Source: Escherichia coli (GTDB taxonomy: Bacteria > Pseudomonadota > Gammaproteobacteria > Enterobacterales > Enterobacteriaceae). Taken from it: 64,000 bases of DNA. Below are positions 1-64,000 of the stretch, one piece after another. How positions within the stretch are numbered: position 1 is the stretch's first letter; the number at the start of each line of letters is the position of its first letter. The notes under the pieces were generated by a model. That model had not been told where the DNA came from and searched no databases. It was given only the letters and a program-made list of their open reading frames with translations. The position numbers and the translations under genes were made by a program. The stretch lies in the NCBI RefSeq assembly GCF_024700885.2, contig NZ_CP117016.1. The stretch is one strand, 5' to 3'.

Positions 1-20
1 TCAGGTATGGTGCTGGCCTG

Positions 21-1685
<1,665 letters not shown>

Positions 1686-1772
1686 TTAATATGTCAAAAG
1701 ATTGGCTATCGACGAACAGGCGAGGTAACGCTATGTTAACGGTGTAGCTATCAGAATACGGAAGGCGCGAAG

Positions 1773-2516
1773 ATGAAAAACACCGAACTGGAACAACTGA
1801 TTAACGAAAAACTGAACAGCGCGGCGATTAGTGATTACGCGCCGAATGGTTTGCAGGTGGAAGGCAAAGAGACGGTGCAAAAAATTGTTACCGGTGTCAC
1901 TGCCAGCCAGGCTTTGCTCGATGAGGCAGTGCGTCTGGGCGCGGATGCGGTCATTGTGCATCATGGCTACTTCTGGAAAGGCGAATCTCCGGTCATTCGC
2001 GGCATGAAGCGTAACCGTTTAAAAACGTTGCTGGCAAATGATATCAACCTGTATGGCTGGCATTTGCCGCTTGACGCACATCCTGAGCTGGGCAATAACG
2101 CACAGCTGGCGGCGTTACTGGGGATCACGGTCATGGGCGAAATTGAGTCGTTGGTGCCGTGGGGCGAACTGACCATGCCTGTGCCGGGACTGGAACTAGC
2201 CTCTTGGATTGAAGCGCGTCTGGGACGTAAGCCGTTATGGTGTGGCGATACCGGACCTGAGGTGGTCCAGCGCGTTGCCTGGTGCACGGGCGGCGGGCAA
2301 AGTTTTATCGATAGCGCCGCGCGTTTTGGCGTGGATGCTTTTATTACTGGCGAAGTTTCTGAACAGACCATTCATTCAGCCCGCGAGCAGGGATTGCATT
2401 TTTATGCTGCGGGTCACCATGCCACTGAACGTGGTGGTATTCGCGCGTTGAGCGAGTGGCTGAATGAAAATACCGATCTTGATGTGACCTTTATTGATAT
2501 TCCTAATCCTGCATAA
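1773..2516 (+). CDS. ybgI: NIF3-family metal-binding protein YbgI, 247 aa
   Basis: ORF length and sequence consistent with E. coli YbgI; position upstream of pxpBCA. Confidence 0.92.
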   Translation: MKNTELEQLINEKLNSAAISDYAPNGLQVEGKETVQKIVTGVTASQALLDEAVRLGADAVIVHHGYFWKGESPVIRGMKRNRLKTLLANDINLYGWHLPLDAHPELGNNAQLAALLGITVMGEIESLVPWGELTMPVPGLELASWIEARLGRKPLWCGDTGPEVVQRVAWCTGGGQSFIDSAARFGVDAFITGEVSEQTIHSAREQGLHFYAAGHHATERGGIRALSEWLNENTDLDVTFIDIPNPA

Positions 2517-2538
2517 CGAATAATCAGAGGGATCGAAA

Positions 2539-3195
2539 GTGCAACGAGCGCGTTGTTATCTGATAGGTGAAACGGCGGTAGTGCTGGAGCTGGAACCGCC
2601 GGTGACGCTGGCTAGCCAGAAACGGATCTGGCGACTGGCGCAGCGTCTGGTGGATATGCCGAATGTGGTTGAAGCCATTCCCGGCATGAACAATATCACG
2701 GTGATTTTACGTAATCCTGAGTCGCTGGCGCTGGATGCCATAGAGCGTTTGCAACGCTGGTGGGAGGAGAGCGAGGCGCTGGAGCCGGAGTCTCGCTTTA
2801 TTGAAATTCCGGTGGTTTACGGTGGCGCAGGCGGACCGGATCTGGCGGTGGTCGCGGCGCATTGTGGGTTGAGCGAAAAACAGGTTGTTGAATTGCACTC
2901 CTCCGTGGAATACGTGGTCTGGTTTTTAGGTTTTCAACCGGGCTTCCCGTATCTCGGGAGTTTGCCGGAACAACTACACACGCCACGGCGCGCTGAACCG
3001 CGCTTGCTCGTTCCGGCAGGTTCTGTCGGGATCGGCGGGCCGCAGACCGGTGTTTATCCGCTGGCAACGCCGGGTGGCTGGCAGTTGATTGGTCATACCT
3101 CACTCAGCCTGTTTGATCCGGCGCGTGACGAACCCATCTTATTACGTCCGGGAGACAGCGTGCGCTTTGTACCGCAGAAGGAGGGAGTATGCTGA
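2539..3195 (+). CDS. pxpB: 5-oxoprolinase subunit B (YbgJ), 218 aa
   Basis: ORF in ybgJKL operon arrangement; length matches K-12 PxpB. Confidence 0.9.
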
Positions 3196-4121
3196 AGATT
3201 ATTCGTGCGGGCATGTATACCACTGTGCAGGATGGCGGTCGTCACGGTTTTCGCCAGTCGGGTATCAGCCACTGCGGCGCACTGGATATGCCTGCGTTAC
3301 GCATTGCTAACCTGCTGGTGGGTAATGACGCCAATGCCCCCGCGCTGGAGATAACGCTCGGTCAGTTAACGGTAGAGTTCGAAACTGATGGTTGGTTTGC
3401 CCTGACGGGGGCAGGTTGCGAAGCGCGGCTGGATGATAATGCCGTCTGGACTGGCTGGCGCTTGCCGATGAAAGCAGGCCAGCGTTTAACGCTTAAACGC
3501 CCACAGCACGGGATGCGCAGTTATCTGGCGGTCGCGGGTGGTATTGATGTTCCGCCGGTAATGGGGTCATGCAGTACCGATCTCAAAGTGGGGATTGGCG
3601 GGCTGGAAGGCCGTTTACTGAAGGATGGTGACCGACTCCCGATGGGTAAATCGAAGCGTGATTTTATGGAAGCGCAGGGCGTTAAACAGCTGCTGTGGGG
3701 CAACCGCATTCGCGCCTTGCCGGGGCCGGAATATCATGAGTTCGATCGCGCCTCGCAGGATGCATTCTGGCGTTCGCCGTGGCAGCTTAGTCCGCAAAGT
3801 AACCGCATGGGCTATCGCTTACAGGGGCAAATTTTAAAACGCACCACCGATCGCGAACTGTTATCTCACGGTTTGTTGCCGGGTGTGGTGCAAGTGCCGC
3901 ATAACGGCCAGCCGATTGTGTTGATGAACGATGCGCAAACCACCGGTGGTTATCCGCGTATTGCCTGTATCATTGAGGCTGATATGTACCATCTGGCGCA
4001 AATTCCGCTCGGTCAGCCGATTCATTTTGTCCAGTGTTCACTGGAAGAGGCACTGAAAGCGCGGCAAGATCAACAACGTTATTTCGAACAATTAGCGTGG
4101 CGGCTGCACAATGAAAATTGA
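3189..4121 (+). CDS. pxpC: 5-oxoprolinase subunit C (YbgK), 310 aa
   Basis: Overlaps pxpB stop by 7 nt (translational coupling); length matches K-12 PxpC. Confidence 0.9.
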
Positions 4122-4845
4122 CCTGAACGCCGATCTGGGCGAAGGCTGCGCCAGCGACGCAGAGCTATTAACGCTGGTTTCCTCTGCCAATATTGCCTGT
4201 GGATTTCATGCAGGCGATGCGCAAATCATGCAGGCTTGCGTGCGTGAAGCAATAAAAAATGGTGTCGCGATTGGCGCTCACCCGAGTTTTCCCGACCGGG
4301 AAAATTTTGGTCGCAGTGCCATGCAGCTGCCGCCAGAAACCGTTTACGCCCAGACGCTGTATCAAATTGGCGCGCTGGCAGCGATTACCCGTGCGCAAGG
4401 GGGCGTAATGCGTCATGTCAAACCGCACGGCATGTTATACAACCAGGCGGCGAAAGAGGCACAACTGGCAGACGCCATCGCCAGAGCGGTATACGCTTGC
4501 GATCCGTCATTGATTCTCGTCGGGCTGGCGGGAAGCGAGCTGATTCGTGCAGGCAAGCGATATGGTCTGATAACGCGCGAGGAAGTGTTTGCCGATCGCG
4601 GTTATCAGGCTGACGGCTCGCTGGTGCCGCGAAGCCAGCCAGGCGCGTTGATTGAAAACGAAGAACAGGCGCTGGCGCAAACGTTGGAGATGGTGCAACA
4701 CGGCAGAGTCAAAAGTATCACCGGCGAATGGGCAACGGTCACGGCGCAAACGGTCTGCCTGCATGGCGATGGCGAGCACGCACTGGCATTCGCCCGCCGA
4801 CTACGCTCTACATTTGCCGAAAAGGGGATTGTTGTCGCAGCATAA
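4111..4845 (+). CDS. pxpA: 5-oxoprolinase subunit A (YbgL, LamB/YcsF family), 244 aa
   Basis: LamB/YcsF-like sequence; operon position after pxpC. Confidence 0.9.
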
Positions 4846-4880
4846 TCCCGCTTAATAAAGAATGAAAAAAGGATATCACC

Positions 4881-5672
4881 ATGCCTGAAGGCCCGGAGAT
4901 CCGCCGTGCAGCGGATAACCTGGAGGCGGCGATCAAAGGCAAACCACTAACTGATGTCTGGTTTGCCTTCCCGCAGTTAAAACCTTATCAATCACAACTT
5001 ATCGGTCAACACGTTAGCCATGTGGAAACGCGAGGTAAGGCGTTGTTAACTCATTTTTCCAACGGTTTAACGCTCTACAGCCATAATCAGCTTTACGGCG
5101 TCTGGCGCGTGGTTGAAACCGGCGAAGAGCCGCAGACCACGCGAGTATTGCGGGTAAAACTGCAAACGGCTGACAAAACCATTCTGCTTTATAGCGCCTC
5201 GGATATTGAGATGTTGACCCCGGAACAACTGACCACGCATCCGTTTTTACAACGCGTTGGCCCCGATGTGCTGGATCCGAATCTGACGCCGGAGGTGGTA
5301 AAGGAACGATTATTGTCGCCGCGCTTTCGTAACCGTCAGTTTGCTGGATTACTGCTCGATCAGGCGTTTCTGGCAGGACTTGGCAATTATTTGCGGGTGG
5401 AGATCCTCTGGCAGGTGGGGTTAACCGGCAATCATAAAGCGAAAGATCTCAGTGCGGCGCAACTGGATGCACTCGCACACGCGTTACTGGATATTCCTCG
5501 ACTTTCTTACGCTACGCGGGGGCAGGTGGATGAGAATAAACATCATGGGGCGTTGTTTCGCTTTAAGGTTTTTCATCGTGATGGCGAACCGTGTGAACGC
5601 TGTGGCAGCATCATTGAGAAAACCACGTTGTCCTCGCGCCCGTTTTACTGGTGTCCAGGCTGCCAACACTAG
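4881..5672 (+). CDS. nei: Endonuclease VIII (Fpg/Nei family DNA glycosylase), 263 aa
   Basis: N-terminal MPEGPEI motif typical of Fpg/Nei family; C-terminal zinc finger CxxC...CxxC; conserved position. Confidence 0.95.
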
Positions 5673-6715
5673 GCCGACCGCTTCGGCGCATAGGTTGAAA
5701 TAAACCGCGCAATGGCTGGCCCCGTCAGCAAAATACTGAACAGGCGCAGGGTTTGCATCGCCATAATAAGCGCCATATCGGCATTGCTCCCTGCGGCGAT
5801 GACCGCCACGGTATCAAGCCCGCCGGGGCTGGTGGCGAGGTAGGCAGTCATAAAATCAATATGCATAAACCGGGTCAGTCCCCACGCCATACCTGCACAA
5901 ATAGCCAGCAGAGCAAAAATCGACAGCAAGATTTGTGGCAGCGGGCGCAATGCCCGCAGTAAGATTTGCTTATCGAAACCAAGACCAATCCGCCAGCCAA
6001 TTGCCATATACGCCATCGCCAGCAGCCATTCCGGGAGTTCAATCGTGATGAGCTGACCAGACTGGAGCACTGCGCCCGCCAGCATCGGGATGAGCATCGT
6101 GCCGGAAGGAAGACGTAGCAAACATCCCGCCGTACCGGCAACGACCGCGAGCAAAATCGTAAGCAGGAGATTAATGCTCACTGGCGGGAACCAGACGATC
6201 TGCTGGTTAACCGCTTCAGCGTTATCGCCCAGCATCATGCGGGTGACCAGAACAGCGGCCCCCGCGACGAACAGCACTCGCAGATATTGCATAAACGCCA
6301 CCAGGCGAATATCTGCGCCGTAATCTTGCGCCATAGCGACCATTGCCGCCGCGCCGCCAGGAGAAGAACCCCAGGCACCGGTATTTCCAGGCAGTGAGCT
6401 ATAGCGCACCAGTAGCCACCCAACAATGGCGCTGGAAAGCAGCGTCACCAGTAAAATTGTAAGCACGATCGGCCAGTTGACGGCCAGCGTGGTGAGAATC
6501 GAACCAGTGAGGTTTTGCGCAATCATGCAGCCAAGAATGGCCTGGGCGGCGAGAAAAGCAGAGCGGGGAAGTTGCAGAGTAATTCCGCGCATACTAAAGA
6601 TGATCCCGGCGATCATCGGTCCAAGTAATAGCGCCGCCGGGAGATGTAATCCGAGGAAGCCAATAGAAAGGAGAAGTGAGAGCACACATAACATTCCCCA
6701 CTGCAAAACTGGCAT
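5669..6715 (-). CDS. abrB: AbrB-family membrane protein (putative regulator/transporter), 348 aa
   Basis: Hydrophobic multi-pass ORF; start placed at [10 protein letters not shown] (ORF-track start 26 codons further upstream is probably not used) to match the K-12 length. Confidence 0.85.
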
Positions 6716-6867
6716 CCTTCGCTCCCTCATTATTTTTTCTTTGGTGTATCGATACAGCATAAAGAAAGCCGGGCCAGGAAAAAATAACAGCAATCAAGGA
6801 AAAGGGGAAAATCAGCAATTTTCTGAAAGAGAGGCCCTTTACTGACTGCAAAGGGCATCATGATAAA

Positions 6868-7929
6868 TTAGTTATAGTTAATCTTAAAAAGCACCACTGT
6901 ATCGAAGGGACCCGCTTCGATGGGGGTGCCGGGAATGGACGAAAGTTCAGCCGTATAGGTTTTTTCGTAGATCAGCATATCGCTGGTGAAATCAGCATAT
7001 TCGCTGTATTTGTTGAAAGTATAGGGTGAAGAATTTTCATCCAGCAAACGTAGCTTCAGTCCATTACCAATCAGCAGTGCTTTATCCTCTTCAATCAATG
7101 TTTCTTCGGTATAAAACGAAGAGCTGACCTTAAATCCGTCGGTGCACTGGTCATTTTGTGATTTTGTCGTCTTAATACTGAATGTTTTCGACATTGTGTG
7201 GCGGCGAATATCCAGCAGGTTAAATTTACCAAAATCAATCACCTGTGTTTCTGGTGAAATAGAAAAATTGACGCTGCAATCCAGTACACGAATGTTTTCC
7301 AGACCAGTAATATGGTATTTCAGGTTTTGGGCGGTAGGGTCTTCGTTAACGCTACCGGCACCATCAAATTGCACGACGATGTAGTCGCTAAGCGTACTTT
7401 GATAATCATGCGGCGGTATTTCGCGAATCTTAACGTATAACCGCATACGAGCAAGAAAGGTTCGCGACATGTGAATATTAGCGGGGTCACCCGAGCATAT
7501 TTTGTTCTGCCAGCCCATCGCGATAATCTGCTCAGGGGTATAAATGTTAATGTTCTTACTGTCGATACACTGGTTGGTGTCGATGCGGCTTTTCCCCTGG
7601 TTGGCGTCATAATCAACGCCATTGTAAGTTACGCCGAGTTGATAATAGCGATCCTGCACCCCCGGGTAGGGGTTTACCCAGGCGTAGACATGCTCACTTT
7701 CAAAGTTGCCGTTGGTATTGTTGTCACAATAGACGGGAATTTTAATATCGTCAGATTCCCAAATCTTATCGCCGGGTTTGGCATTGCCTGGTACAGCAAA
7801 AGGTTGAATCACTTCTGATTTTTCTACCGAACCACCGGATGAACCAAAGTAGCAGTTCAGGGCAAGCGCAGACTTCAACGGCAGAAATACCAGACAGATG
7901 ACGAGCAACACTCCCTTGCCAGCACTCAT
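6868..7929 (-). CDS. ybgO: Putative fimbrial adhesin/minor subunit YbgO, about 353 aa
   Basis: Last gene of chaperone-usher operon; signal-peptide-like N-terminus; start placed at MSAGKG, a 4-nt overlap with the ybgP stop. Confidence 0.85.
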
Positions 7930-8657
7930 TTCTTCGCCTCCACTGCTTGTAAACGGCATTGTCCGCTGCAGTTGAGCGTCGTCATGCGTAACGCGCCGTA
8001 ATCATCCATATAACCGAGATAAAACTGCCTGCCGCTATAACTTCCGGTGTTTGTAATTACTGTACTAAAAGGCGCAACCATCACGGTTTTGAAGCCCGGG
8101 AGAATACCTTGCTCATTTCGTCCCAGGTAGGCGATTGTCAGGTAATAGCCGGTCGGGTTTTTTAAGTTAAGTTGATTGCCCTGCTGGCTGACTTGTAACT
8201 GTAGCTCGACTTTTTCTCCTGCTTTCTTGCGTAACGCGGACGGTCTCCAGAACACCTTGATACGACTCTGGATAGCGACTTGCAGAACGGCATGGTCGCT
8301 ATTTTTTTCCGGGGCGGGAGGAATTTCACGCATATTGTAGAAAAATAGCGTTTCGCGATCGCCCGGTAATTTTGTGGTCGAGGCTTGCTTTACTATCCGT
8401 ACCTGCGTTGTTGCTTTCGGTTCCAGACGTTGTATCGGTGGCAGGGCAACCAGAAGATCATCGCTTTTCTCCCCTTTTTCATTTTCGAGCCAGGAATAAG
8501 CGAGGTAGGGGAGTTTATCGCTACGATTATCCACTCGCAGGCTGGTGGCTTTATCATTAGCGTTAAACACAATGCGAGTGCGATCGGGTTGTAGCGCAGC
8601 GTAGCTGCACAGACTGGCAATCAACAACAAAAGGGGAAGTCCTTTCATAAATGTCAT
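7926..8657 (-). CDS. ybgP: Periplasmic fimbrial chaperone YbgP (PapD-like), 243 aa
   Basis: Size and signal peptide typical of PapD-family chaperones; sits between usher and adhesin genes. Confidence 0.88.
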
Positions 8658-8672
8658 TTTTCATTTCCTTAA

Positions 8673-11132
8673 TTAATGACAAGGTAAAATCAGGCGATTT
8701 GCGGTGTCTTCCATATGTTCAGGAAGATGGATCGAGCAACGCTGGCTATCACCCCAGACCACGGTAAATTGTTGATTTTCAGCGACTCCACTTAACCAGG
8801 CGTGTCCTTCCTCGCCAACCATCCCCACGCTAATGCCGCTATCCTCCTGGCGGATATCCGCACCGAGGGGAGGGAACTGACCGCTGGCGTTGCGAATGAT
8901 GACGTTAACGTCTTTACCGGAACGGGAAGCCAGCGATTTGTAACCTATCGCGCCTTCAATCCACGTTTCTTTGATAACGTTTTCTGCCACTGTTACGCCG
9001 TCGGGTAAATCATTCATGTTCACCGCCACGGTGGAAGGCTGATAACTGGAAATCAACGGCACCACCGCAATGCCAAAATGGTTGGTGTAGTCGAGATTGC
9101 CCTGAACCGGAATATCTGCCACGCCATCAGTACTGACCATCAGACGTGGTTCATTGGTGGAGCTGCGACGATGGAACGCCGCACCATATTGAGTTGCCGT
9201 GAAAGAACCGCTCCAGCTGCTGCTGACGGAACTGTAATCATTGGCGGCATAGGTACCAGAAATATCCCACTCACCCGCTGAACTCAGGTGCTGATAGTTA
9301 CCGCTCACCTGGGCTCCATTATCCGGACGGTCGGATTGCAGTCCGGTAGACATGCCCCAGCTATTACGTTCATCTAACGTATCATTCCACGACATGCGGT
9401 GCGTGGTGCTGTGACTACTGTTTTGCATGTCATAACCGACCCGCCCCCCGTTACCGAAGGGGAGCGAAATCGACAGGTAAATCTGATTGTCGCGATCTTT
9501 ATCTTCGTAATGGGTTGTATTGAATGACGTCGAGATCGAGATATCTCTCCAGTTACCAATATCAACATTAAAACCCGCCGTGATGTTGGCGGTCGTGGAG
9601 GCGTCTGCATTCCACCAGGTTTGATGCAGCAGGTTGGCGTACAGATTGAGGTTCAGTGGGGTAATCGGTTGCCCCACGGATAAGCTGATCGTCTGTTTTT
9701 CGTCCTGCGCATCGTTGTCGTTGTATTTGTGATCCAGATAGTTGGCGTAGCTGTGAAAATGACGATCTGAGAAGCGATAAGCGGCGAGCGAAATCGTGCT
9801 GTTAGTGGCATCCACTTGTTTGCTGTAATTAAAGCGGTAACTTAAGCCCCGCTCGTCCTGCTGAGTATCAAACTGACTACTGGCCCAGGTGACATCAAAC
9901 GACAATGCACCAAGCCAGAGCATATTTTGCCCGATACCCATTGCGGCAGAATGGTAGTCGTCACCCGAAATCAGCAGGCCGCCGTACAGTGAGGTATTTG
10001 ACAGCATCCCCCAGGAAACTTCATTGCTAAAAAAGGTTTCATTTTCAGTTTGATGAGACATAGATGTTCGCGGCTGACCGGCAGCAAGTTTATAGCGAAC
10101 CTGCCCCTGGCGCGTAAGGAAAGGCGTCGATGCTGCCGAAACCTGGAAATTGTTCACCCGACCATCTTCTTCCGTCACTTTGACATCCAACGTACCCTGG
10201 ACGGACTGATTAAGGTCATCAATGATAAACGGACCTGGTGGGACTTTTTTCTGGTAAATAACTCGCCCTGAGTGACTCACGGTGACGGTGGCGTTGGTTT
10301 GTGCAATGCCGCTGATTTGTGGGGCGTAGCCGCGTAGCTCCCACGGTAACATCCGATCGTCACTTGCCAGTGCCGCGCCGGTATAAGAAAAGCCGTCGAA
10401 AATATTGGAACTGAAATCCGTTTCACCAAGGGTTAATTTTGAACCTAATTGCGGTAATGGACGAAAAAGATAGGTGCGTGATATTTCGCCTGACTGTTCA
10501 TGGTTATCATCGCTATCGGTCTGATTCAATTGGTAATCACTGCGTAAACGCCATGCTCCCGCGTTAATTCCGGCTGTTCCATAGGCGTTCAGGTTAGTGC
10601 TGTTGCTACCATCCTGTGGGCGGTAGCTGCTGGCAAACAGGTTGTAGTCCATCAGGACGCCGGCGACACCTTCTTTCCATGTTGAGGGGGGAGTCCAGTT
10701 ATCTGAGTGCCACGCCAGCCAGGCTTGTGGAATAGTGATATTCAGTTGCTGGCTAGCCTGATCAAAAATGAAGAGAATTTCAGGCCGGGAGCTAAAATCG
10801 ACGCACTGGTTTAACCGTGGTAACGACTGACGAACTTCAGGTTTTAAACCAAATTTATCTACCAGTAAATCATTAATACACGGAATGGTTTGGTCACCGT
10901 TCTTTTTCCAGTCAATTTTTTGTCCGTTACTGATTTGGTTGTTATTCACCGCAACGCTAACAAAATATTCACCGGGAGCAATGCCCCCTTTTTCCTTTAA
11001 TAATGAAATATCAATGCGATCTCGCATCGATTTATCGAGGACATTCAGGTTGAATTCGACCGCCAATGCGGAAGGTATCGCCATGACCAGGCAGGATATA
11101 AAAGAGAGTCGATAAATATTCACGGTGTCCAT
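8673..11132 (-). CDS. ybgQ: Outer-membrane fimbrial usher YbgQ, about 819 aa
   Basis: Usher-sized ORF ending with the LILPCH-type C-terminus; start placed at MDTVNIYRLS (ORF track extends 14 codons upstream); exact start uncertain. Confidence 0.85.
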   Translation of the reverse strand: MDTVNIYRLSFISCLVMAIPSALAVEFNLNVLDKSMRDRIDISLLKEKGGIAPGEYFVSVAVNNNQISNGQKIDWKKNGDQTIPCINDLLVDKFGLKPEVRQSLPRLNQCVDFSSRPEILFIFDQASQQLNITIPQAWLAWHSDNWTPPSTWKEGVAGVLMDYNLFASSYRPQDGSNSTNLNAYGTAGINAGAWRLRSDYQLNQTDSDDNHEQSGEISRTYLFRPLPQLGSKLTLGETDFSSNIFDGFSYTGAALASDDRMLPWELRGYAPQISGIAQTNATVTVSHSGRVIYQKKVPPGPFIIDDLNQSVQGTLDVKVTEEDGRVNNFQVSAASTPFLTRQGQVRYKLAAGQPRTSMSHQTENETFFSNEVSWGMLSNTSLYGGLLISGDDYHSAAMGIGQNMLWLGALSFDVTWASSQFDTQQDERGLSYRFNYSKQVDATNSTISLAAYRFSDRHFHSYANYLDHKYNDNDAQDEKQTISLSVGQPITPLNLNLYANLLHQTWWNADASTTANITAGFNVDIGNWRDISISTSFNTTHYEDKDRDNQIYLSISLPFGNGGRVGYDMQNSSHSTTHRMSWNDTLDERNSWGMSTGLQSDRPDNGAQVSGNYQHLSSAGEWDISGTYAANDYSSVSSSWSGSFTATQYGAAFHRRSSTNEPRLMVSTDGVADIPVQGNLDYTNHFGIAVVPLISSYQPSTVAVNMNDLPDGVTVAENVIKETWIEGAIGYKSLASRSGKDVNVIIRNASGQFPPLGADIRQEDSGISVGMVGEEGHAWLSGVAENQQFTVVWGDSQRCSIHLPEHMEDTANRLILPCH

Positions 11133-11182
11133 ACCTGATAAATATTTGAAGAAAGGCGGCGATGACGCCGCCAAAGTGATAC

Positions 11183-11749
11183 TTATTTATAATCCAGTAC
11201 GTAGGTCGCATTCGCCGTAACTGCGCCTGGTGTTACGGGCGTAGCCTGATCAATTTGTTCCATCCACGCAAAGAAATTTAACGTTTGTTCGCTGGAGGTT
11301 GGTGCCAGGTCGATATCTGGAGTAGCGGTGCCTAAAACGATATTGCTTTGATCTTTATTCATTAAACGCACGCCGACACCGGTCGCTTCACCCGTGCTGG
11401 TGTTGTTGAGAATCGGATCTGCGCCGGTGGTTTTCGCTGAGCTTTCAAAGGTGACTGCAACTTTAGAAATCTTGCCGCCGGAACCGTTGTTGGAGTTTTC
11501 CAGATCGCAGTTGACTAAGCGCAGGTCGACAGCAACGGCATCGCTGTGATGCGACTGATTAATATGGCTGGTGGTCACCTGACCGAGTTCAACCTCTTTA
11601 TCAATATCATCCTGATGTATTTCACACGGTGCTTCAATAACTTCACCTTTAAAGTGAATTTCACCGGATCCTTCATCAGCCGCATAAACAGGTGCTGTGA
11701 ATAGCAGAGATATGGCCAGTGCGGCCAATGTTTTTTGTCCTTTAAACAT
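11183..11749 (-). CDS. ybgD: Fimbrial major subunit YbgD, 188 aa
   Basis: Fimbrial subunit-like ORF with signal peptide MFKGQKTLAALAISLLFTAPVYA; first gene of the operon. Confidence 0.88.
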   Translation of the reverse strand: MFKGQKTLAALAISLLFTAPVYAADEGSGEIHFKGEVIEAPCEIHQDDIDKEVELGQVTTSHINQSHHSDAVAVDLRLVNCDLENSNNGSGGKISKVAVTFESSAKTTGADPILNNTSTGEATGVGVRLMNKDQSNIVLGTATPDIDLAPTSSEQTLNFFAWMEQIDQATPVTPGAVTANATYVLDYK

Positions 11750-12074
11750 AGCTGAGTCCTTTAAATAATGAGATAGAGTGTTGCGAGGCAAGAATATATT
11801 AACTGACAGTTGAATGTATTTGGTTTTATTTAACAATATTAAAAATCTTGTTATATAAAGAATGGAATAATTGAGTGTATAAATTTATTGTTTAATGAGA
11901 TGAAAGATGGGGTGGGATGGATATGCATAATTTTCATTGGGTTAACAATGCTACCGGCAGGAAAGTATAAAAATAAACTTATCATTCTGCTCAGTATGTG
12001 ACTTGTCACATTTTTTCACCTTATTAATGGGTATTTGCATCTGGTTTAATTTTTACAATTTATTATGTTCAGCC

Positions 12075-12110
12075 ATATAAAAAAGAACCCGCTCTATTAA
12101 AGGCGGGTCC
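12075..12110 (-). terminator. Rho-independent terminator downstream of gltA
   Basis: On the minus strand a GC stem (CCCGC...GCGGG) is followed by a T-run (TTCTTTTTTAT) immediately after the gltA stop. Confidence 0.7.
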
Positions 12111-12138
12111 GGAAAGTAAACGGCTTAGCAATCAACCA

Positions 12139-13422
12139 TTAACGCTTGATATCGCTTTTAAAGTCGCGTTTTTCATATCCTGTATACAGTTGACGCGGAC
12201 GGGCAATCTTCATACCGTCACTGTGCATTTCGCTCCAGTGGGCGATCCAGCCAACGGTACGTGCCATAGCGAAGATCACGGTGAACATAGAAGACGGAAT
12301 ACCCATCGCTTTCAGGATGATACCAGAGTAGAAATCGACGTTCGGGTAGAGTTTCTTCTCGATAAAGTACGGGTCGTTCAGCGCGATGTTTTCCAGCTCC
12401 ATAGCCACTTCCAGCAGGTCATCTTTGGTACCCAGCTCTTTCAGCACTTCATGGCAGGTTTCACGCATTACGGTGGCGCGCGGGTCGTAATTTTTGTACA
12501 CGCGGTGCCCGAAGCCCATCAGGCGGAAAGAGTCATTTTTGTCTTTCGCACGACGAACAAATTCCGGAATGTGTTTAACGGAGCTGATTTCTTCCAGCAT
12601 TTTCAGCGCCGCTTCGTTAGCACCACCGTGCGCAGGTCCCCACAGTGAAGCAATACCTGCTGCGATACAGGCAAACGGGTTCGCACCCGAAGAGCCAGCG
12701 GTACGCACGGTGGAGGTAGAGGCGTTCTGTTCATGGTCAGCGTGCAGGATCAGAATACGGTCCATAGCACGTTCCAGAATCGGATTAACTTCATACGGTT
12801 CGCACGGCGTGGAGAACATCATATTCAGGAAGTTACCGGCGTAGGAGAGATCGTTGCGCGGGTAAACAAATGGCTGACCAATGGAATACTTGTAACACAT
12901 CGCGGCCATGGTCGGCATTTTCGACAGCAGGCGGAACGCGGCAATTTCACGGTGACGAGGATTGTTAACATCCAGCGAGTCGTGATAGAACGCTGCCAGC
13001 GCGCCGGTAATACCACACATGACTGCCATTGGATGCGAGTCGCGACGGAAAGCATGGAACAGACGGGTAATCTGCTCGTGGATCATGGTATGACGGGTCA
13101 CCGTAGTTTTAAATTCGTCATACTGTTCCTGAGTCGGTTTTTCACCATTCAGCAGGATGTAACAAACTTCCAGGTAGTTAGAATCGGTCGCCAGCTGATC
13201 GATCGGGAAACCGCGGTGCAGCAAAATACCTTCATCACCATCAATAAAAGTAATTTTAGATTCGCAGGATGCGGTTGAAGTGAAGCCAGGGTCAAAGGTG
13301 AACACACCTTTTGAACCGAGAGTACGGATATCAATAACATCTTGACCCAGCGTGCCTTTCAGCACATCCAGTTCAACAGCTGTGTCCCCGTTGAGGGTGA
13401 GTTTTGCTTTTGTATCAGCCAT
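12139..13422 (-). CDS. gltA: Citrate synthase, 427 aa
   Basis: Sequence [35 protein letters not shown] matches E. coli GltA; divergent from sdhCDAB. Confidence 0.97.
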
Positions 13423-14130
13423 TTAAGGTCTCCTTAGCGCCTTATTGCGTAAGACTGCCGGAACTTAAATTTGCCTTCGCACATCAACCTGGCTTTACCC
13501 GTTTGTTATTTGGCTCGCCGCTCTGTGAAAGAGGGGAAAACCTGGGTACAGAGCTCTGGGCGCTTGCAGGTAAAGGATCCATTGATGACGAATAAATGGC
13601 GAATCAAGTACTTAGCAATCCGAATTATTAAACTTGTCTACCACTAATAACTGTCCCGAATGAATTGGTCAATACTTCCACACTGTTACATAAGTTAATC
13701 TTAGGTGAAATACCGACTTCATAACTTTTACGCATTATATGCTTTTCCTGGTAATGTTTGTAACAACTTTGTTGAATGATTGTCAAATTAGATGATTAAA
13801 AATTAAATAAATGTTGTTATCGTGACCTGGATCACTGTTCAGGATAAAACCCGACAAACTATATGTAGGTTAATTGTAATGATTTTGTGAACGGCCTATA
13901 CTGCCGCCAGGTCTCCGGAACACCCTGCAATCCCGAGCCACCCAGCGTTGTAACGTGTCGTTTTCGCATCTGGAAGCAGTGTTTTGCATGACGCGCAGTT
14001 ATAGAAAGGACGCTGTCTGACCCGCAAGCAGACCGGAGGAAGGAAATCCCGACGTCTCCAGGTAACAGAAAGTTAACCTCTGTGCCCGTAGTCCCCAGGG
14101 AATAATAAGAACAGCATGTGGGCGTTATTC
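13423..14130. promoter_or_regulatory. gltA-sdhC divergent promoter/regulatory intergenic region
   Basis: About 700-bp AT-rich intergenic region between divergent gltA and sdhC; individual promoter and ArcA/CRP sites not mapped by eye. Confidence 0.6.
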
Positions 14131-14520
14131 ATGATAAGAAATGTGAAAAAACAAAGACCTGTTAATCTGGACCTACAGACCATCCGGTTCCCCATCACGG
14201 CGATAGCGTCCATTCTCCATCGCGTTTCCGGTGTGATCACCTTTGTTGCAGTGGGCATCCTGCTGTGGCTTCTGGGTACCAGCCTCTCTTCCCCTGAAGG
14301 TTTCGAGCAAGCTTCTGCGATTATGGGCAGCTTCTTCGTCAAATTTATCATGTGGGGCATCCTTACCGCTCTGGCGTATCACGTCGTCGTAGGTATTCGC
14401 CACATGATGATGGATTTTGGCTATCTGGAAGAAACATTCGAAGCGGGTAAACGCTCCGCCAAAATCTCCTTTGTTATTACTGTCGTGCTTTCACTTCTCG
14501 CAGGAGTCCTCGTATGGTAA
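14131..14520 (+). CDS. sdhC: Succinate dehydrogenase cytochrome b556 subunit, 129 aa
   Basis: Start placed at [16 protein letters not shown] to match K-12 SdhC; membrane-anchor hydrophobic profile. Confidence 0.93.
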
Positions 14521-14861
14521 GCAACGCCTCCGCATTAGGACGCAATGGCGTACATGATTTCATCCTCGTTCGCGCTACCGCTATCGTCCTGACGCTCTAC
14601 ATCATTTATATGGTCGGTTTTTTCGCTACCAGTGGCGAGCTGACATATGAAGTCTGGATCGGTTTCTTCGCCTCTGCGTTCACCAAAGTGTTCACCCTGC
14701 TGGCGCTGTTTTCTATCTTGATTCATGCCTGGATCGGCATGTGGCAGGTGTTGACCGACTACGTTAAACCGCTGGCCTTGCGCCTGATGCTGCAACTGGT
14801 GATTGTCGTTGCACTGGTGGTTTACGTGATTTATGGATTCGTTGTGGTGTGGGGTGTGTGA
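14514..14861 (+). CDS. sdhD: Succinate dehydrogenase hydrophobic membrane anchor, 115 aa
   Basis: Overlaps sdhC stop; length matches SdhD. Confidence 0.95.
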
Positions 14862-16627
14862 TGAAATTGCCAGTCAGAGAATTTGATGCAGTTGTGATTG
14901 GTGCCGGTGGCGCAGGTATGCGCGCGGCGCTGCAAATTTCCCAGAGCGGTCAGACCTGTGCGCTGCTCTCTAAAGTCTTCCCGACCCGTTCCCATACCGT
15001 TTCTGCGCAAGGCGGCATTACCGTTGCGCTGGGTAATACCCATGAAGATAACTGGGAATGGCATATGTACGATACCGTAAAAGGGTCGGACTATATCGGT
15101 GACCAGGACGCGATTGAATATATGTGTAAAACCGGGCCGGAAGCGATTCTGGAACTCGAACACATGGGCCTGCCGTTCTCGCGTCTTGATGATGGTCGTA
15201 TCTATCAACGTCCGTTTGGCGGTCAGTCGAAAAACTTCGGCGGCGAGCAGGCGGCACGCACTGCGGCGGCTGCTGACCGTACCGGTCACGCACTGTTGCA
15301 CACCCTTTATCAGCAGAACCTGAAAAACCATACAACCATTTTCTCCGAGTGGTATGCGCTGGATCTGGTGAAGAACCAGGATGGCGCAGTGGTCGGTTGT
15401 ACCGCATTGTGCATCGAAACTGGTGAAGTGGTTTATTTCAAAGCCCGCGCTACCGTGCTGGCGACTGGCGGGGCAGGGCGTATTTATCAGTCCACTACCA
15501 ACGCCCACATTAACACTGGCGACGGCGTCGGCATGGCTATCCGTGCAGGCGTACCAGTGCAGGATATGGAAATGTGGCAGTTCCACCCGACTGGTATTGC
15601 CGGTGCGGGCGTCCTGGTCACCGAAGGGTGCCGTGGTGAAGGCGGTTATCTGCTGAACAAACATGGCGAACGCTTTATGGAGCGTTATGCGCCGAACGCC
15701 AAAGACCTGGCGGGCCGTGACGTGGTGGCGCGTTCCATCATGATCGAAATCCGTGAAGGTCGCGGCTGTGATGGTCCGTGGGGGCCACACGCAAAACTGA
15801 AACTTGACCACCTGGGTAAAGAAGTTCTCGAATCCCGTCTGCCGGGTATTCTGGAACTCTCCCGTACCTTCGCTCACGTTGATCCGGTGAAAGAGCCGAT
15901 TCCGGTTATCCCAACCTGTCACTACATGATGGGCGGTATTCCGACCAAAGTGACCGGTCAGGCGCTGACGGTGAACGAGAAAGGCGAAGATGTGGTGGTT
16001 CCGGGGCTGTTTGCCGTTGGTGAAATCGCTTGTGTATCGGTACACGGCGCTAACCGTCTGGGCGGCAACTCGCTGCTGGACCTGGTGGTCTTTGGTCGTG
16101 CGGCAGGTCTGCATCTGCAAGAGTCTATCGCCGAGCAGGGCGCACTGCGCGATGCCAGCGAGTCTGATGTTGAAGCGTCTCTGGATCGTCTGAACCGCTG
16201 GAACAACAACCGTAACGGTGAAGATCCGGTGGCGATCCGTAAAGCGCTGCAAGAATGTATGCAGCATAACTTCTCGGTCTTCCGTGAAGGTGATGCGATG
16301 GCGAAAGGGCTTGAGCAGTTGAAAGTGATCCGCGAGCGTCTGAAAAATGCCCGTCTGGATGACACTTCCTGCGAGTTCAACACCCAGCGCGTTGAGTGCC
16401 TGGAACTGGATAACCTGATGGAAACGGCGTATGCAACGGCTGTTTCTGCCAACTTCCGTACCGAAAGCCGTGGCGCGCATAGCCGCTTCGACTTCCCGGA
16501 TCGTGATGATGAAAACTGGCTGTGCCACTCCCTGTATCTGCCAGAGTCGGAATCCATGACGCGCCGAAGCGTCAACATGGAACCGAAACTGCGCCCGGCA
16601 TTCCCGCCGAAGATTCGTACTTACTAA
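14861..16627 (+). CDS. sdhA: Succinate dehydrogenase flavoprotein subunit, 588 aa
   Basis: ATG at 14861 overlaps the sdhD stop (TGATG); [27 protein letters not shown]-binding N-terminus. Confidence 0.96.
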
Positions 16628-16642
16628 TGCGGAGACAGGAAA

Positions 16643-17359
16643 ATGAGACTCGAGTTTTCAATTTATCGCTATAACCCGGATGTTGATGATGCTCCGCGTA
16701 TGCAGGATTACACCCTGGAAGCGGAAGAAGGTCGTGACATGATGCTGCTGGATGCGCTTATCCAGCTGAAAGAGAAAGATCCCAGCCTGTCGTTCCGCCG
16801 CTCCTGCCGTGAAGGTGTGTGCGGTTCCGACGGTCTGAACATGAACGGCAAGAATGGTCTGGCCTGTATTACCCCGATTTCGGCACTCAACCAGCCAGGC
16901 AAGAAGATTGTGATTCGCCCGCTGCCAGGTTTACCGGTGATCCGCGATTTGGTGGTAGACATGGGACAATTCTATGCGCAATATGAGAAAATTAAGCCTT
17001 ACCTGTTGAATAATGGACAAAATCCGCCAGCTCGCGAGCATTTACAGATGCCAGAGCAGCGCGAAAAACTCGACGGGTTGTATGAATGTATTCTCTGCGC
17101 ATGTTGTTCAACCTCTTGTCCGTCTTTCTGGTGGAATCCCGATAAGTTTATCGGCCCGGCAGGCTTGTTAGCGGCATATCGTTTCCTGATCGATAGCCGT
17201 GATACCGAGACTGACAGTCGCCTCGACGGTTTGAGCGATGCATTCAGTGTATTCCGCTGTCACAGCATCATGAACTGCGTCAGTGTATGTCCGAAGGGGC
17301 TGAACCCGACGCGCGCCATCGGCCATATCAAGTCGATGTTGTTGCAACGTAATGCGTAA
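16643..17359 (+). CDS. sdhB: Succinate dehydrogenase iron-sulfur subunit, 238 aa
   Basis: Cys clusters for Fe-S centres; operon position. Confidence 0.96.
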   Translation: MRLEFSIYRYNPDVDDAPRMQDYTLEAEEGRDMMLLDALIQLKEKDPSLSFRRSCREGVCGSDGLNMNGKNGLACITPISALNQPGKKIVIRPLPGLPVIRDLVVDMGQFYAQYEKIKPYLLNNGQNPPAREHLQMPEQREKLDGLYECILCACCSTSCPSFWWNPDKFIGPAGLLAAYRFLIDSRDTETDSRLDGLSDAFSVFRCHSIMNCVSVCPKGLNPTRAIGHIKSMLLQRNA

Positions 17360-17559
17360 TTAAATGTTGATGCCGGGGAAATCCCCCGGCTATTCAGGAA
17401 ATCTTTAAAAACTGCCCCTGACACTAAGACAGTTTTTAAAGGTTCCTTCGCGAGCCACTACGTAGACAAGAGCTCGCAAGTGAACCCCGGCACGCACATC
17501 ACTGTGCGTGGTAGTATCCACGGCGAAGTAAGCATAAAAAAGATGCTTAAGGGATCACG

Positions 17560-20361
17560 ATGCAGAACAGCGCTTTGAAAGCCTGGTTGGACTCTTCTTA
17601 CCTCTCTGGCGCAAACCAGAGCTGGATAGAACAGCTCTATGAAGACTTCTTAACCGATCCTGACTCGGTTGACGCTAACTGGCGTTCGACGTTCCAGCAG
17701 TTACCTGGTACGGGAGTCAAACCGGATCAATTCCACTCTCAAACGCGTGAATATTTCCGCCGCCTGGCGAAAGACGCTTCACGTTACTCTTCAACGATCT
17801 CCGACCCTGACACCAATGTGAAGCAGGTTAAAGTCCTGCAGCTCATTAACGCATACCGCTTCCGTGGTCACCAGCATGCGAATCTCGATCCGCTGGGACT
17901 GTGGCAGCAAGATAAAGTGGCCGATCTGGATCCGTCTTTCCACGATCTGACCGAAGCAGACTTCCAGGAGACCTTCAACGTCGGTTCATTTGCCAGCGGC
18001 AAAGAAACCATGAAACTCGGCGAGCTGCTGGAAGCCCTCAAGCAAACCTACTGCGGCCCGATTGGTGCCGAGTATATGCATATTACCAGCACCGAAGAAA
18101 AACGCTGGATCCAACAGCGTATCGAGTCTGGTCGCGCGACTTTCAATAGCGAAGAGAAAAAACGCTTCTTAAGCGAACTGACCGCCGCTGAAGGCCTTGA
18201 ACGTTACCTCGGCGCAAAATTCCCTGGCGCAAAACGCTTCTCGCTGGAAGGCGGTGACGCGTTAATCCCGATGCTTAAAGAGATGATCCGCCACGCTGGC
18301 AACAGCGGCACCCGCGAAGTGGTTCTCGGGATGGCGCACCGTGGTCGTCTGAACGTGCTGGTGAACGTGCTGGGTAAAAAACCGCAAGACTTGTTCGACG
18401 AGTTTGCCGGTAAACATAAAGAACACCTCGGCACGGGCGACGTGAAATACCACATGGGCTTCTCGTCTGACTTCCAGACCGATGGCGGCCTGGTGCACCT
18501 GGCGCTGGCGTTTAACCCGTCTCACCTTGAGATTGTAAGCCCGGTCGTTATCGGTTCTGTTCGTGCCCGTCTGGACAGACTTGATGAGCCGAGCAGCAAC
18601 AAAGTGCTGCCAATCACCATTCATGGTGACGCCGCAGTGACCGGGCAGGGCGTGGTTCAGGAAACCCTGAACATGTCGAAAGCGCGTGGTTATGAAGTTG
18701 GCGGTACGGTACGTATCGTTATCAACAACCAGGTTGGCTTCACCACCTCTAACCCGCTGGATGCCCGTTCGACGCCGTACTGTACTGATATCGGTAAGAT
18801 GGTTCAGGCACCGATTTTCCACGTAAACGCGGATGATCCGGAAGCCGTTGCCTTTGTGACCCGTCTGGCGCTCGATTTCCGTAACACCTTTAAACGTGAT
18901 GTCTTCATCGACCTGGTGTGCTACCGCCGTCACGGCCACAACGAAGCCGACGAGCCGAGCGCAACCCAGCCGCTGATGTATCAGAAAATCAAAAAACATC
19001 CAACGCCGCGCAAAATCTACGCAGACAAGCTGGAGCAGGAAAAAGTGGCGACGCTGGAAGATGCCACCGAGATGGTTAACCTGTACCGCGATGCGCTGGA
19101 TGCTGGCGATTGCGTAGTGGCAGAGTGGCGTCCGATGAACATGCACTCTTTCACCTGGTCGCCGTATCTCAACCACGAATGGGACGAAGAGTACCCGAAC
19201 AAAGTTGAGATGAAGCGCCTGCAGGAACTGGCTAAACGCATCAGCACGGTGCCGGAAGCAGTTGAAATGCAGTCTCGCGTTGCCAAGATTTATGGCGATC
19301 GCCAGGCGATGGCAGCTGGTGAGAAACTGTTCGACTGGGGCGGCGCGGAAAACCTCGCTTACGCCACGCTGGTTGACGAAGGCATTCCGGTTCGCCTGTC
19401 GGGTGAAGACTCCGGTCGCGGTACCTTCTTCCACCGCCACGCGGTGATCCACAACCAGTCTAACGGTTCCACTTACACGCCGCTGCAACACATCCATAAC
19501 GGCCAGGGCGCGTTCCGTGTCTGGGACTCCGTACTGTCTGAAGAAGCCGTGCTGGCGTTTGAATACGGTTATGCCACCGCAGAACCACGCACTCTGACTA
19601 TCTGGGAAGCACAGTTCGGTGACTTCGCTAACGGTGCTCAGGTGGTTATCGACCAGTTCATCTCCTCTGGCGAGCAGAAATGGGGCCGGATGTGTGGTCT
19701 GGTGATGTTGCTGCCGCACGGTTACGAAGGGCAGGGACCGGAGCACTCCTCCGCGCGTCTGGAACGTTATCTGCAACTTTGCGCTGAGCAAAACATGCAG
19801 GTGTGCGTACCGTCTACCCCGGCACAGGTTTACCACATGCTGCGTCGTCAGGCGTTGCGCGGGATGCGTCGTCCACTGGTCGTGATGTCGCCGAAATCCC
19901 TGCTGCGTCATCCGCTGGCGGTATCCAGCCTCGAAGAACTGGCGAACGGCACCTTCCTGCCAGCCATCGGTGAAATCGACGAACTTGATCCGAAGGGCGT
20001 GAAGCGCGTAGTGATGTGTTCTGGTAAGGTTTATTACGACCTGCTGGAACAACGTCGTAAGAACAATCAACACGATGTCGCCATTGTGCGTATCGAGCAA
20101 CTCTACCCGTTCCCGCATAAAGCGATGCAGGAAGTGTTGCAGCAGTTTGCTCACGTCAAGGATTTTGTCTGGTGCCAGGAAGAGCCGCTCAACCAGGGCG
20201 CATGGTACTGCAGCCAGCATCATTTCCGTGAAGTGATTCCGTTTGGGGCTTCTCTGCGTTATGCAGGCCGCCCGGCCTCCGCCTCTCCGGCGGTAGGGTA
20301 TATGTCCGTTCACCAGAAACAGCAACAAGATCTGGTTAATGACGCGCTGAACGTCGAATAA
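17560..20361 (+). CDS. sucA: 2-oxoglutarate dehydrogenase E1 component, 933 aa
   Basis: Length and sequence match E. coli SucA. Confidence 0.97.
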
Positions 20362-20375
20362 ATAAAGGATACACA

Positions 20376-21593
20376 ATGAGTAGCGTAGATATTCTGGTCC
20401 CTGACCTGCCTGAATCCGTAGCCGATGCCACCGTCGCAACCTGGCATAAAAAACCCGGCGACGCAGTCGTACGTGATGAAGTGCTGGTAGAAATCGAAAC
20501 TGACAAAGTGGTACTGGAAGTACCGGCATCAGCAGACGGCATTCTGGATGCGGTTCTGGAAGATGAAGGTACAACGGTAACGTCTCGTCAGATCCTTGGT
20601 CGCCTGCGTGAAGGCAACAGCGCCGGTAAAGAAACCAGCGCCAAATCTGAAGAGAAAGCGTCCACTCCGGCGCAACGCCAGCAGGCGTCTCTGGAAGAGC
20701 AAAACAACGATGCGTTAAGCCCGGCGATCCGCCGACTCTTGGCTGAACACAACCTCGACGCCAGCGCCATTAAAGGCACCGGTGTGGGTGGTCGTCTGAC
20801 TCGTGAAGATGTGGAAAAACATCTGGCGAAAGCCCCGGCGAAAGAGTCTGCTCCGGCAGCGGCTGCTCCGGCGGCGCAACCGGCTCTGGCTGCACGTAGC
20901 GAAAAACGTGTGCCGATGACTCGCCTGCGTAAGCGTGTGGCAGAGCGTCTGCTTGAAGCGAAAAACTCCACCGCTATGCTGACCACGTTCAACGAAGTCA
21001 ACATGAAGCCGATTATGGATCTGCGTAAGCAGTACGGTGAAGCGTTTGAAAAACGTCACGGTATTCGTCTGGGCTTTATGTCCTTCTACGTGAAAGCGGT
21101 GGTTGAAGCCCTGAAACGTTACCCGGAAGTGAACGCGTCTATCGACGGCGATGATGTGGTTTACCACAACTATTTCGACGTCAGCATGGCGGTTTCTACG
21201 CCGCGCGGCCTGGTGACGCCGGTACTGCGTGATGTCGATACCCTAGGCATGGCAGACATCGAGAAGAAAATCAAAGAGCTGGCAGTTAAAGGCCGTGACG
21301 GCAAGCTGACGGTTGAAGATCTGACCGGTGGTAACTTCACCATCACCAACGGTGGTGTGTTCGGTTCCCTGATGTCTACGCCGATCATCAACCCGCCGCA
21401 GAGCGCAATTCTGGGTATGCACGCTATCAAAGATCGTCCGATGGCGGTGAATGGTCAGGTTGAGATCCTGCCGATGATGTACCTGGCGCTGTCCTACGAT
21501 CACCGTCTGATCGATGGTCGCGAATCCGTGGGCTTCCTGGTAACGATCAAAGAGTTGCTGGAAGATCCGACGCGTCTGCTGCTGGACGTGTAG
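20376..21593 (+). CDS. sucB: 2-oxoglutarate dehydrogenase E2 dihydrolipoyl succinyltransferase, 405 aa
   Basis: Lipoyl-domain N-terminus ([11 protein letters not shown]), Ala/Pro linker, catalytic C-terminus DHRLIDG. Confidence 0.97.
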
Positions 21594-21686
21594 TAGTTTA
21601 AGTTTCACCTGCACTGTAGACCGACGTGGATATGGTGTCGGTCTACGGTTTAAAAGATAACGATTACTGAAGGATGGACAGAACAC

Positions 21687-22853
21687 ATGAACTTACATGA
21701 ATATCAGGCAAAACAACTTTTTGCCCGCTATGGCTTACCAGCACCGGTGGGTTATGCCTGTACTACTCCGCGCGAAGCAGAAGAAGCCGCTTCAAAAATC
21801 GGTGCCGGTCCGTGGGTAGTGAAATGTCAGGTTCACGCTGGTGGCCGCGGTAAAGCGGGCGGTGTGAAAGTTGTAAACAGCAAAGAAGACATCCGTGCTT
21901 TTGCAGAAAACTGGCTGGGCAAGCGTCTGGTAACGTATCAAACAGATGCCAATGGCCAACCGGTTAACCAGATTCTGGTTGAAGCAGCGACCGATATCGC
22001 TAAAGAGCTGTATCTCGGTGCCGTTGTTGACCGTAGTTCCCGTCGTGTGGTCTTTATGGCCTCCACCGAAGGCGGCGTGGAAATCGAAAAAGTGGCGGAA
22101 GAAACTCCGCACCTGATCCACAAAGTTGCGCTTGATCCGCTGACTGGCCCGATGCCGTATCAGGGACGCGAGCTGGCGTTCAAACTGGGTCTGGAAGGTA
22201 AACTGGTTCAGCAGTTCACCAAAATCTTCATGGGCCTGGCGACCATTTTCCTGGAGCGCGACCTGGCGCTGATCGAAATCAACCCGCTGGTCATCACCAA
22301 ACAGGGCGATCTGATTTGCCTCGACGGCAAACTGGGCGCTGATGGCAACGCACTGTTCCGCCAGCCTGATCTGCGCGAAATGCGTGACCAGTCGCAGGAA
22401 GATCCACGTGAAGCACAGGCTGCACAGTGGGAACTGAACTACGTTGCGCTGGACGGTAACATCGGTTGTATGGTTAACGGCGCAGGTCTGGCGATGGGTA
22501 CGATGGACATCGTTAAACTGCACGGCGGCGAACCAGCTAACTTCCTTGACGTTGGCGGCGGCGCAACCAAAGAACGTGTAACCGAAGCGTTCAAAATCAT
22601 CCTCTCTGACGACAAAGTGAAAGCCGTTCTGGTTAACATCTTCGGCGGTATCGTTCGTTGCGACCTGATCGCTGACGGTATCATCGGCGCGGTAGCGGAA
22701 GTGGGTGTTAACGTACCGGTCGTGGTACGTCTGGAAGGTAACAACGCCGAACTCGGCGCGAAGAAACTGGCTGACAGCGGCCTGAATATTATTGCAGCAA
22801 AAGGTCTGACGGATGCAGCTCAGCAGGTTGTTGCCGCAGTGGAGGGGAAATAA
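21687..22853 (+). CDS. sucC: Succinyl-CoA synthetase beta subunit, 388 aa
   Basis: [21 protein letters not shown]-grasp N-terminus. Confidence 0.97.
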
Positions 22854-23722
22854 TGTCCATTTTAATTGATAAAAACACCAAGGTTATCTGCCAGGGCTTT
22901 ACCGGTAGCCAGGGGACTTTCCACTCTGAACAAGCCATTGCATACGGCACTAAAATGGTTGGCGGTGTAACCCCAGGTAAAGGCGGCACCACCCACCTCG
23001 GCCTGCCGGTGTTCAACACCGTGCGTGAAGCTGTTGCTGCTACTGGCGCTACCGCTTCTGTTATCTACGTACCAGCACCGTTCTGCAAAGACTCCATTCT
23101 GGAAGCTATCGATGCAGGCATCAAACTGATTATCACCATCACTGAAGGCATCCCGACGCTGGATATGCTGACCGTGAAGGTGAAACTGGATGAAGCGGGC
23201 GTTCGCATGATCGGCCCGAACTGCCCAGGCGTTATCACTCCGGGTGAATGCAAAATCGGTATCCAGCCTGGTCACATTCACAAACCGGGTAAAGTGGGTA
23301 TCGTTTCCCGTTCCGGTACACTGACCTATGAAGCGGTGAAACAGACCACGGATTACGGTTTCGGTCAGTCGACCTGTGTTGGTATCGGCGGCGACCCGAT
23401 CCCTGGCTCTAACTTTATCGACATCCTCGAAATGTTCGAAAAAGATCCGCAGACCGAAGCGATCGTGATGATCGGTGAGATCGGCGGTAGCGCTGAAGAA
23501 GAAGCGGCTGCGTACATCAAAGAGCACGTTACCAAGCCTGTTGTGGGTTACATCGCTGGTGTGACTGCGCCGAAAGGCAAACGTATGGGCCACGCGGGTG
23601 CCATCATTGCTGGTGGGAAAGGGACTGCGGATGAGAAATTCGCTGCTCTGGAAGCCGCAGGCGTGAAAACCGTTCGCAGCCTGGCGGATATCGGTGAAGC
23701 ACTGAAAACTGTTCTGAAATAA
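22853..23722 (+). CDS. sucD: Succinyl-CoA synthetase alpha subunit, 289 aa
   Basis: Start overlaps sucC stop (ATAATG); CoA-binding [24 protein letters not shown]. Confidence 0.97.
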
Positions 23723-23822
23723 ATATCTGTAATAAGAAATAGCCCTCGCCGCTTCCCTCTACAGGAATGGCGAAGGGTTGTCGGTTTCGACATGGTTGGC
23801 CATCGTATGATGGCCTTTTTTA
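23723..23822 (+). ncRNA. sdhX: Probable SdhX (RybD) 3'-UTR-derived sRNA of the sdh-suc transcript
   Basis: About 100 nt between the sucD stop and a strong intrinsic terminator; in E. coli this 3' UTR is known to give rise to SdhX; exact 5' end not determinable from sequence. Confidence 0.5.
23798..23822 (+). terminator. Rho-independent terminator of the sdh-suc operon
   Basis: Hairpin GGCCATCGTATGATGGCC followed by TTTTTT. Confidence 0.85.
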
Positions 23823-24387
23823 TGCCTTAAATGTTAACCACGGTCGAAATCTGACCGCTGGCTTGACTGCATGACCACAGCCACTGTGGATTGCCGCAAC
23901 CGACCGCAAGCCACGAATAAGAACGACGGCGAATTTCGAATCGTTACCTGATGCACTGGCTTCCCAGCGTTTGACCGTAGCGTTAAGTAAATCAACAAAA
24001 GCGATGTTCACCGCTTATCGTCAAGTCGTGCCATTTGTCAGCCAGGATCGGGTCTTTACCCCGGATATTGCAGCATCGCAAAAATTCTTAGAGGGATATG
24101 CTATAAATCAAAAATAAAATCTTTGTTGATTGTTTATCATAATATCCACAGATATGATAAATGATATCAATTTAATAATTTTCACTTAATGTGATTCCGG
24201 ATAATTCGAAAGGCGCTGTGCTTTTCGGATTATTATTATCTGATTAAGATATTTGTCACGCCAGGCTTACTGGGTTATAAATGTCAATCATGATTCTTAT
24301 AAATTATTTATTGCTGCTTTGGTTACCATTACTTCGTAATAAGTAATGTATTTTTGATGGTTTAAACTATTTTTAAGGGACGGCATT

Positions 24388-25293
24388 ATGCGAGGAAAAA
24401 TACCTAAAACGGAGCTGCTGGTGACTTTTGAGGTCGTCGCACGTCATGAAAGTTATACCAGAGCGGCAGAGGAGTTAGCGTTAACCCAAAGTGCAGTATT
24501 CAGACAAGTGAGTGCGCTGGAGGAATTTTTACATACTCCGTTATTTTCACACTCTAAAAAACGTATTTTTCTTAATGATGCAGGGAAGTATTACCTGGGG
24601 ATAGTAAAAGAAACATTAAATAAGCTGGAACGCGATACCAATACCATTATGACCTGGCAGCCTACGGTTCAGGTTATTGAACTTGCCGTGAATCCTACGT
24701 TTAGTACCCACTGGTTAATCCCAAATTTACATGAATTCACAAAGTTACATCCCGATATTATTGTTAATATTCATTCTTTAGCTAATAACGGCGATTTTCT
24801 TAATCGGGAGTACGATGCTGTCATTATGCGCGAAAATTTTTGCGCGCCCTGGGCGGAAGTAGAATATCTCTTTGAAGAGGAGATTTTGCCGGTATGCAGC
24901 GGCAGTTTGCTTGCAATGTCCGATCAAAAACTGTCAGTGGCAGAACTGCTTACAGAGTTACCACTTCTGCATCAAAGTACCCGTATTACTGGCTGGGAAG
25001 AGTGGTTTGCCTTATCTGGCGTTAGCAGTCCGCTGGTCAACAACGGACCACGTTTCGATTTGCTTTCAATGCTGATTGCCGCCGTGCGCTCGAATCTCGG
25101 CGTGGCGCTGTTACCTCGTTTCGCTATTCAACATGATTTGGATAGTGGCGATATGGTGATCCCCTGTGATGTGCCTATTCGTACCGGTAATCGTTTTATT
25201 ATGACGTGGCAGGAAGAGAAGTCTGACTCACCGCACTTGCAGCAATTTCGTGAATGGTTGCTGGCGAAATCGGTCGTACCGCAGGAGATGTAA
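24388..25293 (+). CDS. LysR-family transcriptional regulator, 301 aa
   Basis: N-terminal HTH (ELALTQSAVFRQVSALEEFL) and LysR substrate-binding-like C-terminal domain; convergent with the distal end of the methylaspartate operon. Confidence 0.85.
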   Translation: MRGKIPKTELLVTFEVVARHESYTRAAEELALTQSAVFRQVSALEEFLHTPLFSHSKKRIFLNDAGKYYLGIVKETLNKLERDTNTIMTWQPTVQVIELAVNPTFSTHWLIPNLHEFTKLHPDIIVNIHSLANNGDFLNREYDAVIMRENFCAPWAEVEYLFEEEILPVCSGSLLAMSDQKLSVAELLTELPLLHQSTRITGWEEWFALSGVSSPLVNNGPRFDLLSMLIAAVRSNLGVALLPRFAIQHDLDSGDMVIPCDVPIRTGNRFIMTWQEEKSDSPHLQQFREWLLAKSVVPQEM

Positions 25294-25326
25294 AACCTGC
25301 GCCTGGCGGGATGCCAGACGCAGTTA

Positions 25327-25929
25327 TTACCAGTCGATACCCGGCTGGGCCTGAATGCCGTTATCAAAAGCATGTTTGACGGGGCGGATTTCGCTTACCG
25401 TATCCGCCATTTTTAATATCTGACTGTGGCAACCGCGTCCGGTGACAATGACACTTTGTTGTGCCGGGCGGTTTTGCAGAGAAGCGATCACTTCTTCGGT
25501 GTCCAGATAATGGTAAGCCAGCATATAGGTCAGCTCATCAAGCACCACTAAGTCGTAACGCTTGTCAGCCAGCATCCGTTTGCTTTCCGACCAGACCTCT
25601 TTCGCCGCGTCGATATCCGCTTGCCGGTTCTGTGTCTCCCAGGTAAAACCGGTTCCCATAATATGAAACTCAACCCCCAGCGGCTGGAGAAGGTTGTATT
25701 CACCGTTGTCCCATTGCCCCTTGATGTACTGCGCAACCCCCACCGTTTTGCCATGACCCACCGCGCGCGTCACAGTACCAAACGCGGCAGTGGATTTCCC
25801 TTTGCCGTTGCCGGTGAAAACAATCAAGATCCCTTTTTTCTCTATCGCCGCCGCGACGCGCGTATCGACCTGTTCCTTCAATTTCTGCTGGCGCTGCACA
25901 TGCCGTTCAGTTGAAATTCGCGCTTCCAT
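25327..25929 (-). CDS. ATP:cob(I)alamin adenosyltransferase (CobA/BtuR family paralog), 200 aa
   Basis: Strong resemblance to E. coli BtuR as I recall it (IIVFTGNGKGKTTAAFG P-loop, VVLDELTY, VITGRG, SELRPVKHAF motifs); last gene of the minus-strand operon. Confidence 0.85.
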   Translation of the reverse strand: MEARISTERHVQRQQKLKEQVDTRVAAAIEKKGILIVFTGNGKGKSTAAFGTVTRAVGHGKTVGVAQYIKGQWDNGEYNLLQPLGVEFHIMGTGFTWETQNRQADIDAAKEVWSESKRMLADKRYDLVVLDELTYMLAYHYLDTEEVIASLQNRPAQQSVIVTGRGCHSQILKMADTVSEIRPVKHAFDNGIQAQPGIDW

Positions 25930-25938
25930 TCATTTTCC

Positions 25939-27591
25939 TTAATGTCCCGCAGGGCAACTGGCGCAGCGGTGTTGCTGCTCAAACTGACTAAAGAAATTAT
26001 TGCCTTTATCATCTACCAGGATGAATGCGGGTAAATTTTCCACTTCCATCATCCACACCGCTTCCATACCCAGCTCCGGGTATTCCAGGCAACGCAGACT
26101 TTTGACATATTCTTGCGCCAGTAACGCAGCTGCACCGCCAATACTTCCCAGATTGAAGCCGCCATGTTTGTGACAGGCATCGGTGACCTGCTGGCTGCGG
26201 TTACCTTTCGATAACATCACCAGACTGCCGCCAGCCGCCTGGAAGGTATCGACATAACCGTCCATTCGTCCACCCGTGGTTGGACCCAGTGAACCGCAGG
26301 CCATGTTCTCCGGTGTTTTCGCCGGGCCAGCGTAATAGACAATATGATGCTTCAGGTAATCCGGCATCGATTCGCCGCTATCCAGCCGCGCTTTTATTTT
26401 GGCATGGGCGATATCGCGCGCCACTACGATGGGACCACTTAACGACACGCGGGTGCCTACCGGTAATCTGGCGAGATCCTGCATCACGTCACGCAACGGA
26501 CGGTTTAGATCCAGCTGTACATGTTGCGCGTGATTTTCTTCCCGCAGTGAGGCTGGAATATATTGCCCCGGATTGTGTTCGAGTTTTTCCAGCCAGATAC
26601 CGTGTTTGTTAATTTTTGCTTTGATATTGCGATCGGCAGAACAGGAGAGCGCCATAGCTATCGGGCAAGAGCCACCGTGACGCGGCAGACGAATGACGCG
26701 AATATCATGAGCGAAATATTTACCCCCAAATTGCGCACCAATACCAAATTGCTGACTGGCGTTGAGCAACGCTTTTTCCAACTCAATATCACGGAATGCT
26801 TGTCCCTGCTCGTTTCCGCTGGTGGGCAAATTGTCGTAATATTTCGTTGAGGCCAGCTTGGCAACTTTTAAGGTTTGATCGGCTGAAAGCCCTCCGACGA
26901 CAAAGGCGATGTGATAAGGCGGGCAGGCAGCGGTGCCCAGCGATTTCATTTTTTCGATTAAAAATGCGGTCAGTTTTTCTGGTTGCAATAGGGATTTTGT
27001 TTCCTGATAAAGCGCGGCTTTATTGGCAGAGCCCCCCCCTTTATTAATACAGAGAAAATGGTACTCATCACCAGCGACGGCGCTGATATCAATCTGCGCC
27101 GGTAGATTGGTTTGCGTATTGACTTCGGTATACATATCCAGTGGCGCATTTTGTGAAAAGCGCAGATTATTTTCCTGAAAAGTGGTGTAAATGCCTTTGC
27201 TTAAGGCTTCGGCGTCGTTACCTCCGGTCCATATCTGTTGCCCTTTACTGGCAACAATAGTTGCGGTGCCGGTATCCTGACAGTTGGGTAATACCCCTTT
27301 TGCTGAGACTTCAGCATTACGTAATAACTGCAACGCAACGTATTTATCATTACTGCTGGCCTGCGGATCGTTAAGAATGCTGGCGACCTGTTGCAAATGA
27401 GCGGAACGTAAGAAAAAAGAGGCTTCATAAAATGCCTGCCGGGCAAGCAGCGTTAATGCTTCAGGAGCGATTTTTATCACTTCTTCGCCGTCTAATTCCG
27501 TTACTGTAATATGTTGATCGCTAATTAATGTATATTCTGTACCGTCTTTATTTTGTAGATACGGTTCTTGCCAGATAAATGGTTTGGACAT
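25939..27591 (-). CDS. fumD: Class I (FumA/FumB-like) fumarate hydratase family protein, probable mesaconase, 550 aa
   Basis: FumA-sized single polypeptide of the Fe-S hydro-lyase family; location in the glutamate mutase/methylaspartase cluster corresponds to the mesaconase/fumarase FumD described for E. coli O157:H7 (from memory). Confidence 0.8.
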
Positions 27592-27698
27592 ATTTCACTT
27601 TTCACCTTAAACGTTAGTGTTACTTAATTGCCGTCTAACTTCATGATCCGGCTTATAAAAATGCGTAGTCATTGGCTTCTGATTGCTTAAGATCCCCC

Positions 27699-28979
27699 TC
27701 AGGGCAGAGCAACGTTCGATTCATTGGGTTTTAATGCTTTACCCCGACAACCCTCGCCGAAATGTTCGCCTTCCCACCGACTCACCAACGCAGCGCCCAT
27801 TGCGTTGCTCATGACGTTTGTCGCGGAACGCCCCATATCAAGGAACGGATCAACGCCCATCAGCAAGATCAGCCCCGCTTCCGGAATATTGAACTGGTTG
27901 AGCGTGGCGGCGATAACCACCATTGAGGCGCGTGGTACGCCAGCCATTCCTTTCGAGGTCAACATCAGGATCAACAGCATGGTGATTTGCTCACCGATGG
28001 ATAAATGGATATTGCAGGCCTGGGCGATGAAAACTGTGGCGAAGGAGCAGTAGGCCATTGATCCAACGAGATTAAATGAGTAGCCAATGGGTAAGACAAA
28101 GCTGGCAATTTTGGGGGAAACGCCAAATTGCTCCAGTTTTTCAAGCGTTCCCGGAAAAGCAGCTTCAGAACTGGATGTGGTAAATGCCAGCAGGGCGGGT
28201 TCCGAAAGGGCACGGGTCAGGCGTCTGATGCAGGGGCCGACATAAACGATGGCCAGACCGATAAGCAGCACCCAAAGTAACAACATGGTGAAATAAAATT
28301 CACCCATAAAGATCCCGGCGCTCACCATAACTGCCAGTCCTCGTTCAGCAATCAATGCTGAAATAGCGGCGAATACGGTCAGGGGAGCGAAGAGCATGAC
28401 GTAGCCAGTGAGCTTTAACATGGCATGTGCCAGCGAATCTAAGGCGTGAACGATGGCGCTGCCTTTCTCACCAATCGCCGTCAGGCTACAGCCGAGGAAA
28501 ATTGAGAACACCACGATTTGCAAAATTTCATTGTGCGCCATGGCATCGACAATGCTGGTGGGGAAAGCATGCGAAATAAATACTTTTAGCGTAAAGGGTT
28601 CTGACGCGACCACTCCGGTGGTTTCGGCACCGTGTGCAACAAAATTAATTCCTGTGCCTGGCATGAAGAAATTTACCGTTATCAAGCCTAAGGCAATTGA
28701 CAGCAATGAGGCGCAAATAAATAAAAAGAGTGTTTTAGAAAAAATACGACCAAGGGCTTTGGCATCGCCCATTTTAGCAATACCTACCACCAGGGTAGAG
28801 ACCACTAACGGAGCGATAATCATTTTTATCAGTCGTAAGAAAATCGTCGTGAATATCGATATTTCTTGCGCATAGAGTTTTGCTGTTTCCGGTGAAGCAG
28901 TGTTATTGATCACTACGCCGATAATCATTCCAAGTACCAGCGCCAAAAGAATCATCGTGGTTAAACTTATTTTCTTCAT
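27699..28979 (-). CDS. Dicarboxylate/amino acid:cation symporter (DAACS, GltP/DctA-like) family transporter, about 426 aa
   Basis: Multi-pass hydrophobic ORF with the family-typical N-terminus; start placed at MKKISL (ATG at 28979), preceded by GGAGGA 7 nt upstream; the ORF-track start at 29000 is a GTG. Confidence 0.8.
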   Translation of the reverse strand: MKKISLTTMILLALVLGMIIGVVINNTASPETAKLYAQEISIFTTIFLRLIKMIIAPLVVSTLVVGIAKMGDAKALGRIFSKTLFLFICASLLSIALGLITVNFFMPGTGINFVAHGAETTGVVASEPFTLKVFISHAFPTSIVDAMAHNEILQIVVFSIFLGCSLTAIGEKGSAIVHALDSLAHAMLKLTGYVMLFAPLTVFAAISALIAERGLAVMVSAGIFMGEFYFTMLLLWVLLIGLAIVYVGPCIRRLTRALSEPALLAFTTSSSEAAFPGTLEKLEQFGVSPKIASFVLPIGYSFNLVGSMAYCSFATVFIAQACNIHLSIGEQITMLLILMLTSKGMAGVPRASMVVIAATLNQFNIPEAGLILLMGVDPFLDMGRSATNVMSNAMGAALVSRWEGEHFGEGCRGKALKPNESNVALP

Positions 28980-29139
28980 TTTTTCCTCCATCAGGTGCAC
29001 GGCGATAAATCAGAATCAGGAGAAGTAGATGCCCGAATAAAAATTCAGGCATCTACCTGCTATTACAACCTTACAAATAGCTGAAGTGTTGAACTGCAAT
29101 AAGTGACGGGATGTCAGTTGGCTAAAAGTGTTCGGATTT

Positions 29140-29457
29140 TTACAAATCGAAACTCATATTTAATAAAGGTGCATGTTGCTGTGCACCATAGACATCATTG
29201 TCACCTACATTCCCGGAGATAATATCTCGTGGCATGACGATTTTTACTGCGTTAGAAGGATCAAACCAGACAATACGATGAATAAAGTCAGGTTCAACAT
29301 GATATAAGCGCGCGATCAGTTCTGGGGTTAATTGCCCTGATGATTTAACTCGCTCATAGTTTTCTTTGGTTTTAAATAAAATATCTAAAACCAGTTCGTA
29401 AGGTCCGGCATTTTTCGAACGAATGACTTGCGCCAGTGAGACAATTGACTGTTTCAT
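29140..29457 (-). CDS. DUF4387-like small protein, 105 aa
   Basis: Small soluble ORF whose start overlaps the stop of the upstream DUF1446-like gene by 4 nt; family assignment from recollection of the DUF1446/DUF4387 pair. Confidence 0.6.
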   Translation of the reverse strand: MKQSIVSLAQVIRSKNAGPYELVLDILFKTKENYERVKSSGQLTPELIARLYHVEPDFIHRIVWFDPSNAVKIVMPRDIISGNVGDNDVYGAQQHAPLLNMSFDL

Positions 29458-30824
29458 GCCTGAACTCCTTCTGGCGTCACCTGTTCAATATGGAAATCAA
29501 AACGCAGAGCGTCGTTGGCTTCAATCAGGTGATATATGGAAAATTCGTATACCGGCCCGCCCTGAATATCAGAAGGGGAGAACGGGAATGCCAGGTTGCC
29601 TGCGGTAGCGATGCGGTTTTCATAGCCGTAGTGCAGCATAGTAGAGCGCACCAGCGAGCAAACGCTATTGGCAATATCCTGGGTCGGTGCAACTACATCA
29701 AGGACAATCCCCAGCTCATGCCCGGCAGTTTGCATCGGTTCATGGTCGCCCATCACCCCGTTTTTGCCGTACAGGTGGAAATTGATGCGAATGCTGTCAT
29801 CGTCGAGCGACAGGTTACGCGAAACGCTGGTTTTGACTTCATCGATGATTTTATCGATCCCGGCGATCATGATCGGGTCGCGCGTTCCGGCGATGGTCAG
29901 ACAGCGGAAGCCCACCCGTCGCGCACCTTCCAGTTTCAGGGCATACGGCGTTTCTTCATGCTTAGAACCGCTGACGTACACTTCGCCGTCATTGACCGCT
30001 TTAAATGTGCAGCCTTTCAGGTTCAACACGCCGCCAGGTCCTGGCAGGAAGTAGGGATCGGATTTCTCATACAGTGTGTGTGCAGCTGCTGACGTTTCGG
30101 TAAATTTACGCTTCGGATTAAATGTCTTCAGCGTAAAGCCGTTGTCATCAATGATGCCCATCGCACAGTCAGAGCCTGAGCCGGGCGTTGCGGCGATTGC
30201 CGCGCATTCAAGGATTTTCCCACAATGCAGCGCCAGACCTTCATCAAAGCCTTGCATGATCGGTAGCGCAGCAAAGCAGGCCGGGTCGTAAGCGCGCCCG
30301 CCCAGCACCACTTGCGCGCCTTCTTTCAGCGCCTGCTGGAAGGGTTCGATGCCCATTTGCGCGACGATATACGTACTTTCGTCAATCGCGTCGTGGGTTA
30401 ACGGCGGGACAAAATCCAGCGCCGTGATTTTGCCGTTATCCAGCGCCTGGTGGACGATGGCTTTGTCAACGTCTGCCGGGATCAGCGCCATCGAGAACGA
30501 GAGGTGCTCTTCCCGGGCAATCTCATGAATTATTTCTCGGCACCACTCCAGGTGTGGAGCGGCACCAGAACCGCCGGCCGTTCCGATCACCACCGGTATA
30601 TTATTTTGCACGCCTGCGGTGATCATATAGCGCAGATCGCGCTTGACCCCTGCGCGATCGGTAAACGGTTTGCCCGCCCCGAGGTAGTGGGGGCCAGGAT
30701 CGGAAGAGCCAGCATCAACGGCGATCAGATCGGGCGATTCTGCCATCGCTTTGCGGAAGCTCTCCTCCGGGAATCCATACCCGAGGATTGCCGTAGGCGA
30801 TAAGACTTTAAAAGAACGAGCCAT
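29454..30824 (-). CDS. AtuA-like (DUF1446) family protein, 456 aa
   Basis: About 450-aa soluble ORF resembling acyclic-terpene-utilisation AtuA-like proteins (my recollection); 3 nt downstream of the methylaspartase gene in the same operon. Confidence 0.6.
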   Translation of the reverse strand: MARSFKVLSPTAILGYGFPEESFRKAMAESPDLIAVDAGSSDPGPHYLGAGKPFTDRAGVKRDLRYMITAGVQNNIPVVIGTAGGSGAAPHLEWCREIIHEIAREEHLSFSMALIPADVDKAIVHQALDNGKITALDFVPPLTHDAIDESTYIVAQMGIEPFQQALKEGAQVVLGGRAYDPACFAALPIMQGFDEGLALHCGKILECAAIAATPGSGSDCAMGIIDDNGFTLKTFNPKRKFTETSAAAHTLYEKSDPYFLPGPGGVLNLKGCTFKAVNDGEVYVSGSKHEETPYALKLEGARRVGFRCLTIAGTRDPIMIAGIDKIIDEVKTSVSRNLSLDDDSIRINFHLYGKNGVMGDHEPMQTAGHELGIVLDVVAPTQDIANSVCSLVRSTMLHYGYENRIATAGNLAFPFSPSDIQGGPVYEFSIYHLIEANDALRFDFHIEQVTPEGVQA

Positions 30825-30827
30825 TTG

Positions 30828-32069
30828 TTAATCCTTAGCCTGCAACAGCGCGATAGTACGATTCATTTCGTTGAAGACGATATCGAGGCCTTCGTCAAAG
30901 CCCATCCCTGGCTTTACCAGCATACGCATAGGGCGAGCGGCAAGGGCGATGTGGACACAGGTGCGGGCACTGACATCAGTTTCATTGCAGGTGCCGCCCT
31001 GGTACGCTTCCATGCTGTGGCTATTGCAGTAAAGAACCGCATCGACGATGTTGTGAATACTGCCCAGATCCGGGGTTTTGATTTGCACCATGTGACAACT
31101 GGCGGCATCAGTAAAATCAACAATATCCTGGTAGGTGTTACACCATTCATCGGCCACAATTTTCACGCCGGAACCGAGGCGCGTCAGCTCTTTGGTAATC
31201 GCGGTCAGCAGGCGAATTTGATCGGGCTTGTTACCGGCATCGACCGGACCTTCAATGTAGAGCGGCAGGCCTTGCGCTTCTTTTTCCAGGCTGGCGATGT
31301 ATTGCGCACAGCGAAGCGGATCCATATCGAAGATCAGACCGATAGTGCCGTATACATCGATGTGCAGGGTAGGGTGGTAGCGTGCGCTGGTGCGCTTGCT
31401 CAGAATACGATCCGACAGCCAGCGGACATATTCGCGCAGTTTTTCACCTTTAAAGCCCAGTTTCTCTTCGACGTTATTAATCAGTGCATGGGGCAGCACG
31501 TCGATGCCCTTAAGGATCATCTTATCGACGGCGATATATCGATCGTCGCCGCTCTGACCAAATAATGGAATGGATTCCGCCACGCGTGGCAACTGCCATT
31601 CATCACAGACCACTTCAGTTTTCAGACGGCCGGTTGCCAGCGCGGTAGCATCAAGCAGCGCCTGTGATAATCCGTAGCGCACGGCGGTATGCAGCAAGTT
31701 GCCGTCAATACGCAATTTGTCGAAGAAACGGGCATTCGGCAGGAAAGCATCTACATCGCGGCCTACCAGTAATGGCTTGATATGGTCGTTGAGGAACGGA
31801 ATAAAGTGCTCTGCGAGGAACAGTGGATCGCGACCACCTGCCCCGGAATACTGTACGGCAGCACAGTCACCTACGGCGACCGCGCCGTTTTCCAGAATCA
31901 ACTGTACCGATACGCACTCCCCGGCCTGACGTACGGCGTTAAACCCCTGTGTTACTGGCTCCCCGGTATAAAAAAAGCCGTCGTGACCCGCTCCGTTTTT
32001 TATCGCCTGCTGGTCATCGAAATAGAATGAGGAGTAGCCAGCGGTGAACAGGGCCTGTTTTATTTTCAT
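30828..32069 (-). CDS. 3-methylaspartate ammonia-lyase (methylaspartase, enolase superfamily), 413 aa
   Basis: N-terminus MKIKQALFTAGYSSFYFDDQQAIKNGAGHDGFFYTGEPVT and length are typical of methylaspartase; start overlaps the glmE stop. Confidence 0.9.
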   Translation of the reverse strand: MKIKQALFTAGYSSFYFDDQQAIKNGAGHDGFFYTGEPVTQGFNAVRQAGECVSVQLILENGAVAVGDCAAVQYSGAGGRDPLFLAEHFIPFLNDHIKPLLVGRDVDAFLPNARFFDKLRIDGNLLHTAVRYGLSQALLDATALATGRLKTEVVCDEWQLPRVAESIPLFGQSGDDRYIAVDKMILKGIDVLPHALINNVEEKLGFKGEKLREYVRWLSDRILSKRTSARYHPTLHIDVYGTIGLIFDMDPLRCAQYIASLEKEAQGLPLYIEGPVDAGNKPDQIRLLTAITKELTRLGSGVKIVADEWCNTYQDIVDFTDAASCHMVQIKTPDLGSIHNIVDAVLYCNSHSMEAYQGGTCNETDVSARTCVHIALAARPMRMLVKPGMGFDEGLDIVFNEMNRTIALLQAKD

Positions 32070-33514
32070 TATGGTCTTCCTATTAATTTACTGTGGGATA
32101 CAGCATTGATGTCATCTACAACCATCTGGAATGTCGGTTGGCGTCCTTCAAAGCGTGCGCGTTCCGCAACGTAATCGTGGTGGAGGTCGAGAATATCTTT
32201 TGGCAATGGAACGGCTCCGGCTTCCAGTACGCGTATCGCGCCGGTGTTGTCACGGACCGGAAGAATTTTGCCCGCGTTGCAGGCGGCTGGCGCAAACGGC
32301 ACATCCAGTACGCCCGCTTCAAATGCCAGCACCGTACCGCGCGCAATATCACCATTACCCAGTTCGAACACTTTATTCAGTACCGCGCGAACCTCGCTCT
32401 TAATCAGTTCAATTTCCAGTTCAACCGCAGGGCAAGGCGGGAATTTCTGCTCGTTGACCATGTTGAGCATCTGGCGGGAGGCTTTCAGCCCCTGAATGTT
32501 GGCAGCGGCAGTCGGGATGCCCCAGGCTTCGTGCGGACTTTTGGTGATGACTTTGGTGGCACCAGACATCCCCGCGACGGCTGCACCCCAGGAGATAATG
32601 GCGAACGCTTTCGATTCGTCTTCCGGAAAGCCGCCCATCCACTGGTGAAACACGGTACTTAATTCATAGTCGGTATAGCCATAGCTCTGAAAGTATTCGT
32701 GTGCAAGTTCACGCAGAGACTGGATCGCCGCGACATCCTGCGTCAGGCTGCCGACCTGTCCATAACCAACGGTGATAGATTTCACACCCTGTTCCAGCGC
32801 CAGTAATCCTTCGATTATCGCGATAGAGTGCGAGATAAACGGCGGGATCAGCGTACCCGTTAGTGGGCCAAACGGTTCGCGGTTGATGCGGATCCCGTGT
32901 TCTTCATACATCCCCATTAAACGATCGCAGTACTGCCAGTCGCGGATCGATTTTTCCAGCGTTACGCGCTTGGCATACGGAATATTGTAGGAAATGCCGC
33001 CGCCTTCATAACTGGTAAAGCCGCTGGCCATCGAGATTTCAGCCAGCAGACGCGCATCTGGCGTGCCGTGGCGGATCTGTAGCGGTTTTTGCAAAGTTTC
33101 GGTGAGGCGACGGCAAGCTGCGACGCCGTGGTTAACTACCGGTAAACCGTTCAGTTTAGAGGTTCCGGCTTCGATGGATTTTTTAATCCCTACAGCCGCT
33201 TCTTCGTACCGATTCAGACGGGTATATGCATCGATGGTGCTCGGCAGCAGATCGCACTCTTCTTGTGGTGTTTTCAGTAGTTCGATGTGTTCGTCCATCA
33301 GCGCCACGCCTGCGCGCGGTTGGCTAAGAGTTTTACCTTCCTTGTCTGCTTTCAGCAGGGCAAGAGAGAAGCGTTTATGCTCAGGAATGGTTTGTTGGTA
33401 TTTAACGCCATCTTCAAAGTTTTCAACATCCTTGCCGGTTTCCCAGGTTTTCAGTACCTGTTGCCGCTCGGTCATGAATTCGTCATGGGTTAATTTCTTA
33501 TTTCGAAGTTCCAT
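32069..33514 (-). CDS. glmE: Glutamate mutase epsilon (catalytic, E) subunit, 481 aa
   Basis: Length and sequence consistent with methylaspartate mutase E chain; sits between glmL and the methylaspartase gene as in clostridial glmS-glmL-glmE clusters. Confidence 0.88.
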   Translation of the reverse strand: MELRNKKLTHDEFMTERQQVLKTWETGKDVENFEDGVKYQQTIPEHKRFSLALLKADKEGKTLSQPRAGVALMDEHIELLKTPQEECDLLPSTIDAYTRLNRYEEAAVGIKKSIEAGTSKLNGLPVVNHGVAACRRLTETLQKPLQIRHGTPDARLLAEISMASGFTSYEGGGISYNIPYAKRVTLEKSIRDWQYCDRLMGMYEEHGIRINREPFGPLTGTLIPPFISHSIAIIEGLLALEQGVKSITVGYGQVGSLTQDVAAIQSLRELAHEYFQSYGYTDYELSTVFHQWMGGFPEDESKAFAIISWGAAVAGMSGATKVITKSPHEAWGIPTAAANIQGLKASRQMLNMVNEQKFPPCPAVELEIELIKSEVRAVLNKVFELGNGDIARGTVLAFEAGVLDVPFAPAACNAGKILPVRDNTGAIRVLEAGAVPLPKDILDLHHDYVAERARFEGRQPTFQMVVDDINAVSHSKLIGRP

Positions 33515-33749
33515 TGATTGCAGCCTTAATTGTTATAGGGTTAAGCATTGAATACTGGTGCGCGCGGCGGCCAGTGGATCGACTCTGGCGACGTTTGCCA
33601 GCAGTGGTAATAGCCCCCGGGAATCGCGGTAATATTCAAATTCGGTCGGTAAGAGAATGCGTTTACCGTCGTCGTTTAACTCGCGGTATTTCAACCAGTG
33701 ATGCATATCGAACTGACTGGCACGCGAGAGCCATCCGCCGGAACCAACG

Positions 33750-33757
33750 ACTTTACG
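33750..33757. repeat. Target-site duplication (left copy) ACTTTACG
   Basis: 8-bp direct repeat immediately flanking the IS26 left inverted repeat. Confidence 0.85.
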
Positions 33758-34577
33758 GGCACTGTTGCAAATAGTCGGTGGTGATAAACTTATCATCCCC
33801 TTTTGCTGATGGAGCTGCACATGAACCCATTCAAAGGCCGGCATTTTCAGCGTGACATCATTCTGTGGGCCGTACGCTGGTACTGCAAATACGGCATCAG
33901 TTACCGTGAGCTGCAGGAGATGCTGGCTGAACGCGGAGTGAATGTCGATCACTCCACGATTTACCGCTGGGTTCAGCGTTATGCGCCTGAAATGGAAAAA
34001 CGGCTGCGCTGGTACTGGCGTAACCCTTCCGATCTTTGCCCGTGGCACATGGATGAAACCTACGTGAAGGTCAATGGCCGCTGGGCGTATCTGTACCGGG
34101 CCGTCGACAGCCGGGGCCGCACTGTCGATTTTTATCTCTCCTCCCGTCGTAACAGCAAAGCTGCATACCGGTTTCTGGGTAAAATCCTCAACAACGTGAA
34201 GAAGTGGCAGATCCCGCGATTCATCAACACGGATAAAGCGCCCGCCTATGGTCGCGCGCTTGCTCTGCTCAAACGCGAAGGCCGGTGCCCGTCTGACGTT
34301 GAACACCGACAGATTAAGTACCGGAACAACGTGATTGAATGCGATCATGGCAAACTGAAACGGATAATCGGCGCCACGCTGGGATTTAAATCCATGAAGA
34401 CGGCTTACGCCACCATCAAAGGTATTGAGGTGATGCGTGCACTACGCAAAGGCCAGGCCTCAGCATTTTATTATGGTGATCCCCTGGGCGAAATGCGCCT
34501 GGTAAGCAGAGTTTTTGAAATGTAAGGCCTTTGAATAAGACAAAAGGCTGCCTCATCGCTAACTTTGCAACAGTGCC
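33758..34577 (+). mobile_element. IS26 (IS6 family), complete 820-bp copy
   Basis: 14-bp terminal inverted repeats GGCACTGTTGCAAA (33758-33771) and TTTGCAACAGTGCC (34564-34577); internal transposase matches IS26 Tnp as I recall; flanked by 8-bp direct repeats. Confidence 0.93.
33821..34525 (+). CDS. tnpA: IS26 transposase Tnp26 (DDE), 234 aa
   Basis: MNPFKGRHFQRDIILWAVRWYCKYGISYRELQEMLAERGVNVDHSTIYRWVQRYAPEMEK is the canonical IS26 transposase N-terminus (from memory); start placed at the ATG 18 nt inside the ORF-track start. Confidence 0.93.
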   Translation: MNPFKGRHFQRDIILWAVRWYCKYGISYRELQEMLAERGVNVDHSTIYRWVQRYAPEMEKRLRWYWRNPSDLCPWHMDETYVKVNGRWAYLYRAVDSRGRTVDFYLSSRRNSKAAYRFLGKILNNVKKWQIPRFINTDKAPAYGRALALLKREGRCPSDVEHRQIKYRNNVIECDHGKLKRIIGATLGFKSMKTAYATIKGIEVMRALRKGQASAFYYGDPLGEMRLVSRVFEM

Positions 34578-34585
34578 ACTTTACG
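34578..34585. repeat. Target-site duplication (right copy) ACTTTACG
   Basis: 8-bp direct repeat immediately flanking the IS26 right inverted repeat. Confidence 0.85.
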
Positions 34586-35748
34586 CACGGTTGTCAGGTC
34601 ACGTCCCATCTGTAAATCGACATTGCCGACGCAGGTGCAGACCTCTTTTTTGGTGCCCGCATGTCTTTCGGTGGCATAACCCACACACAGTCCGGCCAGG
34701 ACGGTATCGAAATATTTTTCTTCTGCATTCGCGGGTAAGTAGTCGGGATGAGCGACTAGATGGCGGAGGTAATGATAAAAAGCGTCCAGCTGTGCGGGTT
34801 GCTGAGCAAAATTCACATTGACTAACTCTTTCGCACTTTCACCAACCACCATTGCCGAGACGCGCATTCCCAGATCGCCTTCCACCGTCCGTTTCACGAA
34901 GGGTTCCGGTACGCCGTGTAAAACGGTGTCGGGCGAGAGCGTGTTGGCACAGGCGGAATAGACATCGGTGGTTGCGCCACCCATGTCGATCAGCATGAAC
35001 TCTTTCCAGCTGTGATCGACGTTACTGATTGCCTTAACCAGTTCAAAGACCGTCCATGGTGTCGGCATTGGTTCTTCGCCTGTTTTATCAACAATGACAT
35101 CCAACCCTTTCCCTTTAACGATGCGTTTAAGGAATATGTCGCAGATAGCCTGGCGTGCAGCTAAAGGGTTCGGATGGTCAAGATCGGGCAGAACGTTGTC
35201 GACGATGGTCAGGTCTTTATGCCCGAGGATCTCCTGCACCTCGTCCTGAATATCCCGGTTTCCGGCATAAATAATGGCGCAGTCGAGTTTGGATTCTGCC
35301 AACACACGGGCGTTATTCAGTCCGTAGCTTTCTTCTCCGCCATCGGTGCCGCCGGTGAACAAGAGAATATCGGGCTGCGTTTCTTCCAGTGCCTGGATAT
35401 CACGGCGGTTCAGCTTGTAGGCGTAATATTGCGCAATTTTAGCACCCGCAGAGTGAGCGGTTACTTTCGCGGTTTCCAGGGTGATAGAAGGCACCAATCC
35501 CATTGCGGCAACCGCCAGCCCACCTTTGGCAGAGGAGGAATACTTCAATGCAACCTCACCACTGTTTAACAGGGGGAGGGCATTATCTACGTTTAACACC
35601 TGGTCCAGGCTGGAGAAAAACCCCTTCGCCAGATGATGGGTGGTGGTTGGGGTCAGAACGTGGTTAACCAACGTTAACGCGTCCCCCTCCCGGGTGAAGA
35701 GGGCTGCTTTGGTCCACGTCGAACCAATATCGACAGAGACGATTTGCA

Positions 35749-36198
35749 TCAGATTGCCTCTTCAAGAATGCGAGTATCAACGTCATGACGTTGGTTGATA
35801 TCGTGGGCCATCAGCTGACAAACATCTTCTAAGTCATGACTTGGGGAAAAGACGCGATCAAATCCCATCTCTTTGAACTTGGTTTCCACGTCAGCGAAGT
35901 CATGTTTTCCGACCACCAGGTTACCGCCCACATAGAGCAGGATGTTACCCAGCCCACGCTCGATGCAGCGTTCGCGCATGCCCAGACAATCGATATCGCC
36001 ATGCCCATAGATAGAGGAGACGACAATCGCGTCAGCACCAGTTTCAATGGCAGCATCAATATATTCGTCCTGGCTGACCATTACGCCCAGATTAATAACT
36101 CTGAAGTCATGGTTGCTAAAAACGCGGTCCAGAACTTTATTGCCTACTGCATGGCAGTCCGCGCCAATAACGCCAATCACAAGTGTTGCTTTCTTCAT
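35749..36198 (-). CDS. glmS: Glutamate mutase sigma (B12-binding, S) subunit, about 149 aa
   Basis: [24 protein letters not shown] contains the DxHxxG cobalamin-binding signature; start at ATG 36198 preceded by AGGA; stop overlaps the glmL start (ATGA). Confidence 0.88.
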
Positions 36199-36745
36199 GG
36201 GTAATCCTTTGTAAGACAGAGAGTAAAATAAGTTACACACGTCGTATTTATGGCCGCTCATAACGGCACAGGTTTAATATCACAGGAGTGTCTTTATCTG
36301 ACCGTAATGTTGCAATTGATCTATTTTCAAAATGTCTTTCGGGAAATGATTGTTTAAAGTGTGTTTTCAAATTCTCATTTTAATTCAGTGTGTTATGTCA
36401 ACTAATGTCATGAATGTTAAATTTTTAAAATTAACTTGATTTGATGTATTGAGATAATTGTGATCAACTTCTAATTTGCATTTTTGTGACGTGGCTTTAG
36501 CCATGAGTAAATACATTTCATAAAAGTTAAGTCGAATTTCACTGCAATTCATCTCTGCTTAATGTAAAAATAATGTTGAAAATAACAAATAATTAATGAT
36601 TCATGCGAATTATGACCTTTGTTAGCTCTTTTGATTTTTCGTAAAAAAGAAAAGTACATGAAGGTGCTACCAGTACGAGTAACGTTAATCAAAAGTTTTA
36701 TTACGTCTGGCAATAACGCAGGCCATTTTTCGCGACAGGAGGGAT

Positions 36746-37168
36746 TTAATCAGTATAATCCTCATACAATAGGTCAGGATTTACTGAACCGTTAACGGGG
36801 ATTTGGTGTTGAAATTTAGAAATGGCGGAGTCAATTAATGAAGACAATATCGGAAAAATGACAGTGTCAGAATTAATTTCAATTAATCCTTCTCGTTGTT
36901 GACCAAAAAAGATATTTATCTTGATTTCATTTGTACTACGGCAATCAATATGCAGTAATTTTTGATCGCTGAGATTTTCTGTTTCATAAATGTTTTTGGC
37001 GATAGTCGGATGTATTGATGCCAGACATCTGCTCAGATAAGCCAGATCCTTTAGGGAACACCCCGCTGAGTAGAGGATGTCAGAGAATTTTTGTGTGTCA
37101 ACTGTTGTCTCTGAAGCGTATGTTGCATTGACAGGAAGGGTGTTGAAAGAGATTTGAGATGGGATCAT
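36746..37168 (-). CDS. Hypothetical protein, 140 aa, no recognisable family
   Basis: ORF in a markedly AT-rich block; co-directional with and 80 bp downstream of the 314-aa orphan ORF; coding status unverified. Confidence 0.45.
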   Translation of the reverse strand: MIPSQISFNTLPVNATYASETTVDTQKFSDILYSAGCSLKDLAYLSRCLASIHPTIAKNIYETENLSDQKLLHIDCRSTNEIKINIFFGQQREGLIEINSDTVIFPILSSLIDSAISKFQHQIPVNGSVNPDLLYEDYTD

Positions 37169-37248
37169 TATTTAAATCTTTCCGTGAGTAATAAAAATTA
37201 ATCCCCGGGCATTGTTTAGCAATATTTGCCACAGGGAATATATAAAAA

Positions 37249-38193
37249 TTAAAGTATTTGATTGGCATCGGTTAACTGATCAATAACCAGTGCCAGATTG
37301 GTAAACATTTTGAAAAAGCGATACTGGCTCGGAATATCTCTTTCAAAGACGAAACATTCAATGTCATTGTTTGAAAAATAAAGGACTAGTGTTGCTGATT
37401 CGTCAGGAAAAATATGGAAATATATCTGGTTACCAGAAGGAGGATAGTCCAGATGAAGGGTATCTTTGCCCGTCACATACCTGTTGTGGTCGTGGATGCT
37501 GCGCTCACACTTCATCAGAGGTGTCATGATACTCATGTATTCATCTGATGTTAATATATTAAAATCACCATCCATTTTAAAGAAACGATAAAGTAACAGT
37601 ACATCCTCTTGCGTAACCGGTTCGTTTGTTTTTAGAGGGAAATAAGTGGGAACCAGAAGATGAGGTTCTAATCTATTTTGTTGAGCGCTATAACTAAATT
37701 TGAACATAAATTCCGGATCGCTCATTAATTGAGCGACATAATTATGCCTGGCTTCAAAAATTTTAACTTTTATCAGGTTAAATAAGTCTGTTTCGTTATC
37801 CTGTATTAAAAGACATTGGCCATAGCAGCCAGGCTTTTTTTCATTATAAGCAGAAACGGTTATTCTGTCAGGAGTGTCAACGTTATATCCAAAAGCCAGA
37901 TAGTGACCTTCCTCATCGAGATTTGTTTCCAGGTTATTTAAATTCATCACATGAAGTGTTTGCAATGCTGATTCAATGAGCTGTTGACTCTCTGAGGTAA
38001 ATGTTTCGCGCTGCGTTGTATAAAGTGTATCGATTCCAACGACTATCCGATGTGGGTCAAGGATGGCGGCAATCATCTTTATTACCTGCACAGTCATGGG
38101 TGATGTCATTGATTCTTTATCTGTTTTTAGAGGATCATTAGATGGCCAACCTGAGAAGCGATTGACAGCAGAACTGATATTATCAGGACTCAT
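37249..38193 (-). CDS. Hypothetical protein, 314 aa, no recognisable family
   Basis: Longest ORF in an AT-rich region with no competing frame; no signal peptide or transmembrane segment evident; no motif I can assign. Confidence 0.55.
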   Translation of the reverse strand: MSPDNISSAVNRFSGWPSNDPLKTDKESMTSPMTVQVIKMIAAILDPHRIVVGIDTLYTTQRETFTSESQQLIESALQTLHVMNLNNLETNLDEEGHYLAFGYNVDTPDRITVSAYNEKKPGCYGQCLLIQDNETDLFNLIKVKIFEARHNYVAQLMSDPEFMFKFSYSAQQNRLEPHLLVPTYFPLKTNEPVTQEDVLLLYRFFKMDGDFNILTSDEYMSIMTPLMKCERSIHDHNRYVTGKDTLHLDYPPSGNQIYFHIFPDESATLVLYFSNNDIECFVFERDIPSQYRFFKMFTNLALVIDQLTDANQIL

Positions 38194-38647
38194 AGCAGCA
38201 ACCTCATTGTAATCAAGCGAGGCGCTGAGCGTACTCGGCTATAGAAAAACTAACTTGCAAAAATCGCTCATTTTTCATTTATCAGGCGAAAGTGGTCTCT
38301 GTTCACTCAGAAACAATCACTCCCGCTAAGTCATACCTGTATCATCGATACATTTAAGTGATTATTACTAATGAAACAATAACATAACGGGCTTACGGCC
38401 GGTGCTCATAAACGCAACAATCAATTAACTTTGATAAAAATATGTTATGTAAAATAGCAACAAATTGGCTAATCTAATCAATTGGTATTATAAAAAGTGG
38501 ATAAGGCGGTTCTGTTAAATAAAACACTGGTTTTTTATCTATACCTTTTCATTGTAATAATTGTGTTGCATAAATATTTCACAATAAATTAACAATAAAA
38601 TTACCAATGATCTATGGTTTATACATAATTAACATATTTGGTTGGTT

Positions 38648-38661
38648 TTGATATAAATCAA
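38648..38661. promoter_or_regulatory. FNR-type site TTGATATAAATCAA in the cydA upstream region
   Basis: Perfect TTGAT-N4-ATCAA palindrome about 340 bp upstream of cydA; cydAB is known to be FNR/ArcA regulated. Confidence 0.55.
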
Positions 38662-38998
38662 TTTTTAATTCTTGAAAAAAATCTGCAAAACACGATAAAT
38701 TGTCGTAGATCAAATTGGTGAGATCGTGACAATTTCGCTATAAATTGATCACTGTCGAAAAATGCAAATTTGCTCAATAAAAACCTGTTTATTGTAAGGA
38801 TTTTGCGGCGTAATATAATTACGGGATCAATTTGGTTTATTCATTAACATATTTGTAACTTTTTTATCATTGTCTTTTCCTCTTTTGATGAAATGGCAAC
38901 GATAGAGGCGAGCAAATAATTTTGTATTGGGGCATGCGTGTGACCCTTTCTAACGGGGTTCACTCTCGGAGTCTTCATGCGATGAGCAAGGAGTCATG

Positions 38999-40567
38999 AT
39001 GTTAGATATAGTCGAACTGTCGCGCTTACAGTTTGCCTTGACCGCGATGTACCACTTCCTTTTTGTGCCACTGACGCTCGGTATGGCGTTCCTGCTGGCC
39101 ATTATGGAAACGGTCTACGTCCTTTCCGGCAAACAGATTTATAAAGATATGACCAAGTTCTGGGGCAAGTTGTTTGGTATCAACTTCGCTCTGGGTGTGG
39201 CTACCGGTCTGACCATGGAGTTCCAGTTCGGGACTAACTGGTCTTACTATTCCCACTATGTAGGGGATATCTTCGGTGCGCCGCTGGCAATCGAAGGTCT
39301 AATGGCCTTCTTCCTCGAATCCACCTTTGTAGGTCTGTTCTTCTTCGGTTGGGATCGTCTGGGTAAAGTTCAGCATATGTGTGTCACCTGGCTGGTGGCG
39401 CTCGGTTCAAACCTGTCCGCACTGTGGATTCTGGTTGCGAACGGCTGGATGCAAAACCCAATCGCGTCCGATTTCAACTTTGAAACTATGCGTATGGAGA
39501 TGGTGAGCTTCTCCGAGCTGGTGCTTAACCCGGTTGCTCAGGTGAAATTCGTTCACACTGTAGCGTCTGGTTATGTGACTGGCGCGATGTTCATCCTCGG
39601 TATCAGCGCATGGTATATGCTGAAAGGTCGTGACTTCGCCTTCGCTAAACGCTCCTTTGCTATCGCTGCCAGCTTCGGTATGGCTGCCGTTCTGTCTGTT
39701 ATTGTTCTGGGTGATGAATCTGGTTACGAAATGGGCGACGTGCAGAAAACCAAACTGGCTGCTATTGAAGCCGAGTGGGAAACGCAACCTGCGCCTGCTG
39801 CCTTTACTCTGTTCGGCATTCCTGATCAGGAAGAGGAGACGAACAAATTTGCGATCCAGATCCCTTACGCGCTGGGCATCATTGCAACGCGTTCCGTGGA
39901 TACTCCAGTTATCGGCCTGAAAGAACTGATGGTGCAGCATGAAGAACGCATTCGTAACGGGATGAAGGCGTACTCTCTGCTCGAGCAACTGCGTTCTGGT
40001 TCTACCGACCAGGCGGTTCGTGACCAGTTCAATAGCATGAAGAAAGACCTCGGTTACGGTCTGCTGCTGAAACGCTATACGCCAAACGTGGCTGATGCGA
40101 CTGAAGCGCAGATTCAACAGGCAACCAAAGACTCCATTCCGCGTGTAGCGCCGCTGTACTTCGCGTTCCGTATCATGGTGGCGTGTGGCTTCCTGCTGCT
40201 GGCAATCATCGCGCTCTCTTTCTGGAGTGTCATCCGCAACCGCATTGGCGAGAAAAAATGGCTGCTGCGCGCCGCGCTGTACGGTATTCCGCTGCCGTGG
40301 ATTGCTGTAGAAGCGGGCTGGTTTGTGGCTGAATATGGCCGCCAACCGTGGGCTATCGGTGAAGTGCTGCCGACAGCTGTGGCGAACTCGTCACTGACCG
40401 CAGGTGATCTCATCTTCTCAATGGTGCTGATTTGCGGCCTGTATACCCTGTTCCTGGTGGCAGAATTGTTCTTAATGTTTAAATTTGCACGCCTCGGCCC
40501 AAGCAGCCTGAAAACCGGTCGCTATCACTTTGAGCAGTCTTCCACGACTACTCAGCCGGCACGCTAA
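38999..40567 (+). CDS. cydA: Cytochrome bd-I ubiquinol oxidase subunit I, 522 aa
   Basis: [41 protein letters not shown] matches CydA; start at the second ATG. Confidence 0.96.
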
Positions 40568-40582
40568 GACAGGAGTCGTCAA

Positions 40583-41722
40583 ATGATCGATTATGAAGTA
40601 TTGCGTTTTATCTGGTGGCTGCTGGTTGGCGTTCTGCTGATTGGTTTTGCAGTCACTGACGGTTTCGACATGGGGGTGGGCATGCTCACCCGTTTCCTCG
40701 GTCGTAACGACACCGAGCGTCGAATTATGATTAACTCCATTGCACCACACTGGGACGGTAACCAGGTTTGGCTGATCACCGCAGGCGGCGCACTCTTTGC
40801 TGCCTGGCCGATGGTCTATGCCGCTGCGTTCTCCGGCTTCTATGTGGCGATGATCCTCGTGCTGGCGTCTTTGTTCTTCCGTCCGGTCGGTTTTGACTAC
40901 CGCTCCAAGATTGAAGAAACCCGCTGGCGTAACATGTGGGACTGGGGCATCTTCATTGGTAGCTTCGTTCCGCCGCTGGTGATTGGTGTAGCGTTCGGTA
41001 ACCTGTTGCAGGGCGTACCGTTCAACGTTGATGAATATCTGCGTCTGTACTACACCGGTAACTTCTTCCAGCTGCTTAACCCGTTCGGCCTGCTGGCAGG
41101 CGTGGTGAGCGTAGGGATGATCATTACTCAGGGCGCAACCTATCTGCAAATGCGTACCGTGGGCGAACTGCACCTGCGTACCCGTGCAACGGCTCAGGTG
41201 GCGGCACTGGTGACACTGGTCTGTTTCGCACTGGCTGGCGTATGGGTGATGTACGGTATCGATGGTTATGTTGTGAAATCAACAATGGATCATTACGCGG
41301 CATCTAACCCACTGAATAAAGAAGTGGTTCGTGAAGCTGGCGCATGGCTGGTTAACTTCAACAACACGCCGATTCTGTGGGCTATTCCGGCACTGGGTGT
41401 GGTTCTGCCGCTGCTGACCATCCTGACTGCACGTATGGATAAAGCCGCGTGGGCGTTTGTGTTCTCCTCCCTGACGCTGGCCTGCATCATCCTGACAGCC
41501 GGTATCGCAATGTTCCCGTTTGTGATGCCGTCCAGCACCATGATGAACGCAAGTCTGACAATGTGGGATGCAACTTCCAGCCAGCTGACACTTAACGTCA
41601 TGACCTGGGTTGCGGTGGTTCTGGTACCGATCATTCTGCTCTACACTGCCTGGTGTTACTGGAAAATGTTCGGTCGTATCACCAAAGAAGATATTGAACG
41701 TAACACCCACTCTCTGTACTAA
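40583..41722 (+). CDS. cydB: Cytochrome bd-I ubiquinol oxidase subunit II, 379 aa
   Basis: Membrane ORF following cydA; length matches CydB. Confidence 0.96.
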   Translation: MIDYEVLRFIWWLLVGVLLIGFAVTDGFDMGVGMLTRFLGRNDTERRIMINSIAPHWDGNQVWLITAGGALFAAWPMVYAAAFSGFYVAMILVLASLFFRPVGFDYRSKIEETRWRNMWDWGIFIGSFVPPLVIGVAFGNLLQGVPFNVDEYLRLYYTGNFFQLLNPFGLLAGVVSVGMIITQGATYLQMRTVGELHLRTRATAQVAALVTLVCFALAGVWVMYGIDGYVVKSTMDHYAASNPLNKEVVREAGAWLVNFNNTPILWAIPALGVVLPLLTILTARMDKAAWAFVFSSLTLACIILTAGIAMFPFVMPSSTMMNASLTMWDATSSQLTLNVMTWVAVVLVPIILLYTAWCYWKMFGRITKEDIERNTHSLY

Positions 41723-41736
41723 GTAAGGAGCTAAAA

Positions 41737-41850
41737 ATGTGGTATTTCGCATGGATTCTGGGAACGCTTCTTGCCTGTTCGTTTGGGGTAATCACTGCGC
41801 TGGCGCTTGAGCACGTCGAATCAGGCAAAGCCGGTCAAGAAGACATCTGA
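41737..41850 (+). CDS. cydX: Cytochrome bd-I accessory small protein CydX (YbgT), 37 aa
   Basis: ATG 41737 after GGAG; translation MWYFAWILGTLLACSFGVITALALEHVESGKAGQEDI; too short for the supplied ORF track. Confidence 0.88.
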   Translation: MWYFAWILGTLLACSFGVITALALEHVESGKAGQEDI

Positions 41851-42143
41851 TGAGTAAGATTATCGCAACCTTGTATGCGGTAATGGACAAGCGCCCCCTG
41901 CGGGCGCTTTCCTTCGTGATGGCGCTTCTGTTAGCAGGATGTATGTTTTGGGACCCATCTCGTTTTGCCGCGAAGACCAGTGAACTGGAAATCTGGCATG
42001 GTTTATTGCTGATGTGGGCCGTCTGTGCTGGTGTGATTCACGGCGTGGGCTTTCGTCCGCAGAAGGTTCTCTGGCAAGGGATTTTTTGCCCATTGCTTGC
42101 CGATATTGTTCTCATTGTCGGGCTGATTTTCTTCTTCTTTTAA
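41850..42143 (+). CDS. ybgE: Small membrane protein YbgE, 97 aa
   Basis: Start overlaps the cydX stop (TGATG); hydrophobic 97-aa ORF as in K-12. Confidence 0.88.
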   Translation: MSKIIATLYAVMDKRPLRALSFVMALLLAGCMFWDPSRFAAKTSELEIWHGLLLMWAVCAGVIHGVGFRPQKVLWQGIFCPLLADIVLIVGLIFFFF

Positions 42144-42165
42144 ATCAGAATTCTCTTTAAAAAAT

Positions 42166-42196
42166 TATGGGCCGCTCCAGGCCCATAAATTTTTAC
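42166..42196 (+). terminator. Rho-independent terminator after ybgE
   Basis: Hairpin TATGGGCC-GCTCCAG-GGCCCATA followed by a T-run. Confidence 0.75.
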
Positions 42197-42292
42197 GCTC
42201 CCTTAACTTGCCCTCATTCCCAAACCTCAATCGCGCGCGTATAGTAGCAGCGTTTAAAAGCTCTAACTTTTGTTGCATTACCGGGATGTAAA

Positions 42293-43386
<1,094 letters not shown>

Positions 43387-43389
43387 GCC

Positions 43390-43818
43390 ATGGCCAGAGC
43401 GCGTGGACGAGGTCGTCGCGATCTCAAGTCCGAAATCAACATTGTACCGTTGCTGGACGTACTGCTGGTGCTGTTGCTGATCTTTATGGCGACAGCGCCC
43501 ATTATCACCCAGAGCGTGGAGGTCGATCTGCCAGACGCTACTGAATCACAGGCGGTGAGCAGTAACGATAATCCGCCAGTGATTGTTGAAGTGTCTGGTA
43601 TTGGTCAGTACACCGTGGTGGTTGAGAAAGATCGCCTGGAGCGTTTACCACCAGAGCAGGTGGTGGCGGAAGTGTCCAGCCGTTTCAAGGCCAACCCGAA
43701 AACGGTCTTTCTGATCGGTGGCGCAAAAGATGTGCCTTACGATGAAATAATTAAAGCACTGAACTTGTTACATAGTGCGGGTGTGAAATCGGTTGGTTTA
43801 ATGACGCAGCCTATCTAA
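43390..43818 (+). CDS. tolR: Tol-Pal system protein TolR, 142 aa
   Basis: ExbD/TolR family; single N-terminal transmembrane segment. Confidence 0.96.
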   Translation: MARARGRGRRDLKSEINIVPLLDVLLVLLLIFMATAPIITQSVEVDLPDATESQAVSSNDNPPVIVEVSGIGQYTVVVEKDRLERLPPEQVVAEVSSRFKANPKTVFLIGGAKDVPYDEIIKALNLLHSAGVKSVGLMTQPI

Positions 43819-43882
43819 ACATCTGCGTTTCCCTTGCTTGAAAGAGAGCGGGTAACAGGCGAACAGTTTTTGGAAACCGAGA

Positions 43883-45148
43883 GTGTCAAAGGCAACCGAA
43901 CAAAACGACAAGCTCAAGCGGGCGATAATTATTTCAGCAGTGCTGCATGTCATCTTATTTGCGGCGCTGATCTGGAGTTCGTTCGATGAGAATATAGAAG
44001 CTTCAGCCGGAGGCGGCGGTGGTTCATCCATCGACGCTGTCATGGTTGATTCAGGTGCGGTAGTTGAGCAGTACAAACGCATGCAAAGCCAGGAATCAAG
44101 CGCGAAGCGTTCTGATGAGCAGCGCAAGATGAAGGAACAGCAGGCTGCTGAAGAACTGCGTGAGAAACAAGCGGCTGAACAGGAACGCCTGAAGCAACTT
44201 GAGAAAGAGCGGTTAGCTGCTCAGGAACAGAAAAAGCAGGCTGAAGAAGCCGCAAAACAGGCCGAGTTAAAGCAGAAGCAAGCGGAAGAAGCGGCAGCGA
44301 AAGCGGCGGCAGATGCTAAAGCGAAGGCCGAAGCGGATGCTAAAGCTGCGGAAGAAGCTGCGAAGAAAGCGGCTGCAGACGCGAAGAAAAAAGCAGAAGC
44401 AGAAGCCGCCAAAGCCGCAGCCGAAGCGCAGAAAAAAGCCGAGGCAGCCGCGGCGGCACTGAAGAAGAAAGCGGAAGCGGCAGAAGCAGCTGCAGCTGAA
44501 GCAAGAAAGAAAGCGGCAACTGAAGCTGCTGAAAAAGCCAAGGCAGAAGCTGAGAAGAAAGCGGCTGCTGAAAAGGCTGCAGCTGATAAGAAAGCGGCAG
44601 CAGAGAAAGCTGCAGCCGACAAAAAAGCAGCAGAAAAAGCGGCTGCTGAAAAGGCAGCTGCTGATAAGAAAGCAGCGGCAGAAAAAGCCGCCGCAGACAA
44701 AAAAGCGGCAGCGGCAAAAGCAGCAGCTGAAAAAGCCGCTGCAGCAAAAGCTGCCGCAGAGGCAGATGATATTTTCGGTGAGCTAAGCTCTGGTAAGAAT
44801 GCACCGAAAACGGGGGGAGGGGCGAAAGGGAACAATGCTTCGCCAGCCGGGAGTGGTAATACTAAAAACAATGGCGCATCAGGGGCCGATATCAATAACT
44901 ATGCCGGGCAGATTAAATCTGCTATCGAAAGTAAGTTCTATGACGCATCGTCCTATGCAGGCAAAACCTGTACGCTGCGCATAAAACTGGCACCCGATGG
45001 TATGTTACTGGATATCAAACCTGAAGGTGGCGATCCCGCACTTTGTCAGGCTGCGTTGGCAGCAGCTAAACTTGCGAAGATCCCGAAACCACCAAGCCAG
45101 GCAGTATATGAAGTGTTCAAAAACGCGCCATTGGACTTCAAACCGTAA
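43883..45148 (+). CDS. tolA: Tol-Pal system protein TolA, 421 aa
   Basis: N-terminal anchor, long Ala/Lys/Glu-rich helical domain II, C-terminal domain III. Confidence 0.96.
   Translation: MSKATEQNDKLKRAIIISAVLHVILFAALIWSSFDENIEASAGGGGGSSIDAVMVDSGAVVEQYKRMQSQESSAKRSDEQRKMKEQQAAEELREKQAAEQERLKQLEKERLAAQEQKKQAEEAAKQAELKQKQAEEAAAKAAADAKAKAEADAKAAEEAAKKAAADAKKKAEAEAAKAAAEAQKKAEAAAAALKKKAEAAEAAAAEARKKAATEAAEKAKAEAEKKAAAEKAAADKKAAAEKAAADKKAAEKAAAEKAAADKKAAAEKAAADKKAAAAKAAAEKAAAAKAAAEADDIFGELSSGKNAPKTGGGAKGNNASPAGSGNTKNNGASGADINNYAGQIKSAIESKFYDASSYAGKTCTLRIKLAPDGMLLDIKPEGGDPALCQAALAAAKLAKIPKPPSQAVYEVFKNAPLDFKP
44130..44760 (+). repeat. Imperfect tandem repeats encoding TolA domain II (A/K/E-rich helix)
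   Basis: Recurring DNA units such as gctgcagccgacaaaaaagcagc / gaaaaggcagctgctgataagaaagc visible by eye. Confidence 0.8.
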
Positions 45149-45280
45149 TCGCGATGTTGACTTTTCCGACGGTCAACATCAGGCACCGGTTGCCACGGGG
45201 TTCTGGTAGTTTTGTGTATTTTAGTTTGTTAACATTCTGCTAAATTATCGTGGGCCATCGGTCCAGATAAGGGAGATATG

Positions 45281-46573
45281 ATGAAGCAGGCATTACGAGT
45301 AGCATTTGGTTTTCTCATACTGTGGGCATCAGTTCTGCATGCTGAAGTCCGCATTGTGATCGACAGCGGTGTAGATTCCGGTCGTCCTATTGGTGTTGTT
45401 CCTTTCCAGTGGGCGGGTCCTGGTGCGGCACCTGAAGATATTGGCGGCATCGTTGCTGCTGACTTGCGTAACAGCGGTAAATTTAATCCGTTAGATCGCG
45501 CTCGTCTGCCACAGCAGCCGGGTAGTGCGCAGGAAGTACAACCAGCTGCATGGTCCGCACTGGGCATTGACGCTGTAGTTGTCGGTCAGGTCACTCCGAA
45601 TCCGGATGGTTCTTACAATGTTGCTTATCAACTTGTTGACACTGGCGGCGCACCGGGTACTGTACTTGCTCAGAACTCGTACAAAGTGAACAAGCAGTGG
45701 CTGCGTTATGCTGGTCATACCGCCAGTGATGAAGTGTTTGAAAAACTGACCGGCATTAAAGGTGCGTTCCGTACCCGTATTGCCTACGTTGTTCAGACCA
45801 ACGGCGGTCAGTTCCCGTATGAACTGCGCGTATCTGACTATGACGGTTACAACCAGTTTGTCGTTCACCGTTCACCGCAGCCGCTGATGTCTCCGGCGTG
45901 GTCACCAGACGGTTCTAAACTGGCTTATGTGACCTTCGAAAGCGGTCGTTCCGCGCTGGTCATCCAAACGCTGGCAAATGGCGCTGTACGTCAGGTGGCT
46001 TCATTCCCGCGTCACAACGGTGCACCTGCATTCTCGCCAGACGGCAGCAAACTGGCATTCGCCTTGTCGAAAACCGGTAGTCTGAACCTGTACGTAATGG
46101 ATTTGGCTTCTGGTCAGATCCGCCAGGTGACGGATGGTCGCAGTAACAATACCGAACCGACCTGGTTCCCGGACAGCCAGAACTTGGCATTTACTTCTGA
46201 CCAGGCCGGTCGTCCACAGGTTTATAAAGTGAATATCAACGGCGGTGCGGCACAACGTATTACCTGGGAAGGTTCGCAGAACCAGGATGCGGATGTCAGC
46301 AGCGACGGTAAATTTATGGTAATGGTCAGCTCCAATGGTGGGCAGCAGCACATTGCCAAACAAGATCTGGCAACGGGAGGCGTACAAGTTCTGTCGTCCA
46401 CGTTCCTGGATGAAACGCCAAGTCTGGCACCTAACGGCACTATGGTAATCTACAGCTCTTCTCAGGGGATGGGATCCGTGCTGAATTTGGTTTCTACAGA
46501 TGGGCGTTTCAAAGCGCGTCTTCCGGCAACTGATGGACAGGTCAAATTCCCTGCCTGGTCGCCGTATCTGTGA
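45281..46573 (+). CDS. tolB: Tol-Pal system periplasmic protein TolB, 430 aa
   Basis: Signal peptide [21 protein letters not shown] and beta-propeller repeats. Confidence 0.96.
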
Positions 46574-46583
46574 TAATAATTAA

Positions 46584-47129
<546 letters not shown>

Positions 47130-47138
47130 GAGAATTGC

Positions 47139-47930
47139 ATGAGCAGTAACTTCAGACATCAACTATTGAGTCTGTCGTTACTGGTTGGTATAGCGGCCCC
47201 CTGGGCCGCTTTTGCTCAGGCACCAATCAGTAGTGTCGGCTCAGGCTCGGTCGAAGACCGCGTCACTCAACTTGAGCGTATTTCAAATGCTCACAGCCAG
47301 CTTTTAACCCAACTCCAGCAACAACTCTCTGATAATCAATCCGATATTGATTCCCTGCGCGGTCAGATTCAGGAAAATCAGTATCAACTGAATCAGGTCG
47401 TGGAGCGGCAAAAGCAGATCCTGTTGCAGATCGACAGCCTCAGCAGCGGTGGTGCAGCGGCGCAATCAACCAGCGGTGATCAAAGCGGTGCGGCGACATC
47501 AACGACGCCGACAGCTGATGCTGGTACTGCGAATGCTGGCGCGCCGGTGAAAAGCGGCGATGCAAACACGGATTACAATGCAGCAATTGCGCTGGTGCAG
47601 GATAAATCCCGCCAGGATGACGCAATGGTGGCATTTCAGAATTTCATCAAAAATTACCCTGATTCAACTTACCTGCCAAACGCCAATTATTGGCTGGGTC
47701 AGTTAAACTACAACAAGGGTAAAAAAGATGATGCGGCGTATTATTTTGCTTCGGTAGTGAAAAACTATCCGAAGTCACCGAAGGCTGCAGATGCGATGTT
47801 TAAAGTCGGCGTCATCATGCAGGACAAAGGTGACACCGCAAAAGCGAAAGCCGTATACCAGCAGGTTATCAGTAAATACCCTGGTACTGATGGCGCTAAA
47901 CAGGCGCAAAAACGTCTGAACGCGATGTAA
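47139..47930 (+). CDS. cpoB: Cell division coordinator CpoB (YbgF), TPR protein, 263 aa
   Basis: Signal peptide, coiled-coil and TPR-like C-terminus; follows pal. Confidence 0.94.
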   Translation: MSSNFRHQLLSLSLLVGIAAPWAAFAQAPISSVGSGSVEDRVTQLERISNAHSQLLTQLQQQLSDNQSDIDSLRGQIQENQYQLNQVVERQKQILLQIDSLSSGGAAAQSTSGDQSGAATSTTPTADAGTANAGAPVKSGDANTDYNAAIALVQDKSRQDDAMVAFQNFIKNYPDSTYLPNANYWLGQLNYNKGKKDDAAYYFASVVKNYPKSPKAADAMFKVGVIMQDKGDTAKAKAVYQQVISKYPGTDGAKQAQKRLNAM

Positions 47931-48094
47931 TGCATAACACACGACCAGAAGTCGCATTATTTCTGGTCGTGTCGTGCGAATCATAAGCAGTTGAGTGATC
48001 TACATCGAAATTTTTGTTGCGCTCAAGTCTGAAATCAGTAATATATGCCGCCGTTGCCACGGGATATCAAACAAACCGAAAGCAACGAAAAAGT

Positions 48095-48170
48095 GGGTCG
48101 TTAGCTCAGTTGGTAGAGCAGTTGACTTTTAATCAATTGGTCGCAGGTTCGAATCCTGCACGACCCACCA
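48095..48170 (+). tRNA. lysT: tRNA-Lys (anticodon UUU)
   Basis: 76-nt GGGTCGTTAGCTCAGTTGGTAGAGCAGTTGACTTTTAATCAATTGGTCGCAGGTTCGAATCCTGCACGACCCACCA; anticodon loop CTTTTAA; encoded CCA. Confidence 0.97.
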
Positions 48171-48198
48171 ATCGCTAAGGTGGACGCGGTAGTAAAAC

Positions 48199-48270
48199 GT
48201 GAAGGATAACGTTGCGTCAGCAACGGCCCGAAGGGCGAGACGAAGTCGAGTCATCCTGCACGACCCACCA
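48199..48270 (+). repeat. Spacer repeat ending in a duplicated tRNA-Lys 3' end (copy 1)
   Basis: GTGAAGGATAACGTTGCGTCAGCAACGGCCCG...TCATCCTGCACGACCCACCA recurs at 48694-48763; the last 20 nt equal the tRNA-Lys acceptor/T-arm end. Confidence 0.8.
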
Positions 48271-48305
48271 CTAACCTAGTTAGTTGTAGTATCCAGCGTA
48301 GTATC

Positions 48306-48381
48306 GGGTGATTAGCTCAGCTGGGAGAGCACCTCCCTTACAAGGAGGGGGTCGGCGGTTCGATCCCGTCATCACCCACCA
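48306..48381 (+). tRNA. valT: tRNA-Val (anticodon UAC)
   Basis: 76-nt GGGTGATTAGCTCAGCTGGGAGAGCACCTCCCTTACAAGGAGGGGGTCGGCGGTTCGATCCCGTCATCACCCACCA; anticodon loop CTTACAA. Confidence 0.97.
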
Positions 48382-48383
48382 CC

Positions 48384-48459
48384 GGGTCGTTAGCTCAGTT
48401 GGTAGAGCAGTTGACTTTTAATCAATTGGTCGCAGGTTCGAATCCTGCACGACCCACCA
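48384..48459 (+). tRNA. lysW: tRNA-Lys (anticodon UUU)
   Basis: Identical 76-nt tRNA-Lys sequence. Confidence 0.97.
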
Positions 48460-48510
48460 CTAATTACGGTGGGTTCGGTGGAAGTAGTTTGTAGTATCCA
48501 GCGCAGTATC

Positions 48511-48586
48511 GGGTGATTAGCTCAGCTGGGAGAGCACCTCCCTTACAAGGAGGGGGTCGGCGGTTCGATCCCGTCATCACCCACCA
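48511..48586 (+). tRNA. valZ: tRNA-Val (anticodon UAC)
   Basis: Identical 76-nt tRNA-Val sequence. Confidence 0.97.
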
Positions 48587-48589
48587 CTC

Positions 48590-48665
48590 GGGTCGTTAGC
48601 TCAGTTGGTAGAGCAGTTGACTTTTAATCAATTGGTCGCAGGTTCGAATCCTGCACGACCCACCA
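48590..48665 (+). tRNA. lysY: tRNA-Lys (anticodon UUU)
   Basis: Identical 76-nt tRNA-Lys sequence. Confidence 0.97.
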
Positions 48666-48693
48666 ATTTTAACATCAAACTCAGATGTTAAGC

Positions 48694-48763
48694 GTGAAGG
48701 ATAACGTTGCGTCAGCAACGGCCCGTAGGGCGAGCGAAGCGAGTCATCCTGCACGACCCACCA
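48694..48763 (+). repeat. Spacer repeat ending in a duplicated tRNA-Lys 3' end (copy 2)
   Basis: Near-identical to 48199-48270. Confidence 0.8.
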
Positions 48764-48811
48764 ATTTTAAAGATTGGTTCCGAGTAGAAATCTTTCAGGT
48801 AACACCCGTAT

Positions 48812-48887
48812 GGGTCGTTAGCTCAGTTGGTAGAGCAGTTGACTTTTAATCAATTGGTCGCAGGTTCGAATCCTGCACGACCCACCA
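48812..48887 (+). tRNA. lysZ: tRNA-Lys (anticodon UUU)
   Basis: Identical 76-nt tRNA-Lys sequence. Confidence 0.97.
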
Positions 48888-48920
48888 TCCTGAATGATTA
48901 AAGCAGCATAATCCCGCAAG

Positions 48921-48996
48921 GGGTCGTTAGCTCAGTTGGTAGAGCAGTTGACTTTTAATCAATTGGTCGCAGGTTCGAATCCTGCACGACCCACCA
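48921..48996 (+). tRNA. lysQ: tRNA-Lys (anticodon UUU)
   Basis: Identical 76-nt tRNA-Lys sequence, followed by a terminator. Confidence 0.97.
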
Positions 48997-49004
48997 ATGT
49001 AAAA

Positions 49005-49027
49005 AAGCGCCCTAAAGGCGCTTTTTT
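49005..49027 (+). terminator. Rho-independent terminator of the tRNA operon
   Basis: AAGCGCCCTAAAGGCGCTT hairpin followed by TTTTT. Confidence 0.85.
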
Positions 49028-49273
49028 GCTATTCAGGCATCTCTCAATTTCAATTCTTAACCCAGATGACATACTCCGCGTTTGCTGCGTAAACAACTTT
49101 ACGTCGGAGAAATAAGACGCAAAGTGTGGCATTCGGCATCTCATACGTAATTCGAGTGACTTTTCCCCACCATTCGACTATCTTGTTTAGCATATAAAAC
49201 AAATTACACCGATAACAGCGAATATTACGCTCATGTCGGTTTTAACGTTAAGCCTGTAAAACGAGATGGTAAG

Positions 49274-50317
49274 ATGAGCGTGATGTTTGATCCAGACACG
49301 GCGATTTATCCTTTCCCCCCGAAGCCGACGCCGTTAAGCATTGATGAAAAAGCGTATTACCGCGAGAAGATAAAACGTCTGCTAAAAGAACGTAATGCGG
49401 TGATGGTTGCCCATTACTATACCGATCCCGAAATTCAACAACTGGCAGAAGAAACCGGTGGCTGTATTTCTGATTCTCTGGAAATGGCGCGCTTCGGTGC
49501 AAAGCATCCCGCTTCTACGTTGTTAGTCGCTGGGGTGAGATTTATGGGAGAAACCGCCAAAATTCTCAGTCCGGAAAAAACAATTCTGATGCCGACACTT
49601 CAGGCTGAATGTTCACTGGATCTCGGCTGCCCTGTTGAAGAATTTAACGCATTTTGCGATGCCCATCCCGATCGTACTGTCGTCGTCTACGCCAACACTT
49701 CTGCTGCGGTAAAAGCGCGCGCAGATTGGGTGGTAACTTCAAGCATTGCCGTCGAACTTATTGATCATCTGGATAGTTTGGGTGAAAAAATCATCTGGGC
49801 ACCTGACAAACATCTGGGGCGTTACGTGCAAAAACAGACGGACGCAGACATTTTATGCTGGCAGGGTGCCTGCATTGTGCATGATGAGTTTAAGACTCAG
49901 GCGTTAACCCGCTTGCAAGAAGAATACCCGGATGCTGCCATACTGGTGCATCCAGAATCACCGCAAGCTATTGTAGAGATGGCGGATGCGGTCGGTTCCA
50001 CCAGTCAACTGATCGCTGCTGCGAAAACATTGCCACATCAGCGACTTATCGTGGCAACCGATCGGGGTATTTTCTACAAAATGCAGCAGGCGGTGCCAGA
50101 TAAAGAGTTACTGGAAGCACCAACCGCGGGTGAGGGCGCAACCTGCCGCAGCTGCGCGCATTGTCCGTGGATGGCCATGAATGGCCTTCAGGCCATCGCA
50201 GAGGCATTAGAACAGGAAGGAAGCAATCACGAGGTTCATGTTGAGGAAAGGCTGCGAGAGAGGGCGCTGGTGCCGCTCAATCGTATGCTGGATTTTGCGG
50301 CTACACTACGTGGATAA
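49274..50317 (+). CDS. nadA: Quinolinate synthase A, 347 aa
   Basis: [37 protein letters not shown] matches NadA; Fe-S cysteines. Confidence 0.96.
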
Positions 50318-50354
50318 CGAATAATAAGGCGTAACGTTACGCTTTGGGGGAAAG

Positions 50355-51074
50355 ATGGATTTTTTTAGTGTGCAGAATATCCTGGTACATATACCAATAG
50401 GGGCAGGCGGTTATGATCTCTCATGGATCGAAGCGGTAGGCACGATCGCCGGGTTGCTGTGTATTGGCCTTGCCAGTCTGGAGAAGATCAGCAACTACTT
50501 CTTTGGCCTGATCAACGTCACCTTGTTTGGCATTATTTTCTTTCAGATTCAGCTGTATGCCAGCCTGCTATTACAGGTGTTTTTCTTTGCCGCGAATATT
50601 TACGGTTGGTATGCGTGGTCGCGACAAACCAGTCAGAACGAGGCGGAGTTGAAAATTCGCTGGTTGCCATTGCCGAAGGCGCTAAGCTGGTTGGCGGTTT
50701 GCGTTGTTTCGATTGGTCTGATGACGGTATTTATCAATCCGGTGTTTGCATTTTTGACCCGCGTGGCAGTCATGATCATGCAAGCATTAGGATTACAGGT
50801 TGTGATGCCTGAACTGCAACCGGACGCTTTCCCGTTCTGGGATTCATGCATGATGGTGTTATCTATCGTGGCAATGATTCTGATGACGCGTAAGTATGTG
50901 GAAAACTGGCTGTTGTGGGTGATTATTAACGTGATTAGCGTCGTTATTTTTGCACTTCAGGGCGTTTACGCCATGTCTCTGGAGTACATCATCCTGACCT
51001 TTATTGCCCTCAACGGCAGCCGGATGTGGATCAACAGCGCACGCGAAAGAGGTTCACGCGCGCTGTCCCATTAA
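50355..51074 (+). CDS. pnuC: Nicotinamide riboside transporter PnuC, 239 aa
   Basis: Multi-pass membrane ORF after nadA as in K-12. Confidence 0.95.
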
Positions 51075-52012
51075 TGGTGATGATGTGAATGGCCAGACAC
51101 CCCTTCATTCAGGTGGCAGTCTGGCCCATGACAAGGTTGATATTCCATCTGAATGGTGGCGTGCTCAATCTGATAGTGATCCATCAGGTAGTGTTGGATC
51201 TGATCTAACAAGGCATCGTGATCGTGTGGCGGGATCACCTGCACATGCAGCGTCATCACCGGCTTCTCGCCTACCATCCATACATGTACATGGTGCACAT
51301 TGCGGACTTCCGGGATTTCCCGGCACATACGACGCTTCAGTTCGGCGATATCCAGCGATACCGGTGCACCTTCAAGTAATTCATTCACGCTATCTTTCAA
51401 CAGTCGCCACGCGCTACGCAGAACCAGAAGCGACACCAGTATTGAGAGAATGGGGTCAGCAGGTGTCCAGCCGGTCCAGATAATAATCAACGCGGCAATA
51501 ATAGCCCCAACCGAACCCAGCAGGTCCCCGAGCACATGCAGTGCCGCTGCTCGCACGTTGAGGTTTTTCTCTTCGCTGCCGTGATGAAGTAACCAGAAAG
51601 AAAGTATATTTGCCAGCAGCCCAGCCACGGCAATTGCCATCATCATGCCGCCCTCGACCGGACGCGGAGTGCGGAAGCGTTCTATCGCCTCCCAGACAAT
51701 CAAAATAGTAATCACCACCAGGGCGATGGCATTCACAAACGCCGCGAGCGTGGTCAATCTTAGCCAACCGAAAGTGTGGCGAATGGTGGGAGGACGACGG
51801 GAAAATTGCACTGCGAGTAGGGCGAAAAGCAGGGCGGCAGTATCGGTCAACATATGACCCGCATCGGCCAGCAATGCCAGAGAACCGGAAAGAAAACCAC
51901 CAATGACTTCTACGAGCATAAACCCGGCAGTCACGCCGAAAGCATACAACAAGCGACGAGCATTATTATCTTCTGGCAGGTGTGAGGAAGTGTGTGAGTG
52001 TGAGTGCGCCAT
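51071..52012 (-). CDS. zitB: Zn(II)/H+ antiporter ZitB (cation diffusion facilitator), 313 aa
   Basis: CDF family with His-rich N- and C-termini ([11 protein letters not shown]...GHSHHHH); convergent 4-nt overlap with pnuC. Confidence 0.95.
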
Positions 52013-52125
52013 GACGAGTCATCCCTTAATTATTCTCACTTAACTTTATGACATCATACTGCTTTTAGAAGGGAAAAATTAAAAGGGAGAGACTCCGCTC
52101 TCCCATTATTGGCTATTTCGCAGGG

Positions 52126-52506
52126 TTACTGCGTGGTACCGTCGGTTTTGGTATCGACATCATTGTTGATGCCATCACCGGTTTGGACTTTTTTATTGAT
52201 ATCCGGGCAGCGACCATCTTTGCACATGGTGTTCTTGTGCTCTTCATCTTTGGTCATGCCGTCGTTGTTCATTGAAGAACCATCCGGATGCAGCATTGTG
52301 CCTCCAGAACCGGTATTTACCCCGTTATTGTCGACGTTATTTGGCGCGACATTTTCACGGGCGTCAGGGGCTACCTGGCCCGCATCAGCTGCGGCGTTTG
52401 CCTGGCCGTTATTGCTTTGCGCTCCGCTATCGGCTGCCAGTGCGGCACCGCTGGCAAGGCTTAGAGTGGCAGTCAAAAATAGTGTGGCCAGTTTTGTCAT
52501 TTTCAT
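52126..52506 (-). CDS. ybgS: Secreted glycine/asparagine-rich protein YbgS, 126 aa
   Basis: Signal peptide [24 protein letters not shown] followed by a low-complexity N/G/D-rich sequence. Confidence 0.9.
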
Positions 52507-52733
52507 AGGATGCTCCTGTTATGGTCGTTATGTCGGATAACCTCTTCCAACAGTGCATTTGCAGGTGAATATAAGGCAATGGTTTAAGATTTCAGCCAGG
52601 CAAAGATACCCAGCAGAGAATCTTGAAATAATTAACAAACAAAGGAGTTACAGTTAGAAATTGTAGGAGAGATCTCGTTTTTCGCGACAATCTGGCGTTT
52701 TTCTTGCTAATTCCAGGATTAATCCGTTCATAG

Positions 52734-52751
52734 TGTAAAACCCCGTTTACA
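52734..52751. promoter_or_regulatory. TyrR box TGTAAA-N6-TTTACA upstream of aroG
   Basis: TGTAAAACCCCGTTTACA palindrome about 70 bp upstream of the aroG start; aroG is a known TyrR target. Confidence 0.7.
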
Positions 52752-52821
52752 CATTCTGACGGAAGATATAGATTGGAAGTATTGCATTCACTAAGATAAG
52801 TATGGCAACACTGGAACAGAC

Positions 52822-53874
52822 ATGAATTATCAGAACGACGATTTACGCATCAAAGAAATCAAAGAGTTACTTCCTCCTGTCGCATTGCTGGAAAAATTCC
52901 CCGCTACTGAAAATGCCGCGAATACGGTCGCCCATGCCCGAAAAGCGATCCATAAGATCCTGAAAGGTAATGATGATCGCCTGTTGGTTGTGATTGGTCC
53001 GTGCTCAATTCATGATCCTGTCGCGGCTAAAGAGTATGCCACTCGCTTGCTGACGCTGCGTGAAGAGCTGCAAGATGAGCTGGAAATCGTGATGCGCGTC
53101 TATTTTGAAAAGCCGCGTACTACGGTAGGCTGGAAAGGGCTGATTAACGATCCGCATATGGATAACAGCTTCCAGATCAACGACGGTCTGCGTATTGCCC
53201 GAAAATTGCTGCTCGATATTAACGACAGCGGTCTGCCAGCGGCGGGTGAATTCCTGGATATGATCACCCCACAATATCTCGCTGACCTGATGAGCTGGGG
53301 CGCAATTGGCGCACGTACTACGGAATCGCAGGTGCACCGCGAACTGGCGTCTGGTCTTTCTTGCCCGGTAGGCTTCAAAAATGGCACTGATGGTACGATT
53401 AAAGTGGCTATCGATGCCATTAATGCCGCCGGTGCGCCGCACTGCTTCCTGTCCGTAACGAAATGGGGGCATTCGGCGATTGTGAATACCAGCGGTAACG
53501 GCGATTGCCATATCATTCTGCGCGGCGGTAAAGAGCCTAACTACAGCGCGAAGCACGTTGCTGAAGTGAAAGAAGGGCTGAACAAAGCAGGCCTGCCAGC
53601 ACAGGTGATGATCGATTTCAGCCATGCTAATTCGTCCAAACAATTCAAAAAGCAGATGGATGTTTGTGCTGACGTTTGCCAGCAGATTGCCGGTGGCGAA
53701 AAGGCCATTATTGGCGTGATGGTGGAAAGCCATCTGGTGGAAGGCAATCAGAGCCTCGAGAGCGGGGAGCCGCTGGCCTACGGAAAGAGCATCACTGATG
53801 CCTGCATCGGCTGGGAAGATACCGATGCTCTATTACGTCAACTGGCGAATGCAGTAAAAGCGCGTCGCGGGTAA
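52822..53874 (+). CDS. aroG: DAHP synthase, Phe-sensitive, 350 aa
   Basis: MNYQNDDLRIKEIKELLPPVALLEKFPATENAANTVAHARKAIHKILKG matches AroG. Confidence 0.96.
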   Translation: MNYQNDDLRIKEIKELLPPVALLEKFPATENAANTVAHARKAIHKILKGNDDRLLVVIGPCSIHDPVAAKEYATRLLTLREELQDELEIVMRVYFEKPRTTVGWKGLINDPHMDNSFQINDGLRIARKLLLDINDSGLPAAGEFLDMITPQYLADLMSWGAIGARTTESQVHRELASGLSCPVGFKNGTDGTIKVAIDAINAAGAPHCFLSVTKWGHSAIVNTSGNGDCHIILRGGKEPNYSAKHVAEVKEGLNKAGLPAQVMIDFSHANSSKQFKKQMDVCADVCQQIAGGEKAIIGVMVESHLVEGNQSLESGEPLAYGKSITDACIGWEDTDALLRQLANAVKARRG

Positions 53875-53884
53875 GGTTTAATTG

Positions 53885-53960
53885 TCGGATGCGCCGTCAG
53901 AGTGGCGTATCCGATGAATCACCGTAGCCCTGACAAGACGCGTAGCGTCGCATCAGGCAA
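53885..53960. repeat. REP-type extragenic palindromic element(s)
   Basis: CGGATGCGCCGTC...GACGCGTAGCGTCGCATCAGGC palindromic units typical of E. coli REP/BIME downstream of aroG. Confidence 0.7.
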
Positions 53961-54039
53961 TGTGCTCCATTGTTAGCAACGACAAACAAAAAAGCCGGCT
54001 CACTTGCAGTCGGCTTTCTCATTTTTAAGCGAATGACGT

Positions 54040-54792
54040 TTACTTCGCTTTACCCTGGTTCGCAACGGCCGCTGCTTTCGCCGCGATCTCGTCAGCATTA
54101 CCCAGATAATAGCGTTTCAACGGTTTGAAATTCTCGTCGAACTCATACACCAGTGGCACACCAGTCGGGATATTCAGCTCAAGAATCTCTTCTTCGCTCA
54201 TGTTATCGAGATATTTCACCAGCGCACGTAACGAGTTACCGTGTGCGGCGATGATTACGCGCTCACCGCTCTTCATACGCGGCAGAATGGTTTCATTCCA
54301 GTAAGGGATCACGCGGTCAATGGTCAGCGCCAGGCTTTCCGTCAGTGGCAGTTCTTTCTCGCTCAGCTTCGCGTAACGTGGATCGTGACCCGGATAACGC
54401 TCATCATCTTTAGTCAGTTCCGGCGGAGTCACTGCAAAACCACGACGCCACTGTTTTACCTGCTCGTCGCCATACTTTTCAGCAGTTTCTGCTTTGTTCA
54501 GACCCTGCAACGCACCGTAGTGACGTTCGTTCAGTTTCCAGGATTTCTCAACGGGCAGCCATGCCTGATCCAGTTCGTCCAGCACATTCCACAGGGTATG
54601 AATAGCGCGTTTCAGCACAGAGGTGTAAGCAAAGTCAAAGCTGTAACCTTCCTCTTTCAGCAGCTTACCTGCTGCTTTTGCTTCGCTTACGCCTTTCTCA
54701 GACAGATCCACGTCGTACCAACCGGTGAAACGGTTTTCTTTGTTCCACTGACTTTCGCCATGACGAACCAGAACCAGCTTAGTTACAGCCAT
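54040..54792 (-). CDS. gpmA: 2,3-bisphosphoglycerate-dependent phosphoglycerate mutase, 250 aa
   Basis: [25 protein letters not shown] with the catalytic RHGE motif; start at the internal ATG to match K-12. Confidence 0.95.
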
Positions 54793-54994
54793 ATACTTAC
54801 TCCTCAAATCATCTTTTAATGATAATAATTCTCATTATATTGCCGTGACGAAGCAACAGCAATGCTTACGCATAACCATAGCGAAAATAGTGTCGCAGTG
54901 TAAGGTTGTTGTGAATATTGAGTTGCAAATATGTCGGTGTTTGCTGGTGATTTGAACAATATGAGGATAAAGCCCTCATGACGAGGGCTTAACA

Positions 54995-56035
54995 TTACTG
55001 AGCAATAAACTGATATTCCGTCAGGCTGGAATACTCTTCGCCAGGACGCAGGAAGCAGTCTGGTTGCGGCCATTCAGGGTGGTTCGGGCTGTCCGGCAGA
55101 AATTCGCTTTCCAGAGCCAGCCCTTGCCAGTCGGCGTAAGGTTCGGTTCCCCGCGACGGTGTGCCGCCGAGGAAGTTGCCGGAGTAGAATTGCAGAGCCG
55201 GAGCGGTGGTGTAGACCTTCAGCTGCAATTTTTCATCTGCTGACCAGACATGCGCCGCCACTTTCTTGCCATCGCCTTTGGCCTGTAACAAGAACGCGTG
55301 ATCGTAACCTTTCACTTTGCGCTGATCGTCGTCGGCAAGAAACTCACTGGCGATGATTTTGGCGCTGCGGAAATCAAAAGACGTTCCGGCGACAGATTTC
55401 AGGCCGTCGTGCGGAATGCCGCCTTCATCAACCGGCAGATATTCGTCCGCCAGAATCTGCAACTTGTGATTGCGCACGTCAGACTGCTCGCCGTCAAGAT
55501 TGAAATAGACGTGATTAGTCATATTCACCGGGCAAGGTTTATCAACTGTGGCGCGATAAGTAATGGAGATACGGTTATCGTCGGTCAGACGATATTGCAC
55601 CGTCGCACCGAGATTACCCGGGAAGCCCTGATCGCCATCATCTGAACTCAGGGCAAACAGTACCTGACGATCATTCTGGTTCACAATCTGCCAGCGACGT
55701 TTGTCGAACCCTTCCGGGCCGCCGTGCAGCTGGTTAACGCCCTGACTTGGCGAAAGCGTCACGGTTTCACCGTCAAAGGTATAACGGCTATTGGCGATGC
55801 GGTTGGCATAACGACCAATAGAGGCCCCCAGAAACGCGGCCTGATCCTGATAGCATTCCGGGCTGGCACAGCCGAGCAGCGCCTCGCGGACGCTGCCATC
55901 GGAAAGCGGAATACGGGCTGAAAGTAAAGTCGCACCCCAGTCCATCAGCGTGACTACCATCCCTGCGTTGTTACGCAAAGTTAACAGTCGGTACGGCTGA
56001 CCATCGGGTGCCAGTGCGGGAGTTTCGTTCAGCAC
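54995..56035 (-). CDS. galM: Aldose 1-epimerase (galactose mutarotase), 346 aa
   Basis: Last gene of the gal operon; length matches GalM. Confidence 0.95.
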
Positions 56036-57177
56036 TGTCCTGCTCCTTGTGATGGTTTACAAACGTAAAAAGTCTCTTTAATACCTGTTTTTGCTTCATA
56101 TTGTTCAGCGACAGCTTGCTGTACTGCAGGCACCAGCTCTTCCGGGATCAGCGCGACGATACAGCCGCCAAATCCGCCGCCGGTCATGCGTACGCCACCT
56201 TTGTCGCCAATCACAGCTTTGACGATTTCTACCAGAGTGTCAATTTGCGACACGGTGATTTCGAAATCATCGCGCATAGAGGCATGAGACTCCGCCATCA
56301 ACTCGCCCATACGTTTCAGGTCGCCTTGCTCCAGCGCGTTGGCAGCTTCAACGGTGCGGGCGTTTTCAGTCAGGATATGACGCACGCGTTTCGCCACGAT
56401 TGGGTCCAGTTCATGCGCAACAGCGTTGAACTCTTCAATGGTGACATCGCGCAGGGCTGGCTGCTGGAAGAAACGCGCACCGGTTTCGCACTGTTCACGA
56501 CGGGTGTTGTATTCGCTGCCAACCAGGGTACGTTTGAAGTTACTGTTGATGATGACGACAGCCACACCTTTGGGCATGGAAACTGCTTTGGTCCCCAGTG
56601 AGCGGCAGTCAATCAGCAAGGCATGATCTTTCTTGCCGAGTGCGGAAATTAGCTGATCCATGATCCCGCAGTTACAGCCAACAAACTGGTTTTCTGCTTC
56701 CTGACCGTTAAGCGCGATTTGTGCGCCGTCCAGCGGCAGATGATAAAGCTGCTGCAATACGGTTCCGACCGCGACTTCCAGTGAAGCGGAAGAACTTAAC
56801 CCAGCACCCTGCGGCACATTGCCGCTGATCACCATGTCCACACCGCCGAAGCTGTTGTTACGCAGTTGCAGATGTTTCACCACGCCACGAACGTAGTTCG
56901 CCCATTGATAGTTTTCATGCGCGACAATGGGCGCATCGAGGGAAAACTCGTCGAGCTGATTTTCATAATCGGCTGCCATTACGCGAACTTTACGGTCATC
57001 GCGTGGCGCACAGCTGATCACGGTTTGATAATCAATCGCGCAGGGCAGAACGAAACCGTCGTTGTAGTCGGTGTGTTCACCAATCAAATTCACGCGGCCA
57101 GGCGCCTGAATGGTGTGAGTGGCAGGGTAGCCAAATGCGTTGGCAAACAGAGATTGTGTTTTTTCTTTCAGACTCAT
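56029..57177 (-). CDS. galK: Galactokinase, 382 aa
   Basis: GHMP kinase motifs ([15 protein letters not shown]); operon position. Confidence 0.96.
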
Positions 57178-57180
57178 TTC

Positions 57181-58227
57181 TTACACTCCGGATTCGCGAA
57201 AATGGATATCGCTGACTGCGCGCAAACGCTCTGCTGCCTGTTCTGCGGTCAGGTCTCGCTGGGTCTCTGCCAGCATTTCATAACCAACCATAAATTTACG
57301 TACGGTGGCGGAGCGCAACAGAGGCGGATAAAAGTGCGCGTGCAGCTGCCAGTGTTGATTCTCTTCGCCATTAAATGGCGCGCCGTGCCAGCCCATAGAG
57401 TAGGGGAAGGAGCACTGGAAGAGGTTGTCATAACGACTGGTCAGCTTTTTCAACGCCAGCGCCAAATCGCTGCGCTGGGCGTCGGTCAAATCGGTGATCC
57501 GCAAAACGTGGGCTTTGGGCAGCAGTAGCGTTTCGAACGGCCAGGCAGCCCAGTAAGGCACAACGGCTAACCAGTGTTCGGTTTCGACAACGGTACGGCT
57601 ACCGTCTGCCAGCTCGCGCTGAACATAATCCACCAGCATTGGCGATTTCTGCTCGGCAAAATATTCTTTTTGCAGGCGGTCTTCGCGCTCAGCTTCGTTA
57701 GGCAGGAAGCTATTTGCCCAAATCTGTCCGTGCGGATGCGGGTTAGAGCAGCCCATCGCCGCACCTTTGTTTTCAAAGACCTGCACCCATGGGTATGTTT
57801 TCCCCAGTTCTGCGGTTTGCTCCTGCCAGGTTTTGACGATTTCCGTCAATGCCGCAACGCTGAGTTCTGGCAACGTTTTACTGTGATCCGGTGAAAAGCA
57901 GATCACCCGGCTGGTACCGCGCGCGCTCTGGCAACGCATCAGCGGATCGTTGCTTTCTGGCGCATCTGGCGTGTCAGACATCAAGGCCGCAAAGTCATTA
58001 GTGAAAACGTAAGTCCCGGTGTAATCGGGGTTTTTATCGCCTGTCACCCGCACATTACCTGCGCAGAGGAAGCAATCTGGATCGTGCGCAGGTAACACCT
58101 GTTTGGCTGGCGTTTCCTGCGCCCCCTGCCAGGGGCGCTTAGCGCGGTGCGGTGAAACCAGAATCCATTGCCCGGTGAGCGGGTTGTAGCGGCGATGTGG
58201 ATGATCAACGGGATTAAATTGCGTCAT
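57181..58227 (-). CDS. galT: Galactose-1-phosphate uridylyltransferase, 348 aa
   Basis: HIT-like HPHGQ motif; operon position. Confidence 0.96.
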
Positions 58228-58236
58228 GGTCGTTCC

Positions 58237-59253
58237 TTAATCGGGATATCCCTGTGGATGGCGTGACTGCCAGTGCCAGGTGTCCTGCGCCATTTCATCG
58301 AGTGTGCGCGTCACGCGCCAGTTCAGTTCACGGTCGGCTTTGCTGGCGTCCGCCCAGTAGGCCGGAAGGTCGCCCTCGCGACGCGGTGCAAAATGATAGT
58401 TAACTGGTTTGCCGCAGGCTTTGCTGAAGGCATTAACCACGTCCAGCACGCTGCTGCCTACGCCAGCGCCGAGGTTGTAGATGTGTACGCCTGGCTTGTT
58501 CGCCAGTTTCTCCATCGCCACGACGTGACCGTCCGCCAGATCCATTACGTGGATGTAATCGCGTACGCCAGTACCGTCTTCGGTCGGATAATCGTTACCA
58601 AAAATCGCCAGCGAGTCGCGACGGCCTACAGCAACCTGGGCGATGTATGGCATCAGGTTATTCGGAATGCCTTGCGGATCTTCGCCCATATCGCCCGACG
58701 GATGTGCGCCAACCGGGTTGAAGTAGCGCAGCAGGGCAATGCTCCAGTCCGGCTGGGCTTTTTGCAGATCGGTGAGGATCTGTTCAACCATCAGTTTGCT
58801 TTTGCCGTAAGGGCTTTGCGGTGTGCCGGTCGGGAAGCTTTCAACGTATGGAATTTTGGGCTGATCGCCATAGACGGTGGCGGAGGAGCTAAAAATAAAG
58901 TTTTTGACGTTCGCGGCGCGCATGGCGCTAATCAGGCGCAGGGTGCCGTTAACATTGTTGTCGTAATATTCCAGCGGTTTTTGTACCGATTCGCCAACGG
59001 CTTTCAGCCCGGCGAAGTGGATCACAGTGTCGATAGCGTGATCGTGCAGGATCTCGGTCATCAACGCTTCGTTACGGATATCGCCTTCAACAAACGTTGG
59101 ATGTTTGCCGCCTAAACGCTCGATAACAGGCAGTACGCTGCGCTTACTGTTACAGAGGTTATCAAGAATGATGACATCATGACCGTTTTGCAGTAATTGC
59201 ACACAGGTATGACTTCCAATGTAACCGCTACCACCGGTAACCAGAACTCTCAT
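58237..59253 (-). CDS. galE: UDP-glucose 4-epimerase, 338 aa
   Basis: MRVLVTGGSGYIGSH Rossmann N-terminus; start at the internal ATG 59253 rather than the ORF-track start. Confidence 0.96.
   Translation of the reverse strand: MRVLVTGGSGYIGSHTCVQLLQNGHDVIILDNLCNSKRSVLPVIERLGGKHPTFVEGDIRNEALMTEILHDHAIDTVIHFAGLKAVGESVQKPLEYYDNNVNGTLRLISAMRAANVKNFIFSSSATVYGDQPKIPYVESFPTGTPQSPYGKSKLMVEQILTDLQKAQPDWSIALLRYFNPVGAHPSGDMGEDPQGIPNNLMPYIAQVAVGRRDSLAIFGNDYPTEDGTGVRDYIHVMDLADGHVVAMEKLANKPGVHIYNLGAGVGSSVLDVVNAFSKACGKPVNYHFAPRREGDLPAYWADASKADRELNWRVTRTLDEMAQDTWHWQSRHPQGYPD
59219..59234 (-). promoter_or_regulatory. gal internal operator OI (GalR/GalS site) inside galE
   Basis: Minus-strand GTGGTAGCGGTTACAT matches the OI operator as I recall it. 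Confidence 0.75.
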
Positions 59254-59331
59254 AATTCGCTCCATTAGGCTTATGGTATGAAATAACCATAGCATAACAA
59301 AGATGCGAAAAGTGTGACATGGAATAAATTA

Positions 59332-59347
59332 GTGGAATCGTTTACAC
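59332..59347 (-). promoter_or_regulatory. gal external operator OE (GalR/GalS site) upstream of galE
   Basis: Minus-strand GTGTAAACGATTCCAC matches the OE operator as I recall it; the gal P1/P2 -10 region lies between it and galE. Confidence 0.8.
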
Positions 59348-59513
59348 AAGAATTTAGCCGTTTTTTATGCGCGATTAAGTGATTATAAAACAGAGGGTTT
59401 ATGAATGATTGCGCTTTTTATCTGAAAAAAGTCGCGGTTTCATGCCTGCATGCGTCGAACCGTTGGCCGGAGAGGGCGTTTAGGCCGCCTCCGGTACAGT
59501 CAGCATTACCGAC

Positions 59514-60986
59514 TCAGTTTATTTTTGTCAGCGCATAGCGATAAAAGTCACCGTCCGGCACGAACTCAAGACGATGGGTAATACAGGCAGGCGCATCTTC
59601 AGCGTGGTGCGAAACAAACAACAATTGCGTTTCACCTTCGCTAATCAGCACATCAACAAAACGGCGGATAAGCTGGCGATTGAGTGGATCAAGCCCCTGT
59701 AGTGGTTCATCGAGAATAAGCAACGTCGGATGTTTCACCAGTGCGCGGACAATCAGCGCCAGACGCTGCTGTCCCCAGGAAAGACTATGGAAAGGAGCGT
59801 CAGCCGTGCGTTTATCAATGCCGAGAATATCCAGCCACTGCTGCACCAGCTTTTGCTGGCGATCCGAAACGGCCTGATAAATGCCAATCGAATCAAAATA
59901 ACCAGACAGGATCACATTACGCACGGTAGTGCTGACCCGGTAATCCAGATGCAAACTACTGCTGACGTAACCGATATGCTTTTTGATATCCCAGATGGTT
60001 TCGCCGCTGCCGCGACGTCGTCCGAAAAGCGTTAAATCGTTGCTGTAACCTTGCGGATGATCGCCAGTAATCAGGCTTAATAACGTCGATTTTCCCGCGC
60101 CATTTGGCCCGACAATTTGCCAGTGTTCGCCTGGATTCACCTGCCAGCTAAGGTTATTAAGAATGGGGCGATCGTTATAAGAAACCACGCCATTGTTCAG
60201 CACAATGCGCGGTTCGTTGGCGGGTAAGGCGTGACGTGCTGAAGGTTCATCCGGCTCCGGCAGTTGTACACCTTCAAGCTGTTCGCTATGCGCCAGTTGC
60301 GCAACGAGTGCTTGTTGGAGCAGTTCCTCTTTAGCGCCCGTTTCCGCTAACGTACAATCCGCCAGCACGCCAGCAAACTGGACAAATTCCGGGATCTCAT
60401 CGAAGCGATTGAGCACCAGTACCAGAGTAATACCGGACTGATGTAACGAGGCGAGTAGCTCAGCCAGCTGCTGACGTGAGGCAACATCCAGGCCATCGAA
60501 CGGCTCATCAAGAATCAACAAGTCAGGCTCCGACATCAGCGCCTGACACAGCAGGGTTTTTCGCGTCTCGCCAGTGGAAAGGTATTTAAAGCGTCGGTCG
60601 AGGAGGGCGGTAATACCGAACTGCTGCGCCAGTTGCATACAACGCGGTGCATCCTTTACTTCATCCTGAATGATTTCAGCCGTGGTACGCCCGGTGTCAT
60701 CTTCGCCAGGGCCGAGCATATCGGTGTTATTCCGCTGCCATTCGTCGCTGACGAGCTTTTGCAATTGCTCGAAGGAGAGACGAGTGATGTGGGAAAACTG
60801 GCTTTGCCGCTCACCTTTCAAAAGCGGAAGTTCCCCCGCCAGCGCGCGGGCCAGGGCCGATTTCCCGCTTCCATTCGAACCGACAAACGCCCAACTATCA
60901 CCCGCGTTTAACGTTAGCTGAGGCAATTGCAGCGTTTTTGTGTCGCTAAGACGAAACGTGCCTTGCAAAATTTGCAATGATGACAT
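59514..60986 (-). CDS. modF: ABC-family ATPase ModF (two ATP-binding domains), 490 aa
   Basis: Two Walker A motifs (GSNGSGKS, GPNGAGKS); start at MSSLQ to match K-12. Confidence 0.93.
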   Translation of the reverse strand: MSSLQILQGTFRLSDTKTLQLPQLTLNAGDSWAFVGSNGSGKSALARALAGELPLLKGERQSQFSHITRLSFEQLQKLVSDEWQRNNTDMLGPGEDDTGRTTAEIIQDEVKDAPRCMQLAQQFGITALLDRRFKYLSTGETRKTLLCQALMSEPDLLILDEPFDGLDVASRQQLAELLASLHQSGITLVLVLNRFDEIPEFVQFAGVLADCTLAETGAKEELLQQALVAQLAHSEQLEGVQLPEPDEPSARHALPANEPRIVLNNGVVSYNDRPILNNLSWQVNPGEHWQIVGPNGAGKSTLLSLITGDHPQGYSNDLTLFGRRRGSGETIWDIKKHIGYVSSSLHLDYRVSTTVRNVILSGYFDSIGIYQAVSDRQQKLVQQWLDILGIDKRTADAPFHSLSWGQQRLALIVRALVKHPTLLILDEPLQGLDPLNRQLIRRFVDVLISEGETQLLFVSHHAEDAPACITHRLEFVPDGDFYRYALTKIN

Positions 60987-61053
60987 TTTATATCCCATTT
61001 TGTGCAGCGATTACTGACAGGGATACGTGTTTCATAACAAATTGTCAACACGC

Positions 61054-61842
61054 TTAGCACAGCGTGGCGATAATCACGCTGTCGGCATTAAAGTAGGCCG
61101 TGACATTCTGTCCTTGCTGAAGAGAAGTCGCTTCATTTACCGGCACTGTGGCGCACAGTGTTTGCCCGTCGGGTAGCGCCATTAATACTTCGCACTGCTC
61201 TGCGCCGCGCTCAATATGACTAATAATACCCGGTAATTGGTTGTCGGCGTTTTGTGCGACCGCTTCGTCCTGAGTAATGCCTACCCACGGCGCTTTTAGT
61301 AATATCAACACTTCTTTGCCTTCATCCAGCCCCAGACGCGCGCCGCTTTGTGCGGTAATTGCGACTTTCAGGCGTGTTTTTCCGTCAGCCAGTAAGACAT
61401 CAACATGCTGTTGAACGTCATCATGATCGCGGGCGGTGATGGTGCCAAACCATTGGTTACGGGCGCTGGTTTGCAGTGAAAAACGTGAGATCGCGGCCAG
61501 CAGGCTGTTCAGCGGCAGGGCGTCATCGTCACTTAACACATCAAAGGCTTTTTGCTGGATTTGCGCCAGTAAGTCATAGAGCTGAATCAGTCGCTGACCA
61601 TAGCGGGTCAGTACTGCGCCGCCGCCACCTTTACCGCCTGTTGCGCGCTCGACCAGAATATGCTCACTTAACTGATTCATTTCGTTAATGGCATCCCAGG
61701 CGCTTTTATAGCTGATACCGGCATCTTTCGCTCCCTGGCTAATGGAACCGGAAAGCGCAATGTGTTTTAGTAGCGAAATGCGGCGCGGGTCGGCGAATAA
61801 TTTTTGTTGGAGCTTAAGGGTGAGAAGGATTTCGGCCTGCAT
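61054..61842 (-). CDS. modE: Molybdate-responsive transcriptional regulator ModE, 262 aa
   Basis: N-terminal HTH and C-terminal tandem Mop domains; adjacent and divergent to acrZ-modABC. Confidence 0.95.
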   Translation of the reverse strand: MQAEILLTLKLQQKLFADPRRISLLKHIALSGSISQGAKDAGISYKSAWDAINEMNQLSEHILVERATGGKGGGGAVLTRYGQRLIQLYDLLAQIQQKAFDVLSDDDALPLNSLLAAISRFSLQTSARNQWFGTITARDHDDVQQHVDVLLADGKTRLKVAITAQSGARLGLDEGKEVLILLKAPWVGITQDEAVAQNADNQLPGIISHIERGAEQCEVLMALPDGQTLCATVPVNEATSLQQGQNVTAYFNADSVIIATLC

Positions 61843-61952
61843 AACAATATCCTGGCAAAAGTCTTATTGTGACGGAAAACGGACGCCACGCAAAGCTGAC
61901 CGCACAAAAGGGGAGTGCTTTTCTGTGCTTAGCGGTTAGAATAGTCTCATGA

Positions 61953-62120
<168 letters not shown>

Positions 62121-62240
62121 TTCCCTGAATGCCCGCTTAGTCGGGCATTTCTTTTTCTCAACTTCCTGCTTTTCCTGCCGATATTTTTTCTCATCTACCT
62201 CACAAAGGTTAGCAATAACTGCTGGGAAAATTCTGAGTTA

Positions 62241-62272
62241 GCCGTTATATTGTCGCCTACATAACGTTACAT
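62241..62272 (+). promoter_or_regulatory. ModE operator / modA promoter region
   Basis: CGTTATATTGTCGCCTACATAACGTTACAT just upstream of modA corresponds to the ModE-protected modA operator as I recall it. Confidence 0.75.
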
Positions 62273-62285
62273 TAAGGGGTTACCA

Positions 62286-63059
62286 ATGGCTCGTAAATGG
62301 TTGAACTTGTTTGCCGGGGCGGCACTCTCTTTCGCTGTTGCTGGCAATGCACTGGCAGATGAAGGGAAAATCACGGTGTTCGCCGCCGCATCACTGACTA
62401 ACGCAATGCAGGACATTGCTACGCAGTATAAAAAAGAGAAAGGCGTGGATGTGGTTTCTTCTTTCGCTTCGTCATCTACTCTCGCCCGTCAGATTGAAGC
62501 GGGTGCGCCTGCGGATCTGTTTATTTCTGCCGATCAGAAATGGATGGATTATGCGGTTGATAAAAAAGCGATCGATACAGCTACGCGTCAGACACTGCTC
62601 GGCAATAGCCTGGTCGTTGTAGCACCGAAAGCCAGCGAGCAGAAAGATTTCACCATCGACAGCAAAACCAACTGGACTTCGCTGCTGAATGGCGGTCGTC
62701 TGGCGGTTGGCGATCCGGAACATGTTCCCGCTGGCATTTATGCAAAAGAAGCACTGCAAAAACTGGGCGCATGGGATACGCTCTCCCCGAAACTGGCTCC
62801 GGCGGAAGATGTTCGTGGCGCGCTGGCGTTGGTCGAACGCAATGAAGCGCCGCTGGGCATAGTTTACGGTTCTGACGCAGTTGCCAGCAAAGGGGTAAAA
62901 GTGGTCGCCACCTTCCCGGAAGATTCGCATAAAAAAGTGGAATACCCGGTTGCTGTTGTGGAAGGGCATAACAATGCGACAGTGAAAGCATTTTATGATT
63001 ATTTGAAAGGGCCGCAGGCTGCGGAAATCTTTAAACGTTACGGATTTACAACCAAGTAA
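62286..63059 (+). CDS. modA: Molybdate ABC transporter periplasmic binding protein, 257 aa
   Basis: Signal peptide MARKWLNLFAGAALSFAVAGNALA; operon position. Confidence 0.96.
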   Translation: MARKWLNLFAGAALSFAVAGNALADEGKITVFAAASLTNAMQDIATQYKKEKGVDVVSSFASSSTLARQIEAGAPADLFISADQKWMDYAVDKKAIDTATRQTLLGNSLVVVAPKASEQKDFTIDSKTNWTSLLNGGRLAVGDPEHVPAGIYAKEALQKLGAWDTLSPKLAPAEDVRGALALVERNEAPLGIVYGSDAVASKGVKVVATFPEDSHKKVEYPVAVVEGHNNATVKAFYDYLKGPQAAEIFKRYGFTTK

Positions 63060-63748
63060 TGATACTGACCGATCCAGAATGGCAGGCGGTTTTACTAAGC
63101 CTGAAAGTTTCTTCCCTGGCTGTGCTGTTTAGCCTGCCGTTTGGGATCTTTTTTGCCTGGTTACTGGTGCGTTGCACGTTTCCGGGCAAAGCTCTGCTCG
63201 ACAGCGTACTGCATCTACCGCTGGTGTTACCGCCCGTGGTCGTCGGTTACTTATTATTAGTTTCGATGGGACGGCGCGGATTTATCGGTGAACGTCTGTA
63301 TGACTGGTTTGGCATTACCTTCGCCTTTAGCTGGCGCGGCGCGGTTCTCGCTGCCGCCGTCATGTCGTTTCCGCTGATGGTGCGGGCAATTCGTCTGGCG
63401 CTGGAAGGTGTTGATATCAAACTGGAACAGGCCGCAAGAACACTGGGTGCCGGGCGCTGGCGCGTTTTCTTTACTATCACGTTACCGCTGACCTTACCGG
63501 GCATTATTGTTGGTACGGTACTGGCTTTTGCTCGTTCTCTCGGTGAGTTTGGTGCAACCATCACCTTTGTGTCGAACATTCCTGGTGAAACGCGAACCAT
63601 TCCTTCTGCCATGTATACCCTGATCCAGACCCCCGGCGGGGAAAGTGGCGCGGCGAGACTGTGCATTATTTCTATTGCACTGGCGATGATCTCCCTGTTG
63701 ATTTCAGAATGGCTGGCCAGAATCAGCCGTGAACGGGCGGGGCGCTAA
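63059..63748 (+). CDS. modB: Molybdate ABC transporter permease, 229 aa
   Basis: Membrane ORF overlapping the modA stop; ABC permease signature region. Confidence 0.96.
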
Positions 63749-63750
63749 TC

Positions 63751-64000
63751 ATGCTGGAACTGAATTTTTCCCAGACGTTGGGCAACCATTGCCTGACCAT
63801 TAATGAAACGCTGCCCGCCAATGGCATCACTGCTATCTTTGGCGTCTCCGGTGCCGGAAAAACTTCGCTGATTAACGCCATCAGTGGACTGACGCGCCCG
63901 CAAAAAGGGCGGATTGTCCTCAATGGGCGGGTACTAAATGATGCCGAAAAAGGTATCTGCCTGACGCCAGAAAAGCGTCGCGTTGGCTATGTTTTTCAGG
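63751..64000 (+). CDS. modC: Molybdate ABC transporter ATPase, 5' fragment (truncated by window end)
   Basis: ATG at 63751 right after the modB stop; Walker [10 protein letters not shown] in the translation; runs off the window. Confidence 0.92.

Follow-up and report, generated by a model that had tools for sequence, protein, structure and literature searches.

The perfect FNR palindrome upstream of cydA in the window, the whole stretch of 64,000 nucleotides of Escherichia coli DNA analysed here, is very probably the FNR-1 operator of promoter P1 in an alternative but complete version of the cydAB control region, hereafter the Escherichia-type allele, and the corresponding allele of E. coli K-12 is the one that was likely co-acquired with the mngRAB genes. 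The FNR-1 site itself is textbook knowledge; what our analysis adds is a promoter dimorphism that runs through the whole species and a footprint of conserved sites that runs through the family. The K-12 cydAB control region comprises FNR-1 and FNR-2, three ArcA-P regions, silencing by H-NS and the promoters P1 to P5, as reportedly described by Cotter et al. (1997) and by Govantes et al. (2000); the second site, which by its spacing falls at -1.5, corresponds to FNR-2.

Results

The interval 38194-38998 spans exactly the distance from the start codon of a 314-aa gene (38193, minus strand) to cydA and appears to contain the full cydAB control region (Table 1). Its upstream part is about 31% GC (30.8%).

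Table 1. Features of the cydAB control region and its surroundings, in window coordinates; ArcA scores are those of the 18-nt matrix described in the text.
Feature	Position	Strand	Remarks
FumD/methylaspartate (glutamate fermentation) cluster	23826-36261		begins right behind sucD/sdhX and extends to glmS; annotated after the MLI114 locus (100% identical)
314-aa orphan gene	37249-38193	-	divergent from cydA
Intergenic region, 805 bp	38194-38998		between the divergent 314-aa gene (minus) and cydA (plus)
Distal ArcA box pair	38414-38448		14.0 and 17.3 bits; counterpart of K-12 'cydA1' by position
Proximal ArcA direct-repeat cluster	38578-38635	-	20.5, 16.9 and 16.2 bits; counterpart of K-12 'cydA2'
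FNR-1, dyad TTGAT-ATAA-ATCAA	38648-38661		exact match; predicted centre at -53.5 relative to a P1 start at ~38708
P1-like sigma-70 promoter, TTGAAA-18 nt-TAAATT	38672-38701	+	consensus scan; predicted start ~38708
FNR-2 equivalent, TTGTCGTAGATCAA	38700-38713		exactly 52 bp downstream of FNR-1; overlaps the predicted P1 start
FNR half-site-like element, TTGATCACTGTCGA	38745-38758		inside the family-conserved block TAAATTGATCACnGTCGAAAAA
Second promoter-like element, TTGTAA-16 nt-TATAAT (10/12)	38792-38819	+	most conserved block of the region
Downstream ArcA box	38844-38861	-	20.5 bits; counterpart of K-12 'cydA3'
Imperfect hairpin, ~48 nt	38861-38908	+	in the hypervariable UTR patch 38860-38922
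Near-invariant cydA leader, 76 nt	38923-38998	+	stem-loop 38940-38963; Shine-Dalgarno AAGGAG 38988-38993
cydA, cytochrome bd-I subunit I	38999-40567	+	annotated start is the second ATG

The exact TTGAT-N4-ATCAA site, TTGATATAAATCAA, stands where a sequence-only reading of this DNA had placed it, and it is the sole exact match in the 64-kb window. Because 12 of 100 shuffled windows contain at least one exact match (mean 0.12), the count taken alone would be weakly significant, and the case for a real site appears to lie in its position and conservation. The same shuffles are what a functionless chance match in AT-rich DNA could appeal to, an explanation that we find scarcely credible for a column orthologous to a ChIP-supported K-12 site, in which the dyad is perfect in 25 of the 30 alignable Enterobacteriaceae and the partner site stays at a constant 52 bp. 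The K-12 counterpart, TTGATATTTATCAA (positions 6111-6124 of the K-12 locus, L001), aligns with the window palindrome column for column, and because the K-12 cydAB site is catalogued at -53.5 in a ChIP-based table (Table 1 of Myers et al., 2013; PMC3688515), we identify the window palindrome as the putative operator FNR-1 at promoter P1 of cydAB.

Further TTGAT-containing elements had been claimed nearby, and TTGTCGTAGATCAA and TTGATCACTGTCGA bear this out. The former takes the place of FNR-2: the second FNR site of K-12, TTGTTCTCGATCAA, lies at an equal 52-bp offset downstream of FNR-1, 22 species show the pair at exactly this spacing, and the ATCAA half is kept family-wide. The FNR-2 of the window carries two mismatches, in its left half, and that of K-12 carries one. 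Sites and spacing alike are conserved across about 30 genera. Transferring the K-12 position (FNR-1 centre plus 53.5) would put the P1 start of the window allele at ~38708. The second promoter-like element, whose -10 hexamer is TATAAT in the window and TATATA in K-12, may correspond to one of the K-12 downstream promoters.

The sequences of three ArcA regions upstream of K-12 cydA, together with an H-NS antirepression model for ArcA at this gene, have been published (Park et al., 2013; PMC3798270), and from the 115 ArcA boxes in Table S3 of that paper we built an 18-nt matrix. The window has all three zones, each with boxes of the direct-repeat type, and of the 7 hits in the window that reach 15 bits or more, 5 fall inside the 805-bp region, an enrichment over shuffles with p ~0.002 or lower. 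Across 32 species or alleles, ArcA hits fall only between -290 and -200, -80 and -21, and +180 and +199 relative to FNR-1. The distal pair of the window sits in DNA that cannot be aligned with K-12; the interval 38194-38575 holds two hits of at least 14 bits vs 0.07 expected (p ~0.002, shuffles), and the distal site thus placed seems to be conserved by position even in DNA unalignable between genera. In the proximal cluster the TGTTAA repeats are conserved in an alignment of 31 sequences, and a box at +180 to +199 is present in 26 of the 32 species or alleles, that of the window beginning 196 nt past the start of FNR-1. The K-12 DNA of ArcA-I and ArcA-II is not conserved in the window, which has boxes of its own at equal positions.

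Sliding identity to K-12 is at background (~50%) upstream of 38570, 70-80% at 38612-38730, 90-100% at 38731-38830, 50-60% at 38860-38915 and 100% from ~38925, and shuffle-calibrated local alignment detected no K-12 homology in 38194-38575 (z -0.7 to 0.4) or in the patch 38860-38920. Over the 303 aligned nucleotides of 38620-38922 (-88 to +215 relative to P1) the window and K-12 differ by a p-distance of 27.8%, which looks like an intergenus level of divergence; blastn of the window core against the K-12 type gave 81.2% over the sole 241 alignable nucleotides, and across the promoter as a whole the window allele falls short of the within-species level of identity to K-12 (~98% or more). The flanks are of another order, the sucD end being 98.7% identical to K-12 (1.3% divergence) and the cydA side showing 60 mismatches in 5,500 nt from the ATG (1.1%). 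Identity to K-12 is nearly complete again from ~38923, within a leader that does not vary between genera. We sought a sharp K-12 junction by megablast and by global and local alignment and found none; homology fades over 38578-38623, drops out over 38860-38922 and becomes perfect only from 38923. Position 38923 was considered as a recent crossover point and rejected: a leader that hardly varies in more than 20 genera is uninformative, by its identity, on the site of recombination.

The sequence-only reading had taken the core cydAB regulatory region to be intact and had placed the right-hand junction of an island upstream of about 38.4 kb. Intactness holds for the architecture (three ArcA zones, FNR-1, FNR-2, a P1-like promoter, a UTR hairpin and the leader) but not in the sense of retained K-12 sequence, and the junction does not hold, since K-12 is alignable only from ~38623. 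It had added that K-12 homology ending downstream of the FNR site would imply a disrupted region. Alignable homology stops 25 bp upstream of the site; identity at the within-species level does end downstream of it, without implying disruption. With these values in hand, an accessory island inserted upstream of an intact K-12-type cydAB promoter, with its junction upstream of ~38.4 kb, seems to us very unlikely. The FNR palindrome and the blocks downstream of it do align with K-12, and against the TPR-type haplotype homology does start at 38358; yet K-12 cannot be aligned upstream of ~38623, its ArcA-I and ArcA-II DNA is absent, the divergence of 27.8% at 38620-38922 compares with ~1% in the flanks, and E. 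albertii has the whole region without the island. Where the junction falls depends on the reference, being 38358 for TPR-type E. coli and ~37143 or further left for E. albertii, with no clean junction for K-12. Relative to K-12, the right boundary of the cassette in all likelihood lies inside the cydA leader, at ~38.92 kb, and not upstream of the promoter, a conclusion that we hold jointly with that of an alternative Escherichia-type allele.

A megablast survey of 5,426 complete E. coli genomes sorted them into full-length matches (1134 genomes), matches from 38358 on, and K-12-like matches from 38623 only, at 89%. Haplotype-specific probes accounted for 5,424 of the 5,426 by three haplotypes: the mngRAB or K-12 type, linked to mngB (3183 genomes, 3172 of them at 99% identity or more with the probe L001 5300-6085); the TPR type (1107 genomes, ATCC 11775 and ST131 included); and the methylaspartate-island type, with its full-length match (1134 genomes). 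Identity within each of the latter two types is 90-100%. That the K-12 type is so uniform would fit a sweep or an origin more recent than that of the others; alternatively, it could reflect close kinship of the carrier strains. A window-type core (at least 92.8% identity) is present in 2247 genomes and a K-12-type core in ~3179, with no intermediates, which puts the window-type promoter at ~41% of complete E. coli genomes and the mngRAB-linked type at 59%. O157:H7-like strains, ST131 and the species type strain are among the 41%, the phylogroup distribution being read from strain names alone.

All haplotypes have in common a sharp left junction directly after sucD/sdhX, at 23823-23825, and the sucD-cydA interval is a replacement hot spot with three states (mngRAB, TPR protein or methylaspartate cluster) and nested right junctions at 38358 and 38923. 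Because the island and TPR types are 80-90% identical over 38358-38647 and at least 98% identical from ~38648, the FNR-1 dyad appears as the upstream edge of a well-conserved core, as it does in every comparison we made. A second exchange point between these two types lies right at the dyad, and the distal ArcA boxes form a 95%-identical stretch within the divergent 38358-38647.

The two alleles might instead have arisen without any transfer, by divergence at the locus itself under relaxed or positive selection on the promoter. Spacer DNA between binding sites does turn over fast in all lineages, but this explanation would have to account for 28% divergence beside genes that differ by 1%, for zero intermediate alleles among 5,425 genomes, for perfect linkage of the allele to alternative gene cassettes and for a distance to K-12 no smaller than that to other genera, and we judge it highly improbable.

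Outgroups were collected by a degenerate-codon scan for the CydA N-terminus, which covered at least 120 species of Enterobacterales, with Salmonella, E. fergusonii and the cryptic Escherichia clades absent. E. albertii matches all of 38194-38998 at 85% (overall 37143-39486, at 84-85%), and its locus runs sucCD, 1.15 kb, a split homologue of the 314-aa gene with remnants of the 140-aa gene, and cydA; the methylaspartate cluster was not found at its sucCD-cydA locus. The other genera, among the species listed, align with the window only from 38619-38648 on, as K-12 does. In the 31-sequence alignment the footprint reads, in order, ArcA-II repeats, FNR-1, FNR-2, two strongly conserved promoter blocks and ArcA-III, followed by a hypervariable patch and the near-invariant leader.

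Over 38620-38922, the p-distance from the window is 2.0% for FY26 (a TPR-type E. coli), 3.3% for E69 and 6.0% for E. albertii, and it rises to 22% for Citrobacter, 26% for Klebsiella and the 27.8% of K-12. The alleles of the window, the TPR type, E69 and E. albertii form one clade in 200 of 200 bootstraps, a clade that K-12 joins in 26 of 200 and from which it is excluded in 174 (87%), in a tree of ~350 partly saturated sites in which the placement of K-12 beside Enterobacter is weak. The K-12 allele is incongruent with the species tree, with moderate support from a short alignment. Its nearest alleles among the species listed are 73-80% identical, and a close donor was not found among the at least 120 species of this sample, which lacks Salmonella and E. 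fergusonii.

The polarity could be the reverse, with the K-12 haplotype (mngRAB and promoter) ancestral and the window promoter either brought in by transfer or maintained as an ancient balanced polymorphism. The mngRAB genes adjoin cydA in at least nine other genera and lie between sucD and cydA in Citrobacter sedlakii, Kluyvera, Enterobacter, Pluralibacter, Superficieibacter and others, so that the mngRAB-cydA synteny could be ancestral and not imported; moreover, the K-12 ArcA-II region (L001 6044-6110) is alignable with several mngRAB-carrying genera. Against this, E. albertii and E69, the two genomes in our sample from Escherichia other than E. coli, both carry the window-type allele; this allele falls beside Citrobacter, in agreement with the species tree, whereas that of K-12 does not; and the K-12 type is far less diverse within E. 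coli. We regard the reversed polarity as unlikely, though it deserves some weight, and we consider the K-12 allele, linked to mngRAB, to be probably the imported one. In one further genome, Enterobacter cancerogenus (L110), the DNA that precedes the cydA-like match resembles none of the other upstream regions and has no FNR pair, so that a paralogue or a replaced promoter may be involved.

The 140-aa and 314-aa orphan genes (36746-38193) are low in GC (31-39%), and neither has a Pfam, NCBIfam or PADLOC match. Because E. albertii keeps the split 314-aa homologue and the 140-aa remnants beside cydA, the orphan genes appear to predate the island, and the 314-aa gene would be part of the ancestral Escherichia locus and not of the methylaspartate cluster. 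The true accessory island of the sucD-cydA locus is the FumD/methylaspartate cluster, described from E. coli O157:H7 (Kronen and Berg, 2015; PMC4682846), a paper whose text does not contain 'cydA' and which does not address the cydA promoter. The cluster of the window resembles the published one in its genes (glmS, glmL, glmE, methylaspartate ammonia-lyase, the class I fumarase FumD, a transporter, cobO and a LysR gene) and was found in 1134 of 5426 genomes (20.9%), compared with the 26.5% reported (PMC4682846); unlike the published gene set, the glmL of the window is interrupted by an IS26-like element. This element (inside glmL, window 33750-34585) measures 820 bp (33758-34577) and has 14-nt terminal inverted repeats (GGCACTGTTGCAAA), an 8-bp target duplication (ACTTTACG) and a DDE_Tnp_IS240 transposase at 33803-34525; strain MLI114, 100% identical in all other respects, does not have the insertion.

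Between the downstream ArcA box and the leader, the RNA hairpin of the window folds at -14.9 kcal/mol (z = -2.5). At this position 28 enterobacterial lineages have unrelated sequences of their own that fold likewise (mean z = -1.8), and by these predictions the structure appears to be conserved while the sequence is not; shuffle-calibrated alignment showed the window patch 38860-38922 not to be homologous to that of K-12. The leader, by comparison, diverges by 0-1.3% from K-12, Citrobacter and Klebsiella and by 0-4% across more than 20 genera, and its stem-loop is GTGACCC...GGGGTTCAC. An Rfam search of 38150-39100 returned no family and one chance-level miRNA match (E = 0.92).

Discussion

If the mechanism of K-12 applies to the window allele, for which both protein binding and the transcription start are predicted by analogy, dimers of [4Fe-4S]-FNR would occupy FNR-1 (~-53.5) and FNR-2 (~-1.5, over the start) under anaerobiosis and repress P1. 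In microaerobiosis, phosphorylated ArcA would bind the direct-repeat zones at 38414-38448, 38578-38635 and 38844-38861, and its binding would lift the H-NS silencing of the 31%-GC DNA, giving peak cytochrome bd expression at low oxygen. The sucD-cydA interval would act as a replaceable cassette, in which the window, TPR-type E. coli, E69 and E. albertii would share the lineage's own, native Escherichia allele. The mngRAB carriers (59% of E. coli) would have a promoter whose divergence matches that between genera and which most likely arrived together with mngRAB; the exchange point on the right-hand side of the K-12 import would be hidden in the invariant leader.

Cytochrome bd-I is required for growth of E. 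coli at low oxygen in the gut and the urinary tract. To our knowledge, everything that is known of its control by oxygen derives from the K-12 promoter. We raise, as a tentative and rather doubtful possibility, that E. coli is stably dimorphic at cydAB, with a xenologous promoter in K-12, the native allele in O157:H7-type and ST131/B2-type strains and in the type strain, and different oxygen set-points for the two. In that case the weaker FNR-2 half, the stronger ArcA boxes, the TATAAT hexamer and the different hairpin of the window allele would translate into distinct oxygen set-points for cytochrome bd, and models derived from K-12 would mispredict the control of respiration in ~41% of strains, major pathogens included. 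On the other side, the switch at cydAB may be near-neutral functionally, because both alleles keep identical site architecture, and a promoter that is 28% different and still has every FNR and ArcA site in register is reassuring for the transfer of K-12 models. The allele pair also offers a natural phylogenetic footprint that marks functional bases. For annotation, the case calls for caution: 'island junctions' called against K-12 can land inside promoters, because K-12 may itself carry a non-native segment.

Set beside the K-12 cydAB promoter, the window allele has the same order and spacing of elements, with 52 bp from FNR-1 to FNR-2, ArcA zones at roughly -220 to -290, -20 to -70 and +196 relative to FNR-1, conserved P1-like hexamers, and a near-identical 76-nt leader and cydA. 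The differences are in the FNR-1 spacer (ATAA in the window vs ATTT in K-12), the left half of FNR-2 (TTGTC vs TTGTT), the scores of the ArcA boxes (20.5 vs 13.0 and 20.5 vs 15.3 bits) and the downstream -10, which is a perfect TATAAT in the window only; the UTR hairpin has a sequence unrelated to that of K-12, further upstream there is no homology, and the next gene upstream is an orphan in divergent orientation in the window and the co-oriented mngB in K-12. Taken together, these comparisons suggest that the window element is orthologous to the FNR/ArcA/H-NS-controlled cydAB promoter of K-12 and would work alike.

Within the species, the closest parallel is horizontal regulatory switching in bacterial core genes, which Oren et al. 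reportedly described in 2014. 'Switched' intergenic regions of bacterial core genes have also been treated with Piggy (Thorpe et al., 2018; PMC5890482), and we did not find cydA as a reported example of regulatory switching in the literature. The cydAB alleles are unlike usual switching in that they are orthologous promoters with identical site architecture, for which no donor was found in our sample. They are like it in that a core operon conserved at ~99% has divergent alternative upstream regions which segregate in one species and are linked to gene cassettes: the flanks differ by 1.1-1.3%, and upstream the genomes split without intermediates into the 2247 and ~3179 counted above. By this likeness, the within-species pattern at cydAB can be read as an instance of horizontal regulatory switching.

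Follow-up and report, generated by a model that had tools for sequence, protein, structure and literature searches.

Two short open reading frames in a 64-kb stretch of Escherichia coli DNA as the known small-protein genes cydX and acrZ

CydX, a subunit of the cytochrome bd-I oxidase, contacts transmembrane helices 1, 4, 5, 6 and 7 of CydA and is crucial to the assembly and stability of the complex and to bd-I activity (PMC8951039). It is required for oxidase activity, deletion mutants show oxidase-deficient phenotypes, and the part of the protein that matters for its function is the N-terminal region, with Y3, W6 and G9 named as well-conserved residues; the cydABX-ybgE operon has also been described (PMC6005532). 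AcrZ attaches to AcrB at its transmembrane domain, and cells that lack AcrZ become more sensitive to some of the AcrB substrates, e.g., chloramphenicol. Pro16 of AcrZ and the bend resulting from it are needed for AcrB binding, AcrZ and cardiolipin jointly modulate the AcrB drug-binding pocket allosterically, and transcription of acrZ is coregulated with that of acrAB (PMC7267776).

We analyzed a 64-kb stretch of E. coli DNA (the window) in which CydX and AcrZ had been read from the sequence as clearly encoded although both were absent from the accompanying list of open reading frames (ORFs). The two ORFs are almost certainly the known E. coli genes cydX, the third gene of cydABX-ybgE, and acrZ, which is monocistronic. 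Biologically, nothing about them is new, as structures and genetics are available for both proteins and RefSeq annotates them routinely. An ORF listing made with a minimum of 60 aa contains neither gene and has spurious overlapping ORFs in their place, for example, one of 73 aa at 61814-62035 on the minus strand, antisense to acrZ. The absence of cydX and acrZ from the accompanying list is explained by their length alone, which is below such a threshold. The features of the cyd locus are as follows.

38999-40567, plus strand: cydA, known from annotation and a clean translation; encodes a large subunit that CydX joins and lies in the same operon as cydX
40583-41722, plus strand: cydB, likewise annotated and cleanly translated; encodes a large subunit that CydX joins, same operon as cydX
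41724-41730, plus strand: Shine-Dalgarno (SD) sequence TAAGGAG of cydX, inside the 14-nt cydB-cydX gap, with a 6-nt spacer to the ATG at 41737
41737-41850, plus strand: cydX, 37 aa, ATG to TGA, single transmembrane helix; cytochrome bd-I subunit X
41850-42143, plus strand: ybgE, 97 aa, final gene of cydABX-ybgE (Pfam PF09600, 116.1 bits; NCBIfam NF007881, 185.2 bits)
42165-42188, no strand assigned: bidirectional intrinsic-terminator-like hairpin with a 9-bp stem and T-runs on both strands, which ends the cyd operon

The position that had been called conserved is indeed found: cydX begins 14 nt downstream of the cydB stop codon (TAA at 41720-41722), and the spacer between the two genes has the same sequence in K-12. 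At the other end, the TGA of cydX (41848-41850) and the ATG of ybgE (41850-41852) share one nucleotide (TGATG), and this stop/start overlap suggests translational coupling. No terminator was found between cydB and cydX; the first terminator-like hairpin is the one at 42165-42188, past ybgE. The spacing, the stop/start overlap and the lack of an internal terminator fit cotranscription of cydABX-ybgE.

The translation of 41737-41850 on the plus strand is MWYFAWILGTLLACSFGVITALALEHVESGKAGQEDI. With 37 aa and one hydrophobic helix, it fits the family criterion of about 30 to 40 aa and a single transmembrane helix, and its N terminus, MWYFAWILG, has the conserved Y3, W6 and G9. It scored 53.9 bits against Pfam PF08173 (YbgT_YccB; cutoff, 26.2) and 70.7 bits against the NCBIfam equivalog TIGR02106 (cutoff, 31.6). 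Nine PDB entries match, and the protein is 100% identical over 37/37 residues to chain X of cytochrome bd-I (6RKO; 6rko_X). Compared to the K-12 gene, cydX has two nucleotide differences, both synonymous and in third positions, and the frame is intact.

The second gene, acrZ, lies between modE and modA, also as had been described for it, with the following layout.

61054-61842, minus strand: modE
61961-61964, plus strand: SD sequence GGAG of acrZ, 6 nt ahead of the ATG at 61971 and adjoining a TTG at 61965
61971-62120, plus strand: acrZ, 49 aa, ATG to TGA, single bent transmembrane helix with Pro16; AcrB accessory protein
62127-62150, plus strand: intrinsic terminator of acrZ, beginning 7 nt past the stop codon; a 9-bp stem with 5 GC pairs followed by CTTTTTCTCA
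62286-63059, plus strand: modA

Since an intrinsic terminator follows directly after acrZ, the gene forms a monocistronic unit separate from modABC. AcrZ scored 102.9 bits against Pfam PF10766 (cutoff, 26.2), with residues 1 to 47 of 49 covered, and NCBIfam had no HMM that matches it. The protein is 100% identical over 49/49 residues to chain C of 4C48 (4c48_C), in which AcrZ is bound to AcrB; seven PDB entries match, including 5NC5, 6SGR and 6SGS. Residue 16 is a proline. Not a single nucleotide of acrZ differs from K-12, and the 128-nt modE-acrZ intergenic region has two substitutions. Alignment to the reference genes thus revealed no frameshift and no stop codon in either cydX or acrZ. The gene for the partner protein AcrB is located outside the 64-kb window.

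A mechanical ORF caller places the start of acrZ at the TTG at 61965, which is in frame, two codons before the ATG, and is the first start codon past the upstream stop; the product would have 51 aa (MTMLELL...). This start is very unlikely. It is implausible because GGAG and TTG adjoin with no spacer between them, and the SD energy is +0.7 for the TTG compared to -5.9 for the ATG at 61971. Moreover, every annotation and every AcrZ seen in crystals or by cryo-electron microscopy starts with MLELL and has 49 aa, and the PF10766 alignment begins at residue 1 of the 49-aa protein. The 51-aa form was rejected on these grounds, and the ATG at 61971 is taken as the start of acrZ in what follows.

A simple scan for sigma-70 promoters upstream of acrZ gave no consensus promoter. 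By eye, a TAGAAT hexamer is visible upstream of the gene at 61937-61942; a good -35 element is absent. Hobbs et al. 2012 reportedly give the marbox detail for acrZ as part of the mar/sox/rob regulon. When the window was scanned with the marbox consensus AYNGCACNNWNNRYYAAAY, allowing at most two mismatches, 19 matches were obtained, with 17.1 expected by chance, and none of them was upstream of acrZ.

Good ribosome-binding sites (RBS) and single hydrophobic helices had been ascribed to both genes, and both attributes hold up when scored across the window. All 3,085 ATG, GTG or TTG starts of ORFs of 10 to 70 aa, in six frames over the whole window, were taken as candidates, and each start was scored by the energy of its anti-Shine-Dalgarno duplex and by the best mean Kyte-Doolittle hydropathy over 17 residues. 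The SD of cydX scored -8.4 kcal/mol and its helix 2.12, and only 3 of the 3,085 candidates were equal or better on both scales. For acrZ, with -5.9 kcal/mol and 2.98, the only such candidate was acrZ itself (1/3,085). The median for the annotated long genes was -6.0 kcal/mol. The low-threshold scan for small ORFs that had been proposed as a check thus makes cydX and acrZ stand out.

Short ORFs are plentiful, as the 3,085 candidate starts show, and cydX and acrZ could be chance frames or decayed remnants that resemble the known genes and have no function in the window strain. Against this stand, besides the full-length 100% identity to proteins in solved complexes, an RBS and terminator that are intact and differences from K-12 that are only synonymous. 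The genes are also nearly universal in the species: cydX with its RBS was found with an identity of at least 95% in 5,425 of 5,426 complete E. coli genomes, and acrZ with its terminator in 5,391, of which 5,367 had at least 99% identity. In identical E. coli genomes, RefSeq/PGAP has a "cytochrome bd-I oxidase subunit CydX" and a "multidrug efflux pump accessory protein AcrZ" at the exact homologous coordinates; the segment from 35000 to 45000 matches several complete genomes with 100% identity, e.g., NZ_CP117013.1. At the homologous coordinates, the curated K-12 record has cydX as b4515 and acrZ as b0762, and the annotation of O157:H7 Sakai has ECs_5391 and ECs_0790, respectively.

Ribosome profiling had been named as a further check, and published data for strain Sakai, whose locus is the same as that of the window, island included, show footprints on both genes. 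In LB, cydX had RPKM values of 1,037.1 in the transcriptome and 455.6 in the translatome, with a coverage of 1.00 (PMC5597208, S2 Table). For acrZ, the values were 385.5 and 914.3, with an RCV of 2.44 and again a coverage of 1.00 (PMC5597208, S2 Table). That study worked with LB and BHI cultures and with ORFs from 30 aa upward, with cutoffs of 0.5 or higher for coverage and 0.25 or higher for RCV (PMC5597208). Identity to the structures, synonymous-only change, footprints and near-universal presence together effectively refute chance frames or remnants, a reading to which we give next to no chance. The two ORFs are therefore treated as cydX and acrZ, and no result speaks against this identification.

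The broader statement of the original prediction, that an ORF track with a length threshold loses short genes, is borne out as well, and by more than the two genes it had listed. The gltA-sdhC intergenic region contains two further ones.

13628-13735, minus strand: ybgU, 35 aa; DNA identical to K-12 b4735; Pfam PF23495, 100.5 bits
13612-13644, minus strand: ybgV, 10 aa, GTG start; DNA identical to K-12 b4768

The reading frames of ybgV and ybgU differ, and the two genes overlap at the 3' end of ybgU. The YbgU protein has been seen by tagging, and YbgV is supported by ribosome profiling and tagging (bioRxiv 10.1101/511675). The 60-aa threshold conceals these two genes also, so that at least four validated genes are hidden in the 64-kb window. 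Given this cutoff and the spurious antisense ORFs in the track, findings that rest on the absence of an ORF need caution. Scoring has its own gap: simple RBS and hydrophobicity scores pick out membrane small proteins cleanly and would miss YbgU and YbgV. RBS scoring is insensitive, since the SD of the validated YbgU reaches only -4.3 kcal/mol, a value reached by 41 of 304 intergenic candidate starts. Three ORFs from the Sakai profiling study, XECs071 to XECs073, are near gltA, ybgU and ybgV, and a fourth, XECs074 (14001-14105, plus strand), is a candidate with an ATA start in the sdhC 5' leader that the authors' classifier calls "pseudo."

At 36.2 to 38.9 kb, in the leaders of a genomic island, further short ORFs had been thought possibly real as well. 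The island extends from 23830 to 38622 (14.8 kb, including an IS26) and takes the place of K-12 mngR-mngA-mngB between sucD/SdhX and the upstream region of cydA. It carries genes for a LysR regulator, cobO, a class I fumarase, a dicarboxylate symporter, a DUF4387 protein, AtuA and methylaspartate ammonia-lyase, as well as glmE, glmL, glmS and two hypothetical proteins; the pathway is the B12-dependent methylaspartate pathway of glutamate fermentation. About 1,134 of the 5,426 complete E. coli genomes have the island, including O157:H7 (ECs_0755-0767). The sRNA SdhX lies at 23723-23823 on the plus strand, at the 3' end of sucD, with two mismatches to K-12; Rfam at its gathering threshold did not report it. 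The following island features are of relevance here.

33758-34577, strand not assigned: IS26, a complete copy of 820 bp that interrupts the methylaspartate mutase accessory gene glmL
36746-37168, minus strand: hypothetical protein, 140 aa
37249-38193, minus strand: hypothetical protein, 314 aa, adjacent to the former; both at the cydA-proximal edge of the island, with a GC content of 30 to 43%

IS26 has perfect 14-bp terminal inverted repeats, GGCACTGTTGCAAA, a transposase ORF of 240 aa at 33803-34525 on the plus strand and an 8-bp target duplication, ACTTTACG, at 33750-33757 and 34578-34585. The closest genome, MLI114, is without this insertion. Among the 5,426 complete E. coli genomes, none had the junction of IS26 and glmL; the matches to the IS end were mostly on plasmids. 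With IS26 in glmL, the glutamate mutase operon is probably inactivated or under polar effects in the window strain. Scans of the two hypothetical proteins (36746-38193) with Pfam, NCBIfam and PADLOC gave no significant match. Both diverge faster than glmS (88 to 92% versus 99.6% identity in one strain), and the 140-aa protein is frameshifted in an O145 strain.

The noncoding stretches tested for short genes were 36199-36745, 37169-37248 and 38194-38998, with GC contents of 25 to 40%. That at least one short ORF in this region (36.2 to 38.9 kb; island leaders and cydA upstream region) is truly translated, for instance as a leader peptide of glmS-L-E, is unlikely. Real short genes do get missed, as ybgU and ybgV exemplify, and the insensitivity of RBS scoring noted above could hide another, but none of the 73 candidate starts combined an ATG with an SD of -5.5 kcal/mol or better. 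The candidate with the best SD, a GTG-initiated ORF of 12 aa at 38268-38306 on the minus strand, had one synonymous versus seven nonsynonymous codon differences across four strains. In these four divergent strains 38 of the 73 ORFs were intact; however, at a GC content of 25 to 40%, the survival of stop-free short ORFs between close strains is expected by chance. The leader DNA changes between strains at least as fast as the genes next to it (91.4% identity versus 99.6% for glmS in one strain), and no synonymous-biased change was seen for any of the 73 candidates in the four strains, which are 91 to 98% identical, a comparison with low power for invariant ORFs. Rfam gave no leader or riboswitch at the gathering threshold or at an E value of 1 or below, and in the leader of the glutamate mutase operon no cobalamin riboswitch or leader was found at these thresholds.

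One published RIBOseq candidate does fall into the region, XECs075 at 38752-38847, with an RCV of 0.75 and a coverage of 0.76 in BHI. However, it begins with CTG, lacks both an SD and homologues, was labeled "pseudo" by the classifier of the study's authors and falls in a gap of the K-12 sequence. It sits on the plus strand in the 5' region of cydA, in DNA common to K-12, and the Sakai RIBOseq data contain no candidate inside the island-specific leaders. Another ORF of this region, 38922-38999 on the plus strand, was dropped from the intergenic candidates as its TTG start codon is lost in K-12, where it reads TTC. The extrapolation from cydX and acrZ to short genes in the island leaders is thus not supported.

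Outside the island, in the 5' region of ybgS, there is a 25-codon ATG ORF at 52654-52731 on the minus strand, MNGLILELARKTPDCREKRDLSYNF, whose SD scores -5.7 kcal/mol. It is annotated nowhere, is under the 30-aa limit of the Sakai study and is invariant in K-12 and Sakai, so its conservation is uninformative. We consider it slightly less likely again than translation of one of the leader ORFs above that an ORF of less than 30 aa is translated as a leader or regulatory peptide, whether in the glutamate mutase operon leader (36199-36745), upstream of cydA (e.g., XECs075) or, for example, upstream of ybgS at 52654-52731. A further intergenic candidate with ATG and SD, 53897-53953 on the minus strand, was rejected since it has five amino acid changes compared to K-12. 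For the ATG-plus-SD candidate at 11923-11970 on the plus strand, the K-12 and Sakai loci compared had no alignable counterpart.

Some other features of the window were recorded. Rfam places the CpoB/ybgF intercistronic RNA thermometer in the pal-cpoB gap at 47030-47168 on the plus strand (142 bits). It also finds the lysT-valT array at 48095-48993 on the plus strand, with seven tRNAs, two RtT-like repeats and spacer lengths unlike those of K-12. The sucB-sucC intergenic region (21594-21686) is about 180 bp and the sdhB-sucA intergenic region (17360-17391) about 100 bp shorter than in K-12; these shorter gaps may reflect repeat (REP-type) elements that are present in K-12 and missing from the window strain.

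By identity to the proteins in the solved structures and from the literature, the roles of the two proteins in the window strain can be proposed. CydX would be made from its own strong RBS, and its single helix would pack against CydA; the cytochrome bd-I quinol oxidase would depend on CydX for stable assembly and for its activity. The bent helix of AcrZ is predicted to occupy a groove in the transmembrane domain of AcrB, as in the chains of the AcrB-AcrZ structures, and would shift the substrate preference of AcrAB-TolC allosterically, with, e.g., an increase in chloramphenicol resistance.

Among known systems, AppX/CbdX of the bd-II oxidase and CydS of Geobacillus thermodenitrificans belong to the same family and have the same role as CydX, that of a single-helix subunit beside the CydA or AppC helices (PMC8951039). 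AppX, however, is encoded in the app operon, outside the locus of the window, and the protein of the window is the bd-I paralogue: it matched the CbdX model NF011333 only weakly, with 21.7 bits, far under the cutoff of 57 bits. The pairs MgtS-MgtA and CydH/YnhF-bd-I follow the same principle, in which a one-helix peptide of less than 50 aa alters the stability or activity of a large membrane complex (PMC7267776; PMC8951039; bioRxiv 10.1101/511675). MgtS and CydH/YnhF are unrelated in sequence to CydX and AcrZ, however, have other partners and other loci, and are not encoded in the window. The closest counterparts are the K-12 proteins. K-12 AcrZ (YbhT; b0762; PDB 4C48, 4CDI, 5NC5, 6SGR and 6SGS) is the same in DNA, protein, modE-acrZ-modA position, terminator and Pro16. 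K-12 CydX (YbgT; b4515; PDB 6RKO and 6RX4) has the same 37 aa, position after cydB, RBS spacer and overlap with ybgE; its locus differs in the two synonymous nucleotides and in having mngRAB upstream of cydA, where the window has the methylaspartate island, an exchange that leaves cydX untouched.

Follow-up and report, generated by a model that had tools for sequence, protein, structure and literature searches.

The DNA analysed here, a stretch of 64,000 nucleotides from Escherichia coli (contig NZ_CP117016.1 of assembly GCF_024700885.2) referred to as the window, carries the gene for the Tol-Pal system protein TolA within the cluster ybgC-tolQ-tolR-tolA-tolB-pal-cpoB. The open reading frames (ORFs) found around tolA in the window are ybgE, ybgC, tolQ, tolR, tolB and pal, and their order is the one annotated in K-12 MG1655 and in strain E700025, whose DNA matches the window at 99.98% identity over 22.4 kb. 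The identity of the gene is established by profile matches together with this operon order. The full-length protein is recognized by the NCBIfam TolA equivalog NF007065 (554 bits against a cut-off of 213) and by TIGR02794 (308 bits against a cut-off of 59), and its C-terminal domain matches Pfam PF06519 (E = 2e-38; 130.9 bits against a cut-off of 25). Among the structures of the PDB, 1tol, 2x9a, 3qdp and 1s62, all of domain III, match residues 292-421, and 9k49_H, a full-length TolA chain of 421 residues, matches the window protein from end to end (E = 2.6e-227).

The tolA of K-12 MG1655 (b0739, NP_415267.1) and that of the window are both 1266 bp long and encode 421 aa, and the two genes share the same operon context. 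When they were compared without gaps and by MAFFT global alignment, 15 substitutions and 0 gaps were observed (98.8% DNA identity). All 15 are third-codon-position, synonymous changes, so that the two TolA proteins are identical and the silent changes are the only difference between the genes. Ten of them fall inside 44130-44760, and four lie in or beside the repeat tract described below. An earlier note on this DNA had named the gene tolA and given 421 aa as the K-12 length, and both statements are confirmed by the profiles and by b0739. The note had also stated that the repeats within the gene show no expansion or contraction, and the K-12 alignment agrees, as there is no indel in the repeat region. 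E. coli strain 1190 carries a DNA allele 100% identical to that of the window, and strains like E700025 share it across the region.

Some observations were made elsewhere in the window. Downstream of tolA, the listed tolB ORF (45278-46573, MMKQ..., 431 aa) begins one codon upstream of the annotated 430-aa start, which is that of K-12 and of other RefSeq records; the extra start codon is an artefact of ORF listing and no sequence difference. Seven tRNA genes (Lys, Val) at about 48090-49000, downstream of cpoB, belong to the normal lysT-valT region, and this cluster yields many near-identical 76-bp internal repeats in self-comparison. Upstream of cydA, at about 32000-37500, a methylaspartate-pathway island replaces the K-12 arrangement. 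It contains the genes of methylaspartate ammonia-lyase, of the mutase subunits E and S and of the mutase accessory protein (glmL), as well as two hypothetical genes, and it is uncommon: window positions 32000-56999 are covered to 80% or more in only 62 of the 5426 complete E. coli genomes. In the island, glmL is interrupted by an element of 820 bp (33758-34577), which we take to be a copy of IS26 from its size, its ends and its target duplication. The element has perfect 14-bp inverted ends (GGCACTGTTGCAAA), is flanked by an 8-bp target-site duplication (ACTTTACG, at 33750-33757 and 34578-34585) and contains a transposase ORF of 238 aa on the + strand. The closest complete genomes, E700025, elppa4 and S1-SRL-01-C, lack the insertion, although their sequences on either side of it are 99.9-100% identical to the window, and the insertion-bearing stretch is fully covered by no complete RefSeq genome.

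Table 1. Features of tolA and of its repeat region in the window (positions counted from the first letter of the window).
Feature	Position	Strand	Basis
tolA coding sequence, GTG start, 421 aa	43883..45148	+	ORF list, NCBIfam, Pfam, K-12 b0739
A/K/E-rich part of TolA domain II, 211 codons	44129..44761	+	composition, translation
Weak degenerate repeats, periods 6, 9, 12, 24	44270..44441	+	Tandem Repeats Finder, second repeat search (family D2)
Less conserved repeat-like units directly upstream of TR1	44507..44551	+	natural indels, 15/18 bp copy spacing
Core variable tandem-repeat tract, 13 in-frame imperfect units	44552..44758	+	unit decomposition, primers, Tandem Repeats Finder
Higher-order 78-bp (five-unit) repeat, 2.0 copies, 87% matches	44553..44711	+	Tandem Repeats Finder, codon identity, alleles
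TolA C-terminal domain (domain III), residues 325-419	44855..45139	+	Pfam PF06519
Spurious antisense ORF, 224 aa, low-complexity Ala/Phe/Ser	44221..44895	-	ORF list, stop counts, RefSeq annotation
Spurious antisense ORF, 154 aa, Leu/Pro/Gln/Ser-rich	44340..44804	-	ORF list, substitutions

The central part of TolA, domain II, is highly biased in composition. In its A/K/E-rich part, Ala (99), Lys (46) and Glu (35) take up 85% of the codons, and T makes up only 7% of the sense strand. The domain II sequence of the window is that of the K-12 protein, which is helical according to literature cited by PMC3477136. The earlier note had described this linker as encoded by imperfect tandem repeats, and this was borne out by Tandem Repeats Finder, which gave 13 overlapping rows in the repeat region of tolA. 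The strong arrays are confined to 44540-44760, where they have periods of 15, 30, 33, 48 and 78 bp, and the top array, that of the 78-bp period, has a score of 248. The arrays farther upstream (44270-44441) are weak, with scores of 32-68, and include an AAGCAG run of 2.7 copies at 44391-44406, where a natural allele has gained 6 bp. In the same search of the tolA region, no array was found at 44130-44269. A second, independent repeat search detected copies 15 or 18 bp apart across 44492-44760.

The core tract is resolved, unit by unit, into four units of 18 bp and nine of 15 bp, which encode EKKAAA, EKAAA, DKKAAA and the like and follow the general form (E/D/A)K(K)AA(A). Thirteen imperfect, in-frame 15/18 bp units are therefore present in the C-terminal part of domain II. 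The forward primer published by Zhou et al. for the "pure" repeat tract has an exact match at 44549, and their reverse primer matches 44734-44755 with one mismatch, itself a synonymous K-12 difference. Among exact direct repeats in the region, the longest measures 20 bp and occurs at 44558 and 44636, that is, at a lag of 78 bp. As to the extent of the repeats, the range 44130-44760 given by the earlier note is the whole A/K/E-rich domain II; the true repeat tract is its 3' third, and the variable part is limited to 44552-44758 plus the degenerate units just upstream.

This tract has already been described. Zhou, Michiels and Aertsen (PLoS One 2012; PMC3477136) reported that tolA contains 13 imperfect repeats of 15/18 bp in the C-terminal part of domain II and that every unit is unique in DNA sequence. 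Among 234 isolates, the copy number ranged from 8 to 16, and 66% had 13 copies (PMC3477136). In a reporter allele, contractions occurred at a frequency of 6.9e-5, with the five-unit deletion predominant among them, and degenerate units upstream sometimes participated in the rearrangement (PMC3477136). In a recA mutant, contractions were found at 15% of the parental frequency, and most of them were attributed to RecA-dependent recombination; a uvrD mutation raised contractions 3.3-fold, and mutS had no effect on the stability of the repeat (PMC3477136). Moreover, engineered alleles of 2 to 39 units rescued a tolA deletion unequally when deoxycholate, SDS, osmolarity and phage fd were considered (PMC3477136). 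The window tract shares with the published one its 13 units, the positions of both primers and the prominence of five-unit (78/81 bp) changes among alleles, and no difference between the two was found; the wider sample of assembled genomes presented below adds putative sizes of about 18 and about 23 units. Other in-frame intragenic repeats of E. coli cited in PMC3477136 are the TCT tract of ahpC and the CTGGCG tract of mutL. As in tolA, in-frame copy changes of these tracts alter protein function without a frameshift. Their units, however, are of 3-6 bp, perfect and few, whereas the tolA units are longer (15 or 18 bp), are imperfect and all differ in DNA sequence, and the lack of a MutS effect on repeat stability (PMC3477136) also sets tolA apart from them.

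The length of tolA varies across the species. Of 5426 complete E. coli genomes, 5421 contain the full gene. Size classes were determined in two evenly spaced systematic samples taken down the match ranking, which gave 97 distinct full-length records and do not represent a census; the resulting counts are of genomes and not of independent events. The 1266-bp gene was found in 65 of these 97 genomes (67%; Wilson 95% interval 57-76%), as compared to the 66% of 234 isolates carrying the modal 13-unit allele in the published survey. The remaining genes are distributed over 16 other size classes of 1185-1422 bp, in all of which the length differs from 1266 bp by a multiple of 3. The 17 size classes in 97 genomes represent an in-frame copy-number polymorphism, which is located in the tract, as seen when one record per variant size class was aligned pairwise. 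All 16 variants are annotated as intact tolA and have no internal stops in translation, and every indel falls within 44390-44728. In one variant (L010), 6 bp are inserted after 44390, at the AAGCAG run, and all other indels lie within 44507-44728. The frequent steps are of 15, 33, 45/48 and 78/81 bp, corresponding to one, two, three and five units. The less conserved units directly upstream of the core tract are involved in the indels of six variants (L002, L004, L009, L011, L013 and L016), by deletions of 44507-44587 and 44519-44566 and by insertions after 44522-44547. Two further alleles, L003 (-78 bp) and L015 (+78 bp), match the size of the 78-bp higher-order repeat. The tract had been called prone to slippage in the earlier note. 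Its instability is supported, as about one third of the sampled genomes differ in in-frame length, but the mechanism is mainly RecA-dependent recombination according to the published experiments (PMC3477136).

The sampled O157:H7 genomes have three tolA sizes (1215, 1275 and 1422 bp), whereas all nine copies of the 1311-bp allele, carried by ST131 among others, have the same score and are probably one lineage allele; the counts thus mix lineage alleles with more recent changes. The largest genes are those of L015 and L016, from the strains 127 and Survcare321, with +78 and +81 bp (1344 and 1347 bp; about 18 units), and that of L017, from the O157:H7 strain TR01, with +156 bp (1422 bp; about 23 units). 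The insert of L017 is irregular and encodes ...AETTEAAEKAEEKAAEK..., and this 1422-bp allele may be real or may be an assembly error. Alleles of about 18 and about 23 units in assembled genomes exceed the published range of 8-16, which is only a mildly new observation and not one of the window itself. The account given in PMC3477136 agrees with the frequency of 67%, with the prominence of changes of 78/81 bp and with the exact repeat of 20 bp at lag 78.

Almost certainly, the window tract is the variable-number tandem repeat already known from within the tolA gene of E. coli, in its modal 13-unit allele. A different reading would regard the periodicity as nothing but the protein-level composition of an Ala/Lys/Glu helix, with no DNA repeat relevant to genome stability, and part of the evidence from shuffled sequences is in its favor. 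The peak in-frame autocorrelation of the tract, 0.758, was reached by none of 300 dinucleotide shuffles (0.405 +/- 0.025) and by none of 300 codon shuffles (0.578 +/- 0.021), but by 112 of 300 synonymous-codon shuffles in which the protein was kept (0.746 +/- 0.021), and therefore the protein repeat forces most of the DNA periodicity. Across all of domain II, 137 of 300 synonymous-codon shuffles reached the observed autocorrelation. Similarly, the length of the 20-bp exact repeat was attained by 21-29 of 200 synonymous shuffles and is not exceptional. A recent DNA-level duplication, which had been considered as a candidate, was dropped on this basis, the old five-unit one excepted, as the periodicity and the longest repeat are explained by the protein repeat. 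Composition, however, does not account for codon choice at the higher-order period: at same-residue positions of the tract, the use of identical codons at lag 78 is 0.56 versus 0.37 expected, a value that exceeds 299 of 300 synonymous shuffles and is reached by one. When all of domain II is considered at lag 15, identical-codon use is 0.48 versus 0.35, and again one shuffle of 300 reaches it. The picture is that of an old five-unit higher-order duplication, whose units have since diverged at silent sites. The composition reading is also contradicted by the natural alleles, in which whole-unit in-frame indels occur exactly in the tract and in sizes that correspond to one, two, three and five units, and by the contractions measured in culture (PMC3477136). 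It is therefore considered very improbable.

Two further readings concern the coding content of the region. The antisense ORFs are long, and 0 of the 12 K-12 versus window substitutions inside the 224-aa ORF change its translation, as might be expected if one of the two ORFs were a real overlapping gene. The frame of the 224-aa ORF, however, shares third codon positions with tolA, so the count is uninformative, and the apparent conservation was rejected as a geometric artefact. In the 154-aa ORF, conversely, 7 of 7 substitutions alter amino acids, all of them being silent in tolA. Over the 211 codons, the three minus-strand frames contain 2, 1 and 2 stops, in agreement with the 2.8 expected from base composition. 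The complements of the stop codons (TTA, CTA and TCA) are rare because the sense strand is so poor in T, and the long antisense ORFs result from this; composition, not repetition, is their direct cause. The earlier note was correct in calling such ORFs spurious, and its attribution of them to the repeats is refined accordingly. Both products are low-complexity mirror images of the A/K/E sequence, and in the inspected RefSeq records no feature other than tolA is annotated at these sites. Both ORFs are best read as spurious, and the chance that either is a gene is minimal. With regard to tolA itself, one might suspect, from a DNA identity of only 98.8% and from the four differences in or next to the tract, that this strain has an expanded, contracted or functionally altered gene as compared to the reference. 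Such a change is excluded by the gapless alignment, by the synonymous nature of all 15 differences, which leave a protein equal to K-12 TolA, and by the occurrence of the same DNA allele in strain 1190 (100%) and across the region in E700025. Since the protein is identical to that of K-12, no functional change is expected in the window genome.

Within the known 13-unit repeat, codon choice between units looks near random, the 78-bp higher-order repeat excepted. The DNA similarity between units is barely above the level forced by the protein, and the tract is therefore a poor substrate for slippage as compared to perfect repeats. It is conceivable, but rather unlikely, that the scrambled codons have been selected to damp recombination, or that the alleles of about 18 and about 23 units are real and adaptive in their lineages. 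Neither idea is specific to the window, which has an ordinary allele; the tract is an established finding, and the window adds nothing new to it.

In the proposed mechanism of variation, domain II, as a long alpha-helical segment, would link the inner-membrane anchor of TolA to the C-terminal domain. Homologous recombination between units, mainly RecA-dependent by experiment, would act together with some slippage to add or remove whole units, and the helix would be lengthened or shortened while the reading frame stays intact. Each unit of five or six residues would in this way change the length of the helix and hence the reach of TolA across the periplasm.

For the window genome, the tract is of little consequence, given the common 13-unit form and a protein identical to that of K-12. 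Its practical effects are long false antisense ORFs, ambiguous alignments and a likely site of assembly errors. Beyond this genome, tolA copy number affects how well cells tolerate bile salts, detergents and osmolarity and how susceptible they are to filamentous phage (PMC3477136). As an in-frame bacterial repeat the tract is a textbook case, the number of its units setting the length of a helix that spans the periplasm.

Follow-up and report, generated by a model that had tools for sequence, protein, structure and literature searches.

Two spacers of a seven-gene tRNA cluster in Escherichia coli carry repeats that end like tRNA-Lys, and the question is what these repeats are: scars of recombination, decayed tRNA genes, attachment sites, or an element of their own. 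The window analysed is a stretch of 64,000 nucleotides from contig NZ_CP117016.1, and the cluster in it is none other than the common lysT operon of E. coli. Features lie on the plus strand unless stated otherwise. ARAGORN and the Rfam tRNA model each call exactly seven tRNAs in the region, in the order Lys-Val-Lys-Val-Lys-Lys-Lys: lysT at 48095–48170 (79.2 bits with the Rfam tRNA model, its position matching K-12 lysT), valT at 48306–48381, lysW at 48384–48459, valZ at 48511–48586, lysY at 48590–48665, lysZ at 48812–48887 and lysQ at 48921–48996. Exact-string matching shows the five tRNA-Lys(UUU) genes to be identical to one another, as are the two tRNA-Val(UAC) genes, so that the number, identity and order given in an earlier note on this DNA are confirmed. 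The Val-Lys unit is present twice, with 99% identity between the copies. The two Val units match at 99% over 99 nt (direct-repeat family D2) and include a leader repeat, TTGTAGTATCCAGCGTAGTATC, at 48284–48305 and 48489–48510. The operon ends in a Rho-independent terminator at 49001–49027, read directly from the sequence, with a GCGCC/GGCGC stem at 49007–49021 and a T-run at 49022–49027; PMC4176162 describes it as the terminator of the lysT operon. Our simple terminator scan missed this feature and flagged only the minus strand of a hairpin (P2) described below. A sigma-70 promoter scan of 47850–49300 returned no match.

Identity of the spacer repeats

The repeat, direct-repeat family D4, lies in the lysT-valT and lysY-lysZ spacers. 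The two copies match at 94% between 48192–48239 and 48687–48734, and the match resumes past a 2-nt indel up to 48270 and 48763, giving lengths of 79 and 77 nt. The repeat reported in the earlier note is thus real, if slightly longer than the roughly 70 nt claimed. It does end in a copy of the tRNA-Lys 3' end, although the exact copy is 18 nt and not 20: the shared stretch, ATCCTGCACGACCCACCA, corresponds to tRNA positions 59–76, and the two bases just before it are TC in the repeat and GA in the tRNA. This 18-mer occurs seven times in the window, in the five genes and in two pseudo-3' ends (48253–48270 and 48746–48763), against 0.00 matches expected in dinucleotide-preserving shuffles. Taken as indel units, both repeats begin at the base that immediately follows a tRNA-Lys gene. 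The first, TLR-1, is a 100-nt unit at 48171–48270, and the second, TLR-2, is a 98-nt unit at 48666–48763, whose direct repeat with the real lysY end reaches 25 nt (ATCCTGCACGACCCACCAATTTTAA).

We identify both spacer repeats as tRNA-linked repeats (TLRs), held in Rfam as RtT (RF00391), with a probability of about 0.93. TLR-1 falls within an RF00391 match at 48102–48270 (60.6 bits) and TLR-2 within one at 48597–48763 (55.0 bits), both above the gathering threshold of 45. These full matches include the tRNA body, whose T arm adds to the score by aligning to the model's own T-arm-like 5' part. Searched without the tRNA, the spacer scores 42.5 bits (E 1.5e-7), just below threshold, and since it alone matches model positions 51–130, the similarity lies in the non-tRNA core. 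Other features also agree with this assignment. The repeats lie downstream of a stable-RNA gene, carry 18 nt of its end, and resemble other TLRs in their core, also when compared directly with the K-12 tyrT and rrnB sequences. The published hallmark of TLRs is a final 18–19 bp that copies the upstream gene's 3' end exactly (PMC8144298).

The element has been described before, and it is poorly understood. PMC8144298 credits TLRs to Egan & Landy 1978 and Rudd 1999, and counts 22 of them at ten K-12 loci, with one to five per locus. Our search finds five RtT matches in the K-12 lysT operon, one past each tRNA-Lys, which fits that published count. The K-12 elements share with those of the window the locus, the core and the 18-nt terminal tRNA-Lys copy. 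The two in the window correspond to the K-12 elements past lysT and lysY, with matching positions, so that two of the five K-12 copies are present, and those past lysW, lysZ and lysQ are absent as precise deletions. In existing annotation, NCBI PGAP applies the label "RtT sRNA" only to free-standing terminal copies and misses those that abut a tRNA.

Predicted fold and the core beside other genes

In a TLR, a structured core that is conserved precedes an 18–19 nt copy of the upstream stable-RNA gene's 3' end, which is always present. The core comprises hairpin P2 (CGUUGC/GCAACG), hairpin P3 (GCCC-GWA-GGGC) and a hairpin of variable sequence, P4. In the Lys elements, an upstream arm, CGUGAAGGAU, is predicted to pair with the first bases of the pseudo-3' end, AUCCUGCACG, as a closing helix, P1. 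The modelled Lys fold is a four-way junction of tRNA size (75–77 nt) that carries the tail ACCCACCA-3'. In TLR-1, the P1 5' arm lies at 48198–48207, P2 at 48210–48225, P3 at 48226–48236, P4 at 48239–48247 and the pseudo-3' end at 48253–48270, the first 10 nt of which form the P1 3' arm. TLR-2 has a leader hairpin followed by the 5' arm, P2 and P3, and its pseudo-3' end is at 48746–48763.

The minimum free energy (MFE) fold of TLR-1 is −28.5 kcal/mol (z −3.4), and TLR-2 folded as a whole unit gives z −3.5. The MFE folds (z −3.4 and −2.1) contain P1 in both window copies and P2 and P3 in the lysT copy; that of the lysY copy (48689–48763) pairs differently in the core. We also compared 25 Lys and Arg elements in an alignment. 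Cells predicted to pair do so in 84.6% of cases, compared with 27–44% when partners are slid. The covariation score of 0.125 exceeds the 0.048 of shuffles, and none of 500 shuffles attains 0.125. P4 pair 47–54 occurs as five pair types, and the P4 stem takes 37 different sequences among 111 cores. P2 and P3 are nearly invariant in the short-form alignment and so are uninformative on pairing, for or against. P1 has a conserved A.G mismatch in the Lys elements and forms 9 of 10 pairs. The 5' regions of TLRs pair best with the 3' end of their own host. The covariation supports the four-way junction fold.

A scan for the core in genomes of about 100,000 species located it past tRNA-Lys (27 copies), tRNA-Tyr (23), tRNA-Arg-ACG (8) and tRNA-Pro (3), and past 5S rRNA (10). 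The tRNA-linked copies end in the last 16–19 nt of the host tRNA (18–19 in all but one copy), and the 5S-linked copies end in the 5S 3' end. The K-12 rrnB T1-T2 spacer has the same arrangement of core and host 3' end, and the part copied there comprises 13 nt of 5S and the first 5 nt of its trailer. We also considered a retroviral-PBS-like origin, suggested by the 18 nt being tRNA positions 59–76, and set it aside because the mature 3' end is not the reference point of the 5S-linked repeat. TLR-bearing hosts span many genera of Gammaproteobacteria. Orthologous arrays with TLRs occur in Citrobacter, Phytobacter, Enterobacter, Pluralibacter and Erwinia, and the orthologous TLRs are older than the Escherichia-Citrobacter split. 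The core is also found in free-standing tandem repeats of about 74 nt in Alcanivorax, Pseudomonas, Pectobacterium and Brenneria, in which GGA motifs sit in the loops of the hairpins, a trait of CsrA/Rsm-binding RNAs. Our Rfam scan of the 5S-linked and free-standing cores found no matching family, apart from a sub-threshold match to AaHKsRNA22.

The rtT RNA and the 178-bp repeats of tyrT (rttR), likewise under RF00391, have homologous P2, P3 and variable hairpins and the junction GAGU(A/C)|AUCC; like the window's elements, they end in the host tRNA 3' end and form a closing helix in which an upstream arm pairs with that pseudo-3' end. The tyrT units are a long form of about 175 nt, with a segment resembling the 5' half of the T arm, the tpr reading frame and a tRNA-Tyr tail, whereas the Lys TLRs are a short form with about 45 nt fewer between the arm and P2. 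The sRNAs RrA, RrB and RrF are TLRs located between the dual terminators of rrnA, rrnB and rrnD (PMC8144298). They share with the Lys TLRs the core ACGUUGC..GCAACGGCCCGGAGGGUG and an end taken from the upstream gene, in their case 5S rRNA. They have GGA motifs in the loops of their hairpins, and in vitro they bind both Hfq and CsrA (PMC8144298). The window's Lys TLRs, in contrast, have a predicted P3 loop of GAA or GUA and a P4 loop of GAA; the GGA of their GAAGGAU sits inside the P1 stem, and they lack the several loop-exposed GGA motifs of the CsrA-binding type. CsrA-binding scores of tRNA-operon TLRs are below 0.01 (PMC8144298). The sRNAs from 3' external and internal transcribed spacers of tRNA operons, such as 3'ETS-leuZ, are likewise spacers or trailers set free when the operon transcript is processed (PMC8144298), but their sequence is unrelated to that of the Lys TLRs.

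The predicted fold raises the possibility that the repeats are decayed tRNA genes, that is, pseudo-tRNA-Lys of which only the 3' ends remain. The size, four-way junction, closing helix and CCA tail all recall a tRNA. In the Arg version, the closing helix has 14 positions (12 paired), mimics an acceptor plus T stem and is followed by ACCA, and long-form TLRs also hold the 5' half of the host T arm. Nevertheless, the spacers yield no tRNA call from ARAGORN or from the Rfam tRNA model, even at E<=10, and they contain no detector-recognised cloverleaf with an anticodon arm, in agreement with the earlier view that they are not tRNAs. Before position 59 the sequence shows no relation to tRNA-Lys and instead matches the Tyr-, Arg-, Pro- and 5S-linked elements; the core does not align significantly to the D or anticodon arms of an ancestral tRNA, which also counts against decay. 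Different tRNAs decaying independently could not converge on one core, and we regard descent from a tRNA gene as extremely improbable.

Another possibility is that the repeats are remnant attL and attR sites of an element that integrated at a tRNA-Lys 3' end and was later mostly deleted. Integrases that target tRNA genes typically leave direct repeats extending from the T loop to the gene's 3' end. The direct repeats here have that extent, and the lysY copy passes the 3' end (25 nt). They are, however, separated by only about 80 nt, with no ORF, integrase or cargo between them. Searches with the core gave no genuine matches in phage records, and the plasmid matches are to Mb-sized or non-mobilizable records that are probably misfiled chromosomes. 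Five occurrences in one K-12 operon, and others past 5S rRNA, are also unlike site-specific integration. With no genuine mobile-element match among phages or plasmids, we dropped the attachment-site idea, to which we attach very little weight.

Presence and absence among strains

The TLR sites of the lysT operon are polymorphic. In a sample of twelve E. coli arrays, every site is either occupied or vacant, the difference being exactly 100, 98, 98, 99 or 156 nt. One sampled match, H30, is the valU operon and not the lysT locus. The operon carries from 0 to 5 TLRs, with five in K-12, two in the window and none in some strains. The indels are bounded by the 18-mer and range from 98 to 156 nt. Strains EC100, UPEC-455U, 2c3 and 132 lack TLR-1 through a deletion of precisely 100 nt, and EC100, UPEC-455U and APEC 102026 lack TLR-2 through one of precisely 98 nt. 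The window itself has an empty site between lysW and the valZ leader (48459/48460), exactly where K-12 has a 98-nt TLR; the spacer is 51 nt in the window and 149 nt in K-12, and the flanks otherwise match. A second empty site lies past lysZ (48887/48888), where K-12 and D72 have a 99-nt TLR and a lysZ-lysQ spacer of 132 nt, as opposed to 33 nt in the window. Just after 49032, K-12 and several other strains have an insertion of one or two 156-nt units, each a long-form TLR plus a second copy of the terminator, as judged by comparison with K-12 and CE0007a. Whole-TLR queries of 5426 complete genomes, a count distinct from the site-by-site occupancy of the twelve arrays, found the lysT-type TLR in 3549 and the lysY/lysW-type TLR in 4092.

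The copy number of the array, which the earlier note had proposed comparing across E. coli strains, also varies, with 4–6 Lys and 1–2 Val genes. This variation, together with the 99% duplication of the Val-Lys unit and the precise gain and loss of TLR units at the 18-mer, speaks for the view that the repeats are only scars of unequal crossing-over between tRNA-Lys genes, consisting of leftover 3' ends and arbitrary spacer. The part of this claim that stands is that recombination shapes the array. That the repeats are mere footprints is contradicted by the spacer sequence itself, a conserved core that adjoins Tyr, Arg and Pro tRNAs and 5S rRNA across Gammaproteobacteria, each time with the host's own end. 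The covariation-supported hairpins in the core and the orthologous TLRs that predate the Escherichia-Citrobacter split also argue against it, and we consider the scar explanation very unlikely. Because the core occurs with different hosts and the terminal copy is the published hallmark, the pseudo-3' ends are intrinsic to a distinct conserved element. They are substrates of recombination rather than its by-product.

Processing, excision and meaning of the elements

Probes to lysT-operon spacers detect a precursor of about 1100 nt in K-12 (PMC4176162). Co-transcription and trailer processing as described here are taken from that K-12 study. By extension, the TLRs would be transcribed within this single transcript of about 1100 nt, and RNase P cleavage at the next tRNA would leave a TLR in the long 3' trailer of pre-tRNA-Lys. 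The pseudo-3' end probably mimics the tRNA's 3'-processing determinant, and the trailer carrying the TLR would then be released or degraded. At the DNA level, the real and pseudo 3' ends form direct repeats of 18–25 bp with a spacing of about 100 bp. A TLR is excised precisely when this pair recombines or slips, and exchange between identical tRNA-Lys copies might move a TLR, or duplicate or delete tRNA units. Such events account for the differing occupancy of the five sites among strains.

A more speculative proposal, which we think has a small chance of being correct, is that TLRs are not passive spacers but a modular, tRNA-sized RNA organised around an insertion into a partial copy of the host gene's 3' end. 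The insertion point would be the T loop after position 58 in tRNAs and an analogous point in 5S rRNA, and the closing helix would be kept complementary to whichever host 3' end is carried. The Arg form would then be a full acceptor/T-stem minihelix mimic with an ACCA tail. The RNA could act as a substrate or decoy for enzymes that process the 3' or 5' ends of tRNAs, and the core family would span Gammaproteobacteria, including the free-standing tandem repeats of about 74 nt.

The sole functional claim for tRNA-operon TLRs, an effect on the stringent response, has been retracted (PMC8144298). Since some strains have no TLR in the operon, any function of these elements must be dispensable. In the lysT operon, TLRs are dispensable and recombination-prone, and they may be neutral passengers. 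The locus adds nothing new in kind on TLRs; a closing helix matched to its host and a core this widely distributed could guide experiments, though they do not make the finding at lysT surprising. For annotation, both spacers should be labelled as TLR/RtT elements, not as pseudo-tRNAs, att sites or recombination scars. The lysT locus illustrates TLRs as highly polymorphic hot spots for precise deletion and for change in tRNA copy number.

The Lys/Val array and its spacer repeats

ARAGORN, run over the entire 64-kb window, calls seven tRNA genes, all on the plus strand. They form the lysT operon, in which tRNA-Lys(UUU) is encoded at 48095-48170 (lysT), 48384-48459 (lysW), 48590-48665 (lysY), 48812-48887 (lysZ) and 48921-48996 (lysQ), and tRNA-Val(UAC) at 48306-48381 (valT) and 48511-48586 (valZ). 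The Rfam tRNA model concurs, at 79.2 bits for each Lys gene and 65.9 bits for each Val gene. The five Lys genes are identical by exact-string matching, as are the two Val genes, and the seven-gene array described in the earlier note is thereby borne out. A terminator hairpin and T-run, read from the sequence, follow lysQ at 49001-49027. An E. coli chromosome matches this region at 100% identity. Further upstream, Rfam reports the CpoB/ybgF intercistronic RNA thermometer (RF02782) at 47030-47168 (+), with 142.2 bits, directly upstream of cpoB and thus at its known location.

A repeat is shared by two spacers, lysT-valT (135 nt) and lysY-lysZ (146 nt). Positions 48192-48239 and 48687-48734 are 94% identical and, past a 2-nt indel, the alignment extends to 48270 and 48763. 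Both repeats terminate in the 18-mer ATCCTGCACGACCCACCA, which is tRNA-Lys positions 59-76 and occurs seven times in the window (five genes and two pseudo-3' ends) against a chance expectation of 0.00. The repeat ending in a tRNA-Lys 3' end is therefore real, but the exact copy is 18 nt rather than the 20 first claimed; the two bases 5' of the 18-mer are TC in the spacer repeats versus GA in tRNA-Lys. ARAGORN and the Rfam tRNA model make no tRNA call in the spacers, in keeping with the initial view that the repeats are not tRNAs.

The repeats belong to an already described family at a known locus, the tRNA-linked repeats (TLRs) or RtT RNA (RF00391). Rfam scans place RF00391 at 48102-48270 (60.6 bits) and 48597-48763 (55.0 bits), above the gathering score of 45 bits; both matches take in the tRNA body, aligned there with a T-arm-like 5' portion of the model itself. 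On its own, the spacer (48171-48270) scores 42.5 bits, below the gathering score, with an E-value of 1.5e-7 over RtT model positions 51-130, so the similarity sits in the non-tRNA core. Agreement with the RtT consensus is near-exact across AACGUUGC....GCAACGGCCCGAAGGGCGAG and again at CGAGU.AUCC. The K-12 lysT operon has five RtT matches, one directly after each tRNA-Lys, and the K-12 tyrT locus, the site of the family's first description, holds four copies of the same core, each ending in the tRNA-Tyr tail ATCCTTCCCCCACCACCA. PGAP annotates only the free-standing terminal units, as RtT sRNA; TLRs directly adjoining a tRNA receive no label, probably owing to the overlap of the Rfam match with the tRNA.

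The account in PMC8144298 traces the earliest sighting of TLRs to Egan and Landy in 1978 and credits Rudd's 1999 catalogue with 22 TLRs at ten K-12 loci, one to five per locus. An early claim that the tyrT rtT RNA affects recovery from amino-acid starvation has since been retracted, TLRs of tRNA operons are described there as having no known function, and binding of Hfq and CsrA in vitro has been demonstrated only for three rrn-linked TLRs, RrA, RrB and RrF (PMC8144298).

A constant core with host-specific ends

The core pattern GCRACGRCCCGWAGGGYGA was searched for in about 100,000 species, each represented by a single genome, and tRNA prediction was run on each of the at least 120 loci found. 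The core follows tRNA-Lys(UUU) in at least 27 copies, tRNA-Tyr(GUA) in at least 23, tRNA-Arg(ACG) in at least 8 and tRNA-Pro(UGG) in at least 3. Among the matches listed, the genera include Citrobacter, Enterobacter, Klebsiella, Pluralibacter, Erwinia, Pantoea, Brenneria and Gilliamella, and 12-20 nt past the core stand the last 16-19 nt of the adjoining tRNA, its own kind each time (18-19 nt in all copies except one). About 30 of the listed matches are chance hits that lack the P2 hairpin and lie mostly within genes of GC-rich organisms.

At least ten more of the listed copies lie after 5S rRNA, and their final bases, AACTGCCAGGCAT, are the 5S 3' end; those at L011, L064, L066, L067, L084, L092, L093, L111, L114 and L118 end in the 5S 3'-end copy AACTGCCAGGCATCAAAT. 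For these copies Rfam reports no family, just a sub-threshold match to AaHKsRNA22. The arrangement is confirmed in K-12 between the rrnB T1 and T2 terminators (positions 300-435 of locus L124). This rrnB copy is presumably the T1-T2 terminator spacer present in many cloning vectors.

A core conserved across hosts refutes the reading of the spacer repeats as a pure recombination scar. Their reading as decayed tRNA genes is likewise refuted, since different tRNAs could not have converged by decay on a single core and none of the detectors recognises a tRNA in them. Remnant att sites do not fit either: there is no integrase and no cargo, the searches run gave no genuine phage or plasmid matches, and several copies per operon and the 5S-linked copies are out of keeping with such an origin. 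Of the "phage" records that match the TLR core, just one, OR850888.1 (Salmonella phage S.Kent 1-2-1, 7356 bp; match H58, 1444-1495), is not obviously a chromosome contig; being short and unannotated, it may be host DNA.

The lysT copy (48194-48270, 77 nt) is predicted to fold into a four-way junction at -28.5 kcal/mol (z -3.4), with the minimum-free-energy (MFE) structure making up 51% of the ensemble. The closing helix P1 pairs CGUG.AGGAU with AUCCU.CACG at the start of the pseudo-3' end, P2 is CGUUGC/GCAACG and P3 is GCCC/GGGC; a small third hairpin completes the core, and ACCCACCA is left as a free tail. The MFE structure of the lysY copy keeps P1 and P3 with a rearranged core; its z-score is -2.1 over 75 nt and -3.5 over the full 98-nt unit. 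We counted pairs for the four-helix structure in an alignment of 25 distinct short-form elements from Lys and Arg hosts. Paired cells reach 84.6%, versus 27-44% once the 3' partners are shifted 1-3 columns, and the covariation score is 0.125 versus 0.048 in shuffles, none of 500 scoring as high. Seven pairs change on both sides. P4 and P1 are the informative helices, P4 pair 47-54 occurring as GC, CG, AU, UA and UG and P1 changing en bloc from Lys to Arg hosts. In this alignment P2 and P3 are almost invariant and so lend no covariation support. Across all contexts, 37 distinct P4 stem sequences occur in 111 cores, and P2 occurs as CGUUGC/GCAACG, CGUUGC/GCGACG and CGUCGC/GCGACG.

In a duplex-energy matrix, the 5' region of each host class has its strongest pairing with the 3' end of its own host, at -18.1 kcal/mol for Tyr, -18.9 for Arg and -11.9 for Lys. 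Non-cognate ends are weaker by 1.4 to 9 kcal/mol, with the smallest margin for Lys and with Pro tied with Arg. The Arg form pairs the arm GCACCAGGGAGGAU with AUCCUCCCGGAUGC, leaving ACCA over, and as modelled mimics an acceptor-plus-T-stem minihelix. In long-form TLRs (tyrT, the terminal Lys unit and Pro) the core is, in addition, immediately preceded by the 5' half of the T arm of its host, so that a full TLR would read as a partial 3' copy of its host gene interrupted at the T loop by the core.

Variation among E. coli strains

The comparison set for the window comprised K-12, CE0007a and nine more E. coli genomes taken at even steps of the BLAST ranking. All five TLR sites are polymorphic in these arrays. 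Empty and filled spacers measure 35 and 135 nt after lysT, 51 and 149 nt after lysW, 48 and 146 nt after lysY, and 33 and 132 nt after lysZ; the site after lysQ has either no unit or one or two 156-nt units (TLR plus duplicated terminator). Each empty allele equals the filled allele minus exactly one unit bounded by the 18-mer, the bounding repeat being 25 bp at lysY. The footprints of unequal recombination proposed in the earlier note are supported to the extent of these precise indels, but not as a full account of the repeats, given the cross-host core. The number of TLRs in an operon ranges from 0 (EC100, UPEC-455U) to 5 (K-12), with 2 in the window; the TLR-free strains show that whatever the TLR RNA does is not essential. 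tRNA numbers also vary: APEC 102026 has six tRNA-Lys genes through a tandem copy of Lys and a 48-nt spacer, while four Lys go with one Val in STEC316 and with two Val in strain 132 (L126, L130 and L134, respectively).

The 156-nt units 3' of lysQ, present in many strains (L001 2598-2909; L002 2154-2309; L127, L129, L130) and absent from the window, consist of a long-form TLR and a duplicate of the operon terminator. Point mutations occur in some pseudo-3' ends (TW10828, for instance, has ...CGACACACCA), as expected if these ends are free of tRNA-like constraint. At a match coverage of at least 80%, the lysT-type TLR is present in 3549 of 5426 complete genomes; the lysY/lysW type is present in 4092 of 5426. 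TLRs also occur in orthologous Lys/Val arrays of Citrobacter, Phytobacter, Enterobacter, Pluralibacter and Erwinia, which makes the elements old; losses would be the simplest explanation for the empty E. coli sites.

Proposed working and relatives

The K-12 operon is transcribed as a single RNA of about 1100 nt, spacers included, from which RNase P separates the pre-tRNAs starting at the 3' end (PMC4176162). This leaves 130-150-nt trailers on tRNA-Lys that RNase II and PNPase shorten, and RNase E can cut the long spacers when RNase P is defective (PMC4176162). For the 5S-linked TLR, the repeated 3' end has been proposed to direct RNase E cleavage (PMC8144298). The Lys TLRs would thus be co-transcribed trailer modules in which the pseudo-3' end, held in helix P1, may reproduce the 3'-end processing context of a tRNA. 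At the DNA level, real and pseudo ends would serve as short direct repeats, leading to precise loss, and, together with the identical tRNA-Lys genes, could supply homology for unequal exchange.

In Phytobacter massiliensis (L120, minus strand, ~2680-2860), a diverged tRNA-Tyr-like sequence with GCA at the anticodon position passes from GAAGGTTCGA directly into the TLR core, then into ATCCTTCC and unrelated sequence. The arrangement resembles a T-loop fusion of a tRNA gene with a TLR and is consistent with recombination of a tRNA T arm with the T-arm-like segment of a long-form TLR.

Free-standing units of about 74 nt, often in tandem, occur in Alcanivorax sp. 24 (L029-L043; at least 15 loci in the one genome), Pseudomonas (L044, L058), Pectobacterium (L080-L081) and Brenneria (L099). 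They comprise an A-tract/hairpin/T-tract, the TLR core P2-P3, a GGA-loop hairpin (AUGGAU, AAGGAU) and CATAAAAAA. No stable-RNA gene adjoins them, and scans against Rfam matched no family; their GGA loops are reminiscent of CsrA/Rsm-binding RNAs. The interest that remains lies in the TLR family overall, with its host-matched closing helix and its free-standing relatives.
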